A stretch of 64,000 bases of DNA, taken from positions 15,717 to 79,716 of the forward strand of contig JBBQRX010000007.1 in the NCBI GenBank assembly GCA_038214375.1, written 5' to 3'. The position numbers were made by a program, and so were the translations under genes. The notes below the pieces were generated by a model. That model made no database searches and was not told the origin of the DNA. It worked only from the letters and a program-made list of their open reading frames with translations. This DNA is from Candidatus Limnocylindrales bacterium (lineage in GTDB: Bacteria; Chloroflexota; Limnocylindria; Limnocylindrales; CSP1-4). Every line of letters starts with the position of its first letter. Positions within the stretch are counted from its first letter, which is position 1. Positions 1 to 64,000 of this stretch are shown one piece after another.

Positions 1-948
1 TCGGGTGGCTCGTCGCTCATCTCCGCGGCCATGCAGGCACTTCCGGTCGGGGTGCCGAAGCTGCTCGTCTCCACCATGGCGTCGGGTGACACGCGGCCGT
101 ATGTCGGGACCGCGGACATCGCGATGATGTACTCGGTGGTGGACATCGCCGGGATCAACGGCATCTCGGAGAAGATCCTGTCCAACGCGGCCGCCGGGAT
201 CGCCGGCATGGCCCTCGCGTCCGCGTCGTTCACGTCAGGGATCGCGGCGAAGCCCCTGATCGGCGCGACGATGTTCGGGGTGACAACACCCTGCGTGACC
301 GCCGCCCGCGAGCTTCTCGAGGAGCGCGGATACGAGGTCCTGGTCTTCCATGCCACCGGCTCCGGCGGCCGTTCGATGGAGGCCCTCATGAAGGCGGGCT
401 TCATCACCGGCTCGCTGGACATCACGACGACCGAGCTCGCGGACGAGCTCGTGGGCGGCGTCCTGTCCGCCGGCCCCGACCGACTGGAGATGGCCGGCTC
501 CCTCGGCATCCCGCAGGTGGTCTCGCTGGGTGCCCTCGACATGGTCAACTTCGGGCCGAAGGAGACGGTTCCCGCGAAGTTCGCGGACCGCAATCTGTAT
601 GTCCACAACGCGACGGTGACGCTGATGCGCACGACCGAGGAGGAGTGCGCCGAGCTCGGCCGGACGATCGCCCGGAAGCTCAATGCCGCGACCGGTCCGC
701 TGACCGTGTTCATCCCGCTCGGCGGGGTCTCGATGATCGATGTGCCGGGCGCCCCGTTCTTCGATGCCGCGGCCGACGCAGCGCTGATCCGCGAGCTGAA
801 GGCCGGTCTCCGGCCCGACGTCGAGGTGGTCGAGATGGCCGCCTCGATCAACGACCCGGCATTCTCGCGCGCGATGGCCGAGCGCATGGATGCGCTCTAC
901 CAGGCCTGGTCCGCACCGAAGCTGGTCACCACAGGAGGACGCGCATGA
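1..948 (+). CDS. UPF0261 family protein (Tm-1-like N-terminal ATP-binding domain homolog); 5' end truncated by window edge
   Basis: ORF 31..948 is in frame from base 1; product is Gly/Ala-rich with a UPF0261-like sequence ([37 protein letters not shown]); stop overlaps the ATG of the next gene (946). Confidence 0.8.
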
Positions 949-1784
949 ACGGGCAGGTAGCGCTGGCGCGGCTGCGCCGAACGATCGCCGAGGGTGGCGT
1001 GATCATGGGCGCGGGCGCCGGGACGGGCCTCTCGGCGAAGTGCGCCGAGGCCGGCGGAGCCGACCTGATCATCATCTACAACTCGGGCCGCTACCGGATG
1101 GCCGGTCGTGGCTCGCTCGCAGGCTGCATGCCCTATGGCGACGCGAACGCGATCGTCGTGGAGATGGCCGGCGAAGTGCTCCCGATCGTGCGCGAGACGC
1201 CGGTCCTGGCCGGGGTCTGCGGAACGGATCCGTTCCGCCTGATGCCGGTCTTCCTCGAGGAGATCAAGCGGATCGGCTTCTCCGGGGTCCAGAACTTCCC
1301 GACGGTCGGGCTGTGCGACGGCCAGTTCCGCCAGAACCTCGAGGAGACCGGGATGGGCTTCGGGCTCGAGGTGGAGATGATCCGGGCGGCCCACGAGGCC
1401 GGTCTCCTCTGCACGCCCTACGTCTTCGACACGGACCAGGCCCGGGCCATGGCCGAGGCCGGCGCCGACGTCGTCGTCGCCCACATGGGCCTGACCACCA
1501 AAGGGCAGATCGGCGCCACCACGGCCCTGACCCTCGAGGCCGCGGCGGTCCGGGTCCAGGAGATCCGCAACGCGGCCGTCGCGATCAAGCCCGACATCAT
1601 CGTGCTCTGCCACGGCGGCCCGATCGCGGAGCCCGACGATGCGCAGTACGTCATCGACCACACGACGGGCGTCGCCGGCTTCTTCGGCGCGTCGAGCATG
1701 GAGCGGCTTCCGACGGAGGTGGCGATCACGGAGAACATGAAGCGCTTCAAGCGGATCACCCGACCGATGGCGGTCGCCGGCTGA
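946..1784 (+). CDS. phosphoenolpyruvate hydrolase-like TIM-barrel protein (Tm-1-like C-terminal domain homolog)
   Basis: ATG at 946 overlaps the upstream stop (ATGA-style coupling); product [60 protein letters not shown]... is typical of the PEP-hydrolase-like fold that partners UPF0261. Confidence 0.8.
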
Positions 1785-1832
1785 CGAGGTCGCCCGGGGC
1801 GGCGACAGACCCCGCAGGAGGAGTCGAACACA

Positions 1833-3605
1833 GTGGCACTCAAGGAAGAAGTCCTGGGCCAGTTCCTCGGGGACGAGAAGTTCCCGGTGACGTGGACGTC
1901 GGACACCGAGAAGCTGCTCTTCTGGGTCTACGACGACCTGCATTGCCCGCACCCGCTGAGCCCGATGTACGAGGACATCGGCGGCTGGTGGCTGTCGTGT
2001 GACCACATGTTCCGCCGATTCGGCACGCCGTTCGCGACGGACTGGATCTACAAGAACGTCAACGGCTACCTGTACACGGCGGCAATCCCGGCCGAGGCCG
2101 GCCTGAAGGTCGACACGCAGGAGTACAACTACTCGACCAGCCCGGTCGTGCCGGAGGATCCCGACTACGCGGCGAAGATCGGGACGTACCTCGGCGCCGT
2201 CCTGCCGACCTACGGCCTCGAGTTCGTGGACTGGTGGCGCGACCGCCTGGTCCCCGAGATGGACCGCAACTTCGCGTACCTCGAGGGGATGCTCGACAAG
2301 CAGGATGAGCTGAACCTCATGCAGCTTGCCTGCCTCTTCGAGGACGCGATCGACGTCCACGATCGCCACTGGAAGATCCACTGGATGCTCAACTTCGCCC
2401 AACTGTCCGCGACGCTCAACCTGCGGGCAGTCATGGAGAAGACGCACGGCGCAATCAACGAGCAGCTCCTGGGGCGCCTCCAGAACTCCGCGAAGGACCG
2501 CAACTGGGATTCGATCGAAGCACTCTGGAAGATGAAGGAGGAGGCGAAGTCCGACCCGGATCTCGCCGCCATCTTCAAGGCCGATACGGCCGGCGAGATC
2601 ATCGTTGCGCTCAAGGCGAGCGAGCGCGGACGGCGCTTCATCGAGGAGCGCGTCGCACCCTACCAGAAGGAGTACGGCTGGCACGCCGTCTGGAGCCACG
2701 AGTTCATCTTCCCGAACGTGGTCGAAGTCATGGAGCCGGTCATCGAGCTCGTCCGCGGCTACATCGAGACCAACTACGACTACCCGAAGACGATCGCCGT
2801 CCTCGCCGCCGACATCAAGGCCGCGGCGACCGAGATCCTCAAAGGCCTCGAGGGCGAGGCGCTCGAGGAGATGCGGGCGGCCAACGAGATCAACCTGCGG
2901 ATGGCCCCGCTCACGCCGGACCACCACTTCTACATCGACCAGGGCGCCAACGCCCACGTCCGCCAGGTCCTCCTCGCGATCGGCCGCAAGCTCGTCGCGA
3001 CGGGCGCACTCGACGCACCCGACGACGTCGTCTACTTCCGGTACAACGAGCTGCGCGTCTTCATGGGCAACCCGGCCGGCATGGATGGCCGGGCGATCGT
3101 GGCGACGGCAAAGGCCGCCCGCGAGAAGGCCTACACGTTCCGGCCGAAGGAATGGGTCGGGACCGTCACGGCGACACAGCTGGCGTTCCCGTACCTGAAC
3201 CTCTGGGGCTTCCCGGACAAGTTCTATCGCAAGGAGTCCACCGTCGCCGGTCAGATCAACGGGATCGGCGGCTCTCCGGGCGTCGTCGAAGGAATTGCTC
3301 GGGTCGTCCTGCACGAGGACCAGTTCGACGACGTCCGCGCGGGCGACATCCTCGTCTGCCAGATGACGAACCCGGCCTGGGTCGTCCTCTTCACCAAGAT
3401 CGTCGGTCTCGTGACCGACGCGGGCGGGACCGTCTCCCACCCGGCCGTCCTCTCCCGCGAGTTCGGCATCCCGGCGGTCGTCGGGACGTCCGTGGCCACC
3501 GAGCAGATCAAGAACGGCGACCGAGTCCGCATCAACGGCACCACGGGCCTCGTCGAGATCCTGAGCACGGCGCCAGCCCGCACGCTCGTCGGCGTTGGGT
3601 CCTGA
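1833..3605 (+). CDS. PEP-utilizing enzyme family protein, phenylphosphate synthase subunit A-like (C-terminal phosphohistidine swivel domain)
   Basis: GTG start at 1833; N-terminal motif LFWVYDDLHCPHPLSP resembles the FWxxDxLHxPxP motif of PpsA/PEP-synthase-like enzymes (from memory); C-terminal mobile domain ...MTNPAWVVLFTKIVGLVTDAGGTVSHPAVLSREFGIPAVVG with catalytic His. Confidence 0.8.
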   Translation: MALKEEVLGQFLGDEKFPVTWTSDTEKLLFWVYDDLHCPHPLSPMYEDIGGWWLSCDHMFRRFGTPFATDWIYKNVNGYLYTAAIPAEAGLKVDTQEYNYSTSPVVPEDPDYAAKIGTYLGAVLPTYGLEFVDWWRDRLVPEMDRNFAYLEGMLDKQDELNLMQLACLFEDAIDVHDRHWKIHWMLNFAQLSATLNLRAVMEKTHGAINEQLLGRLQNSAKDRNWDSIEALWKMKEEAKSDPDLAAIFKADTAGEIIVALKASERGRRFIEERVAPYQKEYGWHAVWSHEFIFPNVVEVMEPVIELVRGYIETNYDYPKTIAVLAADIKAAATEILKGLEGEALEEMRAANEINLRMAPLTPDHHFYIDQGANAHVRQVLLAIGRKLVATGALDAPDDVVYFRYNELRVFMGNPAGMDGRAIVATAKAAREKAYTFRPKEWVGTVTATQLAFPYLNLWGFPDKFYRKESTVAGQINGIGGSPGVVEGIARVVLHEDQFDDVRAGDILVCQMTNPAWVVLFTKIVGLVTDAGGTVSHPAVLSREFGIPAVVGTSVATEQIKNGDRVRINGTTGLVEILSTAPARTLVGVGS

Positions 3606-3614
3606 CCCGGCCAC

Positions 3615-4391
3615 ATGTCCCACGGCGCCGCGATCTCGCGCAGCGTCCTGAGCGATCAGGTCAAGGATCGTCTGCTCCGGGCGATCCTTGACGGTCGCTA
3701 CCCGCCGGGCGCCCGGATCGTCGAGACCCGGGTGGCCCGGGAGCTCGGAACGAGCCAGGCGCCCGTCCGGGAGGCGTTGCGCGACCTCGAGGCGCTCGGG
3801 GTCGTGGAATCCACCGCCTTCCGGGGAGCCCGCGTCCGCCGCCCGTCGGCGGACGAGCTCCTCGAAGGCTTCACCATCCGGGCCGAGCTCGAGTCGCTCG
3901 GCGCGCGCCTGGCGATCGACCATCTGACCGACGAGGACCTGTGCGTCCTTGCCGGGTATGTCGACGAGATGCGACGGGCGGCCGATGACGGGGACCTCCA
4001 CGCGGAGGCCACTGCCGACGCCGCCTTCCACGGCCGGATCGTCGAGCTCGCCGGGAACGCCACCCTGGAGCGGGTCTGGAGGACGCTCGAGCCCTTCTCC
4101 CGCACCTACATCACGATGGTCGTCCCGGGGGTCGACCGGCGTCGCATCGCGGAGCTGCACACCCCGGTCCTCGCCGCACTTCGCCTCCGGGATCCGATCG
4201 CGGTAGACGCGGTCATCCACGAGCATTTCGCCGAGACCGCCGCGATGCTGGCCCGCCTGTGGTCGACCGATGGCTCGGCGGCGCGAGACGGCTCGGCGGC
4301 GACCAGCAGCCCCCCGACGAGCGACGATCCCCGGCTGGGAACGCGTGCTGGGCAGCCGATCCCCGCAACGACCCACGAAAGGACGAGATGA
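3615..4391 (+). CDS. GntR family transcriptional regulator (FadR/FCD subfamily)
   Basis: N-terminal wHTH (RIVETRVARELGTSQAPVREALRDLEALGVV) and C-terminal FCD-like helical domain; same strand as flanking catabolic genes. Confidence 0.85.
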   Translation: MSHGAAISRSVLSDQVKDRLLRAILDGRYPPGARIVETRVARELGTSQAPVREALRDLEALGVVESTAFRGARVRRPSADELLEGFTIRAELESLGARLAIDHLTDEDLCVLAGYVDEMRRAADDGDLHAEATADAAFHGRIVELAGNATLERVWRTLEPFSRTYITMVVPGVDRRRIAELHTPVLAALRLRDPIAVDAVIHEHFAETAAMLARLWSTDGSAARDGSAATSSPPTSDDPRLGTRAGQPIPATTHERTR

Positions 4392-5275
4392 GCGACCAGC
4401 TGCGACTGTCGGAGGAGATGTCGGCCGGCGCCGCCCGCCTGCGGGTGGACGTGTACGGCGGCGAGCCGCGCGAGCACGTCCTCGACGACCTCACCTTCCT
4501 CAACTACCGGCTGGCCGACGTCCGCATCTCGCCGGAGGCGACCCTGCCCGGGCCCGACATCATCTGGCAGCAGGACGGCGAGAAGGCGATCCGGTACGAC
4601 GGCCGGGTGATGCACTTCACGGGCCCGTGGCCGGCGGGGCCCATCCAGAAGGTCGTGGTCGCCATGCTCGCGCTCCGGATGGAGGCAGTCGGGCTGCACC
4701 CCTCCCACAGCGCCGCCGTGCACTACCGCGGCAGGACGCTGCTCTTCCTCGGCGGCGAGTCCAACCACGGCAAGAGCATGGGACTCATCGAGGCCGGAGC
4801 TCGTGGCGCGCTCCAGGTCGCGTCCGAGACCACGATCATCGACGAGGACGGCAGAGCCGCAGCCGGCTCCGTGGACACGTTCCTCGTGAAGCGCACCGAA
4901 GGGACGGAGCGGTCCGACAAGGCCGCGCCGAACAAGGGCGTGGAGAAGTTCTGGGGAGCCATGCCGTCCTGGGGCATGTACGAGGGCACGCCGAACATCG
5001 ACCTCGTGATCGTCCCGGCGATCGATGGCAACTTCGACCCGGCCACCAACGAGCTCATCCCGTTCGAGCGCGAGTTCCAGTTCCTGCACTCCCTGCAGAA
5101 CTACTTCCTCACCAACGAGCTGCTGGCCCCCGGCCACGTGATGCCGATGGTGGACAACGACGCCCTCCGCGCGAAGCGGGCGGATTTCGTGAGCCGCTTC
5201 TGTGAGCGTCCCTTCTACTTCATCCGGGCAGCCACCCCGCAGGTGCTCCTGGACGAAGTCGACGAAATCCTGTAG
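4388..5275 (+). CDS. HPr kinase-like P-loop protein (hypothetical)
   Basis: ATG 4388 overlaps GntR stop (ATGA); motif HYRGRTLLFLGGESNHGKSMGLIEAGARGALQVASETTIIDEDG matches the HprK C-terminal kinase-domain pattern (G-x-S-x-x-GKS ... DD/DE). Confidence 0.6.
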   Translation: MSDQLRLSEEMSAGAARLRVDVYGGEPREHVLDDLTFLNYRLADVRISPEATLPGPDIIWQQDGEKAIRYDGRVMHFTGPWPAGPIQKVVVAMLALRMEAVGLHPSHSAAVHYRGRTLLFLGGESNHGKSMGLIEAGARGALQVASETTIIDEDGRAAAGSVDTFLVKRTEGTERSDKAAPNKGVEKFWGAMPSWGMYEGTPNIDLVIVPAIDGNFDPATNELIPFEREFQFLHSLQNYFLTNELLAPGHVMPMVDNDALRAKRADFVSRFCERPFYFIRAATPQVLLDEVDEIL

Positions 5276-5292
5276 GCAGAGGCGCCGGGATC

Positions 5293-6153
5293 ATGCACAC
5301 GTTCTCCTACGCACGGCCGGAGGCGCTGGCCGAGGCGGAGGCCATCCTCGCGACACACGGGCCGGATGCCCGCGTCCTTGCCGGGGGCACCGATCTCGTC
5401 ATCCGGCTGCGCGATGGCACGGCCCGGCCGGGCATCGTGGTCGACATCAAGCGGATCCCCGAGCTGCGTCCCTCGATCCGGGAGGAGGCCGGCGTCCTCG
5501 TGATCAGCGCCGGAACGGTCATGACCGACATCGCTGCCGACGAGCGCGTGCGCCGCTGGTTCCCGGCTTTGGCGGAGGGGGCGGCGGTGGTCGGATCCGT
5601 CCAGATCAGGAACCGGGCCACGCTTGCTGGCAACGTGTGCAACGCCTCGCCCGCCGCCGACACGGCCCCCGCGCTCCTCGTGTACGGCGCCCGGGTGGTC
5701 GCCCAGGGGCAGGGCGGGACCCGACGCATCCCGATCGACGCGTTCTTCGTGCGGTCCGGCGTCACGACGCTCGCCCGCGGTGAGCTCGTCACGGCGATCG
5801 AGCTGAGGCTTCCGGCCGGCCCGATGGGCGCGGTCCACGTCCGGCGGACCCGCCGGCGCGGGCACGACCTCGCCTCGGTGACACTCTGCTGCGGCGTGGA
5901 CGGGTCCGGCGTCACGCGGCTTGCGTACGGCAGCGTTGGGCCGCGGCCCGTGCTTTTCGTCGATGAGAGCGGCGTGCTCGCCGACCCGGCCGCCCCGGAC
6001 GAGGCCAGGGCTCCCATCTTCGAGCGGATGTTCGCCGACGCCAGCCCGTCCCCGCGCTCCCTGCGGGCGAGCCCCGAATACCGCCTGGCAATGCTCCGCG
6101 TCCTGGGGACGCGGGCGCTGCGGACCGCGATCGAACGGCTGGCCCTCGCATGA
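5293..6153 (+). CDS. xanthine dehydrogenase family FAD-binding subunit (CoxM/CutM-like medium subunit)
   Basis: FAD-binding molybdopterin-dehydrogenase motifs (AGGTDLV..., IRNRATLAGNVCNASPAAD); precedes the 2Fe-2S and Mo subunits. Confidence 0.9.
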   Translation: MHTFSYARPEALAEAEAILATHGPDARVLAGGTDLVIRLRDGTARPGIVVDIKRIPELRPSIREEAGVLVISAGTVMTDIAADERVRRWFPALAEGAAVVGSVQIRNRATLAGNVCNASPAADTAPALLVYGARVVAQGQGGTRRIPIDAFFVRSGVTTLARGELVTAIELRLPAGPMGAVHVRRTRRRGHDLASVTLCCGVDGSGVTRLAYGSVGPRPVLFVDESGVLADPAAPDEARAPIFERMFADASPSPRSLRASPEYRLAMLRVLGTRALRTAIERLALA

Positions 6154-6635
6154 GCACCCGGGTCGAGCCGATCGCGATCGAGATGACGGTCAACGGGCGG
6201 TTACGGGCGCTCGAGGTGGCCCCCCACCACACGCTGCTCGACATGCTGCGCGACGACCTGGGACTGACCGGCGCGAAGGAGTGCTGCCTGGTCGGCGAGT
6301 GCGGGGCGTGCACGGTGATCGTCGACGGGCGCACGGTCGACTCCTGCCTGGTGCTCGCCGTCGAGGCCGATGGCGCGGCGATCACGACCGTCGAGGGCCT
6401 CGCGGCGGACGGCGTTCTGAGCCCGCTCCAGCAGGCATTCCTCGACAGGGGAGCCGTGCAGTGTGGCTTCTGCATCCCCGGTCAGCTCGTCGCCGCCCAG
6501 GCGCTCCTCGCGGGCAACCCGCACCCATCCGTGGCGGAGATCCAGGAGGGCCTGGCGGGCAACCTGTGCCGCTGCGGCTGCTACGGGCAGATCACCGACG
6601 CGGTCCTCGCGACCGCCGAGGCGGACGTGCGATGA
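6150..6635 (+). CDS. (2Fe-2S)-binding small subunit of xanthine dehydrogenase family enzyme
   Basis: Two Cys clusters (CCLVGECGACTV and CGFCIPGQ ... CRCGCY); ATG 6150 overlaps upstream stop. Confidence 0.9.
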   Translation: MSTRVEPIAIEMTVNGRLRALEVAPHHTLLDMLRDDLGLTGAKECCLVGECGACTVIVDGRTVDSCLVLAVEADGAAITTVEGLAADGVLSPLQQAFLDRGAVQCGFCIPGQLVAAQALLAGNPHPSVAEIQEGLAGNLCRCGCYGQITDAVLATAEADVR

Positions 6636-8878
6636 GCACGCATCGGATCGGCGACTCTCCCAACCGCGTCGGCGGAGTCGGCCGGGTGACCGGCAGCCAG
6701 CAGTACGCGGCGGACATCCGGCTTGCGGACGTCCTCGAGGCCAGGCTCGTCACGCTCGACTGCGCGCGGGCCCGGATCATCTCGATCGATACGATGGCCG
6801 CCGAGCTGGTCCCGGGCGTGCGCCTCGTCATGACTGCAGCCGACCTGCCGCAGCCGGTGCCGCGCTTCGGTCCGCAGTTTGCGGATCGCCCGGTCATCGC
6901 GGTCGGCGAGACGAAGTACCACGGCGAGCCGGTCGCGATCGTCGCCGCCGACTCGAAGGATGCGGCGGAGGAGGCCGCGGGTCTCGTCCGGGTCGAGTAC
7001 GAGGAGCTGCCCGCGGTCTTCACGCTGGCGGCGGCGCTCGACCCGGCCGCCCCGCTGGTCCAGGACCCGGCGCTTCGCCGCAACGACCGGCTCGCATCCA
7101 CGAACGTCCTCCGCGAGCACCCCATCGGCTGGGGCGACGTGGACGCCGCGACGGCAGACGTTGTCGTCGAGAACACGTACACCTTCCCGATGGTCACCCA
7201 TTTCGCGATCGAGCCGCACACATTCATGGCCGCGCCCGACGGCGACGGGATCGCCGTCTGGAGCACGATCCAGCACCCCAACTGGCTCCAGAAGGTGATC
7301 GCGAACATCCTCGGGCTCCCCCTTTCGAAGGTGCGCGTCCTCGCGCCGGATCCCGGGGGTGGGTTTGGCGGCAAGCAGCACGCCAAGCTCGAGCCGCTCG
7401 TCGCGTTCGCGGCCCTGCGGGCCGGGCGCCCCGTGCGTCTCGTCCTGACCCTCGAGCAGACGTTCCAGGCGGTGCGCCGGGCGTCGTGCGAGGTCCGCGT
7501 CCGGACCGGGGTCAACCGCGACGGCGGGCTGGTCTTCGAGGACATCGAGGCCGACTACCTCATCGGCGCCTACGCGGACATCGCGGACCGCGTCGTCGGC
7601 AAGGGCAGCTACCCGGCCGCCGGCCCGTACAACGTTCCGGCCGTTCGGATCATGGCCCGCAGCGTGCTGTCCCACACGGTGCCGTCCACCGCCTTCCGCG
7701 GCTTCGGCAACCCGCAGGTCAACTGGGCAGTGGAGTCGAACCTCGACGATGCGGCGCGCGCGATCGGGATGGATCGCCTCGCGATCCGCCTGCGCAATCT
7801 CGCGAGAAAGGGCGACGCGTTCATCCCGTTCGACACGCCGGCCGACGGCGACTGGGAGCAGACCGTCCGACGGGCGGCGGAGCTCATCGGCTGGGATGCG
7901 CCGCTGCCGCCCGGGCACGGGCGGGGGATCGCCATCGGGATCAAGTCCGGCCCCACCACGGGCCTCTCGTATTCGACCGTCCGGCTCCTCGGCGACGGGA
8001 GCGTGATCGTCTTCGCCGGCACGTCGGACATGGGCCAGGGCGCCCGGACGGTCTTCGCGCAGATCGCGGCCCAGGAGCTCGGCGCGCCGCTCGACTGGGT
8101 CACGGTCGTCATGGGCGACACGGCGATCGTCCCGTACGACCAGCAGACATCGGCGAGCCGCTCCACGGTCCTGATGGGCAACTCGGTGCTGCAGGCGTGC
8201 CGCTCGATCCAGGCGCAGCTGCGCGCGATGGCCGCCCGTCTTCACGGCCTCGACGCGTCGCAGGTGAGCGTGGACAGCGGAGTCGTCCAACTCCCCGGCC
8301 GCGAGCTCTCCGTGCTCGAGGTGCTCGAGCCGGGCCTCGGCCCTCTCGGTGGCGAGCTGACCGGCAACGGCGAGGTCCGCAAGGATGCCGAGCCCGATCA
8401 CCCGCTCAGCGGCAGCGCGGCGTTCTTCGAGTTCAACTGCACGGCCGTCGAGGCGGCGGTGGACGAGGAGACGGGCGACATCGTCATCGCGAAGCACGTG
8501 ACGGTCTCCGACGTGGGGAAGGCTCTCAACCCGCTCCAGGTGGCGATGCAGGACGAGGGTGCCGCCATCCAGGGCCTGGGCCATACGCTCATGGAGCAGT
8601 ACGTCTTCGACGAGACGGGCCGAATCCGCAATCTGGGCGCGATCGACTACCGGATCCCGACCAGCATGGACCTGCCGCTCGAGCTGCGCAGCGCCATCGT
8701 CGAGAACGAGGACGGCCCCGGGCCGTACGGCTCGAAGGGGATGAGCGAGGGCGCGCTGCTGTGCGTGGCGTCCGCCGTCGGGGCGGCCGTCCGGGATGCC
8801 ACCGGGGTCGCGATCCGGGACCTGCCGCTGACGCCGGAACGGGTCTGGCGCGCCCTCCGCGATCGGCCGACGCCATGA
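6632..8878 (+). CDS. xanthine dehydrogenase family molybdopterin-binding large subunit
   Basis: ATG 6632 overlaps small-subunit stop; GGGFGGK and AFRGFGNPQ motifs typical of XDH/aldehyde-oxidoreductase Mo subunits; no form-I CODH AYXCSFR loop; the N-terminal 5921..6631 part of the long ORF is antisense-style artefact. Confidence 0.9.
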   Translation: MSTHRIGDSPNRVGGVGRVTGSQQYAADIRLADVLEARLVTLDCARARIISIDTMAAELVPGVRLVMTAADLPQPVPRFGPQFADRPVIAVGETKYHGEPVAIVAADSKDAAEEAAGLVRVEYEELPAVFTLAAALDPAAPLVQDPALRRNDRLASTNVLREHPIGWGDVDAATADVVVENTYTFPMVTHFAIEPHTFMAAPDGDGIAVWSTIQHPNWLQKVIANILGLPLSKVRVLAPDPGGGFGGKQHAKLEPLVAFAALRAGRPVRLVLTLEQTFQAVRRASCEVRVRTGVNRDGGLVFEDIEADYLIGAYADIADRVVGKGSYPAAGPYNVPAVRIMARSVLSHTVPSTAFRGFGNPQVNWAVESNLDDAARAIGMDRLAIRLRNLARKGDAFIPFDTPADGDWEQTVRRAAELIGWDAPLPPGHGRGIAIGIKSGPTTGLSYSTVRLLGDGSVIVFAGTSDMGQGARTVFAQIAAQELGAPLDWVTVVMGDTAIVPYDQQTSASRSTVLMGNSVLQACRSIQAQLRAMAARLHGLDASQVSVDSGVVQLPGRELSVLEVLEPGLGPLGGELTGNGEVRKDAEPDHPLSGSAAFFEFNCTAVEAAVDEETGDIVIAKHVTVSDVGKALNPLQVAMQDEGAAIQGLGHTLMEQYVFDETGRIRNLGAIDYRIPTSMDLPLELRSAIVENEDGPGPYGSKGMSEGALLCVASAVGAAVRDATGVAIRDLPLTPERVWRALRDRPTP

Positions 8879-9789
8879 GCCACGAGGAGGGCGCGGGAAT
8901 GGCCAGGCCGTCCGGGATCGGACCGATCGGCGAGCTGCCGCCCGCACAGGTCGTGAAGGCCGCGAGCCTCGTCCGCGACGGCCGAATGGTCTCGCTCGCG
9001 GCGGTGCGCTACCCCGGCATGCCCCTCTTCCCCGGGCACCCGCCGTTCCAGGTGCTCAACTACCGGACCCCGCGCGGGATTCGCGTGACCGGCGCGAAAC
9101 CGTGGGGGCCGGTCAACGACGCGGGCCTCGGCTACATGGCCGAGTACGTGATGGCGACCTCGCACTCCGGCGCGCACATGGACGCGCTCGCTCACATGAC
9201 CGTGGGCGACGACATGCACTGGTACGGCGGCGGGAACGCGGACGAGCACCTGACGGATTTCGGCCCGACGCACCTCGACGCGTCGCAGATGCCCCCGTTC
9301 TTCACCCGGGGCGTCCTGCTGGACGTTGCCGGGCACCGCGGGGTCGACTGCCTCCCCGAGGGCTCGCCGATCAATGCCGACGAGATGGAAGCGGTCTGCC
9401 TCGCGCAGGGCGTGTCCGTGGGGCCGTGGGACGTCGTCCTGGTCCGGACCGGCTACATGGGCCTCTGGCCCGACGTCGAGCGGATGGCCGCCCACAAGAC
9501 CGCCGGGCCGGATCTCTCGGCGGCCCGCTGGCTGCTGGAGCGCGGCGTCGTCGCGACCGGCAGCGACACGGAGACCTACGAGGTCCAGCCGACTCCCGAC
9601 CCGGGACCTACCGGCAACCCCCAGCCGGTCCACACGCTGCTGCTCATCCAGAACGCCATCTACCTCATGGAGAGCCTCGACCTCGAGGAGCTGGCGCGCG
9701 TGCGCGCCTACGAGTTCCTCTTCGTCGCCCTCCCCGTCAAGATCCGCGGCGCCACCGGGTCGATGGTCGATCCCGTCGCCGTCCTCTGA
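8875..9789 (+). CDS. cyclase family protein (kynurenine formamidase-like metal-dependent hydrolase)
   Basis: ATG 8875 overlaps large-subunit stop (ATGA); HSGAHMDALAHM and GSDTETYE motifs of the putative cyclase fold. Confidence 0.85.
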   Translation: MSHEEGAGMARPSGIGPIGELPPAQVVKAASLVRDGRMVSLAAVRYPGMPLFPGHPPFQVLNYRTPRGIRVTGAKPWGPVNDAGLGYMAEYVMATSHSGAHMDALAHMTVGDDMHWYGGGNADEHLTDFGPTHLDASQMPPFFTRGVLLDVAGHRGVDCLPEGSPINADEMEAVCLAQGVSVGPWDVVLVRTGYMGLWPDVERMAAHKTAGPDLSAARWLLERGVVATGSDTETYEVQPTPDPGPTGNPQPVHTLLLIQNAIYLMESLDLEELARVRAYEFLFVALPVKIRGATGSMVDPVAVL

Positions 9790-9815
9790 AGGAGCTCGTC
9801 AGCGTGCCCGCGACC

Positions 9816-10859
9816 ATGGAGGCGCTCGTCGTTCTCGAGCCGAACCGGCTCGAGATCCAGGAAGTTCCCGTCCCGACGGCCGGCCCGAACGAGGTTCTGG
9901 CCCGCGTGCGCGCCGTCTCCATCTGCGGGACCGATGCGCACATCCTGCGCGGCGACTACCCGGGCTTCTGGCCCCCCGCGTTCCCGTTCATCCCGGGCCA
10001 CGAGTGGGCCGGCGAGATCGCCGCGCTCGGGCCCGGCGCGGAGCTGTTCGGATGGGCGGTCGGCGACCGCGTCGCGGGCACCTCGCACGACGCGTGCGGC
10101 GTCTGCCAGAAGTGCGTCGAGGGCCGCTACAACCTGTGCGAGAACTATGGGCGGCCGGGACTCCACAAGCAGTACGGCCACAGCGTCCAGGGCGCCGACG
10201 CGACGTACGTCGTGCAGGGCGTCAAGACGATCTTCCCGCTCCCCGACGCGATCTCGTTCGACGAGGGCGCCGTCATCGACCCGGCCTCCATCGCCCTCCA
10301 CGTCGCGAATCGCGGCAATATCGCTCCCGGCGACACGGTCGCGATCACGGGCGCCGGCGCCATCGGGCTGCTCGGCGGGGACGCGGCACGCATCCGGGGA
10401 GCCGGTCGCGTCATCCTCGTCGGCCGCGGAGGTCGCCTTCTGAAGGCGGCGGCGATGGGCTTCGAGACCGTGGACACGTCCGCCGGCGATCCGGTCCCCA
10501 TAGTGCGCGAGATGACCGGGGGCCTCGGCGTCGACGTCGTCCTCGAGTGCGCCGGTGTTCCCGTCGCCGTGCAGTGGGCGCTCGGCATGCTTCGGCGCGG
10601 CGGCCGGTGTGCCGCCGTCGGGATCCCGACCGAGGGCGTCGAGATCGCCATGCAGCGGCTGGTCCTCGATGAGCTGGAGCTGGTCGGGTCCCGTGCCTCC
10701 GCGGGCGAGATGCGGCGCGTGATGCCGCTCGTCGAGCAGGGCCGGATGCGGGTTCGCGAGGTCATGACCCATCGCTTCGCGCTCGCCGACTATGCGCAGG
10801 CGATCGCCACCTTCAACGACCCGACGAGCGGCGCGATCAAGATCATCGTCGCGCCGTGA
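9816..10859 (+). CDS. zinc-dependent alcohol dehydrogenase (MDR family)
   Basis: ICGTDAHIL, GHEWAGEI, CGVCQKCVEGRYNLC (structural Zn) and GAGAIGLL Rossmann motifs; AAGGAG RBS at 9789-9794; alternative GTG start at 9804. Confidence 0.85.
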   Translation: MEALVVLEPNRLEIQEVPVPTAGPNEVLARVRAVSICGTDAHILRGDYPGFWPPAFPFIPGHEWAGEIAALGPGAELFGWAVGDRVAGTSHDACGVCQKCVEGRYNLCENYGRPGLHKQYGHSVQGADATYVVQGVKTIFPLPDAISFDEGAVIDPASIALHVANRGNIAPGDTVAITGAGAIGLLGGDAARIRGAGRVILVGRGGRLLKAAAMGFETVDTSAGDPVPIVREMTGGLGVDVVLECAGVPVAVQWALGMLRRGGRCAAVGIPTEGVEIAMQRLVLDELELVGSRASAGEMRRVMPLVEQGRMRVREVMTHRFALADYAQAIATFNDPTSGAIKIIVAP

Positions 10860-10914
10860 CCTGCGCCCGTGCCGCGCGGAGCGGCCGGTCGGCTCGGCGC
10901 CCCAGGAGAGCCCC

Positions 10915-13089
10915 GTGACCTACGTCTTCGACTTCGACCACCGCCACGACCTGCCGTTCGACGAGGTCAAGCGACTCGTGGGCGGCAAGGCCGCGAGCCT
11001 CGCGGTGATGGCGGTCGACCTCGGCCTGCCGGTTCCACCGGCCTTCACGATCACGACGACGGCCTGCAACGAGTACCTGGCGAACGGCTGGCCGGACGGG
11101 CTGGACGCCGATCTTCGCGAGCACATGGCGCGGATCGAGCGGCTCGTCGGCCGGCGCTTCGGCGGCCCGGAGGATCCGCTCCTGGTCAGCGTCCGGTCCG
11201 GCGCGCCGGTCTCGATGCCGGGCATGATGGACACGATCCTCAACCTGGGGCTGAACGGCGGGACGACCGGCGGGCTCGCGGCCGCGTCGGGCAGCGAGGC
11301 ATTCGCGGCGAACTGCCGCGCGAGGTTCGAGGCGACGTTCCGCGACATCGTGGGCGTCGACGACGTGCCCGAGGATCCGTGGGCCCAGCTGCGGGCAGCG
11401 ATCGAGGCCGTCTTCCGCTCCTGGAACAGCGACCGGGCCCGCACGTACCGCGAGCGGGAGGGGATCGCCGACGACCTGGGCACGGCGGTGACCGTGCAGG
11501 CGATGGTCTTCGGCAACCGCAGCGTCGACTCCGGGACGGGCGTCCTGTTCACGCGGAACCCGGCCACCGGCGAACCCGCCCTCTACGGCGACGTCCTGTT
11601 CAACGCCCAGGGCGAGGACGTCGTGGCCGGGACGCACCGGACCGAGCCGATCGCCATCCTCGACGAGCGCATGCCCGCTGTCGGGCGCGAGCTCCACGAG
11701 TACGCGCTCCGTCTCGAGCGCCACCACCGGGACCTGTGTGATATCGAGTTCACGATCGAGCACGGCAGGCTCTGGATGCTGCAGTGCCGTGTCGGCAAGC
11801 GAAGCCCGCAGGCCGCGCTCCGGATCGCGGTCGACATGGCCCGCGACGCGGACTTCCCCCTGGAGCGGGTGGAGGCCGTGCGCAGGGTCGCCGGTCTCCT
11901 TGCGAGCCCACCGATGATCGCGACCGCGCGGGCCGGCAACGAACCCGTCCTCGCGACGGGCCTGCCGGCGTCGCCGGGAATCGCCTGCGGCGAGATCGCG
12001 ACCACGCCCGATGCCGCGATCGCCGTCGCCGAGGCCGGCCGGCGGGCGATCCTCGTCCGTGCCGAGACGTCCCCGGACGACGTCCATGGGATGGCCCGGT
12101 CGGCCGGGATCCTCACCTCCTGCGGCGGCCTTGCGAGCCACGCCGCGGTCGTTGCGCGCGGCTGGGGAATCCCCGCGGTGGTGGGTGCAGCCGCGGTCCA
12201 CGTCTCGGGCGACGGCGTCACGATCGGCGGGCGAACGTTCCGCGCGGGCGACACGATCTCGATCGACGGGGCTACCGGCGAGATCTTCGCCGGGGCGATC
12301 GCCGGAGCACGGGTGGTCGTCCCCGAGGTGGCGACGCTGCTGGCGTGGGCGGCCGAGCTCGGGATCCCGATCGGGGACGCCGATGCGCCCGCCGGTGCCG
12401 CCCCGGGCGCGGCTGCCCCGGGCGCGGCTGCCACGGCCGGACCGCCGGCGTCATCCGGCGGCGCGGCGCCGGCAACCGCAGATGATGTCCTGCGCGCGCT
12501 GATCGTGAAGGGCTACGCACTGCCCGAGAGCCTGGCGACGGCGCTCTCATCGACCGCCGCGGAGATGGCGGCTGCGCTGGACTGCCTCGTCGCCGACGGC
12601 CTCGCCGAGAAGGCCGCCGGCTCGTTTCGGCTCACGGTCGGCGGGAAGGCCGCCGGACGGGAGCGGATCGCGGCCGACACCGAGCGCTGGGGAGTCGCCA
12701 ATGCGGCGGCCGCGCTCGATGCGTTCGTGATCCTCGACACGCGCATGAAGCAGACCGCCACTGCGTGGCAGATGCGCGAGGTGGACGGCACCGCGACGTT
12801 CAACGATCACGCGGATGCGGCCTACGACGCGAAGGTGCTCCGAGACCTCGACTCGCTGCACGCGGACGCGTCCGCGTGGCTCCGCCCGTTGGTGCCGCAC
12901 CTCCCCCGGCTCGCGTCGTACGTCGAGCGCCTGGACCGCGCAGCGGCCGCGGCTCGGGGCGGGGACGGCCGCTTCGTCGCGTCACCCCGTGTCGACAGCT
13001 ACCACGGCGCCTGGTTCGAGCTGCACGAGGACTTGATCCTGCTCGCGGGCCGCAGCCGGGCCGACGAGGTCGCCGCCGGGCGCGCCTGA
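10915..13089 (+). CDS. PPDK-like dikinase: PEP/pyruvate-binding ATP-grasp N-domain plus phosphohistidine swivel domain, with a novel C-terminal region instead of the catalytic TIM barrel
   Basis: GTG 10915 preceded by AGGAGAG; the N-terminal 340 aa align by eye to the pyruvate phosphate dikinase N-terminus (GGKAASLAVM, RSGAPVSMPGMMDTILNLGLN, TRNPATGE); central TSCGGLASHAAVVARGWGIPAVVG His domain; residues after about 500 are Ala/Pro linker then an unrelated about 230 aa region. Confidence 0.8.
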   Translation: MTYVFDFDHRHDLPFDEVKRLVGGKAASLAVMAVDLGLPVPPAFTITTTACNEYLANGWPDGLDADLREHMARIERLVGRRFGGPEDPLLVSVRSGAPVSMPGMMDTILNLGLNGGTTGGLAAASGSEAFAANCRARFEATFRDIVGVDDVPEDPWAQLRAAIEAVFRSWNSDRARTYREREGIADDLGTAVTVQAMVFGNRSVDSGTGVLFTRNPATGEPALYGDVLFNAQGEDVVAGTHRTEPIAILDERMPAVGRELHEYALRLERHHRDLCDIEFTIEHGRLWMLQCRVGKRSPQAALRIAVDMARDADFPLERVEAVRRVAGLLASPPMIATARAGNEPVLATGLPASPGIACGEIATTPDAAIAVAEAGRRAILVRAETSPDDVHGMARSAGILTSCGGLASHAAVVARGWGIPAVVGAAAVHVSGDGVTIGGRTFRAGDTISIDGATGEIFAGAIAGARVVVPEVATLLAWAAELGIPIGDADAPAGAAPGAAAPGAAATAGPPASSGGAAPATADDVLRALIVKGYALPESLATALSSTAAEMAAALDCLVADGLAEKAAGSFRLTVGGKAAGRERIAADTERWGVANAAAALDAFVILDTRMKQTATAWQMREVDGTATFNDHADAAYDAKVLRDLDSLHADASAWLRPLVPHLPRLASYVERLDRAAAAARGGDGRFVASPRVDSYHGAWFELHEDLILLAGRSRADEVAAGRA

Positions 13090-13102
13090 ACGTTCGCCCC
13101 GG

Positions 13103-13123
13103 CCCGCGTCAGCGCTGCGCGGG
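13103..13123. terminator. GC-rich hairpin between convergent genes (candidate bidirectional terminator)
   Basis: CCCGCG-tcagcgctg-CGCGGG stem-loop between stop of 10915..13089 (+) and stop of 13132..14028 (-); no T tract, as usual for high-GC genomes. Confidence 0.35.
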
Positions 13124-13131
13124 GACGCGCG

Positions 13132-14028
13132 TCAGCGCGGCGGGACGGCCCGGGCCGGGAACGTCGTCGTGGTCGGCGCGGTCAGCCTGTCGTAGAGCGT
13201 CCCGGCGTTGAGCGACTGGATGTACCCCATCATGTAGTCTTGCCCGACGTCGACGGGATATCGCTCGGCGAAGGTAACGCCCGCCACGGTCTCCTCGCGC
13301 GACCAGCCCTTCGCGATCGCGACCGCCACGGCCGTCTTCCATTCGAGGAGCATGGCGCGCTGCGTGTACAGGTACTCCTTCGTCGTCACCGGGCCATGGC
13401 CGGGAATGACGCGGTCGACGTCGAGGGCGCGAATCCGGTCGAGCGCCGCCACCCACTGGTCCACGTCGGAGGTCATCAGCCACGTGGCGCAATCGGAGAA
13501 GATCGTGTCGCCGGTGAAGACCGCGCGCTCCTCGGGAACGAAGACCGCGACCTGGCCCGGCGTGTGCCCCGGCGTGTGCAGCAGGTGGAAGGTGTGGTCG
13601 CCGAGCTTGAGCGTCAGGTCGCCCGTGAAGACCAGCGTGCCCTTGTTCGGATCGGCGTAATACGTGTCCCGATCGGGCGTGATCGCAGCGCCGTCCGGGT
13701 CGTCGGTCGGGATCGCCTCGAGCGCGTAGGCGTACGGGTCGAGCTCGGGAGTGACCACCATGAAGTTGTCGTAGACACCCTGGTGCTCCACGACGGTGCC
13801 GGCGCCCTTGAACCAGTAGTTGCCGAAGATGTGGTCGACGTGGTGCTCGGTGTTGATCAGGTAGCGGATCGGCCCGTGCGCCTCGGCGAGCCTCCGCATC
13901 TCCACGGCCTTCGTCGGGAGCTGCGGGGTGTCGATCACCACGACACCGGCCGAGGTGGTCACGAAGCTCGGGTTGCAGCCGCGCAGCTTCGTCGTCGTGT
14001 AGACGTTCGGGGTGACGTTCTCCATCAT
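13132..14028 (-). CDS. MBL-fold metallo-hydrolase
   Basis: HxHxDH motif (NTEHHVDHIFGN), downstream HTPGHTPG and GHG; GAGGAG RBS upstream of ATG. Confidence 0.85.
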   Translation of the reverse strand: MMENVTPNVYTTTKLRGCNPSFVTTSAGVVVIDTPQLPTKAVEMRRLAEAHGPIRYLINTEHHVDHIFGNYWFKGAGTVVEHQGVYDNFMVVTPELDPYAYALEAIPTDDPDGAAITPDRDTYYADPNKGTLVFTGDLTLKLGDHTFHLLHTPGHTPGQVAVFVPEERAVFTGDTIFSDCATWLMTSDVDQWVAALDRIRALDVDRVIPGHGPVTTKEYLYTQRAMLLEWKTAVAVAIAKGWSREETVAGVTFAERYPVDVGQDYMMGYIQSLNAGTLYDRLTAPTTTTFPARAVPPR

Positions 14029-14082
14029 CGGGGTCTGGCTCCTCAGGCGAGCGAATGCTGGACGGCGGGGGCCGTGTTTCGG

Positions 14083-14868
14083 CTACTGGGTCGCGGTGAG
14101 CCCGCCGTCGATCCCGAGGACCTGGCCGGTCACGAACGCCGAGGCATCCGAGCAGAAGAAGATGGCCGGTCCGACGAGGTCGCCCGTTCCGCCGACGCGG
14201 CCCAGCGGGATCCGGGCGACGATTCCGGCCTTGAACGCCGGGTCGTCGAGGAGCATCGCCACCTGCGGCGTGTCGACGAAGGTCGGGGAGATTGCGTTCA
14301 CGTTGATGCCGTGCTTCGCCCATTCGGTCGCCCACTGGCGCGTGAGCGAGCTGATGGCGCCCTTCGCGGCGACGTACGCGGAGTAGCCGGCGTTGATCCC
14401 GAGGCTGGCGCGCACCGAGGAGATGTTGAGGACCCGGCCGCCGTGGCCGCCGGCGATCATCGCCCGGACCGCGGCCTGCGTGGCGAGCAGCGTGCTCCGG
14501 ACGTTGAGCTCGTAGATCCAGTCCCATGCGTCCCGCGGATACTCCTGGGCTTCGAAGAGGACCTTGCCGGCGCCGCCACCCACGCAGTTGACGATGATGT
14601 CCAGGCGGCCGAACGTCGCGACGGTCGCCGCGACCATCCGCTCGCATTCGGATTCCACGAGGACGTCGGCACCGATGGCGAGACACTCGCCGCCGGCGGC
14701 GCGGATGCGTTCCGCAGATGCGTCGGCGAGCTCCTGGGTCCGGTCCACGACCGTCACCCGGGCGCCAGCGCCCGCGAGCGCGGCGGCCATGGCGCTGCCG
14801 ATTGCACCCCCGCCTCCCGGCACGATGGCGACGCGCCCTTCGAGGCTGAAGGCGTCGAGATAGGTCAT
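14083..14868 (-). CDS. SDR family oxidoreductase
   Basis: Gly-rich dinucleotide motif near the N-terminus (AIVPGGGGAIGSAMA) and YxxxK (YVAAK); AAGGAG RBS. Confidence 0.9.
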   Translation of the reverse strand: MTYLDAFSLEGRVAIVPGGGGAIGSAMAAALAGAGARVTVVDRTQELADASAERIRAAGGECLAIGADVLVESECERMVAATVATFGRLDIIVNCVGGGAGKVLFEAQEYPRDAWDWIYELNVRSTLLATQAAVRAMIAGGHGGRVLNISSVRASLGINAGYSAYVAAKGAISSLTRQWATEWAKHGINVNAISPTFVDTPQVAMLLDDPAFKAGIVARIPLGRVGGTGDLVGPAIFFCSDASAFVTGQVLGIDGGLTATQ

Positions 14869-15050
14869 GGTTCTCCTTCCGGCCGGGCCGTGCCGTCTGC
14901 GCGCGTCCGGCCGTGTCGCGGTTCATCACCGGCCGAGGAGCGGGATCGTGGCGCGATCGACGACTATGATCGATTATCGAGCATATGGGCCGATCTCGCA
15001 CGACGTCCCGCGAGGCGACCGCACGCGTAGCGGCAGGCGGGAATTGCCGC

Positions 15051-15215
15051 CCGCGCGGCCGGGGACCGCACACCACGGCTGCGGCGCGCGGGACCGCACA
15101 CCGCGGCTTCGGCGCGCGGCATCGCCGCCGGGCATCGCCGCGGCTTCGGCGCGCGGGACCGCACACCGTCGCGTCGGCGCGGCGGACCGCACGCCGCGGC
15201 TTCGGGGTACCGTTC
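15051..15215. repeat. about 5 imperfect tandem copies of an about 30 bp GC-rich unit in a divergent intergenic region
   Basis: Unit GCGCGCGGGACCGCACACCGCGGCTTCGGC and variants, between SDR (-) and cinA (+) starts. Confidence 0.6.
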
Positions 15216-15216
15216 G

Positions 15217-16491
15217 GTGATGACCCCCCCCGCTGACCGAACCACTCGGAGCATCCGCACCGCCAGGCTCCTCGCGGTCGGCAGCGAGCTGACCACCGGC
15301 GAGACGCGCGATACGAACGGCGGCGAGCTTGCCCGCGCGCTGGCCGGAGCGGGCGTGGATGTGCGCCAGATCGTGGCCCTGCCCGACGACCTCACCGCGG
15401 TCACGGCTGCGTTTCAGGACGCGCTCGCGACCGTCGACCTGGTCGTCTCGACCGGCGGCCTGGGCCCGACTCCGGATGACCTCACCCGGGAGGCACTCGG
15501 CGCCGCGGTCGGCGAGGTGCCCGTCATCGACCCCGTGCTGGAGCGGTGGCTTCGCCGCCTGTTCGCGAAACGCGGCGTGCGGCTCGCGGAGGTCAACCTG
15601 AAGCAGGCCTGGCGGATCCCGTCCGCGAGGGCGATCCACAACCCGAACGGAACGGCCCCCGGCTGGTGGGTCGACCGGCCGGACGGGCGGGTCGCGGTCC
15701 TCCTGCCCGGCCCGCCGCGCGAGATGCGGGCGATGTGGTCGGACTGGGTTCTGCCGCGCCTCCGCGAACGCGGCCTGGGCGACGGTCGCGTGGTGCGCAC
15801 GCTCCGCACGTACGGCATCGGCGAATCGCAGGTCGCCGAGCTGCTGGGCGACGAGATGCTCCGGCGGGCGAACCCGGTCGTCGCGACCTACGCGCGCGCG
15901 GACTGGCTCGACGTCCGGGTCAGCGCCGTGGACGAGCAGGCCGGCGGCGGGACCTCGGCAGGGACCGCCGATCGGGTTCCGGTCCGCACGGCCGATGCGA
16001 TCCTCGAGGAGACCCTCGCAGGACTCCGGGCGACCCTCGCGGATCACGTCCGGGCCGAGGGCGAGACGACGTGGGCGGACCTCGTCGGCGCGGCAGCGGA
16101 CGATGCCGGGGTGCGCCTTGCCATCGTCGAGGCGGGCACCGGCGGCGCACTCGGCGCGATGCTCGCGGACATCCCCGCGCTGGAGCGAGCGACGTCTGCG
16201 GGGCCGCGTGTCGCCCCGGACCCGTCCGACTGGCCGGTCGAGGAGGCTGCGGCCGAGTCGGCGCGGGGCGCCGGGGTCGCGGTCGGCATCGCCCTGGTCG
16301 CCCGGACGGCCCCCGGGGAGGGGACACGCCTCCGGGTCGCCGTCGTCGTCGCCGGCGCCGGCGTCTCGCGCGTGCTCGAGCTCCGACTGTTTCAGCACGG
16401 AGCGCACGGGCGCCTGCGGGCCGCTGTGGCCGCCGCCGCGTTCGCGATCGAGATCCTGGGGACGCTCGAGCCGGCGGCGCCTGGGCGCTGA
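15217..16491 (+). CDS. cinA: CinA family protein (competence/damage-inducible protein A; MocF/NMN-amidohydrolase domains)
   Basis: N-terminal MoCF-biosynthesis-like domain (LAVGSELTTGETRDTNG ... VVSTGGLGPTPDDLTRE) and C-terminal CinA domain. Confidence 0.85.
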   Translation: MMTPPADRTTRSIRTARLLAVGSELTTGETRDTNGGELARALAGAGVDVRQIVALPDDLTAVTAAFQDALATVDLVVSTGGLGPTPDDLTREALGAAVGEVPVIDPVLERWLRRLFAKRGVRLAEVNLKQAWRIPSARAIHNPNGTAPGWWVDRPDGRVAVLLPGPPREMRAMWSDWVLPRLRERGLGDGRVVRTLRTYGIGESQVAELLGDEMLRRANPVVATYARADWLDVRVSAVDEQAGGGTSAGTADRVPVRTADAILEETLAGLRATLADHVRAEGETTWADLVGAAADDAGVRLAIVEAGTGGALGAMLADIPALERATSAGPRVAPDPSDWPVEEAAAESARGAGVAVGIALVARTAPGEGTRLRVAVVVAGAGVSRVLELRLFQHGAHGRLRAAVAAAAFAIEILGTLEPAAPGR

Positions 16492-16562
16492 GGGTCGTCT
16501 CTCGCGTCAGGGCGGCCGGTCACGTCCGGGCTGGGCCGCCGTTCGCCCGGCTCGTCTGTCCC

Positions 16563-17537
16563 CTACGGCATCTCCGGGGGGTGCATTCCCTCCGTCGGCT
16601 CCGGGCGGCGCCACGATGCCGCGATCGCGACGGCGAGGATCGAGACCACGATGACGAGCGAGGGGATCGGGTCGATCTTGATCCCAAGGTTGACAACGGT
16701 CAATTTCACGCCGACGAACACGAGGATCACCGCGAGTCCCAGCTTGAGGTAGCGGAAGCGGTTCTTCAGGTCGGCGAGGAGGAAGTAGAGAGCCCGCAGG
16801 CCCAGGATCGCGAACGCGTTCGACGTGTAAACGATGAACGGGTCGCGGGTGACCGCGAAGATCGCCGGGATCGAGTCGACCGCGAAGATCAGGTCGGTGA
16901 CCTCGACCGAGATCAGCACCAGCAGGAGCGGCGTCGCCAGGCGCTTCGCCTTGACCCTGGTGAAGAACCGCTGGCCGTCGTAGGCGTCGGTGAACGGGAG
17001 GCTGCGTCGAGCGAAGCGCACGATCGGGTTCTGGCTGGGGTCCTTCTCCGGCTTGCCGTGGGAAAGGCCCATCCGGATGCCGGTCAGGATCAGGAACGCC
17101 CCGAAGACGTAGAGGATCCACTGGTACGCTTCGATGAGCGCGGCGCCGGCCACGATCATCACGAGCCGCATCGCGAGCGCGCCGACGACGCCCCAGAAGA
17201 GCACCCGGTGCTGGTACTGCGCCGGCACCGCGAACGCCCCGAAGATCAGGGTGAAGACGAAGACATTGTCGACCGAGAGGCTCTTCTCGATCAGGTAGCC
17301 GGTGAAGTACTCGACGCCCCTGGTCGAGCCGAGCCAGGCGAAGATGAGCACGCCGAAGGCGACGCCGAGGCTGATCCAGAAGGCGCTGAAGATCGCCGCC
17401 TCCCGGACCTGCACGACGTGCGCCTTTCGATGGAACACGAACAGGTCCAGGAAGAGCAGGAACGCGATGAGGGCCAGGAAGGCGAGCCAGTAGATCGGCT
17501 CGATCGTCGGGGTCATGGGGCTGATCGGGTCTGCCAT
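16563..17537 (-). CDS. terC: TerC family integral membrane protein
   Basis: Multi-pass membrane protein with TerC signatures (SLSVDNVFVF, ILGLRALYF); start chosen at Met 6 of the ORF. Confidence 0.85.
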   Translation of the reverse strand: MADPISPMTPTIEPIYWLAFLALIAFLLFLDLFVFHRKAHVVQVREAAIFSAFWISLGVAFGVLIFAWLGSTRGVEYFTGYLIEKSLSVDNVFVFTLIFGAFAVPAQYQHRVLFWGVVGALAMRLVMIVAGAALIEAYQWILYVFGAFLILTGIRMGLSHGKPEKDPSQNPIVRFARRSLPFTDAYDGQRFFTRVKAKRLATPLLLVLISVEVTDLIFAVDSIPAIFAVTRDPFIVYTSNAFAILGLRALYFLLADLKNRFRYLKLGLAVILVFVGVKLTVVNLGIKIDPIPSLVIVVSILAVAIAASWRRPEPTEGMHPPEMP

Positions 17538-17721
17538 GAGGAGGCGGCACATCTCCGGGTCGGAGAGGCGTCCTGCCTCCCACGTGGTCTCACCACCAGT
17601 TCGGAGATGCTACCAGCCTGGATTGGGAGCCGGCCCGTGCACGGCCGGCTCCGCGCATGAGCGCCCGTTCGCGGAGGGGATCGCTGTGCCGGAGCATGCG
17701 GCCCGACCGTACACTCGGGCG

Positions 17722-18957
17722 ATGAGGGCCACCGGCCGCACCGCCGCATCCGACGCCGCGATCGCGCGCATGGTTGACGCCGGCCCGTCCTCTGCGCCCC
17801 AGGTCGTGCCCCTTGCCCCCGGCGCCACGATCGGTGTGCTCGGCGGCGGGCAGCTTGGCCGCATGCTCGGGTTCGCGGCTCGCGCGATGGGCTACCGGAT
17901 CGTGGTCCTGGACCCGGACACCGCGTGCCCAGCGGCCGGGATCGCCGACCGGGTGGTGGTCGGTGCCCACGACGACACAGCTGCAGCGATGGAGCTTGCC
18001 CGGCTCGCCGACGTGGTCACCTACGAGCTCGAGCACGTCGACGCCGCCGTGGTCGCCTTGATCGGTGCGCGCGTCCCTGTCCGACCAGGGCTCGTCGCCC
18101 TCCGGGTCGCCCAGGATCGTCTTGCCGAGCGTCGCTTCCTCGCGGGGCTCGGGCTGCCGACCGCGCCCTGGCGCGAGGTGTCCGACGAGGCGTCGCTGCA
18201 CGGCGCGGCCGGCGAGCTCGGGTTCCCGCTGCGGCTCAAGGCCGCGTTCGGTGGGTACGACGGGCGGAGCCAGGTCCGGGTCGCGGAGCCGGGCGACCTG
18301 CAGGCCTCGCTGGCCCGTCTCGGTCGGCCACCGGGCACACCGCTGCTGCTCGAGGCGGAGCTGGACTTCGCGATGGAGCTCTCGGTCGTGGTCACAAGGG
18401 CGCTCGACGGCGCCGTGGCCGCGTACCCCATCAGCCAGAACCGGCACGACGCCGGGATCCTGGTCGAATCGGTCGTGCCCGCGGACGTCCCGCCTGAGGT
18501 CGTCGCGTCTGCGCAGGCGCTTGGCGCCCGCATCGCCGAGTCGCTCGAGGCGGTCGGCGTGATCACCGCGGAGCTCTTCCTCCTGCGAGACGGCACACTC
18601 GCCGTCAACGAGCTGGCCCCGCGCGTGCACAACAGCGGACACTGGACCATCGAGGGAGCCCGGACCAGCCAGTTCGAGCAGCACGTCCGGGCAATCTGCG
18701 GGCTTCCGCTCGGCGACCCGACGGCGACCGGGCCGACCGCCATGGTCAACCTGCTGGGGACGGGGGAGCCGCGGGATGCGCGTCTCACCGGGGTCGCGGA
18801 CGCCCTCGCCGACCCGCTCGCCCACCTCCACGTCTACGCCAAGCGGACGGTCTTCGAGCGCCGGAAGATGGGCCACCTGACCGTGGCCGGAGCCGCGACG
18901 GCCGGCGAGGCGCTCGCGCGCGCCCGCACGGCCATCGCACGCCTCGAATGGACATGA
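17722..18957 (+). CDS. purK: N5-carboxyaminoimidazole ribonucleotide synthase
   Basis: ATP-grasp with IGVLGGGQLGRM, AFGGYDGRSQ, NELAPRVHNSGHWT; start could alternatively be Met at 17770. Confidence 0.85.
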   Translation: MRATGRTAASDAAIARMVDAGPSSAPQVVPLAPGATIGVLGGGQLGRMLGFAARAMGYRIVVLDPDTACPAAGIADRVVVGAHDDTAAAMELARLADVVTYELEHVDAAVVALIGARVPVRPGLVALRVAQDRLAERRFLAGLGLPTAPWREVSDEASLHGAAGELGFPLRLKAAFGGYDGRSQVRVAEPGDLQASLARLGRPPGTPLLLEAELDFAMELSVVVTRALDGAVAAYPISQNRHDAGILVESVVPADVPPEVVASAQALGARIAESLEAVGVITAELFLLRDGTLAVNELAPRVHNSGHWTIEGARTSQFEQHVRAICGLPLGDPTATGPTAMVNLLGTGEPRDARLTGVADALADPLAHLHVYAKRTVFERRKMGHLTVAGAATAGEALARARTAIARLEWT

Positions 18958-19466
18958 CCGGGCAGGACGCGCTCCTGGCGTGTCCGGGGTGCGGCGCGCT
19001 CGTGCCCGACACCGCGGGGCCGACCCATGCGTACATCGGTGCGAGCCCGGGCTGCTGGGCCACATGGGGAGAGCTCCAGGCACGCTCGTTCGCCAGCCCC
19101 GCCATCGCCGCGGTCCAGCCACTCGCCGTGGACGTGTATGCCGTCCAGCATCCCGGCCTCCCCGAGCGCCGCGCGATCCAGTCCGTCTGGGTCCACCTGG
19201 TGAGCCTGTGCCTCATCCTCGAGCACGGGCGGTCGCCCGCGGACGGGATCCGGGCGAAGCAGCAGCTCCTGGCCGGCACCCGGACATTCGCCAGGCTGGA
19301 GCCGTGCCCTCCCGCCTACGCGATGACTGTGCTCCATATCGTCGCCCTCACCGATCCGGTAGCCGTCCCGGAAGCGATACGTCGGTGGGCCCACGTCACC
19401 TGGGAGGCATGGCGCGAGCATCATGTCGCGGTCCGCGCTCGCGCGGCGACCCTGATCGGGGGCTGA
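18948..19466 (+). CDS. hypothetical protein (Cys-containing N-terminus CPGCGAL...)
   Basis: ATG overlaps purK 3' end by 10 nt; no recognisable catalytic motif; conserved-looking composition. Confidence 0.6.
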   Translation: MDMTGQDALLACPGCGALVPDTAGPTHAYIGASPGCWATWGELQARSFASPAIAAVQPLAVDVYAVQHPGLPERRAIQSVWVHLVSLCLILEHGRSPADGIRAKQQLLAGTRTFARLEPCPPAYAMTVLHIVALTDPVAVPEAIRRWAHVTWEAWREHHVAVRARAATLIGG

Positions 19467-19577
19467 AGCGCGGTCGAGATGCGGGAGTTCCCACGGGACC
19501 CTGCGATGGGGCAGAATCCGCGCCACGCACGACCGCTCACCGAGCCCGGCCCAGACCGCCTGAGGAGACCCGTCCCG

Positions 19578-21056
19578 ATGCCACGTCAGCCCCACCCCGT
19601 CACCGTCATCCCGGGCGACGGGGTCGGCCCGGAGGTGGTCCGGTCCGCGCAGCGGATCATCGCGGCGGCCGGCGTCGCGATCGACTGGGAGTCGGCCGAG
19701 GCCGGCGCCGAGGTCTTCAAGCGCGGCGACACCTCGGGCGTGCCGCAGGCGACCCGCGATTCCATCGCGCGCACCCATGTCGTCCTCAAGGGACCACTCG
19801 AGACGCCCGTCGGCTTCGGCGAGAAGAGCGCGAACGTCACCCTTCGGAAGCTGTTCGAAACGTACGCGAACGTCCGACCGGCGCACGAGCTGCCAGGCGT
19901 GCCCACCCGGTACGCGGGCGAAGGCGTGGACATGATCATCGTCCGCGAGAACGTCGAGGACCTGTACGCCGGAATCGAGCACATGCAGACGCCCGACGTC
20001 GCGCAGTGTCTCAAGGTGATCAGCCGCAAGGGCAGCGAGAAGATCATTCGCTACGCGTTCGAGCTCGCCCGCCGCGAGGGGCGCCGCAAGGTCACCTGCG
20101 CCACCAAGGCGAACATCATGAAGCTGACCGAGGGCCTCTTCAAACGGGTCTTCGAGGAGGTCTCCGCCGAATACCCGGAGATCGTCGCCGAGCATCTCAT
20201 CATCGACAACGTGGCCCACCAGATGGCGAAGAACCCGGCCCAGTTCGACGTCGTGGTGACCACGAATCTCAACGGCGACATCATCAGCGACCTCGCGTCC
20301 GGGCTCGTCGGCGGCCTCGGCTTCGCGCCGTCGGGCAATTACGGCGACGGCGTCGCGATCTTCGAGGCGGTCCACGGCTCGGCGCCGAAGTACGCCGGGA
20401 AGGACGTCATCAACCCCACCGCCCTGATCCTCAGCTCGCTGATGATGCTGCGCCACCTCGACGAGACCGATGCGGCCGAGCGCATCGAGGACGCTGTCCT
20501 CGTCACGCTCGAGGAGGGCCGGTCCGTCACCCAGGACCTCGCCCGCCAGACGGGGAGTGACGTGGAGCAGGCCGCGTCCACGACCGGGTTCACCGACGCG
20601 ATCATCGCGAACCTCGACCGCCAGCCGACCACCGTGCCGCCCCGTCGCGGATCCGAGCGACCGTCGGGCCAGGCAAGGCCGCGACCCCACTGGTCATACG
20701 GGGAGGCCGTGAGCGCGGCGGTTCCGCGCCGCACCGTCGGGGTGGACCTGTTCCTCGAGACGTGGGAGCCGGCCGAGGTCGCCGGCCCGATCCTCGAGTC
20801 GCTCGCAGGCGACGCCCTGACCCTCCAGATGATCTCCAGCCGCGGCACGATGGTCTACCCTTCGACGGGGCTGGCCCCGGATACCGTGGGCCTCCTCCGG
20901 GCGCGCTTCGTCTCCCGGGAGGAGGGCGCTGCGGCACCCGACGCCGAGATCCTCGCGCTCCAGGGAAGGGTGGCCGAGCGGTTCACCTGGACCCACGTGG
21001 AGAAGCTCAACGTCTTCGCCGGTGCGCCGGGCTTTACGAAGGCCCAGGGTCAGTAA
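19578..21056 (+). CDS. icd: isocitrate/isopropylmalate dehydrogenase family protein, probable isocitrate dehydrogenase with extra C-terminal domain
   Basis: GAGGAG RBS then ATG; IPGDGVGPEV, NLNGDIISDLASGLVGGLG motifs; about 130 aa C-terminal extension beyond the canonical fold. Confidence 0.85.
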   Translation: MPRQPHPVTVIPGDGVGPEVVRSAQRIIAAAGVAIDWESAEAGAEVFKRGDTSGVPQATRDSIARTHVVLKGPLETPVGFGEKSANVTLRKLFETYANVRPAHELPGVPTRYAGEGVDMIIVRENVEDLYAGIEHMQTPDVAQCLKVISRKGSEKIIRYAFELARREGRRKVTCATKANIMKLTEGLFKRVFEEVSAEYPEIVAEHLIIDNVAHQMAKNPAQFDVVVTTNLNGDIISDLASGLVGGLGFAPSGNYGDGVAIFEAVHGSAPKYAGKDVINPTALILSSLMMLRHLDETDAAERIEDAVLVTLEEGRSVTQDLARQTGSDVEQAASTTGFTDAIIANLDRQPTTVPPRRGSERPSGQARPRPHWSYGEAVSAAVPRRTVGVDLFLETWEPAEVAGPILESLAGDALTLQMISSRGTMVYPSTGLAPDTVGLLRARFVSREEGAAAPDAEILALQGRVAERFTWTHVEKLNVFAGAPGFTKAQGQ

Positions 21057-21059
21057 GCA

Positions 21060-21581
21060 GTGACTGACGGGGCGGCGGTCGACCGATCCGCGACACCGGT
21101 CGTCGGGATCGTGGGGGGGAGCCGCAGCGACTTCCCGATCCTCGAGCGGGCGAAGGCGCTCCTCGACCAGCTCGGCGTCCCCTCCGAGCTGCGCGTCGTC
21201 TCCGCTCACCGGACGCCGGACCATCTCTTCCGCTACGCGGAAACGGCGGCAGGGCGGGGGATCAGGGTGATCGTCGCGGGAGCCGGGGGCGCCGCGCACC
21301 TGCCGGGGATGTTGGCCGCCAAGACGCAGCTCCCGGTGATCGGCGTGCCGATTCCGACGGAGCATCTCGGTGGCCTCGACTCGCTGCTTTCGATCGTCCA
21401 GATGCCCAGGGGGATTCCCGTCGCCACGGTCGGCATCGGGAACGCGGAGAACGGGGCGCTGCTGGCGGCGGCGATCCTGGCGCTCTCCGACGCAGCACTC
21501 GCGGAGCGACTGGCCGCGTATCGATCTGCGCAGACGGCGGACGTGGTCGGGGACGAGAGCAACGCCGAGGCTCTGCCGTGA
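21060..21581 (+). CDS. purE: 5-(carboxyamino)imidazole ribonucleotide mutase
   Basis: GTG start; VGIVGGSRSDFPILERA, VSAHRTPD, AGGAAHLPGM motifs. Confidence 0.9.
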   Translation: MTDGAAVDRSATPVVGIVGGSRSDFPILERAKALLDQLGVPSELRVVSAHRTPDHLFRYAETAAGRGIRVIVAGAGGAAHLPGMLAAKTQLPVIGVPIPTEHLGGLDSLLSIVQMPRGIPVATVGIGNAENGALLAAAILALSDAALAERLAAYRSAQTADVVGDESNAEALP

Positions 21582-21630
21582 TCGGGGACGGGGCCTGACG
21601 GCCGTGGACGATCCCCGCGTCGAGGCCGGC

Positions 21631-22008
21631 ATGCCGGCCCTGGATCGGCAGGCGGCGCGCGTGCCTCCCGGGCCGTCGCCGCGCAGCGTGCCGGAAGCGC
21701 GTCCCACGCCGCTCCAGAAGCACTACGTCCTGCTCTCCGCCCCCGCGCTGATCCTGGGTACCGTGGCGATCACCGCGCTCGAGATGGGCGCGGCGCCTGG
21801 CAGCCCGCTCGTCAAGCTGTGCGTCGTGGTGGCGGCCCCGCTCCTCGCGATCGCGAATGCGGACGCGATCGTCCGGATCTGGCGCTCGGCCTGGGCCTGG
21901 ATGCCCGTGGACGCCACGAAAGGTCGCTTCCGGCTCGCCTGGGTCGCGGTCGGCGTGATCCTCTACGCGATCCTGCTGGCGGCCTCGTGGCTGGTGGTGG
22001 CCGCATGA
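21631..22008 (+). CDS. small hypothetical membrane protein
   Basis: Three hydrophobic segments; stop overlaps start of next gene (ATGA). Confidence 0.45.
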   Translation: MPALDRQAARVPPGPSPRSVPEARPTPLQKHYVLLSAPALILGTVAITALEMGAAPGSPLVKLCVVVAAPLLAIANADAIVRIWRSAWAWMPVDATKGRFRLAWVAVGVILYAILLAASWLVVAA

Positions 22009-22658
22009 GTCACGGCACTCGCAAGCCGCCGAACCCGGTTGGCCTTTCCGACCTTCGCTCGACCGACGAGGCGAGCCTCTCGCCACGGACGCTCGACACG
22101 GGCGCCGGGCGCGGTGTCCCGGCGTGGCTCGCGGCCACGCTCAACAACTGCTCGCGGTGCGGTGCCGCGCTGCGCCTCGGGATGCTGCCCGGGGAAGACC
22201 GGGAGCGCCTCGCGTGCGACGCATGCGGCTACATCGCCTACGTGAACCCGCGCCTCGTGGTCACCTGCCTGCCGATCACCGACGCGGGCGAGGTGATGCT
22301 CCTGCGCCGCGGGATCGAGCCGGGTCGCGGCCTGTGGGCCCAGCCGGGCGGCTTCATGGAGGTCGATGAGACCGTCGAGGCCGGCGCCGTCCGCGAGACG
22401 CTCGAGGAGACGGGCCTCCTGGTCGAGCCGGGCCGGATCGTGGGCCTCTACACGCGGCCGGAGGCGGCCATCGTCGTCATCGCATTCGAGGCGCGCATCG
22501 TGGGCGGGGCGGTTGCGGAGACCCCCGAGGCGCTCGAGGTCCGGCCGTTCCGCCCGGAGGCCATCCCCTGGCCGCAGATCGCGTTCCGGACGAGCGAATG
22601 GGCGCTCCGCGACTGGTTGCTTCGGGTCCGGCCCGACCTGGAACGTGGCGCCCGTTGA
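22005..22658 (+). CDS. NUDIX hydrolase with N-terminal zinc-ribbon
   Basis: CSRCGAAL...CDACGY zinc ribbon; Nudix box GGFMEVDETVEAGAVRETLEETGL. Confidence 0.8.
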   Translation: MSHGTRKPPNPVGLSDLRSTDEASLSPRTLDTGAGRGVPAWLAATLNNCSRCGAALRLGMLPGEDRERLACDACGYIAYVNPRLVVTCLPITDAGEVMLLRRGIEPGRGLWAQPGGFMEVDETVEAGAVRETLEETGLLVEPGRIVGLYTRPEAAIVVIAFEARIVGGAVAETPEALEVRPFRPEAIPWPQIAFRTSEWALRDWLLRVRPDLERGAR

Positions 22659-23946
22659 AACGCGGCGCCCGGTGAGCGGACCGGCCGAGCGCGAGGGCTC
22701 CGGAGCCACCCGGCTTCCCGTCACGGGATCCCCGAGAGCCCTCGACGCAGAGGGGGTCGTCTTCCTCGGGCCCGGCGCGCTCGAGATCGCCCCGTACCGC
22801 GTTGACCCGCCCGGGACCGGCGAGGTTCGCGTACGGATGGCGGCTTCCGGCGTCTGCCACTCCGACCTCCACGTCCTCGACGGGCACTGGTCGCGGCCGT
22901 CTCCGATGGTCATGGGTCACGAGGGAGCGGGCTGGGTCGAGGCCATCGGGCCCGACCAGGCGGTCAGCTCGGGAGTCGTGGCGCCCTCTCCGGGCACGCC
23001 ACGCGGCCCGCGCATCGGTGACCTCGTCGTGCTCGCGTGGACGGCGCCATGCGGCCGGTGCGCGTCCTGTCTGCGCAACGAAAACTGGCTCTGCCTCACC
23101 CCCGTCGGCTCGGGCCACCGGCGCGCCGCCGCCGACGTCCGGATCCGCCGCCCGGACGGCACGGCCCTGGGTGCGTACTCGGGGATCGGGACCCTCGGGT
23201 CGGTCCAGGTCGTCGCCGCGGACGCCGCGATTCCCGTGGACCCGCGCACCGATCCGGCCATCGCGGCGCTGATCGGCTGCGCGATCACCACCGGCATCGG
23301 GGCGGTGACCCGGACCGCGCGCGTGCAGCCGGGCGATACGGTCGCCGTGGTCGGGCTCGGCGGCGTCGGGCTCGCCGCGGTGCTTGGAGCACGGCTGGCC
23401 GGCGCGCGTCGCATCGTCGCGATCGACCGCCTTCCCGCGAAGCTTGACCGGGCCATCGAGATGGGCGCCACCGACGCCGTGGTCGCCGCGGCGAACCCGT
23501 CGGCAACGGCGGCGGCCCTCGACGCCGCTCTCTCCGACCGCGCCGGCATCGATGAGACCGGCCGCAACGGCGGGGAGGCCGGCAACCCACGAGGCGTGGA
23601 CCACACGTTCGACGCATCCGGGACGATCGCTGGCGTCGAGACGGCGCTGGCGATCGTGCGGCCCGGCGGCTCGGTCGTCCTCGTGGGGATGCCGCCGCAG
23701 GCCGCCCGGGTCGGGCTCGACGTGTACGCGTTCGTCGAATCCGGCGCACGAATCCTGGCGAGCAACTACGGGTCGGCGGTCCCGGCCGACATCTTCACGG
23801 AGATCGCGCTCCTCGCGGTCGGTGGCTCTTTGCCGCTGGGGCGTCTCATCGAGGAGAGGATCGGCCTCGGCGACGTGCCCTCCGCGTTCGATGCGCTCCG
23901 GCGGGGCGAGGGCGCACGCCGGGTCGTGGTCTTCCCCCGGTCCTGA
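22645..23946 (+). CDS. zinc-dependent alcohol dehydrogenase family protein (class III-like)
   Basis: ASGVCHSDLH, GHEGAGWV, CGRCASC structural-Zn Cys cluster, GLGGVGL Rossmann motif; start is uncertain (GTG 22645 or GTG 22672). Confidence 0.8.
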   Translation: MAPVETRRPVSGPAEREGSGATRLPVTGSPRALDAEGVVFLGPGALEIAPYRVDPPGTGEVRVRMAASGVCHSDLHVLDGHWSRPSPMVMGHEGAGWVEAIGPDQAVSSGVVAPSPGTPRGPRIGDLVVLAWTAPCGRCASCLRNENWLCLTPVGSGHRRAAADVRIRRPDGTALGAYSGIGTLGSVQVVAADAAIPVDPRTDPAIAALIGCAITTGIGAVTRTARVQPGDTVAVVGLGGVGLAAVLGARLAGARRIVAIDRLPAKLDRAIEMGATDAVVAAANPSATAAALDAALSDRAGIDETGRNGGEAGNPRGVDHTFDASGTIAGVETALAIVRPGGSVVLVGMPPQAARVGLDVYAFVESGARILASNYGSAVPADIFTEIALLAVGGSLPLGRLIEERIGLGDVPSAFDALRRGEGARRVVVFPRS

Positions 23947-24024
23947 CCGGGCACGGCGTTTGGCGGTCCGGGGCTGCGCCGGTGTCTCGCCGCCCGCGAG
24001 ACCGCGGCCGCCCGGGCAGCCGGC

Positions 24025-24816
24025 TCAGTAGATCAGCGCCGCGCCTGGGGGGATGTTCAGGGAGAACGCGCTGTCCGGGATCGAGGCGTCCGGGCTCAGC
24101 TCCGTGGCGGTGACCAGGCGACTGGGGACCGCCCCGAACCGCTCCTCGAGGCGTGCCACCAGCCCGGTCTCTCGATCGACCGCGAGCGACAGGCGGTGGT
24201 CGGGCCGGTCGCCGGCCATCTCGATCGCGCGCGGGTGGAGCGACTCGACGAGGATTGCCTCCCGGCCGGCGATCAGCTCGGAGCCCGTGACCCGGCAGAC
24301 ACCCGTGGCGAGGACGTTCTGGCACAGGCCGGCGGGGTGGACGAACGTGTCCACGAGCGAGTTCGCGGGCAGGCCGGTCCGGGGGTGGTAGGCCCGCGAC
24401 GACCCGGGGAGGTCGCGGCCGTCCAGCCCGGCGACCCGGGCCCGCCAACTCCGCGTGCTTCCGAGCCGATGACCGGCCCGATAGGTCCGGATCTCCTCAC
24501 CGTCCGAGAGCCAGACGTCGTGATTTGCCGGCGTGCCGTCCTCCGGGCGGATCGTGGTCACGCGCGCGTGCCCCGGGTGTCGGAGCAGCAGCTCGTGCAG
24601 CCGGACAAGCTCGCCCGTTGCTACCCAGGTCCGTTCCTCGAGGCGGAGCCGGAGCGTCTCGAACCGCAGCTCCGCGTCGCGCATGAAGGCGAAGAGCGTC
24701 TCGAGGTCCGGCAGTCCGGCGGCGAGCTGCGCGATCTCCGGGCGGCGCTCCCCGTCGACAGCCAGGGTGAGGCCGGCGGCGGCGGACCAGCGGGCGGGCG
24801 TGGACATGCGCGGCAT
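24025..24816 (-). CDS. hypothetical protein
   Basis: Long ORF with protein-like composition in its C-terminal 260 aa; the N-terminal Arg-rich part is judged non-coding, so start set at MPRMSTPARW. Confidence 0.5.
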   Translation of the reverse strand: MPRMSTPARWSAAAGLTLAVDGERRPEIAQLAAGLPDLETLFAFMRDAELRFETLRLRLEERTWVATGELVRLHELLLRHPGHARVTTIRPEDGTPANHDVWLSDGEEIRTYRAGHRLGSTRSWRARVAGLDGRDLPGSSRAYHPRTGLPANSLVDTFVHPAGLCQNVLATGVCRVTGSELIAGREAILVESLHPRAIEMAGDRPDHRLSLAVDRETGLVARLEERFGAVPSRLVTATELSPDASIPDSAFSLNIPPGAALIY

Positions 24817-24870
24817 TCTAGCGCGCGGATCCGCGCGGCCGGCGCCTCGGTGCAGGACGGAACCCGCCCG

Positions 24871-25755
24871 ATGGCCCGGCATCGCACGCGTAGACTCTGC
24901 GACCATGAAGCCCGGCATGCGGTGAGCTCGCCCGCACCCGCAGGATCGCCAGCCGCCGCGAGCACGCACGTCTCGGCCAACGGCCTCGCGGTCGAGTTTC
25001 ACGTCGAGGGAAGCGGCGCGCCGCTCGTGCTCCTCCACGGCGCTTCATCGGCGGGGCGCGACGACTTCGCGGCGCAGCTCCCGGGCTTTGCCCGCTCGTT
25101 CCGCTGCTACCTGCCCGACGCGCGCGGGCACGCCGGCACCCGGTGGGATCCGGCCGCGGGGCTGCGCTACGACGACCTGGTCGTGGACCTGGACGCATTC
25201 GCGGACGCCTGCGACCTCGGGACGTTTCACCTCATCGGGTTCTCGATGGGCGCGGCCACGGCGCTGCTGTACGCGATCCGGCGTCCGGATCGCCTCCGGA
25301 CCCTGGTCCTGGTGGGGACCTCGCCGGAGCTCGAGCCGCGCACGCGCGTGATCCGGCACCTGGCCGACGTGGCGCGGATCGAGGCGCAGGACCCGGCCTG
25401 GGCGGCCGCGCTCGCCCGCCGACACGACCCGGTCCAGGGTGCCGGCGCCTGGCGGCGCCTGATGCCCGCGATCGTCGCGATGGCCGAGCACCAGCCGGCG
25501 GTGTCCGCCGCGGACCTGCGGCGTGCCGAGGTGCCGGCGCTGGTAGTGGTCGGGGACCGGGATCCATTCGTCCCCGTTCCGCAGGCCTGGCAGCTCGCCC
25601 GGCAGCTCCCCGACGCTCGGCTGGCCGTGATCCCGGGCGCGGGTCACGAGGCGATGGCAAACCAGCCGGGTATCTTCAACGAGGCATGTGCCTCGTTCTG
25701 GCGATCGACCGCGACCGTCGCGCACCGACCGGGCACGAAAAGGAGCGAGACGTGA
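24871..25755 (+). CDS. alpha/beta hydrolase
   Basis: LLHG oxyanion motif and GFSMG nucleophile elbow; catalytic His near C-terminus (GAGHEA). Confidence 0.8.
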   Translation: MARHRTRRLCDHEARHAVSSPAPAGSPAAASTHVSANGLAVEFHVEGSGAPLVLLHGASSAGRDDFAAQLPGFARSFRCYLPDARGHAGTRWDPAAGLRYDDLVVDLDAFADACDLGTFHLIGFSMGAATALLYAIRRPDRLRTLVLVGTSPELEPRTRVIRHLADVARIEAQDPAWAAALARRHDPVQGAGAWRRLMPAIVAMAEHQPAVSAADLRRAEVPALVVVGDRDPFVPVPQAWQLARQLPDARLAVIPGAGHEAMANQPGIFNEACASFWRSTATVAHRPGTKRSET

Positions 25756-26636
25756 CCGAGCAGCCAGCGCCGACCCGCCACCCGGGCACCGAGCTCGTCG
25801 AGGTCGGTGTTCCCGCGCGCCGGCCCGCCGTGCCAGAAGGGACCGGCGTTGCCCTTGGTGGGGTCGCGCTCGTCACGCTCCATCGCCCCCGCGCTCTCAA
25901 CGCCCTGAGCTTTGCGCTGCTGACGGACCTCGCGCGGATCGTCGAGGCGCTCGACGCCGACCCGGAGGTTCGTGCGATCGTGATCACGGGTACGGGGACG
26001 CGTGCCTTCGCCGCCGGCGCGGACGTCGGCGAGCTGGCGGAGCAGACACCCGACTCGCTCGCAGCATCGGAGGGGTTCCGGGGCTGGGACCGGGTTGCCG
26101 CTGTCGCCACTCCCACGATCGCCGCGGTCCGCGGTTTTGCGCTCGGGGGCGGCTGCGAGCTGGCGATGGCCTGCGACCTGATCGTCGCGGGGAGCGATGC
26201 GATCTTCGGCCAGCCGGAGATCAAGCTCGGGATCATTCCCGGGGGCGGTGGCACGCAGCGGCTCGCCCGCGCGATCGGCGCTGGGCGTGCCATGGAGCTG
26301 ATCCTGACGGGCCGGCAGGTTCGCGCCGACGAGGCGGCCCGCCTGGGTCTCGTGACACGGGTCGTGCCGGCCGAAGAGACGCTTGTCGCGGCTCTCGACC
26401 TGGCCGTGGAGATCGCCGCCCTGCCGGCGGGCGCGGTGCGCGCCGCGAAGGCCGCGGTGCGGGCGGTCGCCGAGCTGCCGCTGACGGGCGGCATCCAGCT
26501 CGAACGAACACTCTTCCGCGAGCGCTTCGGCACGCCCGACCAGGTCGAAGGCATGCGGGCATTCCTCGAAAAGCGGCCTCCCCGGTGGGCAGGTCGGCCG
26601 ACATCGTCCGATGACACCGAGGGGCGAGCGCGATGA
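25752..26636 (+). CDS. enoyl-CoA hydratase/isomerase family protein
   Basis: GTG overlaps upstream stop (GTGA); crotonase motifs AFAAGADV, GFALGGGCELAMACD, GQPEIKLGIIPGGGGTQRL. Confidence 0.9.
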   Translation: MTEQPAPTRHPGTELVEVGVPARRPAVPEGTGVALGGVALVTLHRPRALNALSFALLTDLARIVEALDADPEVRAIVITGTGTRAFAAGADVGELAEQTPDSLAASEGFRGWDRVAAVATPTIAAVRGFALGGGCELAMACDLIVAGSDAIFGQPEIKLGIIPGGGGTQRLARAIGAGRAMELILTGRQVRADEAARLGLVTRVVPAEETLVAALDLAVEIAALPAGAVRAAKAAVRAVAELPLTGGIQLERTLFRERFGTPDQVEGMRAFLEKRPPRWAGRPTSSDDTEGRAR

Positions 26637-27385
26637 GGCGCTTTCGCCGCGACGCCAGCGAGCCGTCCGAGGCCGTCCCGGGCACATCGCTCGATGGCGG
26701 GCGCGGGTCGGCCGTCGGCCCGGAGAAGGGGCCCGACGGCGGGCCACCGCTGGCCGGCGTCTCGTACGCCCCCGAGCACGACTGGTCGGCCGCGGCCCCC
26801 ATCCTCTACCCGGTCCTGCGGCCGGCGGGCACGCTCGGCAGGTTCCTCGACACGCTCACTTCGCCGATGAGCGCGGCGGGGGACACCGAGCCGGTGATCG
26901 ACTCGGGCCCGGCGGACCTCGTGGTCGCCTACGCGATCTCGGCGGCCGGGTTCGACGTCCTCGCAAGCGGCGACCACCTCGCCGCATGGGGTGTCGGGCC
27001 GGCGACGCTCCGCGAGGCGGCCTTGGCGAACCTCGCAGCCTGGTCGGCCGGAGCCCCCTGGTCCGAGGAGATCGACGGACGGCGCCGGCTCCTTTCGTCC
27101 GATACCGGGGACGGCTGGGACGCGGCCCGCATCCTTCTCCCGGAGGCGATGGCGTACCTCGGCTCGGCCCTCGGCGCGGGCGGCTCCCGCGTGCTCGTCG
27201 GGCTGCCGGCACGGCACCTGTTGCTCGCGGGGGCGCTCGCACCGGACGACACGGAATTCGGCTCGCTGTTCGCCGATTTCGTGCGGGATTACGCGGAGGA
27301 CTCCGACGAGGCGATCGACGTCCGCGTCTTCGAGCTCATCGCGGGTCGCCTCAGCCCGTTTTCGACCGGCCCGCGCCCGACCTGA
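26633..27385 (+). CDS. hypothetical protein
   Basis: ATG overlaps upstream stop (ATGA); coding-like composition, no motif recognised. Confidence 0.55.
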   Translation: MRRFRRDASEPSEAVPGTSLDGGRGSAVGPEKGPDGGPPLAGVSYAPEHDWSAAAPILYPVLRPAGTLGRFLDTLTSPMSAAGDTEPVIDSGPADLVVAYAISAAGFDVLASGDHLAAWGVGPATLREAALANLAAWSAGAPWSEEIDGRRRLLSSDTGDGWDAARILLPEAMAYLGSALGAGGSRVLVGLPARHLLLAGALAPDDTEFGSLFADFVRDYAEDSDEAIDVRVFELIAGRLSPFSTGPRPT

Positions 27386-27423
27386 AGCAGCGCCCGGGCG
27401 GGCTCGCCAGCACGCCGCGGGAC

Positions 27424-27491
27424 AGCAGCAGGTCGTTCCTCAGCGGAACGCCGCGCGGCCGCAGCAGGTCGTTCCTCAGCGGAACGCCGCG
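27424..27491. repeat. 2 tandem copies of a 31 bp unit (GCAGCAGGTCGTTCCTCAGCGGAACGCCGCG)
   Basis: Direct repeat separated by 6 nt, at the convergent junction of 26633..27385 (+) and 27476..28012 (-); each unit contains an internal inverted repeat TTCCTCAGCGGAA. Confidence 0.5.
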
Positions 27492-28012
27492 AGCGCCCGT
27501 TCGAAGGCCGCGAGCGTTCGCGGCGAGAAGAGGACGAACGTCACCCGCTCCAGCGGAGCCCCTGCGCGCAGCGACTCCGCGACCGTGGCGATCGCGATCC
27601 GTGCCGCGTCGTCGAGCGGATACCCGTACACGCCGGCGCTGATCGCGGGGAGCGTCAACGTCCGGGCGCCGAGCTCGGCCGCGATGCTCAGCACCGATCG
27701 GTAGGCGCCGGCGAGCTGCGCGGGCTCGCCGTGGTCGCCGCCGCGCCAGACGGGGCCCACGGCGTGGATCACCCAGCGGGCGGGGAGCGCCCCCGCGCCG
27801 GTCGCGACGGCGGTCCCGGCCGGGGTTCCGTACGAGTGGCGCGTCCGCAACTCGGCCATGATCTCGGGGCCGCCCGCGCGATGGATCGCCCCGTCCACGC
27901 CGCCCCCGCCGGCGAGCGCCGCATTCGCCGCGTTGCCGATCGCGTCGGACGCGATCGTCGTGATGTCGCCCTCGACGAGGACGAGAAGCCCGCCGCCGAA
28001 CTGCTGCTCCAT
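27476..28012 (-). CDS. macro domain protein (O-acetyl-ADP-ribose deacetylase-like)
   Basis: Macro-domain motifs (DITTIASDAIGNAANAALAGGGGVDGAIHRAGG, ISAGVYGYP). Confidence 0.85.
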   Translation of the reverse strand: MEQQFGGGLLVLVEGDITTIASDAIGNAANAALAGGGGVDGAIHRAGGPEIMAELRTRHSYGTPAGTAVATGAGALPARWVIHAVGPVWRGGDHGEPAQLAGAYRSVLSIAAELGARTLTLPAISAGVYGYPLDDAARIAIATVAESLRAGAPLERVTFVLFSPRTLAAFERALAAFR

Positions 28013-28292
28013 CTCGCCTCCGCCGGATCGTGGCCGAATTGGTGGACCGTGTCTCGCCGGATCGCCCGCGGACCGCCGCGGATCGCCGCGGACCGAACCG
28101 TGGACCTCCGCGGACCGCCGCAGACCGGGCCGCAGGCCGTGCCGTCGATGCCGGACCGCGCCATTCTGCGCCTCTCGGCGGTCGAATCTTCCGCCGGCTC
28201 GCGATCCCGCCTATCCTGCACCCCCCGGGCGCTTGCCCGGTCCGGCGGCAGCTGTGCCGCCACGCCGCGATTGCACCCGGGAGAGAGGTTTC

Positions 28293-28976
28293 ATGCGCCG
28301 TCATCTGCTCACTCCGCTCGCCGCTTCGGCGGTCCTCGCAATCATGGTGGCCGCCTGTGGCGGATCTGCAACCGCAGCCCCGAGCGCCGCGGCCCCGTCC
28401 GTCGCAGCCCCGTCTGCCGCGGCGTCGGTCGAGCCCTCGCCGTCGCCCGAGCCGTCGCCCGAGCCGAGCGCGACCCCGGCCGCCAGCGCGGCAGCCGACG
28501 CAAGCGGGGCCCTCCCGAGCATCGCGCTGCCCTCGTTCAACGCCGACAAGGACCTGGAGGCGATCCTCCCCACCGCGTTCGGCGGCGTCACGCTCCAGAA
28601 GTTCAGCATGAAGGGCGCCCAGTTCCTCGGCCAGAGCTCGAACTCCGATCTCGAGAAGGCCGTCACCTCGCTCGGCCTGACCACCGCCGACGTGAGCGTG
28701 GCGATCGCCGCCGACCCCACCGGCAAGATGACGACTTCGTTCGCGGCAATCCGCTTCGCCGGCGCCGAGAGCGGCAAGCTGCTCCAGGTCTTCCAGGCGG
28801 CCTCACAGGCTTCCGGCGACTTCCTGGGCTCGGTCAGCGTCGGCGGCAAGGACGTGATCAAGACGAAGGACAGCACGGGTGGCTTCAGCTACTTCTACGT
28901 GCGCAACGACATTGTTCTCGGCGTGACCGCCAAGGACGACGCCAGCGCCGCGACCGCGCTCGCCGTCCTCCCCTGA
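28293..28976 (+). CDS. putative lipoprotein
   Basis: Signal peptide with lipobox (LAIMVAACGG), Ala/Pro/Ser/Glu linker encoded by repetitive DNA, then globular domain. Confidence 0.6.
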   Translation: MRRHLLTPLAASAVLAIMVAACGGSATAAPSAAAPSVAAPSAAASVEPSPSPEPSPEPSATPAASAAADASGALPSIALPSFNADKDLEAILPTAFGGVTLQKFSMKGAQFLGQSSNSDLEKAVTSLGLTTADVSVAIAADPTGKMTTSFAAIRFAGAESGKLLQVFQAASQASGDFLGSVSVGGKDVIKTKDSTGGFSYFYVRNDIVLGVTAKDDASAATALAVLP

Positions 28977-29015
28977 GCCGCCCGACCCGGGTCGGGGCGG
29001 GCCTACAATCGGGTC

Positions 29016-30245
29016 ATGCCACGTGACCTTGCCCGCCCCCTCCGGGACGCCTGGATCGTCGACGCCGTCCGGACGCCCATCGGGCGCTACGGCGGAGCGC
29101 TGGCCTCCGTGCGCCCCGACGACCTGGCTGCGCTCGTCATCCGCGCGAGCGTGGACCGGACGGGCGTCGACCCCGCGAGCATCGAGGATGTCATCCTGGG
29201 CTGCGCCAACCAGGCCGGCGAGGACAATCGCAACGTGGCGCGCATGGCGCTGCTGGTCGCGGGGCTCCCGGTGGAGACCGCGGGCCTGACCGTCAACCGC
29301 CTGTGTGGCTCCGGCCTGCAGGCGATCAACTCCGCGGCCCACGCCATCGCCGTCGGGGATGGCGATCTCTTCATCGCCGGCGGCGTGGAATCCATGAGCC
29401 GAGCCCCGTACGTGATGCTGAAACCCGAGTCCGCCTTCGAGCGCGGCACTCACGACCTCGTGGACTCGACGCTCGGCTGGCGCTTCGTGAACCCGCGCCT
29501 CCACGCGACCTACCCGGCGATCAGCCTCGGCGAGACGGCGGAGTGCGTGGCGGACGACTGGTCGGTCTCGCGCGAGCGCCAGGACGCGTTCGCGTTGGCC
29601 AGCCAGCAGCGCGCCGCGGCAGCCATCGCCGCGGGCCGGTTCGACGGGCAGCTGGTCCCGGTGACGATCCCGCAGCGGAAGGGCGACGCGATCGTCGTCG
29701 CGCGCGACGAGCACCCGCGTGCCGACACCACGGCCGAGGCGCTCGCGCGGCTGCGGCCGGCATTCCGGGAAGGCGGCAGCGTCACGGCCGGTAACGCGTC
29801 AGGGATCAACGACGGGGCGTCCGCGCTCCTGCTTGTCGGGGCGGAGCGCGGACGGTCGCTCGGTCTCCGTCCCCTCGCCCGCATCGTCGCCACCGCAGTC
29901 GCCGGCGTGGATCCGCGGGTTATGGGCATCGGCCCGGTGCCGGCGGTGCGCAAGGTGCTCGAGCGAGCGGGCCTGACCGTCGCCGACATCGACCTCGTCG
30001 AGCTCAACGAGGCCTTCGCGTCGCAGTCCGTCGCGTGCATCGACGAGCTCGGACTCGATCCAGCCCGCGTCAATGTCAACGGCGGCGCGATCGCGCTCGG
30101 CCACCCGCTGGGCGCGTCGGGCGCACGGCTGGTCACGATGCTCGTCCACGAGCTGGTCCGGACAGGCGGCCGCTACGGGCTCGCTGCGATGTGCATCGGC
30201 GTCGGCCAGGGGATCGCGACCGTCGTGGAGCGTATCGATGCCTGA
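29016..30245 (+). CDS. acetyl-CoA C-acetyltransferase (thiolase)
   Basis: Thiolase signatures ([11 protein letters not shown] active Cys, [32 protein letters not shown]). Confidence 0.9.
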
Positions 30246-31137
30246 CGGCGAGGAGATCGCGCAGCCGGACCCGCTGCCGATCGCCGTCGCGCAGGGCTCT
30301 CGCGGGCAGCGTGTCGCGGGCGTGGCCGGGCGATTCCGGATGGCCTCGATGGTCGCCGCCCACGCAGCTCTCGCCCCGATCTACCGCGCCTACACGTCCC
30401 GGCTCCGCGCGGTGGTGCTGGCCCGGCCGGTGCCGGAGCACGTCGCGCTGATCATGGATGGCAACCGCCGCTGGGCCCGCCAGGCCGGGAGCGGAACGGG
30501 AGCCGGGCACCGCCACGGCGCGAACAAGGCGATCGAGCTGCTCGACTGGTGCAGCGATCTCGGGATCCGCGAGGTCACCCTGTGGGCGCTCTCGCTGGAG
30601 AACCTCGACCGGGCGCCCGAAGAGGTCGAGCTGATCACCGAGATCGCCCGCCAGACGCTCACGGCGCTCTCCGAGCGCGACAAGGTCAAGCGGCTGCAGA
30701 TGAGCCTCCGGGTGATCGGCCGGCGAGAGCTCCTCCCCGACCGGCTCCGCGAGGCCGCCGAGCGCGGCGAGGCCGAGACGAAGGGCCGGCCCGGGCTTCG
30801 CGTCACGCTCGCGCTGGGCTACTCGGGGCGCGACGAGCTGGTCGAGGCAGCGCGGAGCACGATCCGGACGCTGGTGGCGGAGGGCGTCACGCCCGAGGGC
30901 CTCCCGGACGCGCTCACCGCCGAGCAGCTGGAGGCGCATCTCTACACGCGCGGGTCGAGCGATCCGGACCTCATCATCCGCACGTCGGGCGAGGTCCGGC
31001 TCTCCGGCTTCCTGCCGTGGCAGAGCGCCTACAGCGAGTTCTACTTCTGCGAGGCGTACTGGCCGGCCTTCCGCGAGCTCGACTTCCTGCGCGCCATCCG
31101 GACCTACCAGCTACGCGGGCGCCGGTTCGGTCGCTGA
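30238..31137 (+). CDS. uppS: isoprenyl transferase (cis-prenyltransferase, UPP synthase family)
   Basis: ATG overlaps thiolase stop; [14 protein letters not shown] and [23 protein letters not shown] motifs. Confidence 0.85.
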
Positions 31138-31252
31138 CGGGCGCGTGCAGGATCGGCCGCGGAATCGACCCCGATGGGCTGCGTCTCGCACGTGCCCGAC
31201 GCGCCTCCGGCGCCGGCTCCACCTCCGGTGCTGCTGATTTCCGCGCCGTGCT

Positions 31253-31281
31253 TGTCGAAAATCGCGGAAACGCCTAGGCTT
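31253..31281 (+). promoter_or_regulatory. candidate sigma-70-like promoter upstream of the IscA/ErpA gene
   Basis: TTGTCG - 17 nt - TAGGCT about 50 nt upstream of the GGAGGA RBS and ATG 31332; by eye only. Confidence 0.25.
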
Positions 31282-31331
31282 TCCGTGCCGGTTTCTCCGC
31301 ACCCCCTTCGTCCCAAGGAGGACGCTTCCGA

Positions 31332-31712
31332 ATGATCGACAGCGGCTCGACCATCCTCAGCCTCAGTGACGTCGCCGCGGGCAAGCTCCGCGAGATCACC
31401 TCTGGCGAGGCCAACCCGAATGTCGGGCTTCGCGTCTACGTGTACTCGGGCGGCTGCTCCGGCTTCCGATACGGGATGATGATCGAGGACGCCCCGACCG
31501 CCGAGGACCAGGTCCTCGAGTCGCAGGGCATCAAGGTCTACGTCGACACGAAGAGCCTCGACCTGCTCACCGGCTCGCAGATCGACTACGTGGACACGCT
31601 GATGGGCGCCGGTTTCACGGTCAACAACCCGAACGCGGTCGCCGCCTGCGGCTGCGGCTCGTCGTTCCGGACCGCCGAGTCCGAGGGTGCCCCGGGGGCC
31701 TGCCACCACTGA
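31332..31712 (+). CDS. erpA: iron-sulfur cluster insertion protein (HesB/IscA/ErpA family)
   Basis: GGAGGA RBS; SGGCSGFRYGM and C-terminal CGCGSSF Cys triad. Confidence 0.85.
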   Translation: MIDSGSTILSLSDVAAGKLREITSGEANPNVGLRVYVYSGGCSGFRYGMMIEDAPTAEDQVLESQGIKVYVDTKSLDLLTGSQIDYVDTLMGAGFTVNNPNAVAACGCGSSFRTAESEGAPGACHH

Positions 31713-31720
31713 TCGTTCGC

Positions 31721-31742
31721 CCGGACCCGAGCCGGGTCCGCG
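31721..31742 (+). terminator. GC-rich hairpin immediately after erpA-like stop
   Basis: CCGGACCCG-agc-CGGGTCCG perfect stem; followed by a second similar hairpin; about 390 bp non-coding gap follows. Confidence 0.35.
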
Positions 31743-32135
31743 TGCCGGGTCCGAGCCGGGGGCCGCGTGCGACGTAGGCGGCCTGGCATAGCCGGGCCGG
31801 TGTGCACCGGGTGGGCACTGCGACCGCCGGCGATCCGGCCGGGGTCGGTTCTGCGTCGCGGGTGATACCACGCGACCGCCGATCGGTCGCTTCGCTCACC
31901 CAGTGAACGATCCCATCGCCAACGGGGGTCCCGCCGGTCGCAGTGCGCAAGCTGTGCACGAGCCTTGGCAGGCGAGGCCCGCCGGCGCTGGCAGCCCGCG
32001 CCCCCAGGATCCCACAGGGACCCGGAGCCCAGACACCGCAGCCCGAGCGCCCTTGACGCTCCGTTCCTGCGCCCGTAGGGTCGCGCTCGAACGCACGTGC
32101 GCCGCCGGCGCCCGACGTCGGAGCCCGAGGTCCAG

Positions 32136-32810
32136 GTGAGCTTCCTGCAGAAGGCGAAGGGGAAGGCGTCCGAGGTGGCGCGGGAGGCGGCCGACGCCTC
32201 GACCCGCGCGGCGGGAGCCGTCTCGGCACGGGCCCACGATCCCGAGACGCACGAGAAGCTCAAGGGCGGGCTCGCGACTGCTGGCAGGACCGCCGCCGAT
32301 GCGACGGCCAGAGCCGCGGACGCGTCGGCGAAGGCGGCCGGTGCAGCGGTCGCCAGGGCCCAGGACCCGGCGACCCAGGCGCGGGTGAAGAGCGGCATTG
32401 CCTCCGCTGGCCGCGGCGCCCGGACGATGGTCGAGCGGATCGACCCGGGGATCCTGGCCGAGGTCGTGATCAAGGCGACCGCCCTTCAGGAACGCGCGAA
32501 CGCTCGCCTCCGTGCGAAGGGCTCGATCTACCGAATCGGCGAGATCCAGGTGACGGCCTCGTTGCCACCCGGCATCTCGTTCTCGATCGAGCGGATCGGC
32601 GACGCCGATCATGACGCGGCACCCGGCGTTCGCAGGCTGAGCTCCACCGATCTCCTCGCGGCTGAACGGGCAGCAGGCGCCGACGGCATCGTCTCGCTCG
32701 ACATGCACGAGCAGGCGGCGATCGTCGAGGGGCTCGACGACGCGGAGGCATCGATGCACGCCACGGTCGAGGTCCTCGAGGGCGCCACGCCGACCGCGCC
32801 GGAAAGTTGA
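32136..32810 (+). CDS. hypothetical protein with internal Ala-rich about 38-aa tandem repeats
   Basis: GTG start; repeats RAAGAVSARAHDPETHEKLKGGLATAGRTAADATA / KAAGAAVARAQDPATQARVKSGIASAGRGA. Confidence 0.5.
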   Translation: MSFLQKAKGKASEVAREAADASTRAAGAVSARAHDPETHEKLKGGLATAGRTAADATARAADASAKAAGAAVARAQDPATQARVKSGIASAGRGARTMVERIDPGILAEVVIKATALQERANARLRAKGSIYRIGEIQVTASLPPGISFSIERIGDADHDAAPGVRRLSSTDLLAAERAAGADGIVSLDMHEQAAIVEGLDDAEASMHATVEVLEGATPTAPES

Positions 32811-32936
32811 CGCGCCTCGGTCCCCGGATGGACCCGCGTGGATCGACACGTTGTTCGCCCGCGGCTTCCTCGCCGGTCGCGGTGCTACTGCTCCGCGCAC
32901 GCGTGATAGACTGGTCGTAGACCAGTCGGAGGCGAG

Positions 32937-33176
32937 ATGCGGCGCGTCGGTTCATACGAGGCCAAGACCCACCTTCCGCGTCTCCTCGATGAGGTGTCGC
33001 GCGGGGAGATCATCACGATCACGAAGCATGGGGTTCCCGTCGCGGTGCTCTCCCCACCGGTCGAGAGCGGGATGGCCGGGGTGCCCGAGGTGGCCGCCGG
33101 GTTGCGCGCCTTCAGGAATGGGCATTCCCTTGGGGGCCTGCCGATCCGGGAACTGATCGACGAGGGCCGACGCTGA
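32937..33176 (+). CDS. type II toxin-antitoxin system antitoxin (Phd/YefM-type)
   Basis: 79 aa; YEAKTHLPRLLDEVSRGEIITITKHGVPVAVL typical of Phd/YefM antitoxins; stop overlaps toxin start. Confidence 0.8.
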   Translation: MRRVGSYEAKTHLPRLLDEVSRGEIITITKHGVPVAVLSPPVESGMAGVPEVAAGLRAFRNGHSLGGLPIRELIDEGRR

Positions 33177-33583
33177 TGTTCGTGGTCGATGCGTCGGTCA
33201 CGCTTGCCTGGTGCTTCGAGGACGAGGCGAGCGGTGACGGGGACGCGGTCCTGGCTCGCCTCGAACGCGAGTCTGCGGTCGCGCCGGCGCACTGGCCCCT
33301 CGAGGTCGCCAACGCGCTGCGCACAGCCGAACGGCGCGGCCGTCTCGACGGGACCGATCTACCCCGGCTGCGGGCGCTCCTCGGCGCGCTCCCGATCGAG
33401 ATTGCGCCGCTCGAGCTGTCGACGGCGATCGGCGGCGTCCTGGAGGCCGCCCGAACGTACGAACTCAGCGCCTACGACGCCGCGTACCTCCACCTCGCAG
33501 CCGTGCGGGCGCTGCCGCTGGCCACCGTGGATGCTCGCCTGCGGGCCGCGTGCACTCGAGCCGGCGTCGAAGTGCTCGGTTGA
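33176..33583 (+). CDS. vapC: type II toxin-antitoxin system VapC family toxin (PIN domain)
   Basis: MFVVDASVTLAWCFEDE ... YDAAYLHLA: PIN-domain acidic residues in the expected places; 1-nt stop/start overlap with antitoxin. Confidence 0.85.
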   Translation: MFVVDASVTLAWCFEDEASGDGDAVLARLERESAVAPAHWPLEVANALRTAERRGRLDGTDLPRLRALLGALPIEIAPLELSTAIGGVLEAARTYELSAYDAAYLHLAAVRALPLATVDARLRAACTRAGVEVLG

Positions 33584-33622
33584 TCTGTCGGCGCGCCGGT
33601 CGCTGATCGTTCGGGGCGACCC

Positions 33623-34390
33623 TCAGCGCGCCTCGAAGGAGCGTTTCGAGAGGCCGTAGAAGTAGCCTTCGATGGTGAAGTCGGGCGAATCGTCGGGCTT
33701 CGCGACCGCACCGAGCGTCACGAAGATCGGCGCGAAATGCTCGACGGTCGGGTGCGCATAGGGCATGCCGGGCGCCTTCTCGCGGAACGCGAAGAGCGTG
33801 TCGAGATCGCCCCGGTTGAGCGCCTCGGTCGCCCACTGGTCGAAGTCGATCGACCACTGCGGCGCGCCCGGCTTGCCCAGGAAGTAGTCGTGGACGAACG
33901 GAAGGCCATGGGTCAGGAACCCGCTGCCCACGATCAGGACGCCCTCGTCTCGCAGCGGCGCGAGGCGTCGCCCGACCTCGAAGAGGTGGCGTGGGTCGAG
34001 GTCCGGCATCGACATCTGGAGGACCGGGATGTCAGCTCCCGGGTACATCGCCTTGAGGGGCACCCAGGCGCCGTGATCGAGCCCGCGCGTCTCGCGATCC
34101 AGGACAGGCTCGCTTGCGGGCATAAGCGCCTTCACCCGTGCGGCAAGGTCCGGCGCGCCGGGCGCGTCGTACGTCATCCGGTAGTAGTGCTCGGGGAAGC
34201 CATAGAAGTCGTACACCAGCGGCGCCCGATGCGTGGCGCTCAGCGCGATCGGCGCGGTCTGCCAGTGGGCGCTGACGATGAGGATGGCGCTCGGCCGGGG
34301 GAGCGCTGCGCCCCATGCCCCGAGCTCGCCCATCCACTCCTCGTCCTCGAGAAGCGGCGGGGCGCCGTGGCCAAGGTAGATCGCCGGCAT
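33623..34390 (-). CDS. 4,5-DOPA dioxygenase extradiol-like protein (YgiD family class III extradiol dioxygenase)
   Basis: PAIYLGHGAP ... SAHW ... HGLP motifs; start placed at MPAIY because the 48 aa upstream of it are Arg/Pro-rich and non-protein-like. Confidence 0.8.
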   Translation of the reverse strand: MPAIYLGHGAPPLLEDEEWMGELGAWGAALPRPSAILIVSAHWQTAPIALSATHRAPLVYDFYGFPEHYYRMTYDAPGAPDLAARVKALMPASEPVLDRETRGLDHGAWVPLKAMYPGADIPVLQMSMPDLDPRHLFEVGRRLAPLRDEGVLIVGSGFLTHGLPFVHDYFLGKPGAPQWSIDFDQWATEALNRGDLDTLFAFREKAPGMPYAHPTVEHFAPIFVTLGAVAKPDDSPDFTIEGYFYGLSKRSFEAR

Positions 34391-34782
34391 GGGTCGAGCT
34401 GCGGCTGTGCCGGATGCGGTGACGGCGGTCCGCCCGGTCGCAGGATCGCCCGCTGCCGAGTTCGTCGGATCCTGGCTGGGTTGCATGCAGGCCATTCTGG
34501 ACTCGACCGCTCTGCGGTGCGCCGGCCGGCGCACCCACGTCGCTCGCTCGTCACGCGTTCGTCTCCCCGGGCAGAGGGACGCCGGACCTGGTCGAACGCG
34601 CGGGGTGGCGCTTCGCGGGCGGGTCGAAGTCGAGCCGGACGAGCAGGCGCGGGAGCCCGGCGCTCAGGCACCAGCAGCCGCGATCCCCGTCGTCACCCAG
34701 CAACGCATCACGTCCGGCCAGCGATCCGGGGTCGCCAGATGGACGTCGATGGCAGGCGCGCGTCTCACAAAAACCGCTCGCG

Positions 34783-35748
34783 TCAGGCGTCAGGCCAGAG
34801 ATCCGTGCTCAGGTACTTGAGCCCGGAGTCCGCAAGGACGACCGCCACCGTGCCGCCGACGTGGGCTTCCCCGAGAAGCCGAAGGGCAGCAGCGACCACC
34901 GCGCCCGATGAGAACCCAGCGAAGATGCCCTCCTCGTGCGCCAGTCGTCGTGCGACATCGATCGCCTCGGCATCGCTCACGGCGAGGTAGCCATCGACGG
35001 CGATCCCGTCAAGGAGGGGCAGGTCGGTCATCGAGTATCCACCGCCCTGGATCCGGTGGTTCGCGTTCACGACCGGCTCCCCAGCAAGCACGGCCGCGTC
35101 GCGCGGCTCAACGATGTAACCGGCGATTGCTGCGCGACGCCGCTTCAGGGTGCCGGCGATCCCTGCGTACGTCCCGCCCGTGCCCAGGAATTCACAGAAG
35201 GCATCGATCTCGCCGTTCGTCTGTGACCAGAGCTCAGAGGCGGTCTGCTCGTGGGCGCGCGCGGCCGACGGATTGGCGAACTGGTCTGCCCGAAACGCGT
35301 GTAGCTCGTCCGTCAGCTCCTGCGCACGGAGCTTGACGAGTGCGAGGTCGGCGCCGCTCACCTGCCCGCCGATGGAACCCTCGGCCTGCGGTACGAGCAC
35401 CACCTTCGCGCCCAGGGCCCGCATCATTCGAGCGCGCTCCCGGCTGTTGCCCTCCGACATGACAGCCACGAACGGATGACCGCGGACGGCGCAGACGATG
35501 GCGAGACCAGTGCCCGTGTTCCCGCTCGTCAGCTCGACGACGGTCTGGCCGGGTCGAAGCCGGCCGGTCCCGATTGCGTCGTCCACGATCTGGCGTGCGA
35601 TGCGGTCCTTCTTGGAGAACCCCGGGTTCAGGTACTCGAGCTTGGCGACGATCCGGCCTGAGAGAGACCCGGTGAGTCGAGCGAGCTCGACGGCCGGCGT
35701 CTCGCCGATCGCGTCCACGACCGACGGGAGAACGCTCTGGCTCCGCAT
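34783..35748 (-). CDS. cysK: cysteine synthase family protein (PLP-dependent)
   Basis: LNPGFSKKDR PLP-Lys motif, TSGNTG, GTGGT. Confidence 0.85.
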   Translation of the reverse strand: MRSQSVLPSVVDAIGETPAVELARLTGSLSGRIVAKLEYLNPGFSKKDRIARQIVDDAIGTGRLRPGQTVVELTSGNTGTGLAIVCAVRGHPFVAVMSEGNSRERARMMRALGAKVVLVPQAEGSIGGQVSGADLALVKLRAQELTDELHAFRADQFANPSAARAHEQTASELWSQTNGEIDAFCEFLGTGGTYAGIAGTLKRRRAAIAGYIVEPRDAAVLAGEPVVNANHRIQGGGYSMTDLPLLDGIAVDGYLAVSDAEAIDVARRLAHEEGIFAGFSSGAVVAAALRLLGEAHVGGTVAVVLADSGLKYLSTDLWPDA

Positions 35749-35954
35749 TCGCAGCCTGCCTATTGCCCGGTCCCGTTCATGGTCGAGCCCTCCGCCGAGT
35801 CGAGATCCTCACGCGTGATCGCCGCACGTGAAGTCTCCATGGAATGCGGGAGTTTCGTACAGGGAACCGCGGCCGGTGGTGTCCCGAAAGGCCCGCAGGA
35901 GCTTGTGCGCCCTCACGCCGGATCGGTCGCGCGAAATCGGCCCACAGCGGCATC

Positions 35955-36559
35955 CTATTCGCTGAAACGCTCTTCCTTCCACGGATCGGCGTCGTTGTTG
36001 TAGCCGTAGCGCTCCCAGAAGCCGCGGATGTCGTGGTCCAGGAACTCCAGGCCGCGGATCCACTTGGCGCTCTTCCAGAAGTAGCGCTTCGGCACCACGA
36101 GGCGCAGCGGGTAGCCGTGCTCGGGGTCGAGCGGCTTGCCCTCGTAGCGGTCCGCGAGGAGGACGTCCGCGTCGTCGAGGATCTCGAGCGGCATGTTGGT
36201 GGTGTAGCCCTGCTCGCAGTGCGCGAGCACGTGCGTCGCCTCGGGCCGGACCTGGGCGAGCTCCAGGATGGTTCGGATCGGCACGCCCTCCCAGGATGTG
36301 TCGAGCTTCGACCAGCGCGTCACGCAGTGGATGTCGGCGGTGACCTCCGAGCGCGGCAGCGCCTGGAACTGCTCCCAGGTGAACGTGAGCGGCGCACCGA
36401 CCAGCCCATAGACGCGGAGATCCCAGGTCGCGAGGTCCGCCTTCGGGACGCTGCCGTAGTGGAGGACGGGGAACTTCTCGGTCAGGTATTGCCCCGGCGG
36501 GATTCGCTCGGCGGTCCCAGGATCCTGTCCGCGCGCGCCAAAGAGTCGGTCGAACATGG
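35955..36559 (-). CDS. sulfite oxidase-like molybdopterin-dependent oxidoreductase (YedY/MsrP-like catalytic subunit)
   Basis: HCVTRWS motif (Mo-ligating Cys); GGAGAAC RBS 4 nt before ATG 36559; the longer ORF N-terminus is Arg-rich junk. Confidence 0.8.
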
Positions 36560-36664
36560 GGTTCTCCGTGTGGGTTGTGGCATTCTCGCCGATCGTCGGG
36601 GCGCGGTCCATCGTGGCCCTGACCGAATCGTCCACGCGGGCCCGCAAGTCGTTACGCTTCGCGC

Positions 36665-37465
36665 ATGCAGGAGCAGGATCGGCCGCCCGGGGATGCCGCC
36701 GCTCGCGAGGCGATGGCCGGCCACCGGATCGTGATCGTGATGCCCGCCTACAACGCGGCCCGGACACTGAGACGGACGTACGCCGACATCCCCCATGACC
36801 TGGTCGAGCGGATCATCCTCGTCGACGACGTCAGTCGCGACGAGACGGTCGACATCGCGAAGCAGCTTGGCCTGGACGTGATCGTCCACCGCCAGAACCG
36901 GGGCTACGGCGGCAACCAGAAGACCTGCTACGACGCGGCCCTGGAGCTGGGTGCCGAGGTCGTGATCATGCTGCACCCCGACTACCAGTACGACGCGACC
37001 CGGATCCCCGCGCTCGTCGAGCCGATCCTGCGCGGAGACGCGGACCTCATGCTGGGCAGTCGCTTCCTGGGCGATCCGCGGGGGGGCGGGATGCCGACCT
37101 GGAAGTTCATCTCGAACCGATTCCTGACGGCCCTCGAGAACTTTGCGTTCGGCCTGCGGCTCTCCGAGTACCACACCGGCTTCCGGGCCTACTCACGGCG
37201 CCTGCTCGAGACGATCCCGTATCACCGCAACTCCGACGACTTCGTGTTCGACCAGGAGCTGGTCGCCCAGGTCGTCGCGGCGGGCGGGTTCCGGATCGGC
37301 GAGATCGCGGTCCCGACGCGCTACTTCGAGGAGGCGAGTTCTGTCGGCGTCAGGCGCAGCGTGGTCTACGGGCTGTCAACGCTCCGGGTCGTCGCCCGGT
37401 TCGTGCTCCACCGTGTCCGCGTTCGGCCTTCCCCGAAGCTGACGCCGCGCGCGCCGCGCGACTGA
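36665..37465 (+). CDS. glycosyltransferase family 2 (polyprenol-phosphate glycosyltransferase-like)
   Basis: [22 protein letters not shown] motifs of GT2 / dolichol-P-mannose synthase-like enzymes. Confidence 0.85.
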
Positions 37466-37496
37466 ACCGACCCGGCGAACCAGGAGTCGCGGGCGC

Positions 37497-38501
37497 ATGC
37501 GCCGATCGCTGATTCGCGGCGGGATAGGGATCGCGATCTCGGTCGTGGCGCTGTCGCTGGTCGTCCGCCAGATGGACGCGGCCGCCGTCGGGCGGGTGCT
37601 CGGGAACGCCACCCCCGCGTGGGTGCTCGCCGTCGCTCTGTTCATCGCCATCGACGTGGCGTGCCGGACGGTCCGCTGGCAGGGCCTCTTGGCCCCCATC
37701 CAGCCCGTCCGGTTCGTGCCCGTGCTCGGCTATCTCCTCGTCGGCTACCTCGCCAACAACGTCCTGCCGGCCCGCCTTAGCGAGCTTGTGCGAAGCCACT
37801 ACCTGGGCGACCGCGAGGGGATGAGCCGCGCCACGACGCTCGGCACGATCGTCGTCGAACGCGTCGTGGACACGGCGGTCCTCGTGGCGATCGCGTCGGC
37901 GGCGATCCTCCTGCTCCACGTCCGGGGCATCGTGGCGAGCGCCGTGCTGGTGGGCGTCGGCCTGACCGGCCTGCTCGTGGTGGCTCTCGCGGTCGCGCTC
38001 GTGGCGCATCGCCTGCCCTTCGCCGACCGGGCCGTCGCGGCTGTCGGGCGATGGCCCACCGTGATCCGCCTCGCCGGCCGGCTCCGCGGCGGGCTTGCGG
38101 TTGCCGGGCGGCCCTCGACCGTGGCGGTCGCGGTCGCCTGGAGCGTTGTCGCCTGGAGCGCCACCGTCATCGCGTTTGCGGCCGCGGGCCAGGCCGTGGG
38201 CGTGGAGCTGACCTGGGGACAGGCCGCCCTCCTGGCCGCCGGCGTCTCGCTCGCGACCGCGATCCCTGCGGGACCCGGCTATCTCGGCACGTTCGAGCTG
38301 GCCGCGGTCCAGGTCGCGGCCGTCTTCGGCGTCGGCGCGGACCCCGCGGTCGCGCTGGCCGTCCTGGTCCACGTGGTCATCCTCGTCCTGACGTCGCTGG
38401 GCGGTGCCGTCGCGTTGCTTCGCCTCGGATGGCGCCGGAGGCCGGCCGGGCAAGGGTCCGCCGGGTCAGGGTCGGCCGCCGAACGGCCCGCCGTCCGGTA
38501 G
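37497..38501 (+). CDS. lysylphosphatidylglycerol synthase TM-region-like flippase family membrane protein (UPF0104)
   Basis: 8 TM segments, YLANNVLPARLSELVRSHYL motif characteristic of the MprF-flippase/UPF0104 family; follows GT2 gene. Confidence 0.75.
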   Translation: MRRSLIRGGIGIAISVVALSLVVRQMDAAAVGRVLGNATPAWVLAVALFIAIDVACRTVRWQGLLAPIQPVRFVPVLGYLLVGYLANNVLPARLSELVRSHYLGDREGMSRATTLGTIVVERVVDTAVLVAIASAAILLLHVRGIVASAVLVGVGLTGLLVVALAVALVAHRLPFADRAVAAVGRWPTVIRLAGRLRGGLAVAGRPSTVAVAVAWSVVAWSATVIAFAAAGQAVGVELTWGQAALLAAGVSLATAIPAGPGYLGTFELAAVQVAAVFGVGADPAVALAVLVHVVILVLTSLGGAVALLRLGWRRRPAGQGSAGSGSAAERPAVR

Positions 38502-38598
38502 GGCGGGATCGCCGACCGGAGTGCCGGCCGGCCGGCGCAGAATCGCCGAGCCCGCCGTTGCCGGCGGGCTCGGACGTTCAACCGGCAGGGCCGGACCG

Positions 38599-39570
38599 CT
38601 ACTTGAGGAGGCCCGCCGACTGCAGCCAGGCTTTCGCCACGACGGCGATGTCCTTCTTGTCGACGGTGATCTGCTTGCCCAGATCGGTCAGGGCGGGCGT
38701 GTCCATCTTCGCGGACACGTCGTTGAGGATCTTCTCGAACGAGGTCTTGTCCACCTTGGCGAGGAGATCGTTCCGCACGAGCGGGGCGATGTTGTCGGCC
38801 GGCTGCGTCTGCTTGTCGTCCGCGAGCAGGACGAAACCGTTGACGGCGATGTCGGGCTGGGTCGAGCAGAGCTCGGCGACGTCGATCGTCTTGTTGAGGA
38901 GCGCCTGGGCCATCGGCGTGTCGCAGGCGGCCAGCGGGGTGATGTTCTTCGGGTCGAGCCCGTAGGCTGACTTGAGGGCGGCAGCGCAGACGGCGTTCGT
39001 CTTGCAGTCGGTCGCGAGGCCCCACTTCAGCTTGTCCTGGACCGCGGTGGTGTCGCTCAGCTTCGCGAGGTTGTACTGGGTCGCGGTCTCCTTGCGGACC
39101 ACGAACGCGTTCTGGTCTGCGGCCGGCGAATAGGCCAGCACGGTGATCCCGCCGCCCTTGGACGCCAGGGCGGCCTGGAGGGCCGTCGCGTTTGCGGCTG
39201 CGTCGCCGGTCTGCTTGCCCGGCTCGTAGAACGCGAGCCCGCTCCCGATGTACTCCGGCTTGAGGTCGATCTGGCCGCTTTCGAGCGCGGGGGCGGAGAC
39301 CTTGCGGGCCCCGATCCCGATTCCCGTTCGATCGACCGTGTAGCCGCCGGCCTCCAGGGCCTGCGCGTAGATCTCCGCCATCACCTTGGCTTCATAGAAG
39401 CCATCGGATCCGATCTTGACGGTCGGTTTCGGGCCCGTGCTTGCTGCCGGGCCAGCTGAAGCTGGACCTGCCGAACCCTGAGAAGGATTGCTGCTGCCCC
39501 CACCCGTCGAGCAGGCGCTCAAAAGCACCATTGCCGACGCCCCGAGGGCGAGCGCGCGGGTGAACCGCAT
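38599..39570 (-). CDS. glycine betaine-type ABC transporter substrate-binding lipoprotein
   Basis: Lipobox LLSAC; OpuAC-like fold; last gene of a 5-gene minus-strand operon. Confidence 0.8.
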   Translation of the reverse strand: MRFTRALALGASAMVLLSACSTGGGSSNPSQGSAGPASAGPAASTGPKPTVKIGSDGFYEAKVMAEIYAQALEAGGYTVDRTGIGIGARKVSAPALESGQIDLKPEYIGSGLAFYEPGKQTGDAAANATALQAALASKGGGITVLAYSPAADQNAFVVRKETATQYNLAKLSDTTAVQDKLKWGLATDCKTNAVCAAALKSAYGLDPKNITPLAACDTPMAQALLNKTIDVAELCSTQPDIAVNGFVLLADDKQTQPADNIAPLVRNDLLAKVDKTSFEKILNDVSAKMDTPALTDLGKQITVDKKDIAVVAKAWLQSAGLLK

Positions 39571-39683
39571 GGGTCGCCTCCTTGCTGTGCCCCGTGTCCG
39601 CCTGGCAGGCTGCATCGGGTGATGCGGATGATATCGGCCGTTGCCCGACCGCCTTCATTTCCGTCTCAGCAGTCGGCCTGTCG

Positions 39684-40418
39684 TTACACCGGCAACTGCG
39701 GCTGTGGCGCGATCACCGCGGCTGGTCCCTTCCGGCGGTCGCGCAGCCCCGGCGACCGGGCGAGGCGTTCGAGCAGCCCCACCGCGACCTCGGTGGCGAT
39801 CGCGAGTCCCGCGACCAGAACGACCCCGCCGAAGACCTGGCCGTCATCGTTCTGCGCGATCCCGTCGACGAGGAAGCGTCCCAGGCCGCCGCTCCCGAAG
39901 ATCGCGCCAAGGGTGGCCGTCGCGACGATCTGGACGGCTGCGGACCGAACCCCGCCCAGCACGACGGGCAGGGCCACCGGCAGCTCGATCCGGGCGAGGA
40001 TCTGGCGCTCGCGCATGCCCATCCCGCGCCCGGCCTCGACGAGGTCGCGGTCCACCTCGGCGATGCCCGTGTAGGCGTTCACGAGGATCGGCGGGATTGC
40101 GAGCACGACCATGGCCACGAGCGTCGGCAGGACCGTCCCGCCGAGCACCGGGTCCACGAGCACCGTGACCGGGATGGCGATCGCGATGACCGCGAGTGAC
40201 GGCAGGGAGCGCCCGAGGTTCGCCACGCCCGCGGCCGCGGCGGCTCCCCGCCCGGTGTGGCCGATCGCGAGGCCCGCCGGCAGCGCGAGCAGCAGCGCGA
40301 TCCCGAGCGAGATGCTCGCGATCAGCACGTGCTCGAGCAGCCGGTTCGGGATCCCGCTCTGGCCGGCCCACTGGGCCGGATTCGTCAGCCACGCCGCGGT
40401 TTCCGTCACGAGGTTCAC
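39684..40418 (-). CDS. ABC transporter permease (OpuBB/ProW-like)
   Basis: BPD-transporter EAA-like loop (ARIELPVALPVVLGGVRSA); GTG start overlaps upstream stop (GTGA). Confidence 0.85.
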   Translation of the reverse strand: MNLVTETAAWLTNPAQWAGQSGIPNRLLEHVLIASISLGIALLLALPAGLAIGHTGRGAAAAAGVANLGRSLPSLAVIAIAIPVTVLVDPVLGGTVLPTLVAMVVLAIPPILVNAYTGIAEVDRDLVEAGRGMGMRERQILARIELPVALPVVLGGVRSAAVQIVATATLGAIFGSGGLGRFLVDGIAQNDDGQVFGGVVLVAGLAIATEVAVGLLERLARSPGLRDRRKGPAAVIAPQPQLPV

Positions 40419-41077
40419 GAGGCTGCCTCCGTCGCCCGCACCCGGGTCCACGGGGTGATGCGGCGCTGCAACCGCACGAAGAGAAGGTCCGCGGCGAGCG
40501 CAAGGACGATCGAGGGGACCGCCCCGGCATACATCTCGGTCAGGAAGTTTCCCCGGTGGTAGCCGTCGAGGATGAAGTAGCCCAGCCCCCCGTAGGCATC
40601 GCTGATGGTGCCGGTGATCGTGACGAGGCCGATCGTCGAGACCGTCGCAAGCCGGAGGCCGGCCACGATCAGCGGGAGCGCGAGCGGCAGCTCCACGCGC
40701 CAGAGGCGCTGGCGGCGGGAGTGGCCCATGCCGTCCGCGGCTTCGACCACGTCGACCGGGACGGCGTCGAGCCCTGCCACGATGTTCCGGACCAGGATCA
40801 CGAGCGTGTACAGGACGAGGGGAACCTCGGCCGTCACGACGGAGAAGCCGGTGAGCGAGATGAGGGCGGCGAAGAGCGCCAGGCTCGGGATCGTGAAGAG
40901 GATCCCGGAGAGTGCGCTGATCGGCGGGTAGAGGACGCGATAGCGGGCCGCAGCGAGCGCGAGGACGAACGAGATCGCGAACCCGATCGCGACGCCGAGC
41001 ACGGCCAGGTAGACGTGCTGCAACGTGCGATAGGCGATCGCGTCGAGGTGGCCGGCAAGCCAGCTCCAGTCGATCAT
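40415..41077 (-). CDS. ABC transporter permease (OpuBB/ProW-like)
   Basis: Paralogous permease (WRVELPLALPLIVAGLRLA). Confidence 0.85.
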   Translation of the reverse strand: MIDWSWLAGHLDAIAYRTLQHVYLAVLGVAIGFAISFVLALAAARYRVLYPPISALSGILFTIPSLALFAALISLTGFSVVTAEVPLVLYTLVILVRNIVAGLDAVPVDVVEAADGMGHSRRQRLWRVELPLALPLIVAGLRLATVSTIGLVTITGTISDAYGGLGYFILDGYHRGNFLTEMYAGAVPSIVLALAADLLFVRLQRRITPWTRVRATEAAS

Positions 41078-41119
41078 CGGGCGCGCCGCCCGCGGGTCAT
41101 CCGGCGCTCGGCCGGCCGC

Positions 41120-42373
41120 TCACGAGCCGGCGCCCGGTGGGGATGCCGCGGACGTCCCGGCGGCGGACATCCCGGCGGCGGATGTCGCGCCAGCGGACGC
41201 GCCGGAGGCGATGACCTCGGGATCGGCGCTTGGGCGGAGCGCGGCCGCGATCGCCTCCACGGTGAGCACCCCTCGGAGGCGGCCCGTCCGGTCCACGACG
41301 ATCCCCGTCTGTACGTCCGCGTCGAGCATCATCGAGAGCGCGTCCTTCAGCGTGGTCCGGCGGTCGAGCAGCGGCGACATCGGCGTGGCGAGCGACGCCC
41401 CGAGCGAGCCCGCGGCAGGGATGTGACCCTGGCTCACCCAGCCGATCGGGCGGTCCGACCCGTCGAGCAGGAGCAGGTACGGGAACGGGTCCGCGAGCGT
41501 GCGGGCCCGCGCGTCCCCTGCCGGGTCGCCGACGTGGGCAGTCACCACCGGCTGGAGCGCGATCTCGCTCACGCGCGTCAGCGAGAGGCGCTTGAGGCCG
41601 CGATCGGCTCCGACGAAGTCGGCCACGAACTCCGACGCCGGGGCGGCCAGGATCTCGGCGGGCGGGGCGAACTGCTCCAGGTGCCCGCCGACCTGCATGA
41701 CCGCGACGAGGTCGCCCATCTTGATCGCCTCGTCGATGTCGTGGGTGACGAAGAGGATCGTCTTGGCAAGCTCCGCCTGCAGGCGCAGGAACTCGTTCTG
41801 GAGCCGCTCGCGGACGATCGGGTCCACGGCGCCGAAGGGCTCGTCCATGAGCATGAGCGGCGGGTCCGCTGCGAGCGCGCGGGCAACGCCCACTCGCTGG
41901 CGCTCGCCGCCGGACAGCTGGGCGGGATAGCGGTCGCGGTAGAGCGCCGGGTCGAGGCCGACGAGCGCCAGCAGCTCCTCGGCCCGCTCCCGCTGGCGGG
42001 CCGCCGGCCACCCGAGGAGGCGCGGCACGACAGCGACGTTGGCCCCGATCGTCTGGTGCGGGAAGAGGCCAACCTGCTGGATGACGTAGCCGATCTCGCG
42101 CCGGAGCTCGGTGGCATCCCGGCCGGCGATGTCGGCGCCGTCGATCAGGATCCGACCGCTCGTCGGCTCGATCAGCCGGTTGACCATCTTGAGGCTGGTG
42201 GTCTTGCCGCAGCCCGATGGGCCGACCAGCACGCAGATCTTGCCGGCCGGGACGGTGAGCGACAGGTCATTCACCGCACCCGGCGCGCCGCGGCCGGCCC
42301 GTGCGGTCGCATAGCTCTTGGAGACGTGCTCGTACTCGACGATCGCGGCCCGGCGGGCGGCAGGCTCCAGCAT
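41120..42373 (-). CDS. glycine betaine/proline-type ABC transporter ATP-binding protein with tandem CBS domains
   Basis: Walker A GPSGCGKTT, signature LSGGERQRV, Walker B LLMDEPF; C-terminal CBS pair. Confidence 0.9.
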   Translation of the reverse strand: MLEPAARRAAIVEYEHVSKSYATARAGRGAPGAVNDLSLTVPAGKICVLVGPSGCGKTTSLKMVNRLIEPTSGRILIDGADIAGRDATELRREIGYVIQQVGLFPHQTIGANVAVVPRLLGWPAARQRERAEELLALVGLDPALYRDRYPAQLSGGERQRVGVARALAADPPLMLMDEPFGAVDPIVRERLQNEFLRLQAELAKTILFVTHDIDEAIKMGDLVAVMQVGGHLEQFAPPAEILAAPASEFVADFVGADRGLKRLSLTRVSEIALQPVVTAHVGDPAGDARARTLADPFPYLLLLDGSDRPIGWVSQGHIPAAGSLGASLATPMSPLLDRRTTLKDALSMMLDADVQTGIVVDRTGRLRGVLTVEAIAAALRPSADPEVIASGASAGATSAAGMSAAGTSAASPPGAGS

Positions 42374-42382
42374 CCGCGGGCC

Positions 42383-43339
42383 TCAGGGGCGGCCGGCGTC
42401 GACGAGCGGCTTCACCTCGCCGATCAGCCGCTCCAGCGTCTCGACGTCGTACGGCGCCGGGACCTCCACGATGACCGTCGAAAAGCCGGCGTCGACGTAT
42501 TCGCGCAGCCGCGCGGCGATCGCCGCCGGCGGGCCGAGAAGCGGGCGCGACGGCTCGAGCGAGTTCTCGAGCGGAGTCCGGTTGTGCTCCATCCACGCGG
42601 CCCAGGCATCGCGGGCTGCCGCCTCCGTGTCGCGGATCGAGATCCACAGGTTGGCGGTCCGCTCCACCTCACGCTCGTCCCGCCCGACGCTCGCGCAATG
42701 GGCGCGGAGCACGCCGTCGAGCTCGCGAACCTCGTCCGGCGTTCCGAAACCATTCCACATGTCGGCGTACTTCGCGATCGTCCGGAGGGTCTTGGTGCGG
42801 CCGTTGCCGCCGATCAGGATCGGGAGGTGCCCCTGCACCGGGAGCGGCGAGTGGCGAAGCTCCCGGAAGTCGTAGTGGCCGCCCTCCGGGGACGTGACCG
42901 TTCCTCCGTCGAGGAGGGTGCGAATCGCAACGACCGATTCGTCGAGCCAGTCGAGCCGCTGCCCGGGGCCGGTTCCGAACGGAATCCCATGAGCCGTGTG
43001 CTCGGGTTCCATCCAGGCCCCGCCGATGCCGAGGATCGCGCGGCCTCCGGAGACGTGATCGAGCGTCGCAACCTGCTTCGCCACGAGCCCCGGGTTGCGA
43101 AACGTGTTCGCGCCGACCATCAGGCCCAGCCGGACGCGCTCGGTCGCCATCGCCCACGCCGGGAGCATGCCCGGACCTTCGAAGATGGGCTGGTGCGGGT
43201 CGCCGAAGATGGCGTAGAGATGATCCCAGGTCCAGAGCGATTCGTAGCCGAGCGCATCGACACGGCGCGCGGCGGCGAGGACCTCCGGCCAGGTGGCGGC
43301 CTGGCTCCAGAGGTTGATCCCGAGGCGAAGGTCGGTCAT
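42383..43339 (-). CDS. LLM class flavin/F420-dependent oxidoreductase (luciferase-like monooxygenase)
   Basis: LGYESLWTWDHL and TIM-barrel LLM pattern; AGGAG RBS 9 nt upstream of ATG 43339; the long ORF N-terminus (repeats) is non-coding. Confidence 0.85.
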   Translation of the reverse strand: MTDLRLGINLWSQAATWPEVLAAARRVDALGYESLWTWDHLYAIFGDPHQPIFEGPGMLPAWAMATERVRLGLMVGANTFRNPGLVAKQVATLDHVSGGRAILGIGGAWMEPEHTAHGIPFGTGPGQRLDWLDESVVAIRTLLDGGTVTSPEGGHYDFRELRHSPLPVQGHLPILIGGNGRTKTLRTIAKYADMWNGFGTPDEVRELDGVLRAHCASVGRDEREVERTANLWISIRDTEAAARDAWAAWMEHNRTPLENSLEPSRPLLGPPAAIAARLREYVDAGFSTVIVEVPAPYDVETLERLIGEVKPLVDAGRP

Positions 43340-43365
43340 TTCGGCGACTCCTGGTGCGTGGTCCG

Positions 43366-43420
43366 TGGCGGGGTCCGTGGCCCGGTCGGTGGCCCGGTCG
43401 GTGGCCCGGTCGGTGGCAGG
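43366..43420. repeat. tandem 12 bp repeat (GGCCCGGTCGGT x3-4, flanked by GGTCCGTGGC x2) in the leader of the LLM/ABC operon
   Basis: Read directly; lies 27-80 nt upstream of the LLM start on the minus strand. Confidence 0.5.
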
Positions 43421-43448
43421 GCCGCGATCGAGCCGGACGGGATTCGAG

Positions 43449-43733
43449 TCACGCGTTGGCCAGCTCGCGGCCGATCGCGCGGAGGATGAAACGCGCGGCC
43501 TCGGCGGATTTGCCGCCGAGACGCTCGCCGGCATCCGCGTCCGCGTCGAGCGCGGACGCGAGGTCGTGCAGCATGGCGTCGAGCGCCGGCGTGCGCTGCA
43601 GGACGCCGGCCGCGAAGGCAGCCTCCAGCCCGGCGGCGGCGGCGCGGGCGTTCTCGACGGCGTGGCCCTTCGCGGCGACCTGGTCTGCGAACGTGGCCCG
43701 GGCCGCATCCGCAGCTGCCCCGGTGCTCCCCAT
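43449..43733 (-). CDS. small Ala-rich hypothetical protein (94 aa)
   Basis: ATG overlaps GNAT stop (ATGA); alpha-helical Ala-rich sequence. Confidence 0.45.
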   Translation of the reverse strand: MGSTGAAADAARATFADQVAAKGHAVENARAAAAGLEAAFAAGVLQRTPALDAMLHDLASALDADADAGERLGGKSAEAARFILRAIGRELANA

Positions 43734-44335
43734 CAGCCGACCGGCTCCGCCGCCGACGCGAGCCCGAGGGCGCGTTCGCGCGTCACCCGCCACTCCTCCT
43801 CGAGGATGCTCATCTGGATCTCGTCCCAGAAGCGCCCGCCCCGCCAGATCGCCTCGCGCGACCGCCCCTCCACTGTGAAGCCCACCCGTCGATAGGCGCG
43901 GATTGCTCGCTCGTTGTATTCGAAGACCGCGAGCGAGACGCGGTGCAGCCCGAGGACCCCGAAGGCGTGCTCGAGCATGAGCGCGGTCGCCTCCGAGCCG
44001 TAGCCGTGGCCCCAGCAATCCGGCTCGCCGATCGTGATGTGGAAGAGCGCCGAGCCGTTGTCCCCGTCGAGCTGGCTGAACGCGCACGTGCCGATCAGCC
44101 GGTCCGACTCTGCGACGTGGATCGCGAGGGCCAGGGAGCCGACGCCGGCGACCCGCGCCTCGAAGAACCGCTCGACCTCGTCGGCCCGCATCGGGCCCTC
44201 CTGGTAGCGGGTCAGTCGGGCGACCTCGGGGTCCCCGTACCAGCGCTTGAAGGCCGGCAGGTTGCGCGCCGTGTGCTGGCGCAGCACGACCGTTCGGCCG
44301 GGAATCGCGGCGGGAAACCAGGTCCGGGCTCGCAT
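43733..44335 (-). CDS. GNAT family N-acetyltransferase (RimJ/RimL-like)
   Basis: GTCAF...L.LHRVSLAVFEYNERAIRAYRRVGF acetyl-CoA-binding motif pattern. Confidence 0.85.
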   Translation of the reverse strand: MRARTWFPAAIPGRTVVLRQHTARNLPAFKRWYGDPEVARLTRYQEGPMRADEVERFFEARVAGVGSLALAIHVAESDRLIGTCAFSQLDGDNGSALFHITIGEPDCWGHGYGSEATALMLEHAFGVLGLHRVSLAVFEYNERAIRAYRRVGFTVEGRSREAIWRGGRFWDEIQMSILEEEWRVTRERALGLASAAEPVG

Positions 44336-44361
44336 GCCTGCGAGCGTATACCATCCCGCGC

Positions 44362-46173
44362 ATGCGCCGATGGAGCCAGGTGGCCGCGCGGATTGGCGCG
44401 ACGACGCGGACGTCCGAGAAAACCCGCCTCCTGGCCGACTACCTGCGGGAGGTCGAGCCCGACTCGCTGCGCGACGCGGTGATCTTCTTCACCGGGCGCG
44501 CGTTCCCTGAGTCCGACGCCCGCGTTGCCGGCCTGGGCTGGGCGACGATCGCCGACGCCGTCGCGCGGGTCGCGGGCGTGGATCGTGCGGCGCTCGGGGC
44601 CGCCTACGACCGGGATTCCGACCTGGGCCTCGCCGTCGGCGACGTCCTCGCGGCGCACGACCACGCCGGGAACGAGCCCGCGCCGCACGGGCCCGCGGCG
44701 CACGAGCCCGCGGCGCACGAGCCCGCGGGTACGTCCCGGCTCCCTCCGGCGGGCATCGCCGACACGGCCGGGCCTGCCGCCTCGCCGAGCATCCCGGAGG
44801 TCGCGGCCGCGTTCGCGGCCATCGTGGAGGCGCCGGGCCCGGCCGCGAAGTCGGCCGCGTTCGAGGCACTCCTCCGACGCTGCGATTCGCTGAGTGCCAC
44901 ATACGTGGTCAAGATTCTCGCCGGCGAGCTCCGAATCGGGCTCCGCGACGGGCTCCTCCAGGCGGCGATCGCGCAGGCATTCGGGCGGCCGGCGTCGGCC
45001 GTCGCCACCGCGGCGATGCTGACCGGCGACATCGGGGAGACCGCCGTGCTGGCCCGGGAGGACCGTCTCGGCTCGACACGGCTGCGCATGTTCCGGCCGG
45101 TCCGCTTCATGCTCGCATCGCCGGCGGAGGACGCGGCGGAGATCATGACCCGCCTCGGGCCGGTGGTCTGGACCGAGGACAAGTACGACGGGATCCGGGT
45201 CCAGCTGCACCGGCGCGGCCCGGACGCCCGGCTCTACAGCAGGGACCTCAACGACATGAGCGGGCAGTTCCCGGAGGTGGTCGCGTCGGCCGCCCGACTC
45301 GACTGGGATGGGGTCCTCGACGGCGAGCTCCTCGCGTACCGGGACGGCGTGGTCATGCCGTTCCTCGCGCTCCAACGGCGTCTCGGCCGCAAGGAGCCGT
45401 CCGCCCAGCTGCGGGACGAGGTCCCCGTCGCGTATGTCGCCTTCGACGCGCTGGCGCTGGGTCCCCGTGGCGGCGAGGTCGAACCGCTGATCGGGCGGCC
45501 CCTGGCCGAGCGACGGACGCGCCTCGAGGGGCTGGGCCTGGACGCGGCGGAGCCCGGTCACTTCGCGCTCTCGCGACTCGTCCAGGTCGGCTCGGCCGAC
45601 GAGCTCGAGGCGGTCTTCGCAGCCGCGCGCGAGCGTCGGAACGAGGGCCTGATGGTGAAGGACCCGACCAGCGTCTATGCGCCCGGCCGGCGCGGCTTCG
45701 GCTGGCTGAAGATGAAGAAGGCGCTCGCCACGCTCGATTGCGTCGTGGTGGGCGTCGAGGGCGGCCATGGCAAGCGGCACGGCGTTCTCTCGGACTACAC
45801 GTTCGCCGTCCGCGACGACGCGACAGGAGCGCTCGTCACGATCGGCAAGGCTTACAGCGGTCTCACGGACGCGGAGATCGCGGAACGCACCACCTGGTTC
45901 GAGGAGCACACCCTGGCTCATCACGGGCGCTACCGGGAGGTCGAGCCGAGGGTGGTCGTGGAGATTGCGTTCGACGTGATCATGCGGAGCGCCCGCCACC
46001 GGTCGGGCTTCGCGCTCCGGTTCCCGCGGATCGCCCGCCTGCGTCCGGACAAGTCGGCCGCCGACTGCGACACCCTCGCGACCGTCGAAGCGCTGTGGCG
46101 CGAGCTGCAGCACGGTGCCGAACACCTCGTGACACTCGGGGCGCGGCGGCCCGGCGCTCGCTCGGGGGCCTGA
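44362..46173 (+). CDS. ATP-dependent DNA ligase (N-terminal DNA-binding, adenylation and OB domains)
   Basis: KYDGIR adenylation motif I, EGLMVK motif, OB-domain; contains a His/Pro/Ala linker encoded by a 15-bp tandem repeat (44690-44740). Confidence 0.9.
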   Translation: MRRWSQVAARIGATTRTSEKTRLLADYLREVEPDSLRDAVIFFTGRAFPESDARVAGLGWATIADAVARVAGVDRAALGAAYDRDSDLGLAVGDVLAAHDHAGNEPAPHGPAAHEPAAHEPAGTSRLPPAGIADTAGPAASPSIPEVAAAFAAIVEAPGPAAKSAAFEALLRRCDSLSATYVVKILAGELRIGLRDGLLQAAIAQAFGRPASAVATAAMLTGDIGETAVLAREDRLGSTRLRMFRPVRFMLASPAEDAAEIMTRLGPVVWTEDKYDGIRVQLHRRGPDARLYSRDLNDMSGQFPEVVASAARLDWDGVLDGELLAYRDGVVMPFLALQRRLGRKEPSAQLRDEVPVAYVAFDALALGPRGGEVEPLIGRPLAERRTRLEGLGLDAAEPGHFALSRLVQVGSADELEAVFAAARERRNEGLMVKDPTSVYAPGRRGFGWLKMKKALATLDCVVVGVEGGHGKRHGVLSDYTFAVRDDATGALVTIGKAYSGLTDAEIAERTTWFEEHTLAHHGRYREVEPRVVVEIAFDVIMRSARHRSGFALRFPRIARLRPDKSAADCDTLATVEALWRELQHGAEHLVTLGARRPGARSGA

Positions 46174-46249
46174 GCGGCGGCTCCGGGCGTGGCGGGTCGC
46201 AGCCCGGGATGGGGTTCCGCGGCTCCGGCATTGTCCGTACACTTGCGGC

Positions 46250-46852
46250 ATGGCATTCGAGGCGGCGTTCCGGACGATTCCCATGACGCTCTACACCGAG
46301 CAGTTCGTGGTCCGCGGCACGGTCCAGACCCGCCAGCACCGGGTGACGGACATCCTCAATGAGGCGGACCAGCGATTCCTCGTCCTCGAGGAGGTCTCCC
46401 TCGAGGAGTTCGGCTCCAAGGAGCTCCCGACGCGCGCCGATTACGCGCAGGTGAACCTCGGTTCGATCCTCTTCGCGGTCTCGCTCCAGGCGGTCGAGCC
46501 GATCCGGGAGTTGCGCACAATGAAGGTCTCGGAACGTGCGCTCGTCTCCATCCCCCCGTTCCGCGTCATCGGGAACGTCCACCTCCTGTCGGAGCGAAGC
46601 CTGCGCGACTCCCTCGCGGAGCTGCAGGCCCCGTTCGTGCCGGTGACGGATGCCGTGTTCTGGTCGGATCGCCTCGGCGAGGCCCGCCAGAGCGCGGCGA
46701 TGGTCGCGGTCAACCAGGCGCGCGCGCAGATCCTGGCCCCCTATCGCGAGGTCAACCCCTGGGCTGACCTGGGTGGCGCCAAGCCAGGATTGCCGACCCG
46801 CCTGCCCGGCGTGCCCGACGATCACGGACCCCGTCAGCCGGGCTCGTTCTAG
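46250..46852 (+). CDS. hypothetical protein
   Basis: Coding-like composition; no recognisable motif. Confidence 0.55.
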   Translation: MAFEAAFRTIPMTLYTEQFVVRGTVQTRQHRVTDILNEADQRFLVLEEVSLEEFGSKELPTRADYAQVNLGSILFAVSLQAVEPIRELRTMKVSERALVSIPPFRVIGNVHLLSERSLRDSLAELQAPFVPVTDAVFWSDRLGEARQSAAMVAVNQARAQILAPYREVNPWADLGGAKPGLPTRLPGVPDDHGPRQPGSF

Positions 46853-46905
46853 CGGTCGATCTCCAGCGGTCGACTTCCAGCGGTCGATCTCTAGCGGTCG
46901 ACCGG
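46849..46905. repeat. 4 tandem copies of a 14 bp unit (CAGCGGTCGATCTC)
   Basis: TAGCGGTCGATCTC CAGCGGTCGACTTC CAGCGGTCGATCTC TAGCGGTCGACC at the convergent junction between 46250..46852 (+) and the rhodanese gene (-). Confidence 0.5.
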
Positions 46906-47736
46906 CAGGTCCAGGCGGCCGCCCCAGTCGGCCCAGCCTCCGTCGTAGACTGCGACGTCGTCGTGGCCCATGAGCGCGAGGGCGAAGGCGAGCTTGGCCG
47001 CAGAAACGCCCGACGCGTCGTAGCAGACCACGCGGCGCCCCGCGGCCACCCCGGCGCGATCGATCAGGGCGCGCAGCGTCCCGCCGTCGACAAAGCGTCC
47101 CGAGCCCGGCTCCGTGGTCAGCGCCACGGGCAGATTGACGGCGCCCGGCACGTGGCCCAGGCGGCGACCGTTGCCCTCGAACCCCCGGTACTCCGCGGGC
47201 GCGCGCGCGTCGAGGATGACGGCGCCGGCCGACCCGACCAGTGACCGCAGGTCGCTCGTCGTCAGTCGGCTCCGCAGCTGGGCCCGTGGCGTGAACGCGG
47301 CGGGATCCGGCTGGTGGGCGGCATGGCTGATCGGCCGGCCGGAGGCGATCCAGGCGCCGTAGCCCCCGTCGAGGATGCGAACCGACTCGAGGCCGTACAC
47401 GCGCAGGCTCCACCACGTCCGGGCCGCGTACAGGCTGGCCGTGTCGTCGTAGACCACGACGGTGCTGCCGTTGGCGATCCCGGCGCCGGCGACGGCCGCG
47501 GCGACCTGGTCGGGGGGAGCCAGGAGGAGCAGCGTGTCGTTGTCCTCGGGATCCACGAACGCGGCCCGCCAGTCGAGATACGTCGCGTTCGGGACGTGCC
47601 CAGCCGCGAACGCGAGCCGTCCAGTGCCGTCCGGCCGCCACCGGACGTCGAGAATCCGGACCTCGGGCCGGCCGAGATTCTCGGCCAGCCAGTCGGGAGA
47701 GGCGAGGAGCTCGGGTCGAGCATGGGCGCCGGGCAT
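46891..47736 (-). CDS. sulfurtransferase (tandem rhodanese domains, thiosulfate/3-mercaptopyruvate sulfurtransferase family)
   Basis: Two rhodanese domains; active-site loop VVCYDASGVSAA with catalytic Cys. Confidence 0.85.
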   Translation of the reverse strand: MPGAHARPELLASPDWLAENLGRPEVRILDVRWRPDGTGRLAFAAGHVPNATYLDWRAAFVDPEDNDTLLLLAPPDQVAAAVAGAGIANGSTVVVYDDTASLYAARTWWSLRVYGLESVRILDGGYGAWIASGRPISHAAHQPDPAAFTPRAQLRSRLTTSDLRSLVGSAGAVILDARAPAEYRGFEGNGRRLGHVPGAVNLPVALTTEPGSGRFVDGGTLRALIDRAGVAAGRRVVCYDASGVSAAKLAFALALMGHDDVAVYDGGWADWGGRLDLPVDR

Positions 47737-47758
47737 CGCCGCCTATCATACGGACCCG

Positions 47759-49024
47759 ATGACGCATCCGACCGAGCCCCGGGCCGGCTCCGACCGCGAC
47801 GGCGAGAAGCTCGCCGCGATCCGCGCCGCGCTGCCGGCCACGCGCGCCGGGATCTACCTCGACGCCGGCACGTTCGGGCCGATCCCCGCCGAGAGCGCTG
47901 CGGCGACACGCCAGGCCGAGGAGCGGGAGCTTGCGCTCGGCCGCGCCAGCCTCCACGCCCACGAGGAGCTCGCGGACCGGATGGCCGAGACGCGCGGGGC
48001 GCTTGCCGCGGTCCTGGGGACCGACATGGACCAGGTGGCCGTGACCCACTCCACGACCGAGGGGATCGGGCTGGCCGTGGGGATGCTGGGCTGGCGGCCG
48101 GGCGATCGTGCGGTCACCACGAGCGAGGAGCACGCGGGCCTGCTGGGGCCGTTGGCGGCCGTCGGCGACCGGCTCGGGGTTGAGGTGCGTGTCGCGGAGA
48201 TCGGCAACGGCGGCGACGACGAACGAACGGTCGATGCGATCGATCGGGAGCTGGCCGGCGGGCGCGTTCGGCTCGTCGCCCTCTCCCACGTCCTCTGGAC
48301 GACCGGGGCCGTCCTCCCCGTCGCCGAGATCGTGCGGCGAGCCCACGCCCACGGCGCGGTCGTGCTGATCGACGGCGCGCAGGCGTGCGGGGCGATCCCG
48401 CTGCGCGTCGACGACCTGGGTGCCGAGTTCTACGCGGTTCCCGGCCAGAAGTGGCTGCTCGGCCCCGCGGGCACGGGCGCGCTGGTCGTTCGTCGGGACG
48501 TCGCGGCCGCGGCGGTGCCGCCGGCGCGCGGTGCGTTCAGCGTCGCCACGTCGGATGGCGTCGGCCGCGACGACCTGTGGCCGGATGCGCGCCGCTTCGA
48601 GGTCGCCGGTTTCCACGGCCCATCGCTGGTCGGCCTCGCGCGCAGCGCCGGGTGGCTCGCGATGTATGTCGGCCTGCCGTGGGCGCAGGCGCGGGCGAGT
48701 CGACTCGCGCACGCCGCGGCGGTTCACCTCGAAGACACGCCCGGCGTGGCGCTGGTCACGCCCCCGGACCGGATGGCGACGCTCGTCACGTTCCGGCTTC
48801 CCGGCTGGCCCGCGGGCCGCGTCGCGGAGGAGCTCGGGCGGCGGGTGTTCGCGAGCGTCCGAACGATCCCCGCCCTCGACGCCGTCCGCCTCTCGGTGGG
48901 TTTCTTCACCACCGAGGAGGAGCTGGCGCGCGTCCTTGGTGCCGTTGCCGAGCTTGCCCGGCATACCCCTGAATCGCTGCCGCCGCGCCCCGCCATCGAG
49001 TTCCTCGGCCAGTCGTCCCCGTGA
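47759..49024 (+). CDS. aminotransferase class V (cysteine desulfurase-like, PLP-dependent)
   Basis: Fold-type I PLP enzyme; SHVLWTTGAVLPV...IDGAQACGAIPL...VPGQKWLLGPAGTGALV; divergent (22 bp) from the rhodanese gene. Confidence 0.85.
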   Translation: MTHPTEPRAGSDRDGEKLAAIRAALPATRAGIYLDAGTFGPIPAESAAATRQAEERELALGRASLHAHEELADRMAETRGALAAVLGTDMDQVAVTHSTTEGIGLAVGMLGWRPGDRAVTTSEEHAGLLGPLAAVGDRLGVEVRVAEIGNGGDDERTVDAIDRELAGGRVRLVALSHVLWTTGAVLPVAEIVRRAHAHGAVVLIDGAQACGAIPLRVDDLGAEFYAVPGQKWLLGPAGTGALVVRRDVAAAAVPPARGAFSVATSDGVGRDDLWPDARRFEVAGFHGPSLVGLARSAGWLAMYVGLPWAQARASRLAHAAAVHLEDTPGVALVTPPDRMATLVTFRLPGWPAGRVAEELGRRVFASVRTIPALDAVRLSVGFFTTEEELARVLGAVAELARHTPESLPPRPAIEFLGQSSP

Positions 49025-49416
49025 GCAGGCCGGATCCCCGACCGGTCCCGCAGCGATCCTGGCTCGAGATCCGCTGGCGCCAGGCTCGAAATGCTCCCCC
49101 GCCCGTCTTTCGCGCCGTCCTCAGCAGCGTCGCAGTCGCAGCCGTGCTGGGCGGGCTCTATCTCGCGTACGACCTGGCGCTGGCCGGCGGAGCCCGCCTG
49201 CCGGGCGGAGACCTGCGGACCCTTGCAGGCGTCCTTTTCGTGGTCGCCGTAACGGCCCTGGGGGCGTGGATCACGTATCTGGTCGTTCCGCAGCCGGGGA
49301 GGCCGGGCGTTCGAAGCCGGTGGAGCGCGGCGCTCGGGTTCTTCGCCGCCCTGCCGATCGCCTACCTCGCCCTCGTCGTCCTGTTCCAGGTGATCAAGCC
49401 GCTGGTCCGCGGGTAG
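49021..49416 (+). CDS. hypothetical membrane protein
   Basis: GTG overlaps upstream stop (GTGA); three predicted TM helices. Confidence 0.5.
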   Translation: MSRPDPRPVPQRSWLEIRWRQARNAPPPVFRAVLSSVAVAAVLGGLYLAYDLALAGGARLPGGDLRTLAGVLFVVAVTALGAWITYLVVPQPGRPGVRSRWSAALGFFAALPIAYLALVVLFQVIKPLVRG

Positions 49417-49444
49417 CCCGCGGGCCGGTTCGGGACGACCCTAT

Positions 49445-49558
49445 CGGTGCGCGGTCGCACCGGCTTGTGCTGCCGACCCCGCAAATTGGTACTGGTACCT
49501 TCGGCGGTGCGTGCGGTACCCTCGTCCGGCATTCATCTCGCGGTGCGCGGCGGTATCG
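49445..49558. promoter_or_regulatory. cluster of palindromes / repeated GGTGCG(C/T)G motifs upstream of 49595 gene
   Basis: CGGTGCG-cggt-CGCACCG (49445-49462), GGTAC-tg-GTACC (49488-49499), CGGTGCGTGCGGTACC (49505-49520), CGGTGCGCGGCGGTATCG (49541-49558). Confidence 0.3.
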
Positions 49559-49594
49559 TCGGCCCCGCCCATCTGACACATTCAGGAATTTCAC

Positions 49595-49936
49595 GTGGCC
49601 GTCCAGCAAGATCCATACGTCGCGCTCCCATCCCTCTACGGCGCGCCGGCATACTCGCGTCCGCCGCGCCCGCCGGTCGAGATCGAGCGTCCGCTGAGCC
49701 CCGACGATCTCCCGCTCACCACCGAGCAGACCGACGAGGAGCGCCGGATCGCGGATGCGCTGCTCGCCTCGGGCAGGCTCCATGCGGTCGGTGCGGATGC
49801 CGGGTACCGGTTGCCGGGCGGCCGCGACCCGGGCTACCAGGTCGCCGGCGTCCACGCGAGCGGCCCCGTTTCCGGGCTCTTTCCGCGCCGCCTCAGCCTC
49901 CGCGTCCTCGCCGATCGGATCCGCACCCGCGGCTGA
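49595..49936 (+). CDS. hypothetical protein
   Basis: GTG start; Pro-rich, acidic; weak. Confidence 0.45.
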   Translation: MAVQQDPYVALPSLYGAPAYSRPPRPPVEIERPLSPDDLPLTTEQTDEERRIADALLASGRLHAVGADAGYRLPGGRDPGYQVAGVHASGPVSGLFPRRLSLRVLADRIRTRG

Positions 49937-50038
49937 CCCCGGGTCCGGCGGCGTCCCGCGGTCCCGGCATGACCCGCTGGCGCGCACTGCGCCCCGTTAT
50001 CTCGACATGCAGCCTCCTTCCCGTCATCATCCCCAGGG

Positions 50039-50440
50039 ATGAGCACGCCGACGATCCGGATCGGACAGGCCGCGGAGCTGCTCGGCGTGGGCGTGGAGAC
50101 GCTCCGGCGCTGGGAGCTCGAGGGCCGGCTCCTCACGACTCGCACCGAGGGGGGCCAGCGGCGGGTGCCGATCGCCGAGGTGACCCGGCTGCTGGCTGAG
50201 CGGCGCCGAACGACCCCCGACCGGCCGATCGTCGCCCAGTCGGCGCGCAATCGATTCGCGGGCATCGTGACCCGGATCGAGCGCGACGGCGTCGCCGCCG
50301 TGGTCGAGATCGTGGCCGGGCCGCACCGGCTCGTGAGCCTGATGACCGCCGAGGCGGTCGAGGAGCTCCGGCTCGCGGTCGGCGACGAGGCGATCGGCGT
50401 CGTGAAGGCCACGAACGTGATCGTCGAGGTGCCCCGCTGA
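50039..50440 (+). CDS. molybdenum-pterin-binding (TOBE) domain protein with N-terminal MerR/excisionase-type HTH (ModE-like regulator)
   Basis: IGQAAELLGVGVETLRRWELEGRL HTH; C-terminal TOBE (SARNRFAGIVTRIERDGVAAVVEIVAG); directly upstream of modAB. Confidence 0.8.
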   Translation: MSTPTIRIGQAAELLGVGVETLRRWELEGRLLTTRTEGGQRRVPIAEVTRLLAERRRTTPDRPIVAQSARNRFAGIVTRIERDGVAAVVEIVAGPHRLVSLMTAEAVEELRLAVGDEAIGVVKATNVIVEVPR

Positions 50441-50472
50441 GCCGGTTCGGGCCGGGCACCATCCGTCGCGGG

Positions 50473-51255
50473 GTGACAGGTGCGGGCGCCGTGTACGTGC
50501 TCGCCGCGCTCCTCGTTGCCGGCTGCGGGCATCCAACGGGCACGAAGACGCTCACCGTTCTCGCGGCAGCCTCGCTCCGCGACGCGTTCCGGGCCGCCGG
50601 GACGGCCTACACCGCGGCGCACCCGGACACGGCCGTGACATTCTCGTTCGACGCGTCCAGCGCGCTTCGTGCCCAGGTCGAGCAGGGAGCGCCCGCCGAC
50701 GTCTTTGCCAGCGCCGACACCACCAACCCCGAGCACCTGGTGCAGGCTGGCATGACGGTCGGCGCGGCCGTGCCGTTCGCGGGGAATCGTCTCGCGCTCA
50801 TCGTGCCGGCCGCGAACCCGGGCCGGATCACAACGCCCGCGGACCTGGCCCGCCCCGGCATCTCGCTGCTCACCGCGAGCCCGAGCGTGCCGATCGCTCG
50901 ATACACGCTGCAGGTCGTTGCGAACCTCGCCGGGGAGCCCGGAGCGCCGATCGGGTTCGCGGCCGCCGTCGAGCGGAACGTCGCCAGCCGCGAGGACAAC
51001 GCGGCCGCCGTGGTCGCGAAGGTCGGACTCGGCGAGGCAGATGCGGCGTTCGTGTACGCGACCGACGCCCGCGCCGCCGGGGCAGCGGTCCGCACGATCG
51101 CGTTCCCCGACCGCGACAACGTCACCGCGACATACGCCGCCGTGGTTGCCCGGCAGTCCCAGGATCCCGCCGCCGCGGCTGCATTCGTCGCGTGGCTGGC
51201 GGGGGCGGAAGGCCGGGCGATCCTGGGTCGTTTCGCGTTCGAGCCGCCGCCGTGA
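50473..51255 (+). CDS. modA: molybdate ABC transporter substrate-binding protein
   Basis: Lipoprotein signal (LLVAGCG); ModA-like (AASL..., SADTTNPEHL, VYATDA). Confidence 0.85.
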   Translation: MTGAGAVYVLAALLVAGCGHPTGTKTLTVLAAASLRDAFRAAGTAYTAAHPDTAVTFSFDASSALRAQVEQGAPADVFASADTTNPEHLVQAGMTVGAAVPFAGNRLALIVPAANPGRITTPADLARPGISLLTASPSVPIARYTLQVVANLAGEPGAPIGFAAAVERNVASREDNAAAVVAKVGLGEADAAFVYATDARAAGAAVRTIAFPDRDNVTATYAAVVARQSQDPAAAAAFVAWLAGAEGRAILGRFAFEPPP

Positions 51256-52088
51256 CGCTCTTTGAGGGGCTGCGGCAGCGCCGCGACCCGCTTCCGGGTG
51301 GCGCGCTCCCGAGCGTCGTGGCTGCCGGCTGGGTCCTGTTCCTCGGGCTCCCGATCGCCGCGCTGCTCCTCCGCGCAGCGGCCATCGGGCGCGTGGACGA
51401 CGCGTCGTCCGGCCGCGTGGTGCTCGATGCGCTCGTGCTGAGCCTGGTCACGACCGCCGCGAGCCTCGCGCTCGCCGTTGCCTTCGGGCTGCCCGTCGCG
51501 TGGCTGCTCGCGCGCCGGCCGCCCCGCGGCGCGGTGCTCCTCGAGACCCTGATCGACCTGCCGATCGTGCTGCCGCCTTCGGTCGCCGGCCTGGCGTTGC
51601 TGCTCGTGTTCGGGCGGCAGGGCGTCCTCGGCGGGCCGCTAGCGGCTGCCGGCCTGAGCGTGCCGTTCACCACCATGGCGGTGATCGTCGCCCAGACGTT
51701 CGTGGCAGCGCCGTTCTTCATCCGCTCCGCTCGCGCCGGCCTTCGCAGCGTTCACCGGGACCTGGAGGACGCCGCTCGGGTCGACGGCGCCGGGGAGATG
51801 GCCGTCGCGATGTCCGTGACGCTGCCGCTGGCGGCACCCGCGCTTGCGGCCGGGCTCGTGATGGCCTGGGCACGGGCGCTCGGAGAGTTCGGGGCGACGA
51901 TCATGTTCGCCGGCAACCTCGAGGGCCGGACCCAGACGTTGCCGCTCCTGGTCTACTCGGAGTTCCAGGCGAGCTCGGACGCGGCGGTCGTGGCGGCATC
52001 GATCCTGGTCGTGGCCGCCCTCGGCGTCCTCCTGGGCGTGCGTCTCGCACGGCGCGGCAGCGTCACGGATCTCGGCGCGGCGGGCTGA
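51252..52088 (+). CDS. modB: molybdate ABC transporter permease
   Basis: GTG overlaps modA stop; EAA-loop VDGAGEMAVAMSVTLPLAAPALAAGLVMAWARALGEFGATIMFAG. Confidence 0.9.
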   Translation: MTLFEGLRQRRDPLPGGALPSVVAAGWVLFLGLPIAALLLRAAAIGRVDDASSGRVVLDALVLSLVTTAASLALAVAFGLPVAWLLARRPPRGAVLLETLIDLPIVLPPSVAGLALLLVFGRQGVLGGPLAAAGLSVPFTTMAVIVAQTFVAAPFFIRSARAGLRSVHRDLEDAARVDGAGEMAVAMSVTLPLAAPALAAGLVMAWARALGEFGATIMFAGNLEGRTQTLPLLVYSEFQASSDAAVVAASILVVAALGVLLGVRLARRGSVTDLGAAG

Positions 52089-52143
52089 GGCGCGAATGCA
52101 TGGCCCATCCCGGCGAGGGCGGTGTACGCTCGTCCCGCCCGAT

Positions 52144-52219
52144 GGGGGAGTAGCTCAACGGTCAGAGCACCCGCCTTATACGCGGTTCGTTGGAGGTTCG
52201 AATCCTCCCTCCCCTACCA
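52144..52219 (+). tRNA. tRNA, anticodon UAU by manual fold (putative tRNA-Ile decoding AUA); CCA encoded
   Basis: Manual cloverleaf: acceptor GGGGGAG/CTCCCCT (G1-U72 wobble), D-arm GCTC-AACGGTCA-GAGC, anticodon arm CCCGC-CTTATAC-GCGGT (27-43 mismatch), V-loop TCGTT, T-arm GGAGG-TTCGAAT-CCTCC, discriminator A, CCA. Confidence 0.8.
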
Positions 52220-52297
52220 GCCGCCGCCGGTCTCGGCACCCGGTGGCCCGACGCGCGACTCCCGACGGGACGCGAAGACGCACGTCCCGAGCGGACG

Positions 52298-54664
52298 TCA
52301 GGAGAGCGAAGGGGCGGAGACCCGGCGCGGCCGTGGCCCCGGCGCCGCGCGGACGGTCGAAAAGCGACGCAGGCGGAGCGCATTCGAGACAACCGTCACG
52401 GATGACAGCGCCATCGATGCCGCCGCGAAGATCGGGTCGAGCAGGAGCCCGGTGAACGGGTACAGCACACCCATCGCGATCGGGATCAGCAGGACGTTGT
52501 AGGCGAACGCCCAGAACAGGTTCTGGCGGATGTTGCGCATCGTCGCCCGCGAGAGCGAGATCGCCGTGACGAGGCCGCGCAGGTCGCCCGACATGAGGGT
52601 GACGCCGGCCGACTCCATGGCGACGTCGGTTCCCGTGCCCATCGCGATCCCGACGTCGGCGGACGCCAGGGCCGGGGCGTCGTTGACGCCGTCGCCGACC
52701 ATTGCGACGACGGTACCCTCGGCCTGCAGCGCCTTCACGGCGGCGGCCTTGCCGTCGGGCCGGACGTCCGCGAGCACGCGGTCGATGCCAGCCGAGCGGG
52801 CAATCGCCTCGGCGGTCCTTCGGTTATCGCCGGTCAGCATCGTCACGACGATCCCGAGCCGCCGCAGCTCGGCCATCGCCTCGACGGACCCGGCCTTGAG
52901 CGTGTCGGCGATGGCGATGACGGCTGCTGCCCGCCCATCGATCGCGGCGAAGACCGGGGTCTTGCCGTCGGCCGCGAGCGCGTCCGCGCTCGCGACGAGC
53001 GCCGAGACGTCGATCCCTTCGGCCTCGAGGTATCCCGGGCGACCGACGACGACGCGGCGTCCGCCGACCATGGCCGCGACGCCGCCGCCCGCGGTGGCCA
53101 GGAAGCCGGTGGCCGCGGGCACGTCGAGGGCCCGGGTCGTGGTGGCCTCGCGCACGATGGCGTCGGCGAGGGGATGCTCGGACCCGCGCTCAGCGGCCGC
53201 CACGAAAGCAAGAAGCTCATTCTCGACCGGCGCGCCAGGTGCGCGGACCACATCGGTCACCCGCGGCTTCCCCTCGGTCAGCGTGCCCGTCTTGTCGAGG
53301 ACGATGGCCTTGACCGAGCCGAGGCGCTCGAGCGCCTCGGCGTTGCGGAACAGGATGCCGGCCTCGGCGCCCTTGCCCGTCCCGACCATGATCGAGGTCG
53401 GAGTGGCCAGGCCGAGCGCGCAGGGGCAGGCGATGATCAGGACCGCGACGGTGTTGAGCAGCGCGAGGTTGAACGCGGGCGCAGGGCCGAACGCGAACCA
53501 GGCAACGAACGTGAGCGCTGCAAGGCCGAGCACCGCGGGCACGAAGTAGCTCGTGACGAGATCCGCGAGACGCTGTATCGGTGCCCGGGAGCCCTGCGCC
53601 TCGGAGACGAGCCGGATGATCCGCGCGAGCACGGTGTCCGCGCCCACGCGCGTGGCGCGGAAGGTGAGGGTGCCCGTGGTGTTGAGGGTGGCGCCGACCA
53701 CGAGATCGTCGGCACGCTTGGCGACGGGCAGGCTCTCGCCCGTGATCATGCTCTCGTCCACGCCCGAGACGCCGTCGGTCACGACGCCGTCGACGGCGAT
53801 GGTCTCGCCCGGGCGAACCCGCACGATGTCGCCGACACGAACGTCGCTGATCGCGACGTCGAGCTCCGCGCCGTCCCTGAGGACGCGCGCCGTCCGGGGC
53901 GCGAGGCCGATCAGGCGCCGGATGGCGTCCGACGTGTGGCTGCGGGCGCGCGCTTCGAGGAACCGGCCGAGCAGGATCAGCGTGATGATCGCTGCCGCAG
54001 TGTCGAAGTAGAGCGGCAGGGCGGCGTCGTCCATGCCGAGCCCCGCAGCGCGGAAGAACGAAGGGACCAGGATCGTGGCCACGCTGTAGCCGTACGCGGC
54101 CGTCGTGCCCACGGCAATCAGCGTGTTCATGTCCGTCGCGCGGTGCCGGAGGGCCTTGATGGCGCCCGTGTAGAAGGGCCATCCCGCCCAGAACTGCACA
54201 GGCGTCGCGAAGGCGAGCTGGAAGAGCGGGTCCGACAGCAAGGCCGGCAGCCACGGCGCGACCGTCATCCGCGCGAGGCCGCCGAGCAGCGGAAGCGTCA
54301 GCACGGCCGCGATGAGGAGGCGGCGGCGCAGGGCGGCAACATGTCGGGCGGTTGCCTCGTCACGCTCCGTGCGCGCCTCTGCGGCCTCGGCGACGTCGAT
54401 CTCGTGGTCGGCCGATGCCGCCTGCTCCACCCGCGCGACGTAGCCCGCGGCATCGACCGCCGCGACGAGGTCCGCCACGGTCACCGACGCGGGGTCGTAC
54501 CGGATGGTGGCGGACTCAGACGCGAGGTTGACGTTCGCCTCGGCGACGCCCTCGACCTTGTTGAGGAAGCGCGTGATCCGGTTGACGCAGGAGGCACAGG
54601 TCATCCCCTCGACAGGGAACGAGACGACCTCGATGTGGGTGGCGGCGACGGTGGTCATGGTCAT
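52298..54664 (-). CDS. copA: copper-translocating P-type ATPase (P1B-1, CPC motif) with N-terminal HMA domain
   Basis: GMTCASC HMA, TGES, CPC ([13 protein letters not shown]), [17 protein letters not shown]. Confidence 0.9.
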
Positions 54665-54733
54665 CTCCGGGTGCTCGGCCCAAGGGCCGCGAGTCTGGAC
54701 GTGGGAACGACGACAGCGCGATCGGGCATGCGC

Positions 54734-56362
54734 TCAGCCGCCGGTTCCGGTCCTGCCGGTCGGTGCTGCGGGTCGGTCGACGACCGTGATGGAGCCGCCG
54801 TACATCCCCATCGCACACGAGTAGTTGATCACCCCGGCGTTCAACGGGGGCAGGTCGATGGTGTTGGCACCCTTGTGGAGTCGCCGCACCGTCATGCCGA
54901 GACCCGGCACCACCAGGCTCGCCGCGCACGAGGCGGTGCTGCTCGACTGGATCGTCCAGCGCGTTGGGACTCCGGCATAGATGGACACGTTCCCGGGCCT
55001 GTAGCCGCCCACGTCCTGGTACGTCGTCAGCGTCTGGATGCCGTCGGCGATGCTCCCGGACGGAGGGGCCGCCGCGGCGACCGGCGAGACACCGATCGGG
55101 AGGCTGAAGCCCGAGAGACGAAGGCCGGCCGACCCATTCACGATCGCGAAGCCGACCACCACGACGCCCACGAGGCGCATCAGCGTCGGCCGCCATGCGC
55201 TCGGGACCACCACCGGGAGCCCGGCGAGAGCCAGGAGGCCAGGGGCAGTGCCAAGCGCGAAGACGGCAAGGGTGGCGCCGGCGAGCCATGGCGAGCCGGT
55301 CGAGAGGGCGTAGATCTGGACGGCCTGGGTGAAGCCGCAAGGCAGGAAGAACGACGCCGCGCCGAGCCCGGCCGCGCGCGCATCCGAGTAGCTCCCGACC
55401 GCGCCATCCGTGAGGCCGAGGCGGCGTCCGAGTCCCATCGGCAGGGTCGGCGACCAGGTGGCGATCCGGGGCGACAGCCCGGTCAGCCGGGTCCCGAGGA
55501 CCGTCATCACGAGCGCCACGCCGATCATCAGCACGGCCGTGACCTGCGGCGGCATCGTGACGCTGGCCCCGAGGGCACCGAGCGCTGCCCCCAGCACGCC
55601 ATAGCCCGCGATCCGGCCGGCGATGAAGACGAGCGCGGGGCGCATCCTCGCGGCGATCGGCACGTCGCCGGCGCCGGACGCAACCCTGCCGCTCTCGAAC
55701 GCGGCGGACAGGGCGAGCACGAGCCCGCCCACGAGCGCGGCGCACGTGGAGACTCCCGCAGCAAGGCCCAGCAGCAGGGCGATGAGGATCCCTCCCTGGC
55801 TCACGTCGCCGACGCCCGAGGCAAGGTCCGCGAGGCCGGTCACCGACGCGAGCACCGCGAGCCCGCCAACGAGGACGATGCCTGCGATCGCGGTCATCCA
55901 GACGTCGGGGTCGGGCGTGATCCACGGCGTGCGTCCGATCTCGTAGCCGGCGGCACGGACGGCTTTCGTGACTGCCGCCGACGGGATCGGTGCCGAGCTC
56001 GTGATCTCAACACGTCCGTGGACCGCCGAGGCTCGCACCTGCTCGACGTTGGGGATCCTGCCGACGTGGCGCGCGATTCGGTTCTCGCACGACCGGCAGG
56101 TCATCCCCGCCACGTGGACGATGGTGGTCGTGATGACGCCGCCCGATGTCGGCCCCGTGATCGGCGTGTCCCCGTTGGCTGCGCTCCGATCCCGGGCCCG
56201 CTCTGCCAGCAGGCTGTCGACCTCGAGGCTGAAGAGCAGGTCGCGCTCCCTGGCACCGCTCGCGATCGGCTCGGGGGCAGGGGCGGAATGCGCAGGTGCC
56301 GGCGCCGGATGCGCAGGCCGTCGCTGGGCGTTCGCTGTGGTCCTGGGGTGGCTGCGGGACAT
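54734..56362 (-). CDS. three-domain membrane protein: cytoplasmic HMA domain, TauE/SafE-like polytopic permease region, C-terminal cupredoxin-like Cys/Met domain
   Basis: GMTCRSC HMA; about 8 TM helices (GVSTCAAL); C-terminal soluble domain with SCAASLVVPGLG and YSCAMGMYGG; ATG 56362 chosen (alternative GTG 56419). Confidence 0.7.
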   Translation of the reverse strand: MSRSHPRTTANAQRRPAHPAPAPAHSAPAPEPIASGARERDLLFSLEVDSLLAERARDRSAANGDTPITGPTSGGVITTTIVHVAGMTCRSCENRIARHVGRIPNVEQVRASAVHGRVEITSSAPIPSAAVTKAVRAAGYEIGRTPWITPDPDVWMTAIAGIVLVGGLAVLASVTGLADLASGVGDVSQGGILIALLLGLAAGVSTCAALVGGLVLALSAAFESGRVASGAGDVPIAARMRPALVFIAGRIAGYGVLGAALGALGASVTMPPQVTAVLMIGVALVMTVLGTRLTGLSPRIATWSPTLPMGLGRRLGLTDGAVGSYSDARAAGLGAASFFLPCGFTQAVQIYALSTGSPWLAGATLAVFALGTAPGLLALAGLPVVVPSAWRPTLMRLVGVVVVGFAIVNGSAGLRLSGFSLPIGVSPVAAAAPPSGSIADGIQTLTTYQDVGGYRPGNVSIYAGVPTRWTIQSSSTASCAASLVVPGLGMTVRRLHKGANTIDLPPLNAGVINYSCAMGMYGGSITVVDRPAAPTGRTGTGG

Positions 56363-56513
56363 CGGGACGCATGCTCCTTCGGAAAGCCGACTGACCGGAT
56401 CAGCGTGGAGGAGATGCACCGGCAGGCCAATGCAGCAGGGCGCAAGCCTTCCTCAAGTTCCGGTCAAGCGGCGCACCGGTGCCACCCGGGCCGGCGATCG
56501 TTGGGACCGCGGT

Positions 56514-58646
56514 TCACGACCGCTGGAACGGATCGCGGACGAGCGAGGGTTCTGCGCGCAGCACGAGCCGCCGGAGGAGCTGGGCGTTGGCGGCCACGAT
56601 GATCGTGGAGAGGCTCATCGCGATCGCGCCGACGGCCATCGGCAGGTCGATGCCCCAGGGCACGAGGACGCCAGCCGCAACCGGGATCGCCACCAGGTTG
56701 TAGGCCGTCGCCCAGACCAGGTTCTGGATCATCTTCGTGTAGGTCGCGCGGGACAGCTCGATGGCGCCGACCACGTCGCGCGGGTCGCTGCGGACCAGCA
56801 CGATCCCGGCCGATTCGACGGCCACGTCGGTCCCGGCGCCGATCGCGATCCCCACGTCGGCGGTCGCGAGGGCTGGGGCATCGTTCACGCCGTCACCGAC
56901 CATGGCGACTTTCCGCCCTCCCTCCTGGAAGCGGCGGACGGCGTCGGCCTTGTCCTGCGGCAGGACCTGCGCGGCAACCTCGTCGATCCCGAGCTGGCGG
57001 GCGACGGAGTCCGCGACCGCCTGGGCGTCGCCCGTGATCATCGCGACCTTGATGCCCATCGCATGGAGGCGCTCGATCGCCTCGGCCGACTCCGGCCGGA
57101 TCTCGTCCTCGATCGCGAGCGCACCGATGACCGCGCCGTCGGCCACCACGTGGAGCACCGTCCGGCCTTCGTGCGCCCATGCGTCGCTTGCCGGGTCCGC
57201 CTGGAGGCCGAGGTCGGCGAGCAGGCGCGGCCCGCCGACGGCGACCGATCGCCCCTCGACGGTCGCCCGCGCCCCGCGGCCGGCGAGGGCTTCGAAGGCG
57301 GTCGCGGCGGGGACCTCGACGGTGCGCTGCGCCGCTGCCCCGACGATGGCCCGGGCGAGGGGATGCTCGGAATCCGCCTCGACCGACGCCGCGAGGCGCA
57401 ACACGTCTGCTTCGTCCGTCCCGACCGCCGCGGAGACTGCCGTGAGCGCGGGACGCCCCATCGTGAGCGTCCCGGTCTTGTCGAAGATGACCACGTCGAG
57501 CTCGCGCGCCCGCTCGAGCGCGGTCCGGCTTTTCACGAGGAGGCCGTTCCGCGCGCCGAGCGAGGTCGAGATGGCGATCACGAGCGGGATCGCGAGGCCG
57601 AGGGCGTGTGGGCAGGCGATGACGAGGACCGTCGCCGTACGGACAAGCGCGCCCTCGGGGTCGCCGCGGAGCCACCAGAACGCGAGCGTCAGCCCGCCCG
57701 CAGCGAGGGCAACGTAGAAGAGAATCGCGGCGGCGCGATCGGCGAGCGCCTGCGCCCGCGAGGCGGATGCCTGCGCGGCGGCGACCATCCGCATGATCCC
57801 GGAGAGCGCGGTCGCTTCACCGACGGCCGAAACGCGCACCCGGAGGCTGCCGCCGGCCGCCACGGTGCCCGCGACCACGCGGTCGCCGAGCTCCTTGCCG
57901 ACGGCCTGCGATTCACCGGTGATCATCGATTCGTTGACGTCAGCAGTCCCTTCATCGACGATCCCGTCGGCGGGAATCCGGGCCCCCGGCCGGACGAGGA
58001 CCACGTCGCCGACCGCGAGATCGCCGAGGGCGACGGTCTCGGTGCCCTGCGGCGTGACACGCTCGGCGGTATCGGGCAGGAGCTCGGCGAGCGCCGCCAG
58101 GGCGCCGCGCGCCTGGGCGATCGAGCGCATCTCCAGCCAGTGGCCGAGCAGCATGATCGTGATGAGCGTGGCCAGCTCCCACCAGATCTCGACCTCGAAC
58201 AGTCCCAGCGTCCCGGACCAGCTGGTGCCGAACGCGACCACGATCGCGAGCGAGATGAGGGTCATCATCCCGGGCTGCCGGGCCCGGAGCTCGCCGGCGG
58301 CCCCGCGCAGGAAGACGAAGCCGCCGTAGAGGAAGACCACGGTCCCGAGCACGGCCGGGATCCAGTCGGAGCCGGGGAAGCGCGGCGCCGCGTACCCGAG
58401 CCACGCCTGCGGGTCGCGGCTCCAGACCAGGACCGGGATCGTCAGCGCGAGGCTCAGCCAGAACTTGTCGCGGAACATGGCGACCGAGTGACCGGCGTGC
58501 TTGTCGTGGGCCGCGGAATCCCCGCCGTGACCGCTCCCGTGGGCAGCGGTCTGCATCCCCTCCATCTCCACGTGGTCATGCGGGTCGCGACCTGTGCCCG
58601 CGGGCAGCCCGTGTTCGGGCGGCATCTCGTGGTCAGCGTGCATCGG
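56514..58646 (-). CDS. heavy-metal P-type ATPase, CopB-like (P1B-3, CPH motif) with His-rich N-terminal metal-binding tail
   Basis: N-terminus HADHEMPPEHG...HDHVEMEGM...HGSGHGGDSAAHDKHAGH; TGES, CPH (VIACPHALGLAIP), [13 protein letters not shown]. Confidence 0.9.
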   Translation of the reverse strand, partial: PMHADHEMPPEHGLPAGTGRDPHDHVEMEGMQTAAHGSGHGGDSAAHDKHAGHSVAMFRDKFWLSLALTIPVLVWSRDPQAWLGYAAPRFPGSDWIPAVLGTVVFLYGGFVFLRGAAGELRARQPGMMTLISLAIVVAFGTSWSGTLGLFEVEIWWELATLITIMLLGHWLEMRSIAQARGALAALAELLPDTAERVTPQGTETVALGDLAVGDVVLVRPGARIPADGIVDEGTADVNESMITGESQAVGKELGDRVVAGTVAAGGSLRVRVSAVGEATALSGIMRMVAAAQASASRAQALADRAAAILFYVALAAGGLTLAFWWLRGDPEGALVRTATVLVIACPHALGLAIPLVIAISTSLGARNGLLVKSRTALERARELDVVIFDKTGTLTMGRPALTAVSAAVGTDEADVLRLAASVEADSEHPLARAIVGAAAQRTVEVPAATAFEALAGRGARATVEGRSVAVGGPRLLADLGLQADPASDAWAHEGRTVLHVVADGAVIGALAIEDEIRPESAEAIERLHAMGIKVAMITGDAQAVADSVARQLGIDEVAAQVLPQDKADAVRRFQEGGRKVAMVGDGVNDAPALATADVGIAIGAGTDVAVESAGIVLVRSDPRDVVGAIELSRATYTKMIQNLVWATAYNLVAIPVAAGVLVPWGIDLPMAVGAIAMSLSTIIVAANAQLLRRLVLRAEPSLVRDPFQRS

Positions 58647-58736
58647 GTAGGTGACCCCCGCTGGGTGGGCGGATGACGACGGGCAGCTCACGATAGAACG
58701 TGGAACCCTGGCCCGCTCTCGGGACTCGTGCGTTCC

Positions 58737-59294
58737 CTACTGGACCACGATCGTCCCGCTCATGCCGGCTTCATAGTGACCGGGAGCGTGGCACGCGTAC
58801 GCGAAGGGACCCGTTCCCGTGAACGTGTACGTCAGGGACCTGATCTGCATCATGCCGAGATCCGCGATCTCCGGGGTCCCGGCCTTGTCGGCGGCCACAT
58901 CGGCCGCCGGTCCGACCATGAACTCGTGGACCACGGGGCCAATCGTGGTGATCTCGAAGGTGATCGTCTCGCCGGCCCCGACCGTCACGGCAGGGGGCAG
59001 GAAGCGAAGCTGCGGGGTGGCAACGATCCTCACGACTCGCGGCGTTGCCGGTGTTCCGGCCACGAAGCCGGGTTCGCCGGGCCCGGGCGCGGACGCCGTG
59101 CCATTCCACGCGCCGCCCATCATGCCGGGGGCGTTGCCGAACGCGCCCATCATCCCCGTCCCGAACCCAGCCGGCTGGGAAGAAACCCCGGTCCCGGCCG
59201 TGACGACCGAGCCGATGCCAAGAAGCGCGATCCCCGCCACTGCGAGGGCCGTGCCGAGCAGTCCGAGCCCTCGCCCGTTCACCGCGTGATTCAT
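58737..59294 (-). CDS. secreted cupredoxin (plastocyanin/azurin-like type-1 copper protein) with Gly/Met-rich linker
   Basis: Signal peptide; linker GFGTGMMGAFGNAPGMMGG; type-1 Cu ligand pattern H(EF)...YACHAPGHYEAGM. Confidence 0.8.
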   Translation of the reverse strand: MNHAVNGRGLGLLGTALAVAGIALLGIGSVVTAGTGVSSQPAGFGTGMMGAFGNAPGMMGGAWNGTASAPGPGEPGFVAGTPATPRVVRIVATPQLRFLPPAVTVGAGETITFEITTIGPVVHEFMVGPAADVAADKAGTPEIADLGMMQIRSLTYTFTGTGPFAYACHAPGHYEAGMSGTIVVQ

Positions 59295-59545
59295 CGCCCG
59301 GCCTTGAGCACGTTTGCTGCCTGCGTGTACTCGGCCTCTGTGATCTCACCGCGGGCGAAACGCGCGCGGAGGATGTCGAGAGGGTCCGTGCCGGCCGGCG
59401 ACGCCGCGATCCCGTGGTTGGCCGCTTTTGCACGCGACACCGCCCAGACCACGAGGACGACGAGGCCCACCATCAGGAGGATGCCGCCAAGCATCCAGAG
59501 CATTCCACCGAGCCCGAAGCCGAGGCCCGTGCCATATCCCATCAT
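59291..59545 (-). CDS. SHOCT domain-containing membrane protein
   Basis: N-terminal TM helix, C-terminal ...LDILRARFARGEITEAEYTQAANVL SHOCT-like motif; stop overlaps next gene. Confidence 0.7.
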   Translation of the reverse strand: MMGYGTGLGFGLGGMLWMLGGILLMVGLVVLVVWAVSRAKAANHGIAASPAGTDPLDILRARFARGEITEAEYTQAANVLKAGR

Positions 59546-59744
59546 CGTGGTTCACCGTTCTTGCGCCCCGGATCTTCCGGGGACCTGTCTCCATGATCGC
59601 GGGCGCGTCTCTGGTCAGCTGCTGGCGCGGATCAAGAAACCGTCAAGAGATCCAGGGTCCGGTCGGTCGCCCAGCTCACCTCTCGGACGTCATCCTGCGC
59701 GCATTCGCCTCCGGGTGCCGTCGAGGGAAGGCGCGCGAGGCTCA

Positions 59745-60022
59745 TCACCGCCCGAGCAATCGGGCGAGAAGGCCTCGCGGCATCTCCGTCGCCGGTTCCG
59801 ACTGGGCGGTGTCCGCGCGATAGCCGGCGGTTTCGACCGCCTGCGCCAGTGCCGCGTTCGACACCAGCGCGGGATCCCGGCGCACGGTCATGCACGCATC
59901 GCGCAGGCTCACCGCACGGACTCCACCCCGACGACCTTCTTCACGGACCTGGTGATCCGGTTCACGCAGGAGCTGCAGGTCATCCCCGACACGGGGACGC
60001 AGATCGTTTCGATCTCGCTCAC
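59745..60022 (-). pseudogene. copZ-like heavy-metal-associated (HMA) copper chaperone gene interrupted by a frameshift near 59909-59912
   Basis: Frame A: [37 protein letters not shown]-stop; frame B continues VSLRDACMTVRRDPALVSNAALAQAVETAGYRAD... Joined they give a complete HMA fold; a single missing base in the gtgcggtgagcc run would account for the frame change; GTG start overlaps ccdA-like stop (GTGA). Confidence 0.55.
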
Positions 60023-60876
60023 ATCGAGACCATCAGGCCGAAGCTCATGGCGATCACCGCCAGCGCGAGGCCGGCCTTGATCCAGGGCGAGTTCGCCCGG
60101 TTCCAGCGCGCGAGCTTGCCGAGCACGCGCCGGTTGCTGACCGACAGGAGGAGGAGCAGCAGCGGGACGATGAAGGCGATGTTGTAGAGGGCGAGAAGCG
60201 CGACGCCCGTGAGCCCGCCACCCGACGCCTGGAGGACCGTCACGATGGCGAGGTAGATCGCGCCCGAGCACGGCACGGTGCAGATCCCGACGAGCACCCC
60301 CGCGATCAGCATGCCGGCGAGGCCGCCGCGCTGCATCGCCTTGTGCATCCGGCCATGCGTTCCCGAGGGGGCCATCATCGAGGGCCCGACGCCGGGCAGG
60401 AACACATCCTTCAGCATCCACAGGGCCATGACGAGGGCCAGGATCGAGGCGCCCCGGGCGACAAGGTGGTCGCGGCCGAGCCAGCCAAGGACCGTGAAGA
60501 GGCCGAGGCCGATGATGAAGTACGTGACGAGCACCGCGCCCACGTACAGCGAGCCCGCGCCCAGGAGCCGCTGGCGCGCCTCGAGCGTCGGCGTTCCGCT
60601 GGACGTGACGGCGTTGACAAGCGTGAGCGTGTAGGTCGCGAACAGGACCAGCAGCGCGAACGCGCACGGATTGAAGCCGTCCGCGAACCCCGAGACCAGG
60701 ACGGTCGGGACGGTCAGGCCGCCGAACGCCGCCGTGTCGAAGGGGACCGCGAGCACGTATGCGAGGGCAGCGACACCGACCGTCACGATCAGGGTCGCGA
60801 GCGCGATGGCGGGCCGCGGCCAGCCCAGGAGGAGAGGCGACGCGGGAATGGGTCCCGGACTCGCCTCCTGTGTCAT
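60019..60876 (-). CDS. cytochrome c biogenesis CcdA-like / DsbD transmembrane-domain protein
   Basis: 6 TM; conserved Cys pair in TM helices (FNPCAFALL and CTVPCSGAIYL). Confidence 0.8.
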   Translation of the reverse strand: MTQEASPGPIPASPLLLGWPRPAIALATLIVTVGVAALAYVLAVPFDTAAFGGLTVPTVLVSGFADGFNPCAFALLVLFATYTLTLVNAVTSSGTPTLEARQRLLGAGSLYVGAVLVTYFIIGLGLFTVLGWLGRDHLVARGASILALVMALWMLKDVFLPGVGPSMMAPSGTHGRMHKAMQRGGLAGMLIAGVLVGICTVPCSGAIYLAIVTVLQASGGGLTGVALLALYNIAFIVPLLLLLLSVSNRRVLGKLARWNRANSPWIKAGLALAVIAMSFGLMVSM

Positions 60877-61337
60877 GCCGACGGCTCCACGACGATCTTG
60901 CCGTGCATCGTCGGGCTGCCCTTCCCGCCGCAGCAGGAGTCACACCAGACGTCGTAGGTGCCGGGCTTGTTCGGGACGTTCCAGGCCACGGCCCTCCGGC
61001 TCTCGGCCGATAGCTCCTCGCGAAGCCCAAGGTCAGGGGCGATCATCGTGTGGACGCCGCCCTGGAGGTGCATCGCAGCGTCCTCGGTCCACCAGTCGAG
61101 GGTGACCGTCGTGCCGGCCGTGACCCGGATCTCGGAGGGTGTGAAGCCGGCCATCGAGCTCTGGACGCTGATCGTCCCGGCGGTGGCCGCGGGCCGGGTG
61201 AGGAAGTCGCCGAACGCGAGGTAGACCCCGGCGCCGAGCACCGCAACGACGACTCCAATGAAAAGGAGCGGCCGGAGTCGTTGGCTGGTCGTGGGCTGCG
61301 GCGCCTGAGCGGCGCGGCGAACGGTGTGGGTCGTCAC
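60873..61337 (-). CDS. membrane-anchored cupredoxin-like protein
   Basis: One TM anchor then beta-rich domain with H...CDSCCGGKGSPTMHG ligand-like cluster; GTG start; stop overlaps ccdA-like ATG (ATGA). Confidence 0.6.
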   Translation of the reverse strand: MTTHTVRRAAQAPQPTTSQRLRPLLFIGVVVAVLGAGVYLAFGDFLTRPAATAGTISVQSSMAGFTPSEIRVTAGTTVTLDWWTEDAAMHLQGGVHTMIAPDLGLREELSAESRRAVAWNVPNKPGTYDVWCDSCCGGKGSPTMHGKIVVEPSA

Positions 61338-61618
61338 GACCCTGCCGTCCCGGACATCATGCTGCTCATCCCCTCGACCATCATCCCGTTCGGGCCGAAC
61401 ATCCCGGCAAGAGAGCCGTGCATCGCGACGCAGTCGGTCACGTGTGCGCCGACGTTCGGGCCCATCGCCCGCATGCTGGCCAGGTGCGCCAGCCATGCCT
61501 GCACGTCGACCGGCGGTGTCGCCGAACCCGGGTCAGCGGCAACGACCGCGCGCGGCAGGGCGAGAGCGCTCGCGAGGGCGGCGGTCGCCACGAGGCGCAT
61601 GAGGGTGCGGATCGTCAT
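61334..61618 (-). CDS. small secreted Met-rich protein (candidate Cu(I)-binding, MxxM/MM motifs)
   Basis: GGAGGA RBS 7 nt before ATG; signal peptide (LVATAALASALALP); C-terminus MHGSLAGMFGPNGMMVEGMSSMMSG. Confidence 0.55.
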   Translation of the reverse strand: MTIRTLMRLVATAALASALALPRAVVAADPGSATPPVDVQAWLAHLASMRAMGPNVGAHVTDCVAMHGSLAGMFGPNGMMVEGMSSMMSGTAGS

Positions 61619-61638
61619 CAGGGTTCCTCCGTGTGTCG

Positions 61639-61846
61639 TCAGGACTCGAGCAGGCGCCGGGCCCGCTCGAATTCGTCCGGGGTGATCTCTCCGCGCGCCA
61701 GGCGTGCCCGCAGCGTCGTCGCCGCGTCGTCGAGCTGGGAGCGGTGGGGCTCGCGCACGAGGAGCCAGACCAGCCCGATGACCACCAGGGCCCATGCGCC
61801 GAGCCACACCCAGCCCTCGAGGCCCATCGTCCAGCCGTTCATCATC
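61639..61846 (-). CDS. SHOCT domain-containing membrane protein (second copy)
   Basis: GAGGAG RBS; TM helix then ...LRARLARGEITPDEFERARRLL. Confidence 0.6.
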
Positions 61847-61997
61847 CGTTTCTCCTCGCGCTGCCGGCGGCCAGGCCGGGCACGCGACAAGCATCACGGA
61901 CCACCCTCAGGCCGCCATGCAGGAACGAGCAAGACCCCCTCAAGATTGGGTCAAGCACGGGACCGGGAGCCGGTCCCATCCCCTGTCGAGTGGCCGG

Positions 61998-62441
61998 TCA
62001 GCCCGTGGGAGGCGCGACCTCGTGCTTCGCCCACGCGAAGAGCGCGTCGTAGACCGGCAGCTCGAGCTCGAGCTGGCGCTGATCGTCGATCCCGAGGAGC
62101 GCGAAGCCGTCGGCGATGGCCAGCAGGCCGCGCGACTGCGGCGTGGCGTCGGGGTCCTCGGCCACGTCGGCCCCGTGAACGACTCGGGCCAGGAGCGCCA
62201 GCGCCGGATCGGCGCCGAGCCCGAAGTCCTCGACGAGGACCTCGAACGAGCACAGGCCGTCACGATGGGTGTAGCGGGCACCCCTGGCGTCGAAGCTTGT
62301 TGCGCCCTCCCGCTCGGCGAACGCGAGCACCTGGTCGGCCGGCACGAATACGATCTCCGCATCGGGGTCGATGAACGTGCGGATCAGCCATGGGCATGCG
62401 ATCCGGTCCGTCCGGGGGTGTTCCCGGGTTACCCACTTCAT
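61998..62441 (-). CDS. chromate-resistance-domain (ChrB C-terminal-like, PF09828-type) protein
   Basis: MKWVTREHPRTDRIACPWLIRTFIDPDAEIVFVP matches the conserved N-terminus of this family (from memory). Confidence 0.65.
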   Translation of the reverse strand: MKWVTREHPRTDRIACPWLIRTFIDPDAEIVFVPADQVLAFAEREGATSFDARGARYTHRDGLCSFEVLVEDFGLGADPALALLARVVHGADVAEDPDATPQSRGLLAIADGFALLGIDDQRQLELELPVYDALFAWAKHEVAPPTG

Positions 62442-62488
62442 CGCTCTGCTCCTCCTTCGCCTGGATGCTCCGGCGCGCCCGGCCGTCG

Positions 62489-63577
62489 TCAGGTCGCCGG
62501 GAGCTCAAGCAGGAACGTGGCGCCCTTGCCGGGGCCTGCGCTCTCGGCCCACGCGCGTCCCCCCATCGCCTCGGCAAGCGCCCGCACGATCGCGAGGCCG
62601 ATGCCGGATCCACCGCCGGCGCGACTGCGCGCCGGGTCGACACGGTAGAAACGTTCGAAGACCGCCTCCAGCTGGTCGGCCGGGAGCCCGGGACCCCGAT
62701 CGGTCACCTCGATGCAGACGGCCGCCTCGCCTGACGTCGCGTCGACCGTGATCTCCGACCCGGCGGGCGCGTGCCGGATCCCATTGGAGAGATAGTTCCC
62801 CAGGACCTGGGCAACGCGGTCGCGATCGGCGCGCGCCGCCGCCGAGCCAGGGCTGACCGTGATCGTGATCCCGCGGGCCGCGGCCATCGGGCCGAACCGA
62901 TCCACGACCTCGCGAGCCACGTCCAGGAGATCGACGGCGTCGAGACGGAGGGGAAGCTGGTGCGCCTCGGCGCGCCAGAGGTCGGACAGGTCGTTGACGA
63001 GCCGGGTGAGGCGCCCGGTCTCGGAGCGGAGGAGCTGCCACGTCGCAGCGGACGGCTCGATGACGCCGTCCTCGAGGCCTTCGAGGTAGCCGTCGAGGGT
63101 GGTCAGTGGCGTCCGCAGCTCGTGCGCCACGTCGCCGACGAGCTGGAGGCGCCTCCGCTCGGTCGCTTCGAGAGAGCCGGCCATCTCGTTGAACGACAGC
63201 GCCAGGTCGCCGAGCTCGCCCGGCTCATCGGCGGGCACACGCTCCGCGTAATGACCCCGGGAGATCCGGCGCGCAGCGCCGACAAGCGTGGTCATCGGTC
63301 GGGCGATCCTGGCCGCGACGGCGAGGCTCACGACCGTCGCCGTGACCACCGCGATGATCGTCGCCGCGGCGAGCGCCTGGCGCATGGCCTCGGTGAACGC
63401 CGCCTGCGTCGCCTGGGCCATCGCGGTGCCCAGCTGGTCGCCCGGCGCGTGGCCCATCGCCTCGGCGAAGTAGCCCGGCCCGACCAGCAGGACCGCGACC
63501 GCGATGGTTCCAATCGCAGCCGCGACCACGATGAGGAATGCCACGAGCATCCGGGCCCGGAGGGATCGGGCCAGCAT
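62489..63577 (-). CDS. sensor histidine kinase (HAMP, HisKA, HATPase_c)
   Basis: Two TM, HAMP, H-box VAHELRTPLTTL, N/G boxes (LSNGIRHAP..., DRGPGLP, GGSGIGLAIV). Confidence 0.9.
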   Translation of the reverse strand: MLARSLRARMLVAFLIVVAAAIGTIAVAVLLVGPGYFAEAMGHAPGDQLGTAMAQATQAAFTEAMRQALAAATIIAVVTATVVSLAVAARIARPMTTLVGAARRISRGHYAERVPADEPGELGDLALSFNEMAGSLEATERRRLQLVGDVAHELRTPLTTLDGYLEGLEDGVIEPSAATWQLLRSETGRLTRLVNDLSDLWRAEAHQLPLRLDAVDLLDVAREVVDRFGPMAAARGITITVSPGSAAARADRDRVAQVLGNYLSNGIRHAPAGSEITVDATSGEAAVCIEVTDRGPGLPADQLEAVFERFYRVDPARSRAGGGSGIGLAIVRALAEAMGGRAWAESAGPGKGATFLLELPAT

Positions 63578-64000
63578 CAGCCCGGTTCTCGCAGGCGGTA
63601 TCCGACGCCCCGAAGCGTCTCGATGAACCGCGGCTCCGCAGCGTCGTCGCCGAGCTTGCGCCGGAGGTTCGCGACGTGGACGTCCACGAGGTGATCATCC
63701 GCGACGAACTCGGGGCCCCACACGCGATCGAGGAGCGCCTGGCGGCGGATGACGACCCCCGGATCGCGGGCGAGGACGGCGAGGAGGTCGAACTCGAGGG
63801 CGGTGAGCTCGACGGCGATGCCGTCGACGCGGACGGCTCGGCGCCCTTCGTCGATGTCCAGGCCGGCAGGCATGGCCGGGACGGCGGACGGTCCACCACG
63901 TGGCCGGCGCAGGAGCGCCTTGACGCGGGCGACAAGCTCCCGGGGCGAGAATGGCTTCACGAGGTAGTCGTCCGCGCCGACGGTCAGGCCCACGATCCGG
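63577..64000 (-). CDS. OmpR-family response regulator (3' part; 5' end beyond window)
   Basis: Receiver C-terminus plus winged-helix (GADDYLVKPFSPRELVARVKALLRR ... RGVGYRL); stop overlaps kinase ATG (ATGA). Confidence 0.85.
   Translation of the reverse strand, partial: RIVGLTVGADDYLVKPFSPRELVARVKALLRRPRGGPSAVPAMPAGLDIDEGRRAVRVDGIAVELTALEFDLLAVLARDPGVVIRRQALLDRVWGPEFVADDHLVDVHVANLRRKLGDDAAEPRFIETLRGVGYRLREPG

Follow-up and report, generated by a model that had tools for sequence, protein, structure and literature searches.

Two-component dikinases that act on small molecules are represented by PpsAB, CreHI, HpeHI, and AcvAB, and the first three of these phosphorylate phenolic hydroxyl groups through a swivel histidine (PMC12167813). 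An aromatic kinase, MarK, is the one characterized member of the UPF0261 family. It uses ATP to give ADP and can stand in for such a dikinase, which indicates that this family can phosphorylate phenolic compounds (PMC12624787). In Ensifer adhaerens HP1, the molybdenum hydroxylase HpdA1-4 converts 3-hydroxypyridine only in the presence of the products of orf9 (PPDK-like) and orf10 (PEP-utilizing), and knockout of either gene abolishes growth on this compound. The hydroxylase genes alone led to no consumption of 3-hydroxypyridine, whereas addition of orf9 and orf10 gave stoichiometric amounts of free 2,5-dihydroxypyridine; no phosphorylated intermediate was detected, and orf9, orf10, and a GntR gene are conserved across 38 strains (bioRxiv 10.1101/2020.01.08.898148).

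The window analyzed here is the whole 64,000-nucleotide stretch of DNA. GC3 frame analysis and an open reading frame listing of positions 1 to 13089 confirmed that this part is filled by eleven genes, all on the plus strand, as proposed in the first-pass annotation. These genes and their two minus-strand neighbors are as follows:

g1, <1-948, plus strand: Tm-1-like ATP-binding protein (UPF0261 N and C domains), truncated 5' by the window edge, with about 100 amino acids missing at the N terminus
g2, 945-1784, plus strand: PEP-hydrolase-like TIM-barrel protein, partner of g1 (split Tm-1); PF09370
g3, 1833-3605, plus strand: dikinase H-component; PF00391 swivel domain and RPH/HpeH-type substrate-binding region
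g4, 3615-4391, plus strand: GntR/FCD transcriptional regulator; PF00392 and PF07729
g5, 4388-5275, plus strand: 295-amino-acid P-loop protein with a predicted PEPCK/HprK fold
g6, 5293-6153, plus strand: FAD-binding medium subunit of the Mo hydroxylase; PF00941 (FAD_binding_5) and PF03450 (CO_deh_flav_C)
g7, 6150-6635, plus strand: small subunit with two [2Fe-2S] clusters; PF00111 and PF01799
g8, 6632-8878, plus strand: molybdopterin-binding large subunit, XDH family; PF01315, PF02738, and PF20256 (Ald_Xan_dh_C and MoCoBD_1/2)
g9, 8899-9789, plus strand: cyclase-family metal-dependent amidohydrolase (kynurenine-formamidase/isatin-hydrolase type); PF04199
g10, 9804-10859, plus strand: Zn-dependent medium-chain alcohol dehydrogenase; PF08240 and PF00107
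g11, 10915-13089, plus strand: short-PPDK-type ATP-grasp (PPDK_N) and swivel-His (PEP-utilizers) protein
Metallo-beta-lactamase (MBL)-fold hydrolase, 13132-14082, minus strand: PF00753, convergent with the operon
Short-chain dehydrogenase/reductase (SDR), 14083-14922, minus strand: PF13561/PF00106

Stop and start codons overlap by 4 nucleotides at g1/g2, g4/g5, g6/g7, and g7/g8, and the remaining intergenic gaps within the operon are 9 to 55 nucleotides long. Matches in Pfam, NCBIfam, and PDB reproduced all of the earlier protein-family and domain assignments. The extents given previously for g1 and g11 had to be revised, the first being truncated by the window edge and the second most likely beginning at GTG 10915, where a ribosome-binding site (GGAGAG) is present and orthologues begin, instead of at ATG 10792; g11 therefore does not overlap g10. 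The start of g9 is probably at 8899, with an alternative at 8875.

The PF00391 PEP-utilizers swivel domain of g3 was located by Pfam at amino acids 502 to 572, and the N-terminal region is of the RPH/PigC/PRK08296 type. The NCBIfam models PRK08296, RedH, PigC, and RPH align with amino acids 160 to 578, all below cutoff; the match to the RPH structures 5hv1/5fbs scores 95 bits, and g3 orthologues match PF27448 (Rph_4th). The predicted catalytic His536 (codon at 3438-3440) lies in the sequence TDAGGTVSH, which follows the T/SxxGGxxxH motif. As in HpeH and the single-chain rifampin phosphotransferase RPH, a substrate-binding region is thus combined with a C-terminal swivel domain, and, as in PpsAB, CreHI, HpeHI, and AcvAB, the gene for a separate PPDK_N ATP-grasp protein lies close by, in a catabolic context. 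The analogy to phenylphosphate synthase drawn in the first-pass annotation is therefore apt (PMC12167813). In contrast to the characterized phenol kinases, which are about 45% identical to each other, g3 shares only about 25% identity with an HpeH-like phenol-kinase subunit and forms a separate clade with the motif SHPA. Its partner also differs: it is a short PPDK that has a His domain of its own, not an ATP-grasp-only subunit of the HpeI type. Furthermore, the role of the downstream enzyme falls to a Mo hydroxylase instead of a carboxylase or P450, and a CreD/HpeD-type phosphatase is absent.

The N-terminal and central His domains of g11 resemble those of PPDK (406 bits), and the protein scores above the cutoff of the short-PPDK model (NF004531, PRK05878). 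The catalytic histidine is retained (predicted His409, codon at 12139-12141), whereas the regulatory threonine found two residues before it in PPDK is replaced by alanine. The domain search retrieved PPDK_N and PEP-utilizers only, without the PEP/pyruvate-binding TIM barrel. In its place, an Ala/Pro linker (12376-12477) leads to a C-terminal domain (12478-13086) composed of a MarR/ArsR-like winged helix and a four-helix bundle. The absence of the barrel from g11 and the RPH/HpeH-type substrate-binding and swivel architecture of g3 show that neither protein is a bona fide PEP synthase or PPDK, in agreement with the earlier description.

The 4-hydroxybenzoyl-CoA reductase HcrABC of Thauera aromatica is part of the anaerobic phenol pathway, the first step of which is a phenylphosphate synthase-type dikinase. 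Its alpha subunit (1rm6) is the nearest solved relative of g8, with 331 bits, and quinoline oxidoreductase scores 234 bits. Unlike HcrABC, g8 retains the canonical hydroxylase motifs FRGFG (amino acid 355) and GGGFG (amino acid 242, extended as GGGFGGK), and its score for the corresponding NCBIfam equivalog (437) is far under the cutoff of 995; no NCBIfam equivalog matches g8 at or above its cutoff. The catalytic-Glu motif SEG (amino acid 705) is also present. In the NCBIfam search of the cluster proteins, all CODH models fell far below their cutoffs, and the assignment to the FRGFG type rather than to CO dehydrogenase is correct. The small subunit g7 carries the standard cysteine set for two 2Fe-2S domains, whereas g6 contains only three cysteines and therefore lacks the extra 4Fe-4S insertion of the HcrABC beta subunit. 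CoA ligase and carboxylase genes are also absent here.

Compared by description and not by sequence, the locus resembles the Ensifer 3hpd cluster (HpdA1-4, Orf7 GntR, Orf8, Orf9, and Orf10) in that an XDH-family Mo hydroxylase is encoded beside PPDK-like, PEP-utilizers, and GntR proteins and one more conserved gene. The pairing of a Mo hydroxylase with a dikinase, which had been taken as not belonging to a described pathway, is thus precedented (bioRxiv 10.1101/2020.01.08.898148). The SRPBCC subunit (HpdA3) and the maleamate-pathway genes (hpdBCDE) of Ensifer are missing here, and g11 differs by its winged-helix/bundle domain. The g5 protein is probably not Orf8, because its small family is confined to Chloroflexota, Gaiellaceae, and some archaea.

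This P-loop protein (Walker A motif GGESNHGKS, nucleotides 4751 to 4777) gave no sequence matches in Pfam, NCBIfam, or PDB, including the PF07475 profile. Its predicted fold is nevertheless PEPCK/HprK-like, as the HprK-like label of the first-pass annotation had suggested, and more residues align with PEPCK than with HprK. At 295 amino acids it is half the size of PEPCK, and its context, unlike that of HprK, contains no HPr/PTS genes. Judged from its sequence, g5 is a new accessory protein family.

The cluster is a real, strongly conserved operon of soil and freshwater Chloroflexota. The lineage sample comprised 80 species-level Limnocylindria-type genomes, and the 80 best loci all belong to this one class. 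The core of g3, the GntR gene, g5, and the FAD, FeS, and Mo subunit genes is found in essentially all of them; among related loci, with denominators that differ by locus, g3 was present in 71/71, g4 in 75/76, g6 in 79/79, g7 in 78/78, and g8 in 71/73. The PPDK-like (56/63), cyclase (58/71), and ADH (54/64) genes each occur in 82 to 89% of the genomes, and the Tm-1 pair occurs in 43 to 55% (g1 in 36/66 loci with sufficient flank, g2 in 29/67), in some relatives elsewhere or on the opposite strand. The conserved neighborhood indicates that the genes are functionally linked, but a single eleven-gene regulon, as proposed, is not supported: only g3 to g8 are invariant, and the Tm-1 pair is an accessory module.

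Neighborhood conservation, a check set beforehand as a refutation test, was observed in Chloroflexota classes, Actinomycetota, and Archaea. In Gaiellaceae, g3-like, GntR, cyclase, ATP-grasp, and g5-like genes lie together with Mo-FeS-FAD genes alongside. In Nitrososphaerales, a g3-like gene is found between the FeS and Mo subunit genes, adjoined by g5-like and ATP-grasp genes. The Thermomicrobium roseum megaplasmid carries the Tm-1 pair, GntR, cyclase, ATP-grasp, FAD, g3-like, Mo, and FeS genes, with g5 absent. An arrangement shared by different phyla in this way is far from what chance would produce.

The observed properties of this operon are its genes, their domain architecture and intact catalytic motifs, and their linkage across phyla; the literature offers, by analogy, precedent for the dikinase chemistry and for a Mo hydroxylase that genetically requires proteins of this kind. 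For the step order, chemical rationale, role of g5, and substrate class, we infer the following. Our tentative preference is that the operon is catabolic and that its two-component phosphohistidine dikinase and three-subunit Mo hydroxylase would act on one small molecule, O-phosphorylated before hydroxylation; an aromatic or N-heteroaromatic compound bearing a hydroxyl group is the most likely candidate. The PPDK-type ATP-grasp domain of g11 would bind ATP, and the beta-phosphoryl group would pass to His536 of g3, possibly through His409 of g11, and from there to the substrate hydroxyl, with ATP giving AMP, Pi, and an aryl-phosphate. The phosphate ester, and not the free phenol(ate), would be the substrate of g6 to g8, with hydroxylation at an adjacent electron-poor carbon; a nucleophilic attack by Mo-OH would become feasible once the oxyanion, a strong electron donor, is esterified. 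Later handling of the phosphoryl group (taking it off the product or transferring it), or alternatively control of the His domain, may fall to g5, whereas g9 and g10 would act on later intermediates, g4 would regulate the operon, and g1/g2 would form an optional second phosphoryl-handling module. Against this reading count the divergence of g3 from the phenol kinases, the lack of a phosphorylated intermediate in Ensifer, the missing 3hpd genes, and the domain searches of the operon, which revealed neither an obvious aryl-phosphate phosphatase (CreD/HpeD/HAD type) nor a ring-cleavage dioxygenase.

The first-pass annotation had placed phosphorylation after hydroxylation. In such a scheme, the dikinase would place a phosphate on the product, at its new hydroxyl or lactam oxygen, and so activate it for a next step, such as ring hydrolysis by the cyclase-family amidohydrolase (cf. 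ATP-dependent lactamases). An enzyme of this type accompanies the module in every lineage examined, including the clusters of Gaiellaceae and T. roseum, those of the Thermococcus type, and the subsurface one; members of the dikinase family phosphorylate hydroxyl groups, and nothing in the sequence fixes the step order. However, the Ensifer hydroxylase gave no conversion without both kinase genes and released free 2,5-dihydroxypyridine with them (bioRxiv 10.1101/2020.01.08.898148), which is hard to explain by a product-only kinase and argues for phosphorylation before or at hydroxylation. We therefore regard hydroxylation first as unlikely.

The aromatic or N-heteroaromatic substrate assumed earlier is best taken as putative; Thermococcus-type clusters carry a tungsten AOR (aldehyde:ferredoxin oxidoreductase; 335 to 390 bits to 1aor) instead of the Mo enzyme. 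One subsurface cluster has no pterin enzyme within 10 kb, and together these cases indicate that a heteroaromatic hydroxylase is not an obligatory partner of the dikinase/g5 module. The pterin enzyme could instead be an aldehyde oxidoreductase acting in a pathway for a non-aromatic substrate, where the dikinase, like PEP synthase, would convert a ketone or 2-oxo acid into an enol-phosphate, and g5, as a mini-PEPCK, would carboxylate that compound or pass its phosphoryl group on to a nucleotide. The longer alignment of g5 with PEPCK is consistent with this, as are the sub-threshold matches of g7 and g6 to archaeal glyceraldehyde dehydrogenase subunits, a divergent transaldolase-like gene linked in two phyla, and an isopropylmalate-synthase-like HMGL protein that, with a cupin, adjoins g5 in anaerobes. 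Yet the HMGL-like gene occurs in 0/80 Limnocylindria loci, g3 belongs with RPH/HpeH-type subunits whose known substrates are hydroxyls of aromatic or complex molecules, the nearest relatives of g8 act on aromatic rings, and the sole genetic precedent is hydroxypyridine. Such a pathway is likewise improbable.

HprK/P is a protein kinase/phosphorylase within the PEP-dependent phosphotransfer system. Phosphohistidine on g11/g3 and the HprK-like g5 could serve regulation, either with a protein as the target (the Mo enzyme, or one another, cf. PPDK regulatory proteins) or by controlling DNA binding by the g11 winged helix, with no metabolite phosphorylated. The operon encodes two swivel-His proteins, g11 bears a winged helix where a catalytic domain would be, and in R. 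opacus a PEP-utilizers protein carries a related winged-helix/bundle domain as a fusion. Regulation as the sole function is nonetheless very doubtful: the ATP-grasp partners in T. roseum, Gaiellaceae, Nitrososphaerales, and Thermococcus-type clusters lack both the His domain and the winged helix, so the module can do without these domains; g3 retains the complete RPH-type substrate-binding region; and a dedicated GntR regulator is already there, as it also is next to the module in Gaiellaceae and T. roseum.

Two or more unrelated neighboring operons, conserved through mere vertical synteny in one lineage, are scarcely credible and were largely refuted by the cross-phylum comparison: the best loci do belong to a single class, the presence of the Tm-1 pair, cyclase, and ADH varies, and g3 identity is bimodal among loci and uncorrelated with g5 identity, but g3-type, g5-type, ATP-grasp, and pterin-enzyme genes are associated again, in other gene orders, in Actinomycetota and two archaeal lineages, a g3-like gene sits inside the Mo-enzyme operon of Nitrososphaerales, and UPF0261 again lies beside g3-like genes in Thermococcus and T. 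roseum.

The accessory pair g1 and g2 corresponds to the two domains of tomato Tm-1 encoded as separate genes, and their identities covary among related loci (r = 0.93). The g1 protein (PF06792 and PF23189; NF002674, 446 bits, above cutoff) is 72% identical to its T. roseum orthologue and closer to Tm-1 (3wrw, 287 bits) than to MarK (MarK-type 9mpy, 190 bits), whereas g2 matches PF09370 with an E value of 2e-131 and Mll9387 (2p10) with 346 bits. MarK lacks a PEP-hydrolase-like partner and is encoded within an acetovanillone carboxylase operon; the g1 position of its important N-terminal ATP-site residue, Lys16, falls beyond the window. The metal motif of g9 (HSGAHMDALAH) is encoded at nucleotides 9163 to 9195, and the protein matches 5ibz with 78 bits. 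The best NCBIfam models for g10, threonine 3-DH and scyllo-inosose 3-DH, are both below their cutoffs, and some related loci contain two g10 paralogues. The minus-strand neighbors are possibly associated with the operon: of 81 related loci, 30 have the MBL-fold gene no more than 10 kb away, mostly accompanied by the SDR gene, which is present next to it in 19 of the 81.

Gene calls in the window relied first on third-position G+C and second on domain content, because the DNA is about 70% G+C, and the predicted proteins were annotated by Pfam, NCBIfam and PDB sequence searches. Eleven genes (g1 to g11) run head to tail on the + strand from 1 to 13089, with four 4-nt overlaps at their junctions and remaining gaps of 9 to 55 nt, as follows:

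g1, from the window edge, + strand: UPF0261 (Tm-1-like) protein, its first ~100 residues lying beyond the edge
g2, + strand: PEP-hydrolase-like TIM barrel (346 bits against PDB 2p10)
g3, + strand: dikinase H component of 590 aa, the C-terminal 70 residues forming a PEP-utilizers swivel domain (PF00391 at aa 502-572)
g4, + strand: GntR/FCD regulator
g5, + strand: P-loop protein of 295 aa with a predicted PEPCK/HprK fold
g6, g7 and g8, + strand: FAD, 2x[2Fe-2S] and Mo-pterin subunits
g9, probably from 8899, + strand: cyclase-family metallohydrolase with an intact HxGxHxDxxxH motif
g10, + strand: Zn-ADH
g11, most likely from GTG 10915 to 13089, + strand: PPDK nucleotide-binding and phosphohistidine domains with its own His409 (406 bits against Clostridium PPDK; NF004531 above cut-off)
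Downstream of the cluster, opposite strand: metallo-beta-lactamase-fold hydrolase and SDR

A GGAGAG ribosome-binding site precedes the GTG of g11 and orthologues start likewise, so automatic annotation may over-extend this gene. The longest open reading frame of g11, from ATG 10792, would start 41 residues earlier, with an Arg/Ser/Pro-rich stretch (10792-10914) that runs into the end of g10. The 4-nt overlap between g1, which carries the UPF0261 N and C domains, and g2, which carries the PF09370 domain, joins a Tm-1-like pair. The one characterized UPF0261 member, MarK, phosphorylates acetovanillone and related phenols with formation of ADP and replaces the dikinases AcvAB/HpeHI in Novosphingobium (PMC12624787). 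MarK-type kinases need an ATP-site lysine (MarK Lys16, Tm-1 Lys20; PMC12624787), and the equivalent region of g1 lies outside the window.

The products of g6 to g8 have the three-subunit composition of the XDH family, with GGGFG, FRGFG and the catalytic Glu in the Mo-pterin subunit and a Cys pattern that also conforms. Aerobic CO dehydrogenase is rejected, as in the first-pass annotation, since FRGFG occupies the position of the CoxL Cys loop and CODH models score 240 to 292 bits against cut-offs of 950 to 991. The nearest solved relative in the PDB sequence search is 4-hydroxybenzoyl-CoA reductase. Identity with this enzyme is likewise rejected, because g6 has 286 aa and 3 Cys and lacks the 4Fe-4S insertion, TIGR03194 reaches 437 where its cut-off is 995, and the match to TIGR03195 is split into two pieces.

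The two-component dikinases PpsAB (phenylphosphate synthase), CreHI, HpeHI and AcvAB are two-chain versions of rifampin phosphotransferase (RPH), in which an ATP-grasp subunit places the β-phosphate of ATP on a swivel histidine, from where it passes to a phenolic hydroxyl (PMC12167813; PMC9618137). The layout of g3 is that of the H component of these enzymes, with an RPH-type substrate-binding region followed by the C-terminal swivel domain. The NCBIfam models for RPH, PigC/RedH and PRK08296 align over residues 160-578 with scores below cut-off, and g3 orthologues match PF27448 (Rph_4th). The T/SxxGGxxxH motif reads TDAGGTVSH in g3, with His536, and is kept in all five g3-clade sequences compared. 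The HpeH-like subunit of an hpe/acv-type cluster from Rhizobium is only about 25% identical to g3 and other H subunits are 25 to 30% identical, which places g3 outside the characterized phenol-kinase clade (HpeH, CreH and PpsA, ~45% pairwise); g3 and its relatives make up a clade of their own, in which SHPA follows the glycine loop.

The separate PPDK_N ATP-grasp component expected beside an H component is supplied by g11. The PEP/pyruvate TIM barrel (PF02896) is missing in both g11 and g3, so neither is a bona fide PPDK or PEP synthase, a point on which the first-pass annotation was right. In Limnocylindria-type genomes the partner of g3 is this short PPDK with its own histidine, whereas in Thermomicrobium roseum and in the Gaiellaceae, Nitrososphaerales and Thermococcus-type loci described below it is an ATP-grasp-only protein of 273 to 401 aa. 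The last 203 residues of g11, after an Ala/Pro linker, are predicted (pLDDT 96) to form a MarR/ArsR-type winged helix and a four-helix bundle, and this tail (window 12478-13086) is called as a separate ~200-aa "MarR" open reading frame in some related genomes. It is homologous to the C terminus of a 793-aa protein of Rhodococcus opacus pROB02 (L093, 155-2536) that begins with a PEP-utilizers domain and belongs to a cre-like cluster with P450, ferredoxin and phosphatase genes. The tail is thus a recurrent companion of phosphotransfer proteins of this kind and no local accident.

Similar pairs of a short PPDK and a second PEP-utilizers protein occur on plasmids of Diaphorobacter, Mycobacterium avium and Rhodococcus. 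On the first two (Diaphorobacter L092, 9927-14727; M. avium L097, 9884-16139) they form a four-gene set of a short PPDK (ATP-grasp and His), a hypothetical protein of ~200 aa, a PEP-utilizers protein that ends in a swivel domain and a hypothetical protein of ~300 aa, which is DUF7065 in one case; Rieske or P450 oxygenases are encoded nearby.

The 295-aa protein g5 matches nothing in Pfam (down to E 10), NCBIfam or PDB sequences, and tblastn against 72,556 plasmids retrieved no hit. It had been called HprK-like; the predicted PEPCK/HprK fold agrees with that description, but g5 is not matched by the HPr kinase/phosphorylase profile PF07475 and has no PTS/HPr context. Kinship with the ~300-aa hypothetical proteins beside the PEP-utilizers genes of the Diaphorobacter and M. 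avium plasmids is rejected, with a profile hhalign probability of 0.1%. The family is small (178 representatives at 50% identity), and homologues 75 to 93% identical to g5 occur across hundreds of Chloroflexota MAGs named Limnocylindrales. Apparent fusions in the representative library (FCD-g5, g5-FAD and g5-FAD-FeS-Mo) repeat the order of neighboring genes, most likely stem from frameshifts or assembly errors, and were therefore set aside as Rosetta stones.

When one genome was scanned for each species, relatives turned up in 457 genomes; the best 80 loci were analyzed, counting for each gene only loci with enough flanking sequence. Among these best 80 of 457, g3 (71 of 71 loci), g4 (75 of 76), g6 (79 of 79), g7 (78 of 78) and g8 (71 of 73) are nearly always present, so that g3 to g8 constitute an invariant core, while g9 (58/71), g10 (54/64) and g11 (56/63) are usual members. 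The Tm-1 pair (g1 in 36 of 66 loci, g2 in 29 of 67) is an accessory module that at times lies downstream or on the other strand. Transketolase and ALDH genes found upstream in relatives were rejected as pathway members for being too lineage-restricted. A transaldolase-family gene lies upstream of the cluster and divergent from it in 36 of the same 80 loci (e.g., L003, 6103-7350). Across the orthologous loci L002 to L081, identity of g3 to the window protein is bimodal, with 49 loci at 60 to 80%, 18 at 85 to 95% and none between, and it does not correlate with that of g5 (r = −0.18). This distribution suggests that two allelic or xenologous versions of g3 circulate in these genomes, perhaps differing in substrate specificity.

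Since synteny within a class is weak evidence by itself, distant members of the g5 family were examined. In a Gaiellaceae genome (Actinomycetota; g5-like protein of 54% identity), genes for a g3-like protein, GntR, cyclase, an ATP-grasp-only PPDK_N protein and the g5-like protein are accompanied by a divergent FAD-FeS-Mo-transaldolase-like operon and a branched-chain-type ABC transporter. The transaldolase-family gene of this locus (L083, 5277-6404, − strand) directly follows the Mo subunit gene; its product scores 120 bits against a transaldolase cut-off of 367 and is 58% identical to that of the divergently transcribed Limnocylindria gene. This divergent transaldolase-like protein may be a pathway-specific aldolase. 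In a Nitrososphaerales archaeon (40% identity, 35% G+C), a g3-like gene separates the FeS subunit gene from the Mo subunit gene, and g5-like and PPDK_N genes adjoin. Thermococcus sibiricus and relatives (39% identity; L099, L100 and L103 to L105, about 1-16 kb) carry PPDK_N, ThiS-like, cyclase, g5-like, cupin, UPF0261 and g3-like genes together with two tungsten-type aldehyde:ferredoxin oxidoreductases (AORs), a polyferredoxin, DUF169 and an isopropylmalate-synthase-like protein, the AORs standing in place of the XDH-type Mo enzyme. A literature search retrieved no published work on the Thermococcus cluster. A subsurface lineage combines HMGL-like, g3-like, g5-like, cupin, cyclase, ThiF and ThiS genes; an ABC transporter is encoded alongside, and the 10 kb around contain no pterin enzyme.

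The megaplasmid of the cultured T. roseum DSM 5159 carries the cluster (NC_011961.1, 56-70 kb) without g5. Its Tm-1 pair shares 72% and 77% identity with g1 and g2, respectively, and its g3-like protein 46% with g3; the cluster further contains an ABC transporter, GntR, cyclase, an ATP-grasp protein, FAD, Mo and FeS subunits, a FAH-family hydrolase and an ABM monooxygenase. The slot of g5, between the ATP-grasp and FAD genes, holds a 205-aa DUF4202-like protein (L090, 9112-9729; 33 bits, just below cut-off), which may be a functional analogue of g5.

The same parts thus recur in differing orders across two domains of life, which is strong evidence for functional coupling. The first-pass annotation had read the eleven genes as likely one regulon; the cluster does form a functional unit, and re-assembly of the parts in Actinomycetota and Archaea rules out two unrelated operons.

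The first-pass annotation knew of no described pathway with this combination, but precedents exist in the two-component dikinases and in the 3-hydroxypyridine cluster (3hpd) of Ensifer adhaerens HP1. [quoted passage not shown] The authors detected no phosphorylated intermediate and did not settle what the kinase genes do (bioRxiv 10.1101/2020.01.08.898148). Our literature search found no later paper resolving this requirement. By comparison with the description of 3hpd, the window likewise has Mo hydroxylase genes (g6 to g8) near a PPDK-like gene (g11), a PEP-utilizing gene (g3) and a GntR gene (g4), whereas the SRPBCC subunit (HpdA3) and the maleamate-pathway genes hpdBCDE are absent; no SRPBCC, NicX-like, maleamate amidase or maleate isomerase domain occurs among the genes of window 1-31 kb. 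New here are the distinct g3 clade, the short-PPDK partner with its winged-helix and bundle tail, the split Tm-1 module and, above all, the unannotated PEPCK/HprK-fold family of g5 with its deep cross-domain linkage to dikinases and Mo/W pterin enzymes.

The first-pass annotation had suggested that the Mo enzyme may hydroxylate a substrate and an ATP-driven system then phosphorylate or activate the product. An ATP-driven phosphotransfer system of the phenylphosphate synthase kind, coupled to the Mo hydroxylase, is retained; the order of steps is likely the reverse, given the Ensifer genetics. Phosphorylating first, transforming and then removing the phosphate is the logic of the 4-cresol, phenol and acetovanillone pathways. 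In the proposed mechanism, g11 and g3 would together phosphorylate a hydroxyl of the pathway substrate (ATP to AMP and Pi), and the phosphate ester would be the form that the Mo enzyme hydroxylates. A chemical rationale can be offered: Mo-bound hydroxide attacks an electron-poor carbon, which a ring oxyanion, as a strong donor, would disfavor, and esterification would remove this problem. As g5 accompanies g3 even in rearranged clusters, it is placed on the phosphoryl side of the chemistry, where it might strip phosphate from the product, transfer it with nucleotides or pyrophosphate like HprK/P and PEPCK, or control the histidine domain. The cyclase-family protein g9 would suit hydrolysis of a later formamide or lactam, g10 could oxidize or reduce an alcohol or carbonyl, and the Tm-1 pair might add a second, optional kinase activity.

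We hold the overall logic, dikinase phosphorylation followed by Mo hydroxylation of the ester, tentatively and at slightly below an even chance, because the Mo enzyme is nearest to 4-hydroxybenzoyl-CoA reductase yet lacks the special features of that enzyme, and because no aryl-phosphate phosphatase or ring-cleavage enzyme is recognizable in the operon. Any single detail of the mechanism is much less likely than this logic.

The tungsten AOR that Thermococcus has in place of the Mo enzyme, the genes for isopropylmalate-synthase-like and cupin proteins adjoining g5 in anaerobes, and the linkage of the divergent transaldolase-like gene in two phyla would also suit a pterin enzyme that oxidizes an aldehyde, with dikinase and g5 acting like PEP synthase and PEPCK on an enolizable, non-aromatic substrate; we consider this unlikely. 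Hydroxylation followed by phosphorylation, a poorer fit to the Ensifer genetics, is similarly improbable. A purely regulatory role of the phosphotransfer, to which the winged helix of g11 could point, is very unlikely, as the ATP-grasp partner in some lineages has neither His domain nor winged helix.

Beyond the preferred order of phosphorylation before hydroxylation, g5 could define a new mini-PEPCK/HprK-fold family, the obligate partner of a distinct dikinase clade, the two together using phosphate as a traceless activating group for Mo/W pterin oxidoreductases that is recovered onto ADP or Pi (giving PPi), in an ancient system common to aerobic bacteria (XDH-type Mo) and anaerobic archaea (AOR-type W); this broader proposal is a long shot.

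Mo hydroxylases are thought to need just substrate, water and an electron acceptor, and to our knowledge the dependence of one on two PEP-synthase-like proteins, reported in 2020, has never been explained. This dependence is not peculiar to a single plasmid of Ensifer: a related arrangement is fixed in Chloroflexota from soil and freshwater, in hundreds of species, and occurs in Actinomycetota and Archaea, with W replacing Mo in Thermococcus and a conserved unannotated P-loop protein coming along. Two cultured carriers, T. roseum (without g5) and T. sibiricus (with g5), make the need of a pterin oxidoreductase for an ATP-driven phosphotransferase testable. Should phosphorylation turn out to be a general means of priming electron-rich aromatics for Mo/W enzymes, the catabolic pathways of abundant uncultured soil bacteria would have to be predicted differently, and biocatalysis would gain a new strategy.

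Rfam searches of the window, of two relatives and of the T. roseum locus found no riboswitch or RNA leader hinting at a ligand; the sole match in the 64 kb is a lone tRNA gene (52144-52216). Past the metallo-beta-lactamase/SDR pair lie the housekeeping genes cinA, terC, purK, icd and purE; a DUF5946 gene and icd, which encodes a bacterial-type isocitrate dehydrogenase, split purK from purE (window 17515-21581), an unusual interruption of purEK.

Follow-up and report, generated by a model that had tools for sequence, protein, structure and literature searches.

The catabolism of phenolic compounds and hydroxypyridines initiated by dikinases (PpsAB, CreHI, HpeHI/AcvAB, 3hpd orf9/10) is only now being elucidated, and a P-loop phosphotransferase encoded in such clusters would provide a testable answer to the question of why two ATP equivalents are spent on a transient phosphate. 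A candidate for such an enzyme lies in the window considered here, a stretch of 64,000 nucleotides from Candidatus Limnocylindrales bacterium. What kind of protein is it, and what could it do beside a dikinase? The initial annotation saw in it a stand-alone relative of HPr kinase, coupled to a GntR regulator within a catabolic cluster. Building on the established gene, family, fold group, conserved residues and conserved neighbourhood, we propose, at a probability of about one half, that it is a compact, catalytically competent enzyme of the PEPCK/HprK group, accessory to a dikinase of the HpeHI/PpsAB/CreHI type, which would carry out a PEPCK-like phosphoryl transfer; the ligation of a metal, the nature of the small molecule acted on and the direction in which phosphate moves are the putative parts of this proposal.

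The gene, its operon and its family

The reading frame is a genuine gene (Table 1). Its ATG shares the tetranucleotide ATGA with the TGA stop codon of the GntR/FCD gene, as had been noticed at the outset, an AGGA stands upstream at 4380-4383, and the overlap is kept in most of 80 related Limnocylindrales loci. A GTG start further upstream, at 4259, was rejected because the homologues are 295-298 aa long with a conserved N-terminus. An antisense reading frame (897-4376, 1159 aa) was set aside as an artefact of high GC content, and several longer "fusions" (P0139, P0160, P0167, P0225, P0253) proved to be Arg-rich frameshift chimeras of the GntR and P-loop genes, not genuine domain fusions.

Table 1. 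Features of the window around the P-loop gene, in window numbering
Feature	Position	Strand	Basis and remarks
UPF0261 protein, partial	1-948	+	Pfam; in 36/88 loci
PEP_hydrolase-like TIM barrel	951-1784	+	Pfam; in 29/88 loci
HpeH/PpsA/CreH-like dikinase subunit	1833-3605	+	PF00391; homologues carry PF27448 (Rph_4th) and PF00391
GntR/FCD transcriptional regulator	3615-4391	+	PF00392, PF07729
P-loop gene under study	4388-5275	+	Translation; 295-aa compact PEPCK/HprK-superfamily protein
PEPCK-type motif upstream of P-loop	4649-4708	+	Profile alignments; K88 (4649-4651), H107 (4706-4708)
Walker-A/P-loop G123-E-S-N-H-G-K129-S130	4754-4777	+	Aligns with E. coli PckA 248-GLSGTGKT-255 (hhalign, hmmsearch)
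E147, invariant acidic residue	4826-4828	+	Tip of strand after P-loop helix
Flexible loop, residues 161-180	4868-4927	+	Lowest pLDDT blocks (62-75), no secondary structure, both models
CoxM-like FAD subunit, molybdenum hydroxylase	5293-6153	+	Pfam
CoxS-like 2Fe-2S subunit, molybdenum hydroxylase	6150-6635	+	Pfam
CoxL-like Moco subunit, molybdenum hydroxylase	6632-8878	+	Pfam
Cyclase-family hydrolase	about 8890-9789	+	PF04199
Zn-dependent alcohol dehydrogenase	about 9810-10859	+	
PPDK-like protein	10792-13089	+	PF01326, PF00391; start codon uncertain

The gene is part of a catabolic operon, in agreement with the initial annotation, and the UPF0261 and PEP_hydrolase-like genes are the first genes of this same-strand operon; UPF0261 corresponds to MarK, a family of aryl kinases that use ATP (PMC12624787). 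The two phosphohistidine proteins (PEP-utilizers, swivel domain) reported earlier do flank the gene. The upstream one comprises a rifampin-phosphotransferase-like substrate-binding part and a C-terminal swivel His domain with the catalytic-His motif GGTVSHPA, while the downstream one combines a PPDK_N ATP-grasp domain, a swivel His domain (GGLASHAA) and a C-terminal stretch of about 250 aa of unknown nature, lacks a TIM barrel, and probably supplies the ATP-grasp function to the dikinase. Across 88 loci, the GntR gene is found at about -750 nt from the P-loop gene in 79, the three-subunit molybdenum hydroxylase downstream of it in 75-83, and the PPDK-like gene in 57. The absence of a PTS, HPr or lasso-peptide context was borne out, as no such gene occurs among the annotated ORFs of the 64-kb window, and the HPr-type motif GxHxRP is absent from all six frames of the 64 kb.

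Homologues number 2811, every named one being labelled "hypothetical", and they extend over Chloroflexota, Actinomycetota, Nitrososphaerales and Thermococcus, with identities down to 37%. The family was found in 431 of 185,579 GTDB species genomes, the 80 best matches all belonging to metagenome-assembled genomes of soil and freshwater Chloroflexota of the Limnocylindrales type, and tblastn against PLSDB plasmids returned no homologue. Single-sequence searches of Pfam, NCBIfam and PDB sequences gave no match, even at E<=10 for NCBIfam with its HprK-related models included, and the literature searched on the cluster, on mini-PEPCK proteins and on follow-ups of the 3hpd work contained no account of the protein. 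In the 80 Limnocylindrales loci, its mean identity is 84%; the dikinase subunits, GntR and CoxMSL reach 69-80%, and the cyclase, alcohol dehydrogenase and PEP_hydrolase genes 82-85%. In 40 of these loci, no other gene of the cluster is as well conserved. The protein is therefore under strong constraint.

Predicted fold and active-site residues

The statement that the protein matches the HprK/P C-terminal kinase core did not withstand the profile search that had been suggested for it: PF07475 (Hpr_kinase_C) matched neither the window protein (E<=0.1) nor any of 22 family members (E<=10). The two segments that had been pointed out, GESNHGKS and I-D-E-D-G, are present at G123-S130 and at residues 151-155, and the P-loop is no chance similarity, since GK[ST] is invariant in homologues down to 37% identity. 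HprK/P carries a signature loop, [ILM]-E-[IV]-R-G-[ILV]-G. Its core, E-[IV]-R-G, occurs nowhere in the sequence under study, where the corresponding loop is K-R-T-E-G-T-E-R-S-D-K.

Confident AlphaFold (AF2) models were obtained for two proteins, the window protein (pLDDT 89.7, pTM 0.88) and its homologue from Thermococcus sibiricus (WP_015849898.1; pLDDT 88.7). The 295 residues of the window protein form a beta-rich N-terminal domain (1-78) followed by a P-loop domain (79-295). Foldseek searches of the PDB with each model returned ATP-PEPCK for all of the top 35-36 matches (E 1e-7 to 8e-6, probability 1.00, 340-370 aligned columns over both domains), followed by GTP-PEPCK and HprK/P, and the top 50 contained no unrelated fold. 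Thus, the two-domain PEPCK fold is present in the models; as the TM score normalised to the query is only 0.41-0.48 and the rmsd 8-11 A, the models show this fold in a smaller and re-oriented form. The HprK/P structures 1KO7, 1KNX and 1KKL align with the C-terminal domain only (E 4e-4 to 1e-2, 114-191 columns; best E per model 4e-4 and 7e-4), at a query-normalised TM of about 0.24. The fold of the HprK/P C-terminal domain is present as well, with a similarity at the level of the fold group, so that the initial description as a stand-alone P-loop protein with an HprK-like fold holds at that level, whereas HprK/P as the nearest family has to give way to ATP-PEPCK.

The sequence points faintly in the same direction, through a PDB profile match (E 0.027), an hhalign match to PckA (E 0.0025) and matches of PF01293 (PEPCK_ATP) to two of 22 family members (best E 0.038, below the gathering score), the window protein itself being unmatched by PF01293 in the Pfam search; all of this similarity to PEPCK is under every curated threshold. 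The fold is accordingly predicted to be that of a half-size PEP carboxykinase, with HPr kinase as a more distant relative. The protein forms a sequence family of its own in the PEPCK/HprK P-loop fold group, with a predicted structure nearer to ATP-dependent PEPCK than to HprK/P. By the ECOD summary cited in PMC7758060, this topology group comprises only three families.

In profile alignments, W81, K88, H107, K129 and S130 fall on W206, K213, H232, K254 and T255 of PckA. In E. coli numbering, K213, H232 and D269 are the Mn2+ ligands of PckA, K254 and T255 belong to its P-loop, and Tyr207 is part of the CO2/substrate site, as are R65 and R333. Within the P-loop, G123, E124, N126, G128, K129 and M131 are the same in all homologues compared, the most distant at 37% identity, and position 130 is Ser or Thr. 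H107, K129, E147, R169, E174, R175, D177 and D213 are invariant among sequences of 37 to 93% identity, while position 88 is Lys in 12 and Arg in 2 of 14 diverse sequences. In the AF2 model, S146-E147 follows a strand formed by residues 142-145. E147 may thereby occupy the beta2-Asp position of HprK/P (D178/D179) and PEPCK (D268/D269), its equivalence with D269 being based on the secondary-structure position and on an ungapped D-[ED]-D-G anchor picked by eye; the beta2-Asp concept follows the outline in PMC7758060. The flexible loop, with the motif K-R-x-x-G-T-E-R-x-D-K and the invariant residues R169, G172, E174, R175 and D177, is probably a mobile catalytic or lid loop.

In the N-terminal domain, D57 is invariant and R19, D21, Y40, R41 and W60 are conserved at 90% or more, in line with a substrate cleft between the domains like that of PEPCK. 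The position of PckA Tyr207 is taken by P82, which varies in the family, and this, together with the occasional Arg at position 88, indicates that the PEPCK substrate/CO2 site is not kept as such. Equivalents of PckA R65 and R333 were not identified in a pairwise sequence alignment that is unreliable outside residues 74-140; beyond this segment, the global alignment with E. coli PckA was discarded for its order-breaking matches (e.g., GTER to GTER).

The neighbourhood across lineages and the roles it allows

A gene for an Rph_4th plus PEP-utilizers protein lies within 4 kb of the P-loop gene in Limnocylindrales, Gaiellaceae, Nitrososphaerales, Thermococcus and a subsurface lineage, and linkage to this gene and to PPDK_N genes was recorded in 79 of 88 loci. 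Usual further neighbours are the PPDK_N ATP-grasp protein, whose gene abuts or overlaps the P-loop gene in two of the five lineages, the cyclase-family hydrolase, which recurs in the clusters of Gaiellaceae, Thermococcus, the subsurface lineage and T. roseum, and a Mo oxidoreductase (W in Thermococcus). The co-occurrence with phosphohistidine enzymes that was to be checked thus holds across bacteria and archaea. The asserted coupling to GntR stands as translational coupling in Limnocylindrales; the adjacency itself is lineage-specific and is missing outside Limnocylindrales and Gaiellaceae. It is the HpeH-like dikinase subunit, rather than the regulator, that recurs beside the gene in all five lineages, and since this holds for bacteria and archaea alike, the protein probably performs an unrecognised phosphoryl-transfer step of the breakdown pathway.

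Could the substrate be the neighbouring protein itself? PDRP/PSRP (DUF299) and the HprK-like lasso-peptide kinases are P-loop kinases or phosphorylases acting on proteins or peptides; PDRP/PSRP act beside the catalytic His of swivel domains, and PPDK and PEP synthase are regulated in this way, by bifunctional kinase/pyrophosphorylases. A kinase/phosphorylase of the HprK/P or PDRP/PSRP type could phosphorylate a Ser or Thr of the swivel protein (or of GntR) and strip the phosphate again by phosphorolysis, as a pathway switch, or could charge the HpeH-like subunit directly from ATP. The constant neighbour is indeed a phosphocarrier-type swivel-domain protein, HprK/P belongs to the same fold group and is matched by both models, the coupling to GntR in Limnocylindrales would suit a switch, and in the subsurface lineage the P-loop gene directly follows the HpeH-like gene, with no PPDK_N gene within 10 kb. 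However, the similarity to HprK/P covers 114-190 columns whereas that to PEPCK spans the whole protein, PF07475 and the signature motif are lacking, the conserved N-terminal domain is PEPCK-like and not MurE-like, and GntR is no constant partner. The partners, moreover, have the motif GG-x-x-[SA]-H and show no conservation of the Thr through which PPDK/PEPS (motif GGxT[SC]H) are regulated, and a PDRP-like regulator is down-weighted for this reason. Modification of a protein is, on balance, an unlikely role. At the position before the catalytic His, T. roseum, without the P-loop protein, has Ser, and locus L094, with it, has Ala.

Still less probable is a true carboxykinase. Such an enzyme, an ATP-conserving analogue of phenylphosphate carboxylase, would phosphorylate ADP at the expense of an enol- or aryl-phosphate and at the same time carboxylate the enolate or phenolate that is set free, or else catalyse the reverse, decarboxylating phosphorylation. 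PEPCK is the best structural match across both domains, the counterpart of H232 and the putative one of D269 are invariant and that of K213 is mostly Lys, an HMGL-like gene (a family including oxaloacetate decarboxylase and carboxyltransferase domains) abuts the P-loop gene in Thermococcus and the subsurface lineage, and the phenol and acetovanillone pathways begun by a dikinase later proceed to carboxylation (bioRxiv 10.1101/2020.01.08.898148, PMC12167813, PMC12624787). Against this, the protein has half the size of PEPCK, the Tyr207 position is not conserved, the R65 equivalent was not found, and no HMGL-like neighbour occurs in the window or in three of the five lineages.

A non-catalytic nucleotide- or phosphate-binding subunit, serving as sensor, scaffold or chaperone for the dikinase/Mo-enzyme complex, is the least probable role. 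Related characterised or cultured systems do dispense with the protein, and an unrelated small protein fills the equivalent slot of the T. roseum cluster, but the residue types expected for catalysis (P-loop Lys, presumed beta2 acidic residue, His and Arg/Glu loop) are all invariant in bacteria and archaea, and the gene is very highly conserved. The T. roseum slot protein was considered as a homologue and ruled out (hhalign probability 0.2%); it is a DUF4202 protein.

Proposed phosphoryl transfer and comparison with known systems

The preferred reading, a PEPCK-like enzyme accessory to the dikinase, can be laid out as follows. The two-component dikinase would phosphorylate a hydroxyl of a catabolic intermediate that is also acted on by the Mo (or W) oxidoreductase. 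The P-loop (K129, S/T130) would hold a nucleotide or phosphate, H107, E147 and K88 would bind a divalent metal, and an anionic small molecule would lie in the inter-domain cleft, covered by the mobile loop with its Arg residues R169 and R175. Phosphoryl transfer would then take place between nucleotide and small molecule, most probably with the dikinase product, an aryl- or enol-phosphate, as donor and ADP (or Pi) as acceptor, whereby the phosphate "handle" would be removed and part of the two ATP equivalents spent by the dikinase recovered. For a P-loop enzyme, transfer to ADP or Pi would be more plausible than hydrolysis.

Several published observations bear on this scheme. Phenolic compounds are the substrates of such dikinases, and HpeH by itself can move phosphate back and forth between aryl phosphates (PMC12167813); the Mo hydroxylase for 3-hydroxypyridine requires such a dikinase pair (bioRxiv 10.1101/2020.01.08.898148), and in the known pathways the phosphate has to be removed at a later stage, by AcvF/HpeD (PMC12624787). 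When placed in a heterologous host, the Ensifer 3hpd genes are sufficient without a homologue of the P-loop protein (bioRxiv 10.1101/2020.01.08.898148); from this, the null result on plasmids and the DUF4202 protein of T. roseum, it follows that related clusters function without it.

In its most specific form the proposal is tentative: a fourth, miniature PEPCK/HprK family would dephosphorylate aryl-, lactim- or enol-phosphates made by the dikinase in an ADP-(Pi-)dependent reaction, possibly coupled to carboxylation. If this is true, the reaction would have no described counterpart, of the two ATP equivalents invested in activating the substrate for the Mo/W oxidoreductase aerobic Chloroflexota and anaerobic Thermococcus alike would regain one, as ATP (or PPi), and "recover" would be added as a third step to "phosphorylate, then transform" in aromatic catabolism. 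In addition, a compact fourth family with the catalytic core kept would reveal the minimal form of the fold and broaden its chemistry. Experiments are feasible, since the family is present in cultured Thermococcus with complete genomes.

Among the known systems, HpeHI/AcvAB, PpsAB (phenylphosphate synthase), CreHI and 3hpd orf9/orf10 are homologues of the neighbours of the P-loop gene (Rph_4th plus PEP-utilizers; PPDK_N), and the Ensifer 3hpd cluster likewise has genes for a Mo hydroxylase and for a GntR regulator beside its dikinase genes; in contrast, the published components of HpeHI, PpsAB, CreHI and 3hpd include neither a homologue of the P-loop protein nor any PEPCK/HprK-like gene. The pathway phosphatases AcvF/HpeD may be functional analogues, in that phosphate is taken off an intermediate, but they have unrelated folds and act hydrolytically. 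CreD is another pathway phosphatase, for an aryl phosphate. PDRP/PSRP (PF03618) differ in that the Pfam profile gives no match and the partner Thr two residues before the His is not conserved, and the HprK-like lasso-peptide kinases in that the present gene has no RiPP context. With HprK/P (PF07475; 1KO7, 1KNX, 1KKL) the protein shares a Walker-A motif GxxxxGKS (GESNHGKS here, GxSGxGKS in HprK/P) and a His about 22 residues before the P-loop Lys; at the putative beta2 tip it has S146-E147 (E147 invariant) where HprK/P has the catalytic pair D-D. It lacks a MurE-like N-domain, and its C-terminal domain alone aligns. ATP-PEPCK (PckA; PF01293; PDB 1AQ2, 1OEN, 1J3B, 1YTM) is the best whole-chain structural match and has the same order of elements, G-x-W-x-x-G-x-x-x-K, H-x-S-A, GK[ST] and a putative beta2-tip acidic residue. 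The present protein differs from PckA in its length (295 aa against about 540 aa), in the lack of a conserved Tyr207, in a probable Glu for D269 and in the unusual invariant E-x-N-H of its P-loop, and its genomic role is specific to a pathway, whereas that of PckA lies in central gluconeogenesis.

The gene and its operon

In its codon-position G+C pattern the target gene behaves as a real gene; it encodes a protein of 295 residues. Its ATG shares the bases ATGA with the TGA of the GntR/FCD regulator gene, as the initial annotation had stated, and AGGA stands four bases 5' of it. The motifs on which that annotation was based, GESNHGKS (residues 123–130) and IDEDG, were also seen in the translation, and no PTS, HPr or RiPP genes were found across the rest of the window. 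All genes of the operon lie on the same strand as the target.

Genes of the operon containing the target gene, in window coordinates
Gene product	Position	Strand
UPF0261 (partial)	1-948	+
PEP_hydrolase-like TIM barrel	951-1784	+
590-aa protein with PEP-utilizers swivel domain at its end (HpeH-like)	1833-3605	+
GntR/FCD regulator	3615-4391	+
Target	4388-5275	+
Mo hydroxylase, CoxM/CoxS/CoxL type	5293-8878	+
Cyclase-family hydrolase (PF04199)	~8890-9789	+
Zn-dependent alcohol dehydrogenase (ZnADH)	~9810-10859	+
PPDK_N + PEP-utilizers protein, 765 aa	10792-13089	+

The operon starts with the UPF0261 gene, of the MarK-type aryl kinase family, and the PEP_hydrolase-like gene; with UPF0261 and the dikinase, the cluster has putative small-molecule kinases of two distinct types. 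It also encodes two swivel-His proteins. The PPDK-like one combines an ATP-grasp with a swivel domain (GGLASH, hence without the regulatory Thr) and has, instead of the PEP/pyruvate TIM barrel, an Ala/Pro-rich linker and about 250 residues of unassigned C-terminal sequence; its true start is probably later, because the first ~40 codons past the ATG are Arg-rich. As G+C in the window is 71.7%, ORF lists are rich in artefacts, and a 1159-aa antisense ORF over four real genes (897-4376, -), devoid of coding codon-position bias, was rejected as one. Unrelated genes elsewhere in the window (33623-36767, -; 44362-46173, +; 52298-58691, -) encode an extradiol dioxygenase of the LigB type, a PALP enzyme, a protein with a Mo domain of the sulfite-oxidase type, an ATP-dependent DNA ligase, and two heavy-metal P-type ATPases flanking a DsbD_2/HMA protein.

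Predicted fold and active site, and the family

Searched against Pfam, NCBIfam and the sequences of the PDB, the protein gave no match. The initial annotation had proposed an HPr kinase core; its profile, PF07475 (Hpr_kinase_C), matched none of 22 family members even at E<=10, and the sole faint Pfam signal was PF01293 (PEPCK_ATP), in 2 of the 22 (E 0.038). With a family profile, the top PDB sequence was the ATP-PEPCK of Thermus thermophilus (E 0.027), aligned over the P-loop and the segment immediately N-terminal of it, and comparison with PckA of E. coli by hhalign and hmmsearch agreed with that alignment, placing residues 74-140 on PckA 198-264 (E 0.0025). The AlphaFold2 model is confident (pLDDT 89.7, pTM 0.88). 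In Foldseek searches of the PDB, ranks 1-36 were all ATP-dependent PEPCKs (E from 1e-7 to 7.5e-6 at probability 1.00, with roughly 340-370 columns aligned); HprK/P followed from rank 37 (E 4e-4, 114-191 columns), alongside GTP-PEPCKs; the model of a T. sibiricus homologue with 38% identity (pLDDT 88.7) gave the same ranking. The earlier observation is confirmed and its interpretation was partly right: the HprK-like fold group holds, but the nearest family is ATP-PEPCK. Since TM-scores to PEPCK are modest (0.41-0.48, query-normalised) and rmsd is large, the modelled protein represents a much reduced and re-oriented form of the two-domain structure rather than a PEPCK orthologue. An ECOD summary cited in PMC7758060 places PEPCK and HprK together in a small topology group made up of just three families; the target protein looks like one more.

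Alignment with PckA pairs W81 with W206, K88 with K213, H107 with H232, K129 with K254 and S/T130 with T255; H107 and K129 are invariant, and K88 is Lys in 12 of 14 diverse sequences and Arg in the other two. In PEPCK, K213, H232 and D269 bind Mn2+. The target model runs strand, P-loop, helix and strand (142-145), followed by S146-E147 at the 'beta2-Asp' position. This position characterises HprK and PEPCK (PMC7758060). From the location of E147 in the model, together with an ungapped match of DEDG to PckA DDDG, we infer its equivalence with D269. Residues 161-180, a low-confidence loop in both models containing invariant R169, G172, E174, R175 and D177, are read as a predicted mobile catalytic or lid loop, in which R175 is a possible counterpart of PckA R333 or of the PEPCK lid. 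A hydrophobic strand ending in invariant D213 (LVIxPxIDGNFD) resembles PckA VIFLTADAFG by eye, and conserved polar residues of the N-terminal domain (D57, R19, D21, Y40, R41) fit a candidate inter-domain substrate cleft.

Over the family range, D57, G79, G84, H107, Y113, G123, E124, N126, G128, K129, M131, E135, R139, E147, G160, R169, G172, E174, R175, D177, D213, E227, Q231, R261, R264, R280, Q285 and D289 are invariant. As these include P-loop residues (G123, E124, N126, G128, K129, M131), the P-loop is a conserved functional element, and a chance match is ruled out. In a large protein collection there are 2811 homologues; identity is 83-93% for the top 120, and every named one is 'hypothetical'. 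When 1.84 billion cluster representatives were searched exhaustively with phmmer, only 178 clusters came back, mostly fragments, with about seven full-length diverged ones (37-54% identity); the family is therefore isolated in sequence space. The bulk of its members come from Limnocylindrales and other Chloroflexota; others are from Gaiellaceae, one archaeon of the Nitrososphaerales, MAGs of WOR-3 / Thermotogota, a subsurface lineage and, among cultured organisms, Thermococcus (T. sibiricus, T. argininiproducens, strains EP1 and MV5). Of 185,579 GTDB species genomes, 431 contain a relative; PLSDB plasmids contain none. The Chloroflexota MAG MFD04716.bin.3.834 carries the whole cluster twice (CAWBGT010000005.1 and CAWBGT010000027.1), each target being 88% identical to the window protein. 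Several long 'fusion' representatives (P0139, P0160, P0167, P0225, P0253; 360-540 aa) proved to be Arg-rich chimeras in which frameshifts join the GntR gene to the target, and such public entries could mislead domain-fusion analyses.

Neighbourhoods across lineages

Gene order is nearly constant in the 80 Limnocylindrales-type loci (HpeH-like - GntR - target - CoxM - CoxS - CoxL), the cyclase, ZnADH and PPDK-like genes are frequent, and UPF0261 and PEP_hydrolase are variable; the target is the most conserved cluster gene in 40 of them.

Gene order around the target in other lineages
Lineage	Order
Gaiellaceae	HpeH-like - GntR - cyclase - PPDK_N - target, then TAL, CoxLSM, ABC transporter
Nitrososphaerales	SCP2 - target - PPDK_N, adjoining CoxM - CoxS - HpeH-like - CoxL
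Subsurface lineage	HMGL-like - HpeH-like - target - cupin - cyclase
Thermococcus sibiricus	PPDK_N - ThiS - cyclase - AFOR - Fer4 - AFOR - DUF169 - HMGL-like - target - cupin - Ldh - UPF0261 - HpeH-like

Across all lineages compared, the Rph_4th + PEP-utilizers (HpeH-like) protein is the single constant partner, which bears out the suggested association with phosphohistidine enzymes. Coupling to GntR, real in the window, is lineage-specific; in Gaiellaceae it is the PPDK_N stop that overlaps the target start. Where aerobes have the Mo hydroxylase, the anaerobe Thermococcus has tungsten-type AFOR enzymes: in T. sibiricus (CP001463.1, L093:3693-7940), the three-subunit enzyme is replaced by two AFOR-family oxidoreductases, between which a 4Fe-4S protein is encoded. 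This swap suggests that the redox step is an oxidation open to either enzyme class. In Thermococcus and the subsurface lineage (L093:8744-11307, L094:6764-11368, L007:245-4849), an HMGL-like gene lies close upstream of the target, abutting it in the former and separated by the HpeH-like gene in the latter, and a small cupin gene lies directly 3'; both neighbours are absent from the window.

Proposed reaction and related dikinase clusters

The most economical reading makes the protein a PEPCK-like phosphotransferase for small molecules, with the phosphorylated intermediate made by the dikinase as its substrate. Its P-loop would hold a nucleotide, or Pi/PPi, H107, E147 and K88 would bind the metal, and an anionic substrate would sit beneath the Arg-rich loop; the likely direction would be dephosphorylation to ADP or Pi, with energy recovered. 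A carboxylation-coupled variant is possible, but Tyr207 of PckA is not conserved, its counterpart P82 being at a variable position. An HprK/P- or PDRP-like protein kinase acting on the swivel protein is a weakened alternative, since the HprK resemblance is limited to the C-terminal domain, the conserved N-terminal domain resembles that of PEPCK, the partner proteins are without a conserved regulatory Thr, and target presence does not correlate with the residue preceding the catalytic His. On this less likely reading the target might even charge the HpeH-like subunit, as PPDK_N was not found within 10 kb of it in the subsurface lineage.

The target forms a compact new branch within the PEPCK/HprK group, so far without annotation, and its pathway context is conserved and only partly characterised. 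The two-component ATP-dependent dikinases HpeHI, AcvAB, PpsAB and CreHI phosphorylate phenolic hydroxyls via a swivel-domain phospho-His, and HpeH by itself moves phosphate reversibly between aryl phosphates (PMC12167813). The 3-hydroxypyridine Mo hydroxylase of Ensifer adhaerens works only with co-expressed PPDK-like and PEP-utilizer genes; a GntR regulator gene lies alongside, and Gaiella is reported to carry orthologous clusters (bioRxiv 10.1101/2020.01.08.898148). Proteins of the UPF0261 (MarK) family are ATP-dependent aryl kinases, and known pathways require a phosphatase at a later step (PMC12624787). A PEPCK/HprK-like component is not described in these three papers. Thermomicrobium roseum has a clearly related cluster on its megaplasmid (NC_011961.1), with equivalent MarK-like, PEP hydrolase, GntR, cyclase, PPDK_N, CoxM, HpeH-like, CoxL and CoxS genes, but the target's slot between PPDK_N and CoxM is taken by an unrelated DUF4202 protein of 205 aa (WP_012642976.1, L090:9112-9729). 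This protein has an H..HD-like motif and may stand in for the target as a non-homologous replacement.

Follow-up and report, generated by a model that had tools for sequence, protein, structure and literature searches.

We found that the open reading frame (ORF) analyzed here codes, judging by its sequence, for a natural fusion of a VadK-type dikinase and an Rv1126c-type protein, the two being encoded by adjacent genes in most bacteria. VadK is the M. tuberculosis protein Rv1127c, formerly 'PpdK', a truncated pyruvate phosphate dikinase (PPDK; Pascoe et al., EMBO Rep 2026, PMC13400623). Our preferred reading, to which we assign a probability of roughly 0.55, is that the fused protein handles ATP as one subunit of a swivel-His dikinase with three modules, its C-terminal module serving as a docking station and an HpeH/RPH-like protein as the acceptor. 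Coordinates of the features are collected in Table 1; 'the window' denotes the whole analyzed stretch of 64,000 nucleotides.

Table 1. Features of the ORF and its surroundings (positions in the window)
Feature	Positions	Strand	Basis
Whole ORF, 724 aa + stop	10915-13089	+	VadK-type truncated PPDK fused to Rv1126c-type module
AGGAGA, Shine-Dalgarno-like	10904-10909	+	5 nt 5' of the GTG start; read from sequence
ATP-grasp nucleotide-binding domain, aa 1-340	10915-11934	+	Pfam PPDK_N, 1.4e-45; aligns to C. symbiosum PPDK
Phosphohistidine swivel domain, aa 341-465	11935-12309	+	Pfam PEP-utilizers, 3.3e-21, aa 377-455
PPDK linker-helix remnant, aa 466-488	12310-12378	+	PPDK alignment reaches residue 529 of 1ggo and ends
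Ala/Pro/Gly low-complexity linker, 33 aa, 489-521 (2 residues inside the module)	12379-12471	+	Sequence read
Winged-helix subdomain of Rv1126c-type module, aa 520-574	12472-12636	+	AlphaFold2 (AF2), Foldseek, profile matches
Helical-bundle subdomain of Rv1126c-type module, aa 575-724	12637-13086	+	Alignments, conservation, AF2
Upstream co-oriented genes	5293-10859	+	Pfam: xanthine-dehydrogenase-family FAD, 2Fe-2S and molybdopterin subunits; PF04199 'cyclase' hydrolase; Zn-dependent alcohol dehydrogenase
HpeH/RPH-like 'PEP-utilizing enzyme', 590 aa	1833-3605	+	Pfam PEP-utilizers only, aa 502-572

Integrity of the fused gene

The 724 codons are free of internal stops, and third-position GC stays at 0.85-0.97 in a single frame from 10901 to 13000. 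The start of the 724-aa protein is the same as in the public gene call P0400, an identical protein, and also fits the full-length alignment to P0124; an alternative ATG start at 10792 (765 aa) would overlap the upstream gene. In addition, NCBI, JGI, ENA and Logan data contain at least 119 more clusters (90% identity level) of 684-750 aa proteins that are 72-84% identical to the ORF protein, all but one covering 100% of the query. When clustering is done at 50% identity, 17 of the best 150 clusters have the fused architecture.

Because of the identical record and the full-length clusters, the fusion is not an assembly or frameshift artefact. The idea that the ORF is a sequencing or assembly joining of two genes, or a decaying pseudogene, is effectively refuted, since the single frame is uninterrupted and uniform in codon bias, the catalytic motifs are intact and full-length relatives recur in independent sources. 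Some stand-alone matches in long-read metagenome assemblies are indeed frameshift artefacts, but they err in the opposite direction. The earlier note had taken the ORF for one gene while allowing for an artefactual joining of two; the uninterrupted frame, the identical public protein and the independent clusters bear out the former and speak against the latter. We also considered P0006 and P0026, the top stand-alone homologs, as a split form in close relatives and rejected them because their loci, though syntenic with the window, come from frameshift-ridden long-read assemblies. The PADLOC defence models gave no match.

The dikinase part is a truncated PPDK

The motifs of the ATP-grasp domain, LLVSVRSGAPVSMPGMMDT (aa 89-107) and DIEFTIEHGRLWMLQCRVGKRS (aa 276-297), are kept in 20 fused and split relatives. 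The catalytic residue of the swivel domain, His409 (codon CAC at 12139-12141), lies within GGLASHAAVVARG; in alignments it falls on the catalytic His of PPDK and on the GGAASHAAVVSREL motif found in mycobacterial VadK, which in M. decipiens VadK matches the M. tuberculosis H422A primer sequence. The two domains retain the catalytic His and the ATP-binding Arg conserved in the VadK family, and the dikinase part as a whole shares 43-48% identity with VadK-like genes of mycobacteria.

In PPDK the linker helix normally leads into the PEP/pyruvate barrel. Here, aa 18-481 align to residues 14-529 of the Clostridium symbiosum enzyme (873 residues), and then the alignment stops; mycobacterial split VadK genes end soon after the equivalent point. 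Since Pfam gives no match past about aa 465, not even at E<=1, the PEP-utilizers_C barrel is absent. The first ~500 residues had previously been read as the PPDK nucleotide-binding and swivelling His domains, with the barrel missing; Pfam, the PPDK alignment and the intact catalytic motifs agree with this reading. Compared with canonical PPDK (C. symbiosum, PDB 1KBL/1DIK), the ORF protein shares the ATP-binding and catalytic His motifs and the retained linker helix, but it has no TIM barrel, carries Ala in place of the regulatory Thr before Ser-His and is predicted to be unable to interconvert pyruvate and PEP. From the same motifs we infer that it autophosphorylates His409. That such an enzyme could be phosphorylated on His and yet make no PEP, as the earlier note put it, agrees with experiments on the homologous M. 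tuberculosis VadK (PMC13400623).

The family models are consistent with this picture. The protein scores 522 bits against TIGR01828 (canonical PPDK, EC 2.7.9.1), far below the equivalog cutoff of 843.45, and 507 bits against NF004531 (NCBIfam 'short PPDK', aa 19-465), above the cutoff of 456. A truncated PPDK is therefore an already known kind of protein, with a curated family (NF004531) and a characterized member (VadK). The absence of the barrel stands as it had been noted, but the existing family had been overlooked.

The C-terminal module combines a winged helix and a helical bundle

The linker consists of A, P, G, S, T and D residues and is encoded in part by the 15-bp tandem repeat that had been spotted by eye, which we located at 12400-12436 (2.5 copies, 95% matches). 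The domain that follows spans about 205 residues (520-724) and not the ~230 assumed before. AlphaFold2 models these 205 residues with a pLDDT of 95.4 (94.4 for the bundle) as a helix-strand-helix-helix-hairpin arrangement followed by helices. In Foldseek superpositions, the winged helices of MarR, IdeR and DtxR cover the first 62-81 residues with rmsd of 1.1-2.9 Å, at E-values of only 0.07-0.5. Thus, the model and the superpositions support the winged helix guessed from the sequence, even though the Foldseek and profile matches to MarR, IdeR and MntR are all sub-significant and phmmer and profile searches against PDB sequences return weak winged-helix matches only. Pfam MarR and MarR_2 do not match the C-terminal domain of the ORF at E<=1; weak MarR matches occur in only 5 of 20 relatives, and one relative scores 30.2 bits against the MarR_2 cutoff of 27. 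The stand-alone relatives, about 200 aa long, are usually labeled 'MarR regulator' in databases.

The two subdomains are conserved very differently. The third ('recognition') helix is acidic, its net charge being -2 in the ORF protein and -1.55 on average (0.8 Lys+Arg) across 148 nonredundant relatives, and it is the least conserved segment of the module rather than the basic, conserved helix expected of MarR. The invariant polar residues, about 30 in number and three of them His, all reside in the bundle and hold down to ~30% identity. The family-invariant residues of the bundle are K612, W618, Q619, N630, D631, H632, D634, Y637, D638, Y669, R672, D694, S695, Y696, H697, W700, F701, E702, H704, E705, R715, E718 and R723; the WQ, NDHxD and DSYHxxWFELHE motifs typical of Rv1126c-type modules are all present near the C-terminus. 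With an acidic, variable recognition helix and invariant polar residues confined to the bundle, the module is unlikely to bind DNA.

No significant match was obtained in PDB fold searches with either the whole domain or the bundle alone (best E-values 0.07 and 0.27), and no Pfam or NCBIfam family matched the bundle. Helical-bundle matches to OspC/Vsp (TM ~0.4-0.5, rmsd 6-10 Å) were taken as generic. The His pattern suggested a DinB-like or hemerythrin-like metal bundle, an idea that no search backed and that we set aside. The MarR, DtxR and MntR regulators share the winged-helix fold with the first ~60-80 residues of the module; in DtxR and MntR, the winged helix likewise precedes a helical domain with many His, Asp and Glu residues. 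The module differs from these regulators in its acidic recognition helix and in the topology of its helical part, and it has no significant match to them in sequence or in the structure of the whole domain.

The module is of the Rv1126c type

The C-terminal module aligns with M. decipiens P0279 over 200 of 205 residues (35% identity, E=2e-30). The P0279 locus keeps the Rv1121-Rv1127c gene order, making P0279 the positional ortholog of Rv1126c by synteny; homology to Rv1126c was assessed through this ortholog. The core of a published qRT-PCR primer for rv1127c had no match in the genome collection, and the M. decipiens synteny was used instead. A short PPDK lies directly upstream of a ~200-aa gene in 66 of 80 genome loci. 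The Rv1126c-type partner of the VadK family is an adjacent gene in M. decipiens and is fused in cis in the ORF. The earlier description of the C-terminal region as an unrelated replacement domain is right in that it begins with a winged helix and bears no relation to the barrel; it is not a one-off, being the fused form of the operonic partner of VadK.

VadK is essential for M. tuberculosis virulence and undergoes ATP- and Mg-dependent autophosphorylation on its catalytic His (PMC13400623). In the same study, Rv1126c co-purified with VadK and was separated from it by a wash with 2 M NaCl, indicating a salt-resistant complex, but it was used solely as a solubility aid with no role assigned, and VadK was treated as a two-domain kinase (PMC13400623). 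The ORF protein resembles this pair in its two N-terminal domains, the lost barrel, the catalytic His motif, the match to NF004531 and the full-length homology of its C-terminal domain to the positional ortholog of Rv1126c. It differs in having both parts in one polypeptide, joined by the Ala/Pro linker, and in its host, an environmental high-GC bacterium, probably of the Chloroflexota, rather than a pathogen. The context differs as well: the ORF is accompanied by a molybdenum hydroxylase/hydrolase/dehydrogenase operon and an HpeH-like gene and not by prpDC, with neither citrate synthase nor PrpD, and hence no methylcitrate (prpDC/prpR) link, among the ~39 window genes scanned.

Genomic context and alternative fusions

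Gaps among the upstream genes and the ORF are 21-56 nt or are replaced by overlaps, and the order of the upstream genes is the same in two relatives (L001, L002). These genes and the ORF probably form one operon. The ORF encodes the only PPDK-type ATP-grasp within the 64-kb window. Among the ~39 window genes scanned there is no HprK-like or Kinase-PPPase gene, so the HprK-like neighbor mentioned in the earlier note was not found; an HpeI-like gene is likewise absent from the window.

The protein encoded at 1833-3605 combines a divergent substrate-binding region with a second swivel-His domain (GGTVSHPAV) and has no ATP-grasp. In NCBIfam it resembles the C-terminal 60% of RedH, PigC, RPH and PRK08296. 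It is homologous to the Rph_4th+PEP-utilizers proteins that adjoin the fused genes in L088, L090 and L091, its identity to other Rph_4th proteins being 25-29% over 330-460 aa in pairwise blastp only; its N-terminal 470 aa gave almost no tblastn matches at other loci. The gene is 7.3 kb from the ORF, past a GntR gene and another operon, which counts against partnership. A separate component made of an RPH-like substrate region and a swivel His is thus present in the window, with equivalents in L088, L090, L091, L094 and P0210.

Among the fused loci, an Rph_4th/PEP-utilizers gene is found within 8 kb in four out of five (the window, L088, L090 and L091), and no HpeH-like gene occurs within 8 kb in L089. 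At mycobacterial-type loci such a gene is within 5 kb in only 9 of 80. The same components are also joined in other ways. L094 codes for an HpeH-like+His+module protein (783 aa) with a short PPDK directly after it, and P0194 similarly has the module fused to a protein that already possesses a substrate-binding region. P0210 (1256 aa), located within a catabolic cluster, unites Rph_4th, His, PPDK_N, His and the module in a single chain. In L092 the module is fused to an AMP-binding enzyme, and in Diaphorobacter the operon order is PEP-utilizing enzyme, module, short PPDK. Because natural fusions such as the ORF exist, and the HpeH-like and AMP-binding fusions agree, we regard the module as an integral third domain of the enzyme. 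The fusion of the two genes suggests that the enzyme includes the small partner protein, and that the pair is drawn from a widespread but undescribed system that transfers phosphate among three parts. The fusions and the repeated neighborhood also lend comparative support to the PpsA-like nearby partner proposed in the earlier note, while the phosphate hand-off itself stays a proposal.

Comparison with other swivel-His dikinases

A small third protein, which stimulates activity, is likewise part of phenylphosphate synthase PpsABC. HpeHI, CreHI, AcvAB and phenylphosphate synthase PpsAB(C) are two-component small-molecule dikinases, and HpeHI, CreHI and PpsAB in particular are split dikinases with an RPH-like component that holds the substrate region and the His (Dexter et al., JBC 2025, PMC12167813). 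They are similar to the proposed system in being split, with an RPH-like substrate region and swivel His kept apart from the ATP-grasp as in the 1833-3605 protein, and in having their genes in aromatic-catabolic clusters. They differ in the ATP-grasp subunit, which in HpeI and PpsB is PEP-synthase-like and devoid of a His domain. The ORF does not encode such a component: its ATP-grasp is of PPDK type, has its own swivel His and carries the Rv1126c-type module, which in other cases accompanies it. Two swivel domains in the proposed system versus one in the known two-component dikinases count against the three-module reading. RPH and the PigC/RedH-type enzymes resemble the ORF protein in combining an ATP-grasp and a swivel His with an acceptor domain other than the barrel, and they share the principle of moving His~P from the ATP site to a distant acceptor site. 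However, they have no Rv1126c-type module, and RPH is one chain with a single His domain, ordered from ATP-grasp through the substrate domain to the His domain.

Proposed mechanism and alternatives

In the three-module dikinase that we favor, ATP bound in the ATP-grasp domain would phosphorylate His409, a step established experimentally for VadK and predicted here from the motifs. The swivel domain, on its flexible tethers, would then leave the ATP site and engage the Rv1126c-type module, which occupies the place of the PPDK barrel and would be a docking/transfer station for phospho-His rather than a DNA-binding regulator. As the fusions and the neighborhood suggest, the phosphate would next pass to the acceptor side, most likely the HpeH/RPH-like protein encoded at 1833-3605. 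The acceptor would in turn phosphorylate a small molecule, which the molybdenum hydroxylase, hydrolase and dehydrogenase of the probable operon would handle; an aromatic or N-heteroaromatic hydroxyl or enol is the probable target. With its three modules, such a system would be related to HpeHI, CreHI and PpsAB, which are dikinases of two components.

It might be argued that the protein is a self-contained dikinase, in which the bundle replaces the barrel as the acceptor-substrate site, possibly with a metal held by the invariant His, Asp and Glu residues, so that His409~P is passed to a bound small molecule and no HpeH-like protein is needed. The module does follow the PPDK linker helix, the normal place of the barrel, and its polar residues, invariant down to low identity, are typical of an active or metal site; moreover, the pair stands alone at most mycobacterial loci, and L089 has no HpeH-like gene nearby. 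On the other hand, the module is also fused to proteins with a substrate region of their own (L094, P0194), to an AMP-binding enzyme (L092) and within the all-in-one P0210, and a 150-residue bundle with no PDB analogue displays no sign of a binding pocket. We consider this explanation unlikely, and slightly less likely still is a regulatory protein kinase of the kind proposed for VadK, which would sense ATP and modulate metabolic enzymes by binding or phosphorylation, the module being an adaptor that recruits clients. VadK, besides autophosphorylating, co-immunoprecipitates PrpC and PrpD and tunes methylcitrate-cycle (MCC) flux, and its authors favor a protein-regulatory role on the strength of the co-immunoprecipitation (PMC13400623); the fusion of the module to various enzymes, always with a VadK-like protein alongside, would suit such an adaptor. 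Yet prpC and prpD are not among the scanned window genes near the ORF, the recurring neighbors are components of small-molecule dikinases and catabolic enzymes, and no phosphorylated protein substrate has been reported, M. tuberculosis included.

The database label of the stand-alone relatives ('MarR family transcriptional regulator'), the supported winged-helix fold and the relatives that reach the MarR_2 threshold might point instead to a one-polypeptide transcription factor, with a MarR/DtxR-like DNA-binding domain switched by the phosphorylation state of the dikinase. This seems very improbable given the acidic, variable recognition helix, the absence of a MarR match at E<1 in the ORF protein and a portion past the winged helix that is unlike the MarR or DtxR dimerization domains. 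In addition, loss of VadK leaves MCC transcription unchanged in M. tuberculosis (PMC13400623).

Implications

A bolder extension, which we put forward only tentatively and think improbable, is that the bundle represents a new kind of domain, either catalytic or accepting phosphate, that may depend on a metal (H632, H697, H704 and neighboring Asp/Glu). It would belong to an unrecognized three-module class that relays phosphate from ATP between two different swivel-His domains, in a PTS-like His-to-His manner, so as to activate small molecules for catabolism. If this acceptor or relay reading were true, the VadK-Rv1126c pair of M. tuberculosis would be a stripped-down, re-purposed remnant, and the missing acceptor of VadK would reside in Rv1126c or be accessed by way of it. 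In any case, the bundle is a conserved domain of ~150 residues without a Pfam family or structural analogue that deserves cataloguing.

Under the three-module reading, VadK-like proteins would be ancestrally parts of multi-component small-molecule dikinases, and such dikinases would be widespread in soil bacteria of Actinomycetota, Chloroflexota and Pseudomonadota. For thousands of genes, the present names 'pyruvate, phosphate dikinase' and 'MarR family transcriptional regulator' are probably both wrong.

An intact fusion of a short PPDK to a C-terminal module

The target gene is translated into 724 residues without a stop. Its third-position GC stays between 0.85 and 0.97 in one frame over the entire length, linker included (window GC is 72%). 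AGGAGA lies 5 nt ahead of the GTG start, and use of the alternative ATG at 10792 would cause an overlap with the upstream dehydrogenase gene. The protein is also publicly recorded in identical 724-aa form (P0400). It is followed by 119 further 90%-identity clusters from four independent sources, with proteins of 684–750 aa that are 72–84% identical to the target and, in all but one case, 100% query coverage; where named, they are called ‘pyruvate, orthophosphate dikinase’. A Chloroflexota MAG is the annotated source of one relative at 73% identity, and relatives of the C-terminal domain at 68% identity belong to Candidatus Limnocylindrales MAGs; the window thus probably derives from Chloroflexota. 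The single frame with uniform third-position GC, the identical record and the 119 clusters rule out an artefactual fusion. The observation made in the earlier note, of a pyruvate phosphate dikinase (PPDK) that lacks its barrel and continues into an unrelated C-terminal domain, is confirmed.

Several of the top ‘stand-alone’ matches to the C-terminal domain, at loci L001 and L002 of relatives, mimic a split gene pair in that both the PPDK part and the neighboring genes are broken by frameshifts. We rejected them as true split pairs, since they represent frameshift-fragmented long-read MAG contigs syntenic with the window.

Pfam identifies PPDK_N and PEP-utilizers in the target and returns no match beyond about residue 465 even at E≤1. 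Residues 18–481 align with residues 14–529 of Clostridium symbiosum PPDK, where the alignment stops. Thus, the nucleotide-binding and swivelling His domains are present and the PEP/pyruvate barrel is absent, both as proposed earlier. The target does not reach the NCBIfam equivalog for full-length PPDK (522 bits versus the cutoff of 843) and passes NF004531 (PRK05878, a 534-position model named ‘pyruvate, phosphate dikinase’; 507 versus 456). The enzyme class of the N-terminal 480 residues is therefore already known: it is the short PPDK, VadK.

VadK is the name given in 2026 to Rv1127c, the truncated-PPDK protein of M. tuberculosis (PMC13400623). [quoted passage not shown] Growth on propionate and cholesterol depends on it, as does virulence, and PrpC and PrpD co-immunoprecipitate with it (PMC13400623). 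The ATP-site motifs VSVRSG..SMPGMMDT and EFT[IV]E...LQxR, together with the catalytic GGxxSHAA, are kept in the target, 14 fused and 6 split relatives. The His motif of M. decipiens VadK, GGAASHAAVVSREL, is identical to the M. tuberculosis motif deduced from the published H422A primer, so that His409 of the target corresponds to VadK His422. Homology to the VadK experiment shows His409 to be the predicted site of ATP-dependent phosphorylation. The PPDK-regulatory Thr (GG-x-T-S-H) is replaced by Ala in the target and in the VadK proteins of M. decipiens and M. szulgai; among the relatives compared, it is retained in the split forms of Diaphorobacter, Solirubrobacteraceae, M. branderi and Rhodococcus. 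A Kinase-PPPase (PF03618) gene is located 6 kb downstream in one fused locus, L090.

Coordinates of features in the window and in related loci
Sequence	Feature	Coordinates	Strand	Remarks
Window	UPF0261 protein gene	31-948		Cut by window start; upstream of HpeH-like gene
Window	PEP_hydrolase-like TIM barrel gene	945-1784		PF09370, E=2e-131; directly upstream of HpeH-like gene
Window	HpeH-like gene (590 aa)	1833-3605	+	
Window	GntR/FCD regulator gene	3615-4391		After HpeH-like gene
Window	Five genes co-oriented with target	5293-10859		Upstream of target; gaps of 21-56 nt or overlaps
Window	Target gene	10915-13089	+	
Window	Site of PPDK-regulatory Thr	12133-12141		
Window	Two heavy-metal P-type ATPase genes flanking DsbD_2/HMA membrane protein gene	52298-58691	-	
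L001	Apparent split pair, rejected	4373-6001		
L002	Apparent split pair, rejected	249-6801		
L090	Kinase-PPPase gene	16041-16871		
L092	AMP-binding enzyme with C-terminal module, then short PPDK	5327-8886		Rhodococcus sp. LW-XY12 plasmid pLW3
L093	793-aa ‘PEP-utilizing enzyme’	3910-6291		Rhodococcus opacus B4 plasmid pROB02

The module is the usual neighbor of VadK-like proteins

A sequence search with target residues 520–724 (the module) yielded at least 848 homologs, and an exhaustive profile search 1844 clusters at 50% identity (E≤1e-3). The best 150 of these clusters include 94 stand-alone proteins of at most 245 aa, 17 fusions of ATP-grasp, His and module (at least 650 aa) and 5 other long fusions. 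In annotated plasmids the stand-alone form, named ‘MarR family transcriptional regulator’ or ‘hypothetical protein’, directly adjoins a short ‘pyruvate, phosphate dikinase’. Scanning of species-representative genomes gave 80 module loci, mostly in Mycobacterium. At 66 of them a short PPDK gene, whose product is 43–48% identical to target residues 19–462, ends just upstream of the roughly 200-aa module gene, usually in a different reading frame.

Starting from the M. szulgai copy, we reached 201-aa copies in the species closest to the M. tuberculosis complex (M. decipiens, M. lacus, M. riyadhense and M. shinjukuense). The M. decipiens gene order (metE, DUF3556, DoxX, short PPDK, 201-aa gene, WS_DGAT_C-like, hydrolases, 6PGD, G6PD) matches that of M. 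tuberculosis as listed in the VadK expression table, namely Rv1133c...Rv1127c, Rv1126c, Rv1125, ephC, bpoB, gnd2 (PMC13400623), which makes the 201-aa gene the positional ortholog of Rv1126c. The target module aligns with the M. decipiens 201-aa protein end to end (35% identity, E=2e-30). Strong, if indirect, evidence through this ortholog thus identifies the C-terminal 205 residues of the target as the likely fused form of the VadK operonic partner. The domain is unrelated to the PEP/pyruvate barrel, as the earlier note held, yet it is not foreign to the enzyme, being VadK's usual neighbor fused in cis. Rv1126c itself appears only in the Methods of the VadK paper, as ‘operonic partner’; VadK is more soluble when co-expressed with it, and separating the two proteins takes a wash with 2 M NaCl (PMC13400623). 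Sequence and structure prediction show the module and VadK-like proteins to be an obligate pair across phyla.

In M. decipiens (L085 and L086), the closest relative examined, an opposite-strand DoxX gene precedes the vadK–Rv1126c pair, and the interval from DUF3556 to vadK contains no called prpR, prpD or prpC; the gene upstream in M. szulgai is a DUF222 gene. Proximity of vadK to the methylcitrate genes, a point emphasized for M. tuberculosis, may not hold generally.

Structure and conservation of the module

The module follows a 33-residue linker of Ala, Pro, Gly, Ser, Thr and Asp that contains 2.5 copies of a 15-bp tandem repeat, consistent with the Ala/Pro linker described from the DNA. 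AlphaFold2 models the module with a pLDDT of 95.4 (94.4 for the bundle alone). Its first ~55 residues form a winged helix, as had been guessed for part of this region; Foldseek superposes it on MarR, IdeR, DtxR and MntR (rmsd 1.1–2.9 Å, weak E-values), and a profile search against PDB sequences produced only sub-significant winged-helix matches. The other 150 residues fold into a helical bundle with one beta-hairpin. Foldseek detected no significant PDB match to this bundle (best E of 0.27, to generic OspC/Vsp bundles), and no Pfam or NCBIfam family covers it.

The winged helix and the MarR naming bring to mind a transcription factor switched by phosphorylation. Conservation among 148 module relatives, filtered to <70% identity, points in another direction. 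The third, ‘recognition’ helix is the least conserved segment and has a mean net charge of −1.55 with ~0.8 basic residues. All residues kept in at least 90% of the set, except the start Met and two Gly, reside in the bundle: K612, W618, Q619, N630, D631, H632, D634, Y637, D638, Y669, R672, P691, D694, S695, Y696, H697, W700, F701, E702, L703, H704, E705, R715, E718, G722 and R723. An acidic, variable recognition helix together with conservation in the bundle speaks against a DNA-reading role. The conservation pattern is better explained by a site that is catalytic, binds metal or makes highly constrained protein contacts. Sequence and structure prediction show a flexible linker that connects the swivel domain to a conserved module without DNA-binding character. 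This module may act as a docking adaptor, a regulatory element or the exit site for the His409 phosphate (to water, a metabolite or a second swivel His); a purely structural role is less likely, given the invariant set of His, Asp, Glu and Arg residues.

Association with HpeH-like proteins

The module is also found with other swivel-His partners. A 783-aa Solirubrobacteraceae protein combines a divergent N-terminal region, swivel-His and module, representing a fused HpeH-like component, and is immediately followed by a gene for a 479-aa short PPDK without the module. A 1256-aa protein on two contigs joins Rph_4th, PEP-utilizers, PPDK_N, PEP-utilizers and module, next to Rieske dioxygenase, aldehyde dehydrogenase and P450 genes. 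A split operon of Diaphorobacter, located between ring-hydroxylating dioxygenase genes, encodes a PEP-utilizing enzyme (572 aa), the module (206 aa) and a short PPDK (506 aa), and the Rhodococcus oxybenzonivorans cluster contains PEP-utilizing, AMP-binding, module, short PPDK and biotin carboxylase genes (hpe-like carboxylase genes). At L092 the module ends a 723-aa AMP-binding enzyme, indicating that its fusion partners are not limited to swivel-His proteins; a 463-aa short PPDK follows, and the operon also includes an upstream 412-aa PEP-utilizing enzyme and three acyl-CoA dehydrogenase genes. At L093 the ‘PEP-utilizing enzyme’ ends in a partial module match (domain residues 92–198), beside phosphotransferase, tyrosine-protein phosphatase and ecdysteroid-kinase-family genes; the locus may represent a further variant of the system that includes a phosphatase of its own.

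At fused loci flanked by 8 kb or more, a Rph_4th/PEP-utilizers gene adjoins the fusion in L088, is two genes away in L090, and lies at a distance of 5.5 kb in L091 and 7.3 kb in the window; L089 has none. Such a gene occurs within 5 kb at 9 of the 80 mainly mycobacterial loci. The proteins encoded at the fused loci share 24–34% mutual identity over most of their length, and the 590-aa protein of the window is 25–29% identical to them over 330–460 residues. The latter resembles the C-terminal 60% of RedH, PigC, RPH and PRK08296 and has its own catalytic His. The 64-kb window has no PPDK-type ATP-grasp besides the target.

The five co-oriented genes upstream of the target encode FAD, 2Fe-2S and molybdopterin subunits of the xanthine dehydrogenase family, a PF04199 ‘cyclase’ (kynurenine formamidase/isatin hydrolase type) and a Zn-ADH; L001 and L002 keep the same order. 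The target is followed by a convergent gene of the metallo-beta-lactamase fold and by an SDR gene. The UPF0261 family includes MarK, for which ATP-dependent kinase activity on aromatic monomers was recently demonstrated (PMC12624787), so two distinct kinase systems that act on small aromatic molecules may be present in the UPF0261/HpeH-like stretch. The minus-strand P-type ATPase region has the look of a common metal-resistance cluster with no relation to the fusion.

A proposed three-module dikinase system

From the fusions and neighborhoods we infer that the pair cooperates with an HpeH-like protein on the acceptor side to phosphorylate small molecules, an activity probably tied in the window to the molybdenum hydroxylase, PF04199 hydrolase and Zn-ADH genes. 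The earlier guess of a His-phosphorylated enzyme that hands phosphate to a partner is largely upheld by VadK homology and by the HpeH-like associations; the hand-off itself is what we infer. A self-contained dikinase would release the phosphate through its own module, for which the invariant bundle residues offer a candidate site and L089 a locus lacking the HpeH-like gene; the 783-aa and 1256-aa fusions and the other fused loci with flanks point to an HpeH-like acceptor side. A protein regulator in the style of VadK would agree with the PrpC and PrpD interactions, whereas the genes that recur around the pair encode small-molecule dikinase components and catabolic enzymes.

In HpeHI, CreHI, AcvAB and PpsAB, RPH-like substrate and His proteins without an ATP-grasp (‘H/A’ components) are presented with ATP by a separate ATP-grasp protein, and the beta-phosphate travels on the swivel His to a phenolic substrate (PMC12167813). 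The system described here differs in that its ATP-grasp is of the PPDK type, that the ATP-grasp protein keeps its own swivel His, and that a third, uncharacterised module is always present, free or fused to a partner. The literature searched contains no description of the module, its fusions or a link between VadK-like and HpeH-like proteins. Two proposals are new relative to that literature. One is that the Rv1126c-type module, widely conserved and without a structural assignment, forms an integral part of these enzymes; the other places VadK-like proteins in a three-module dikinase system whose partners are HpeH-like.
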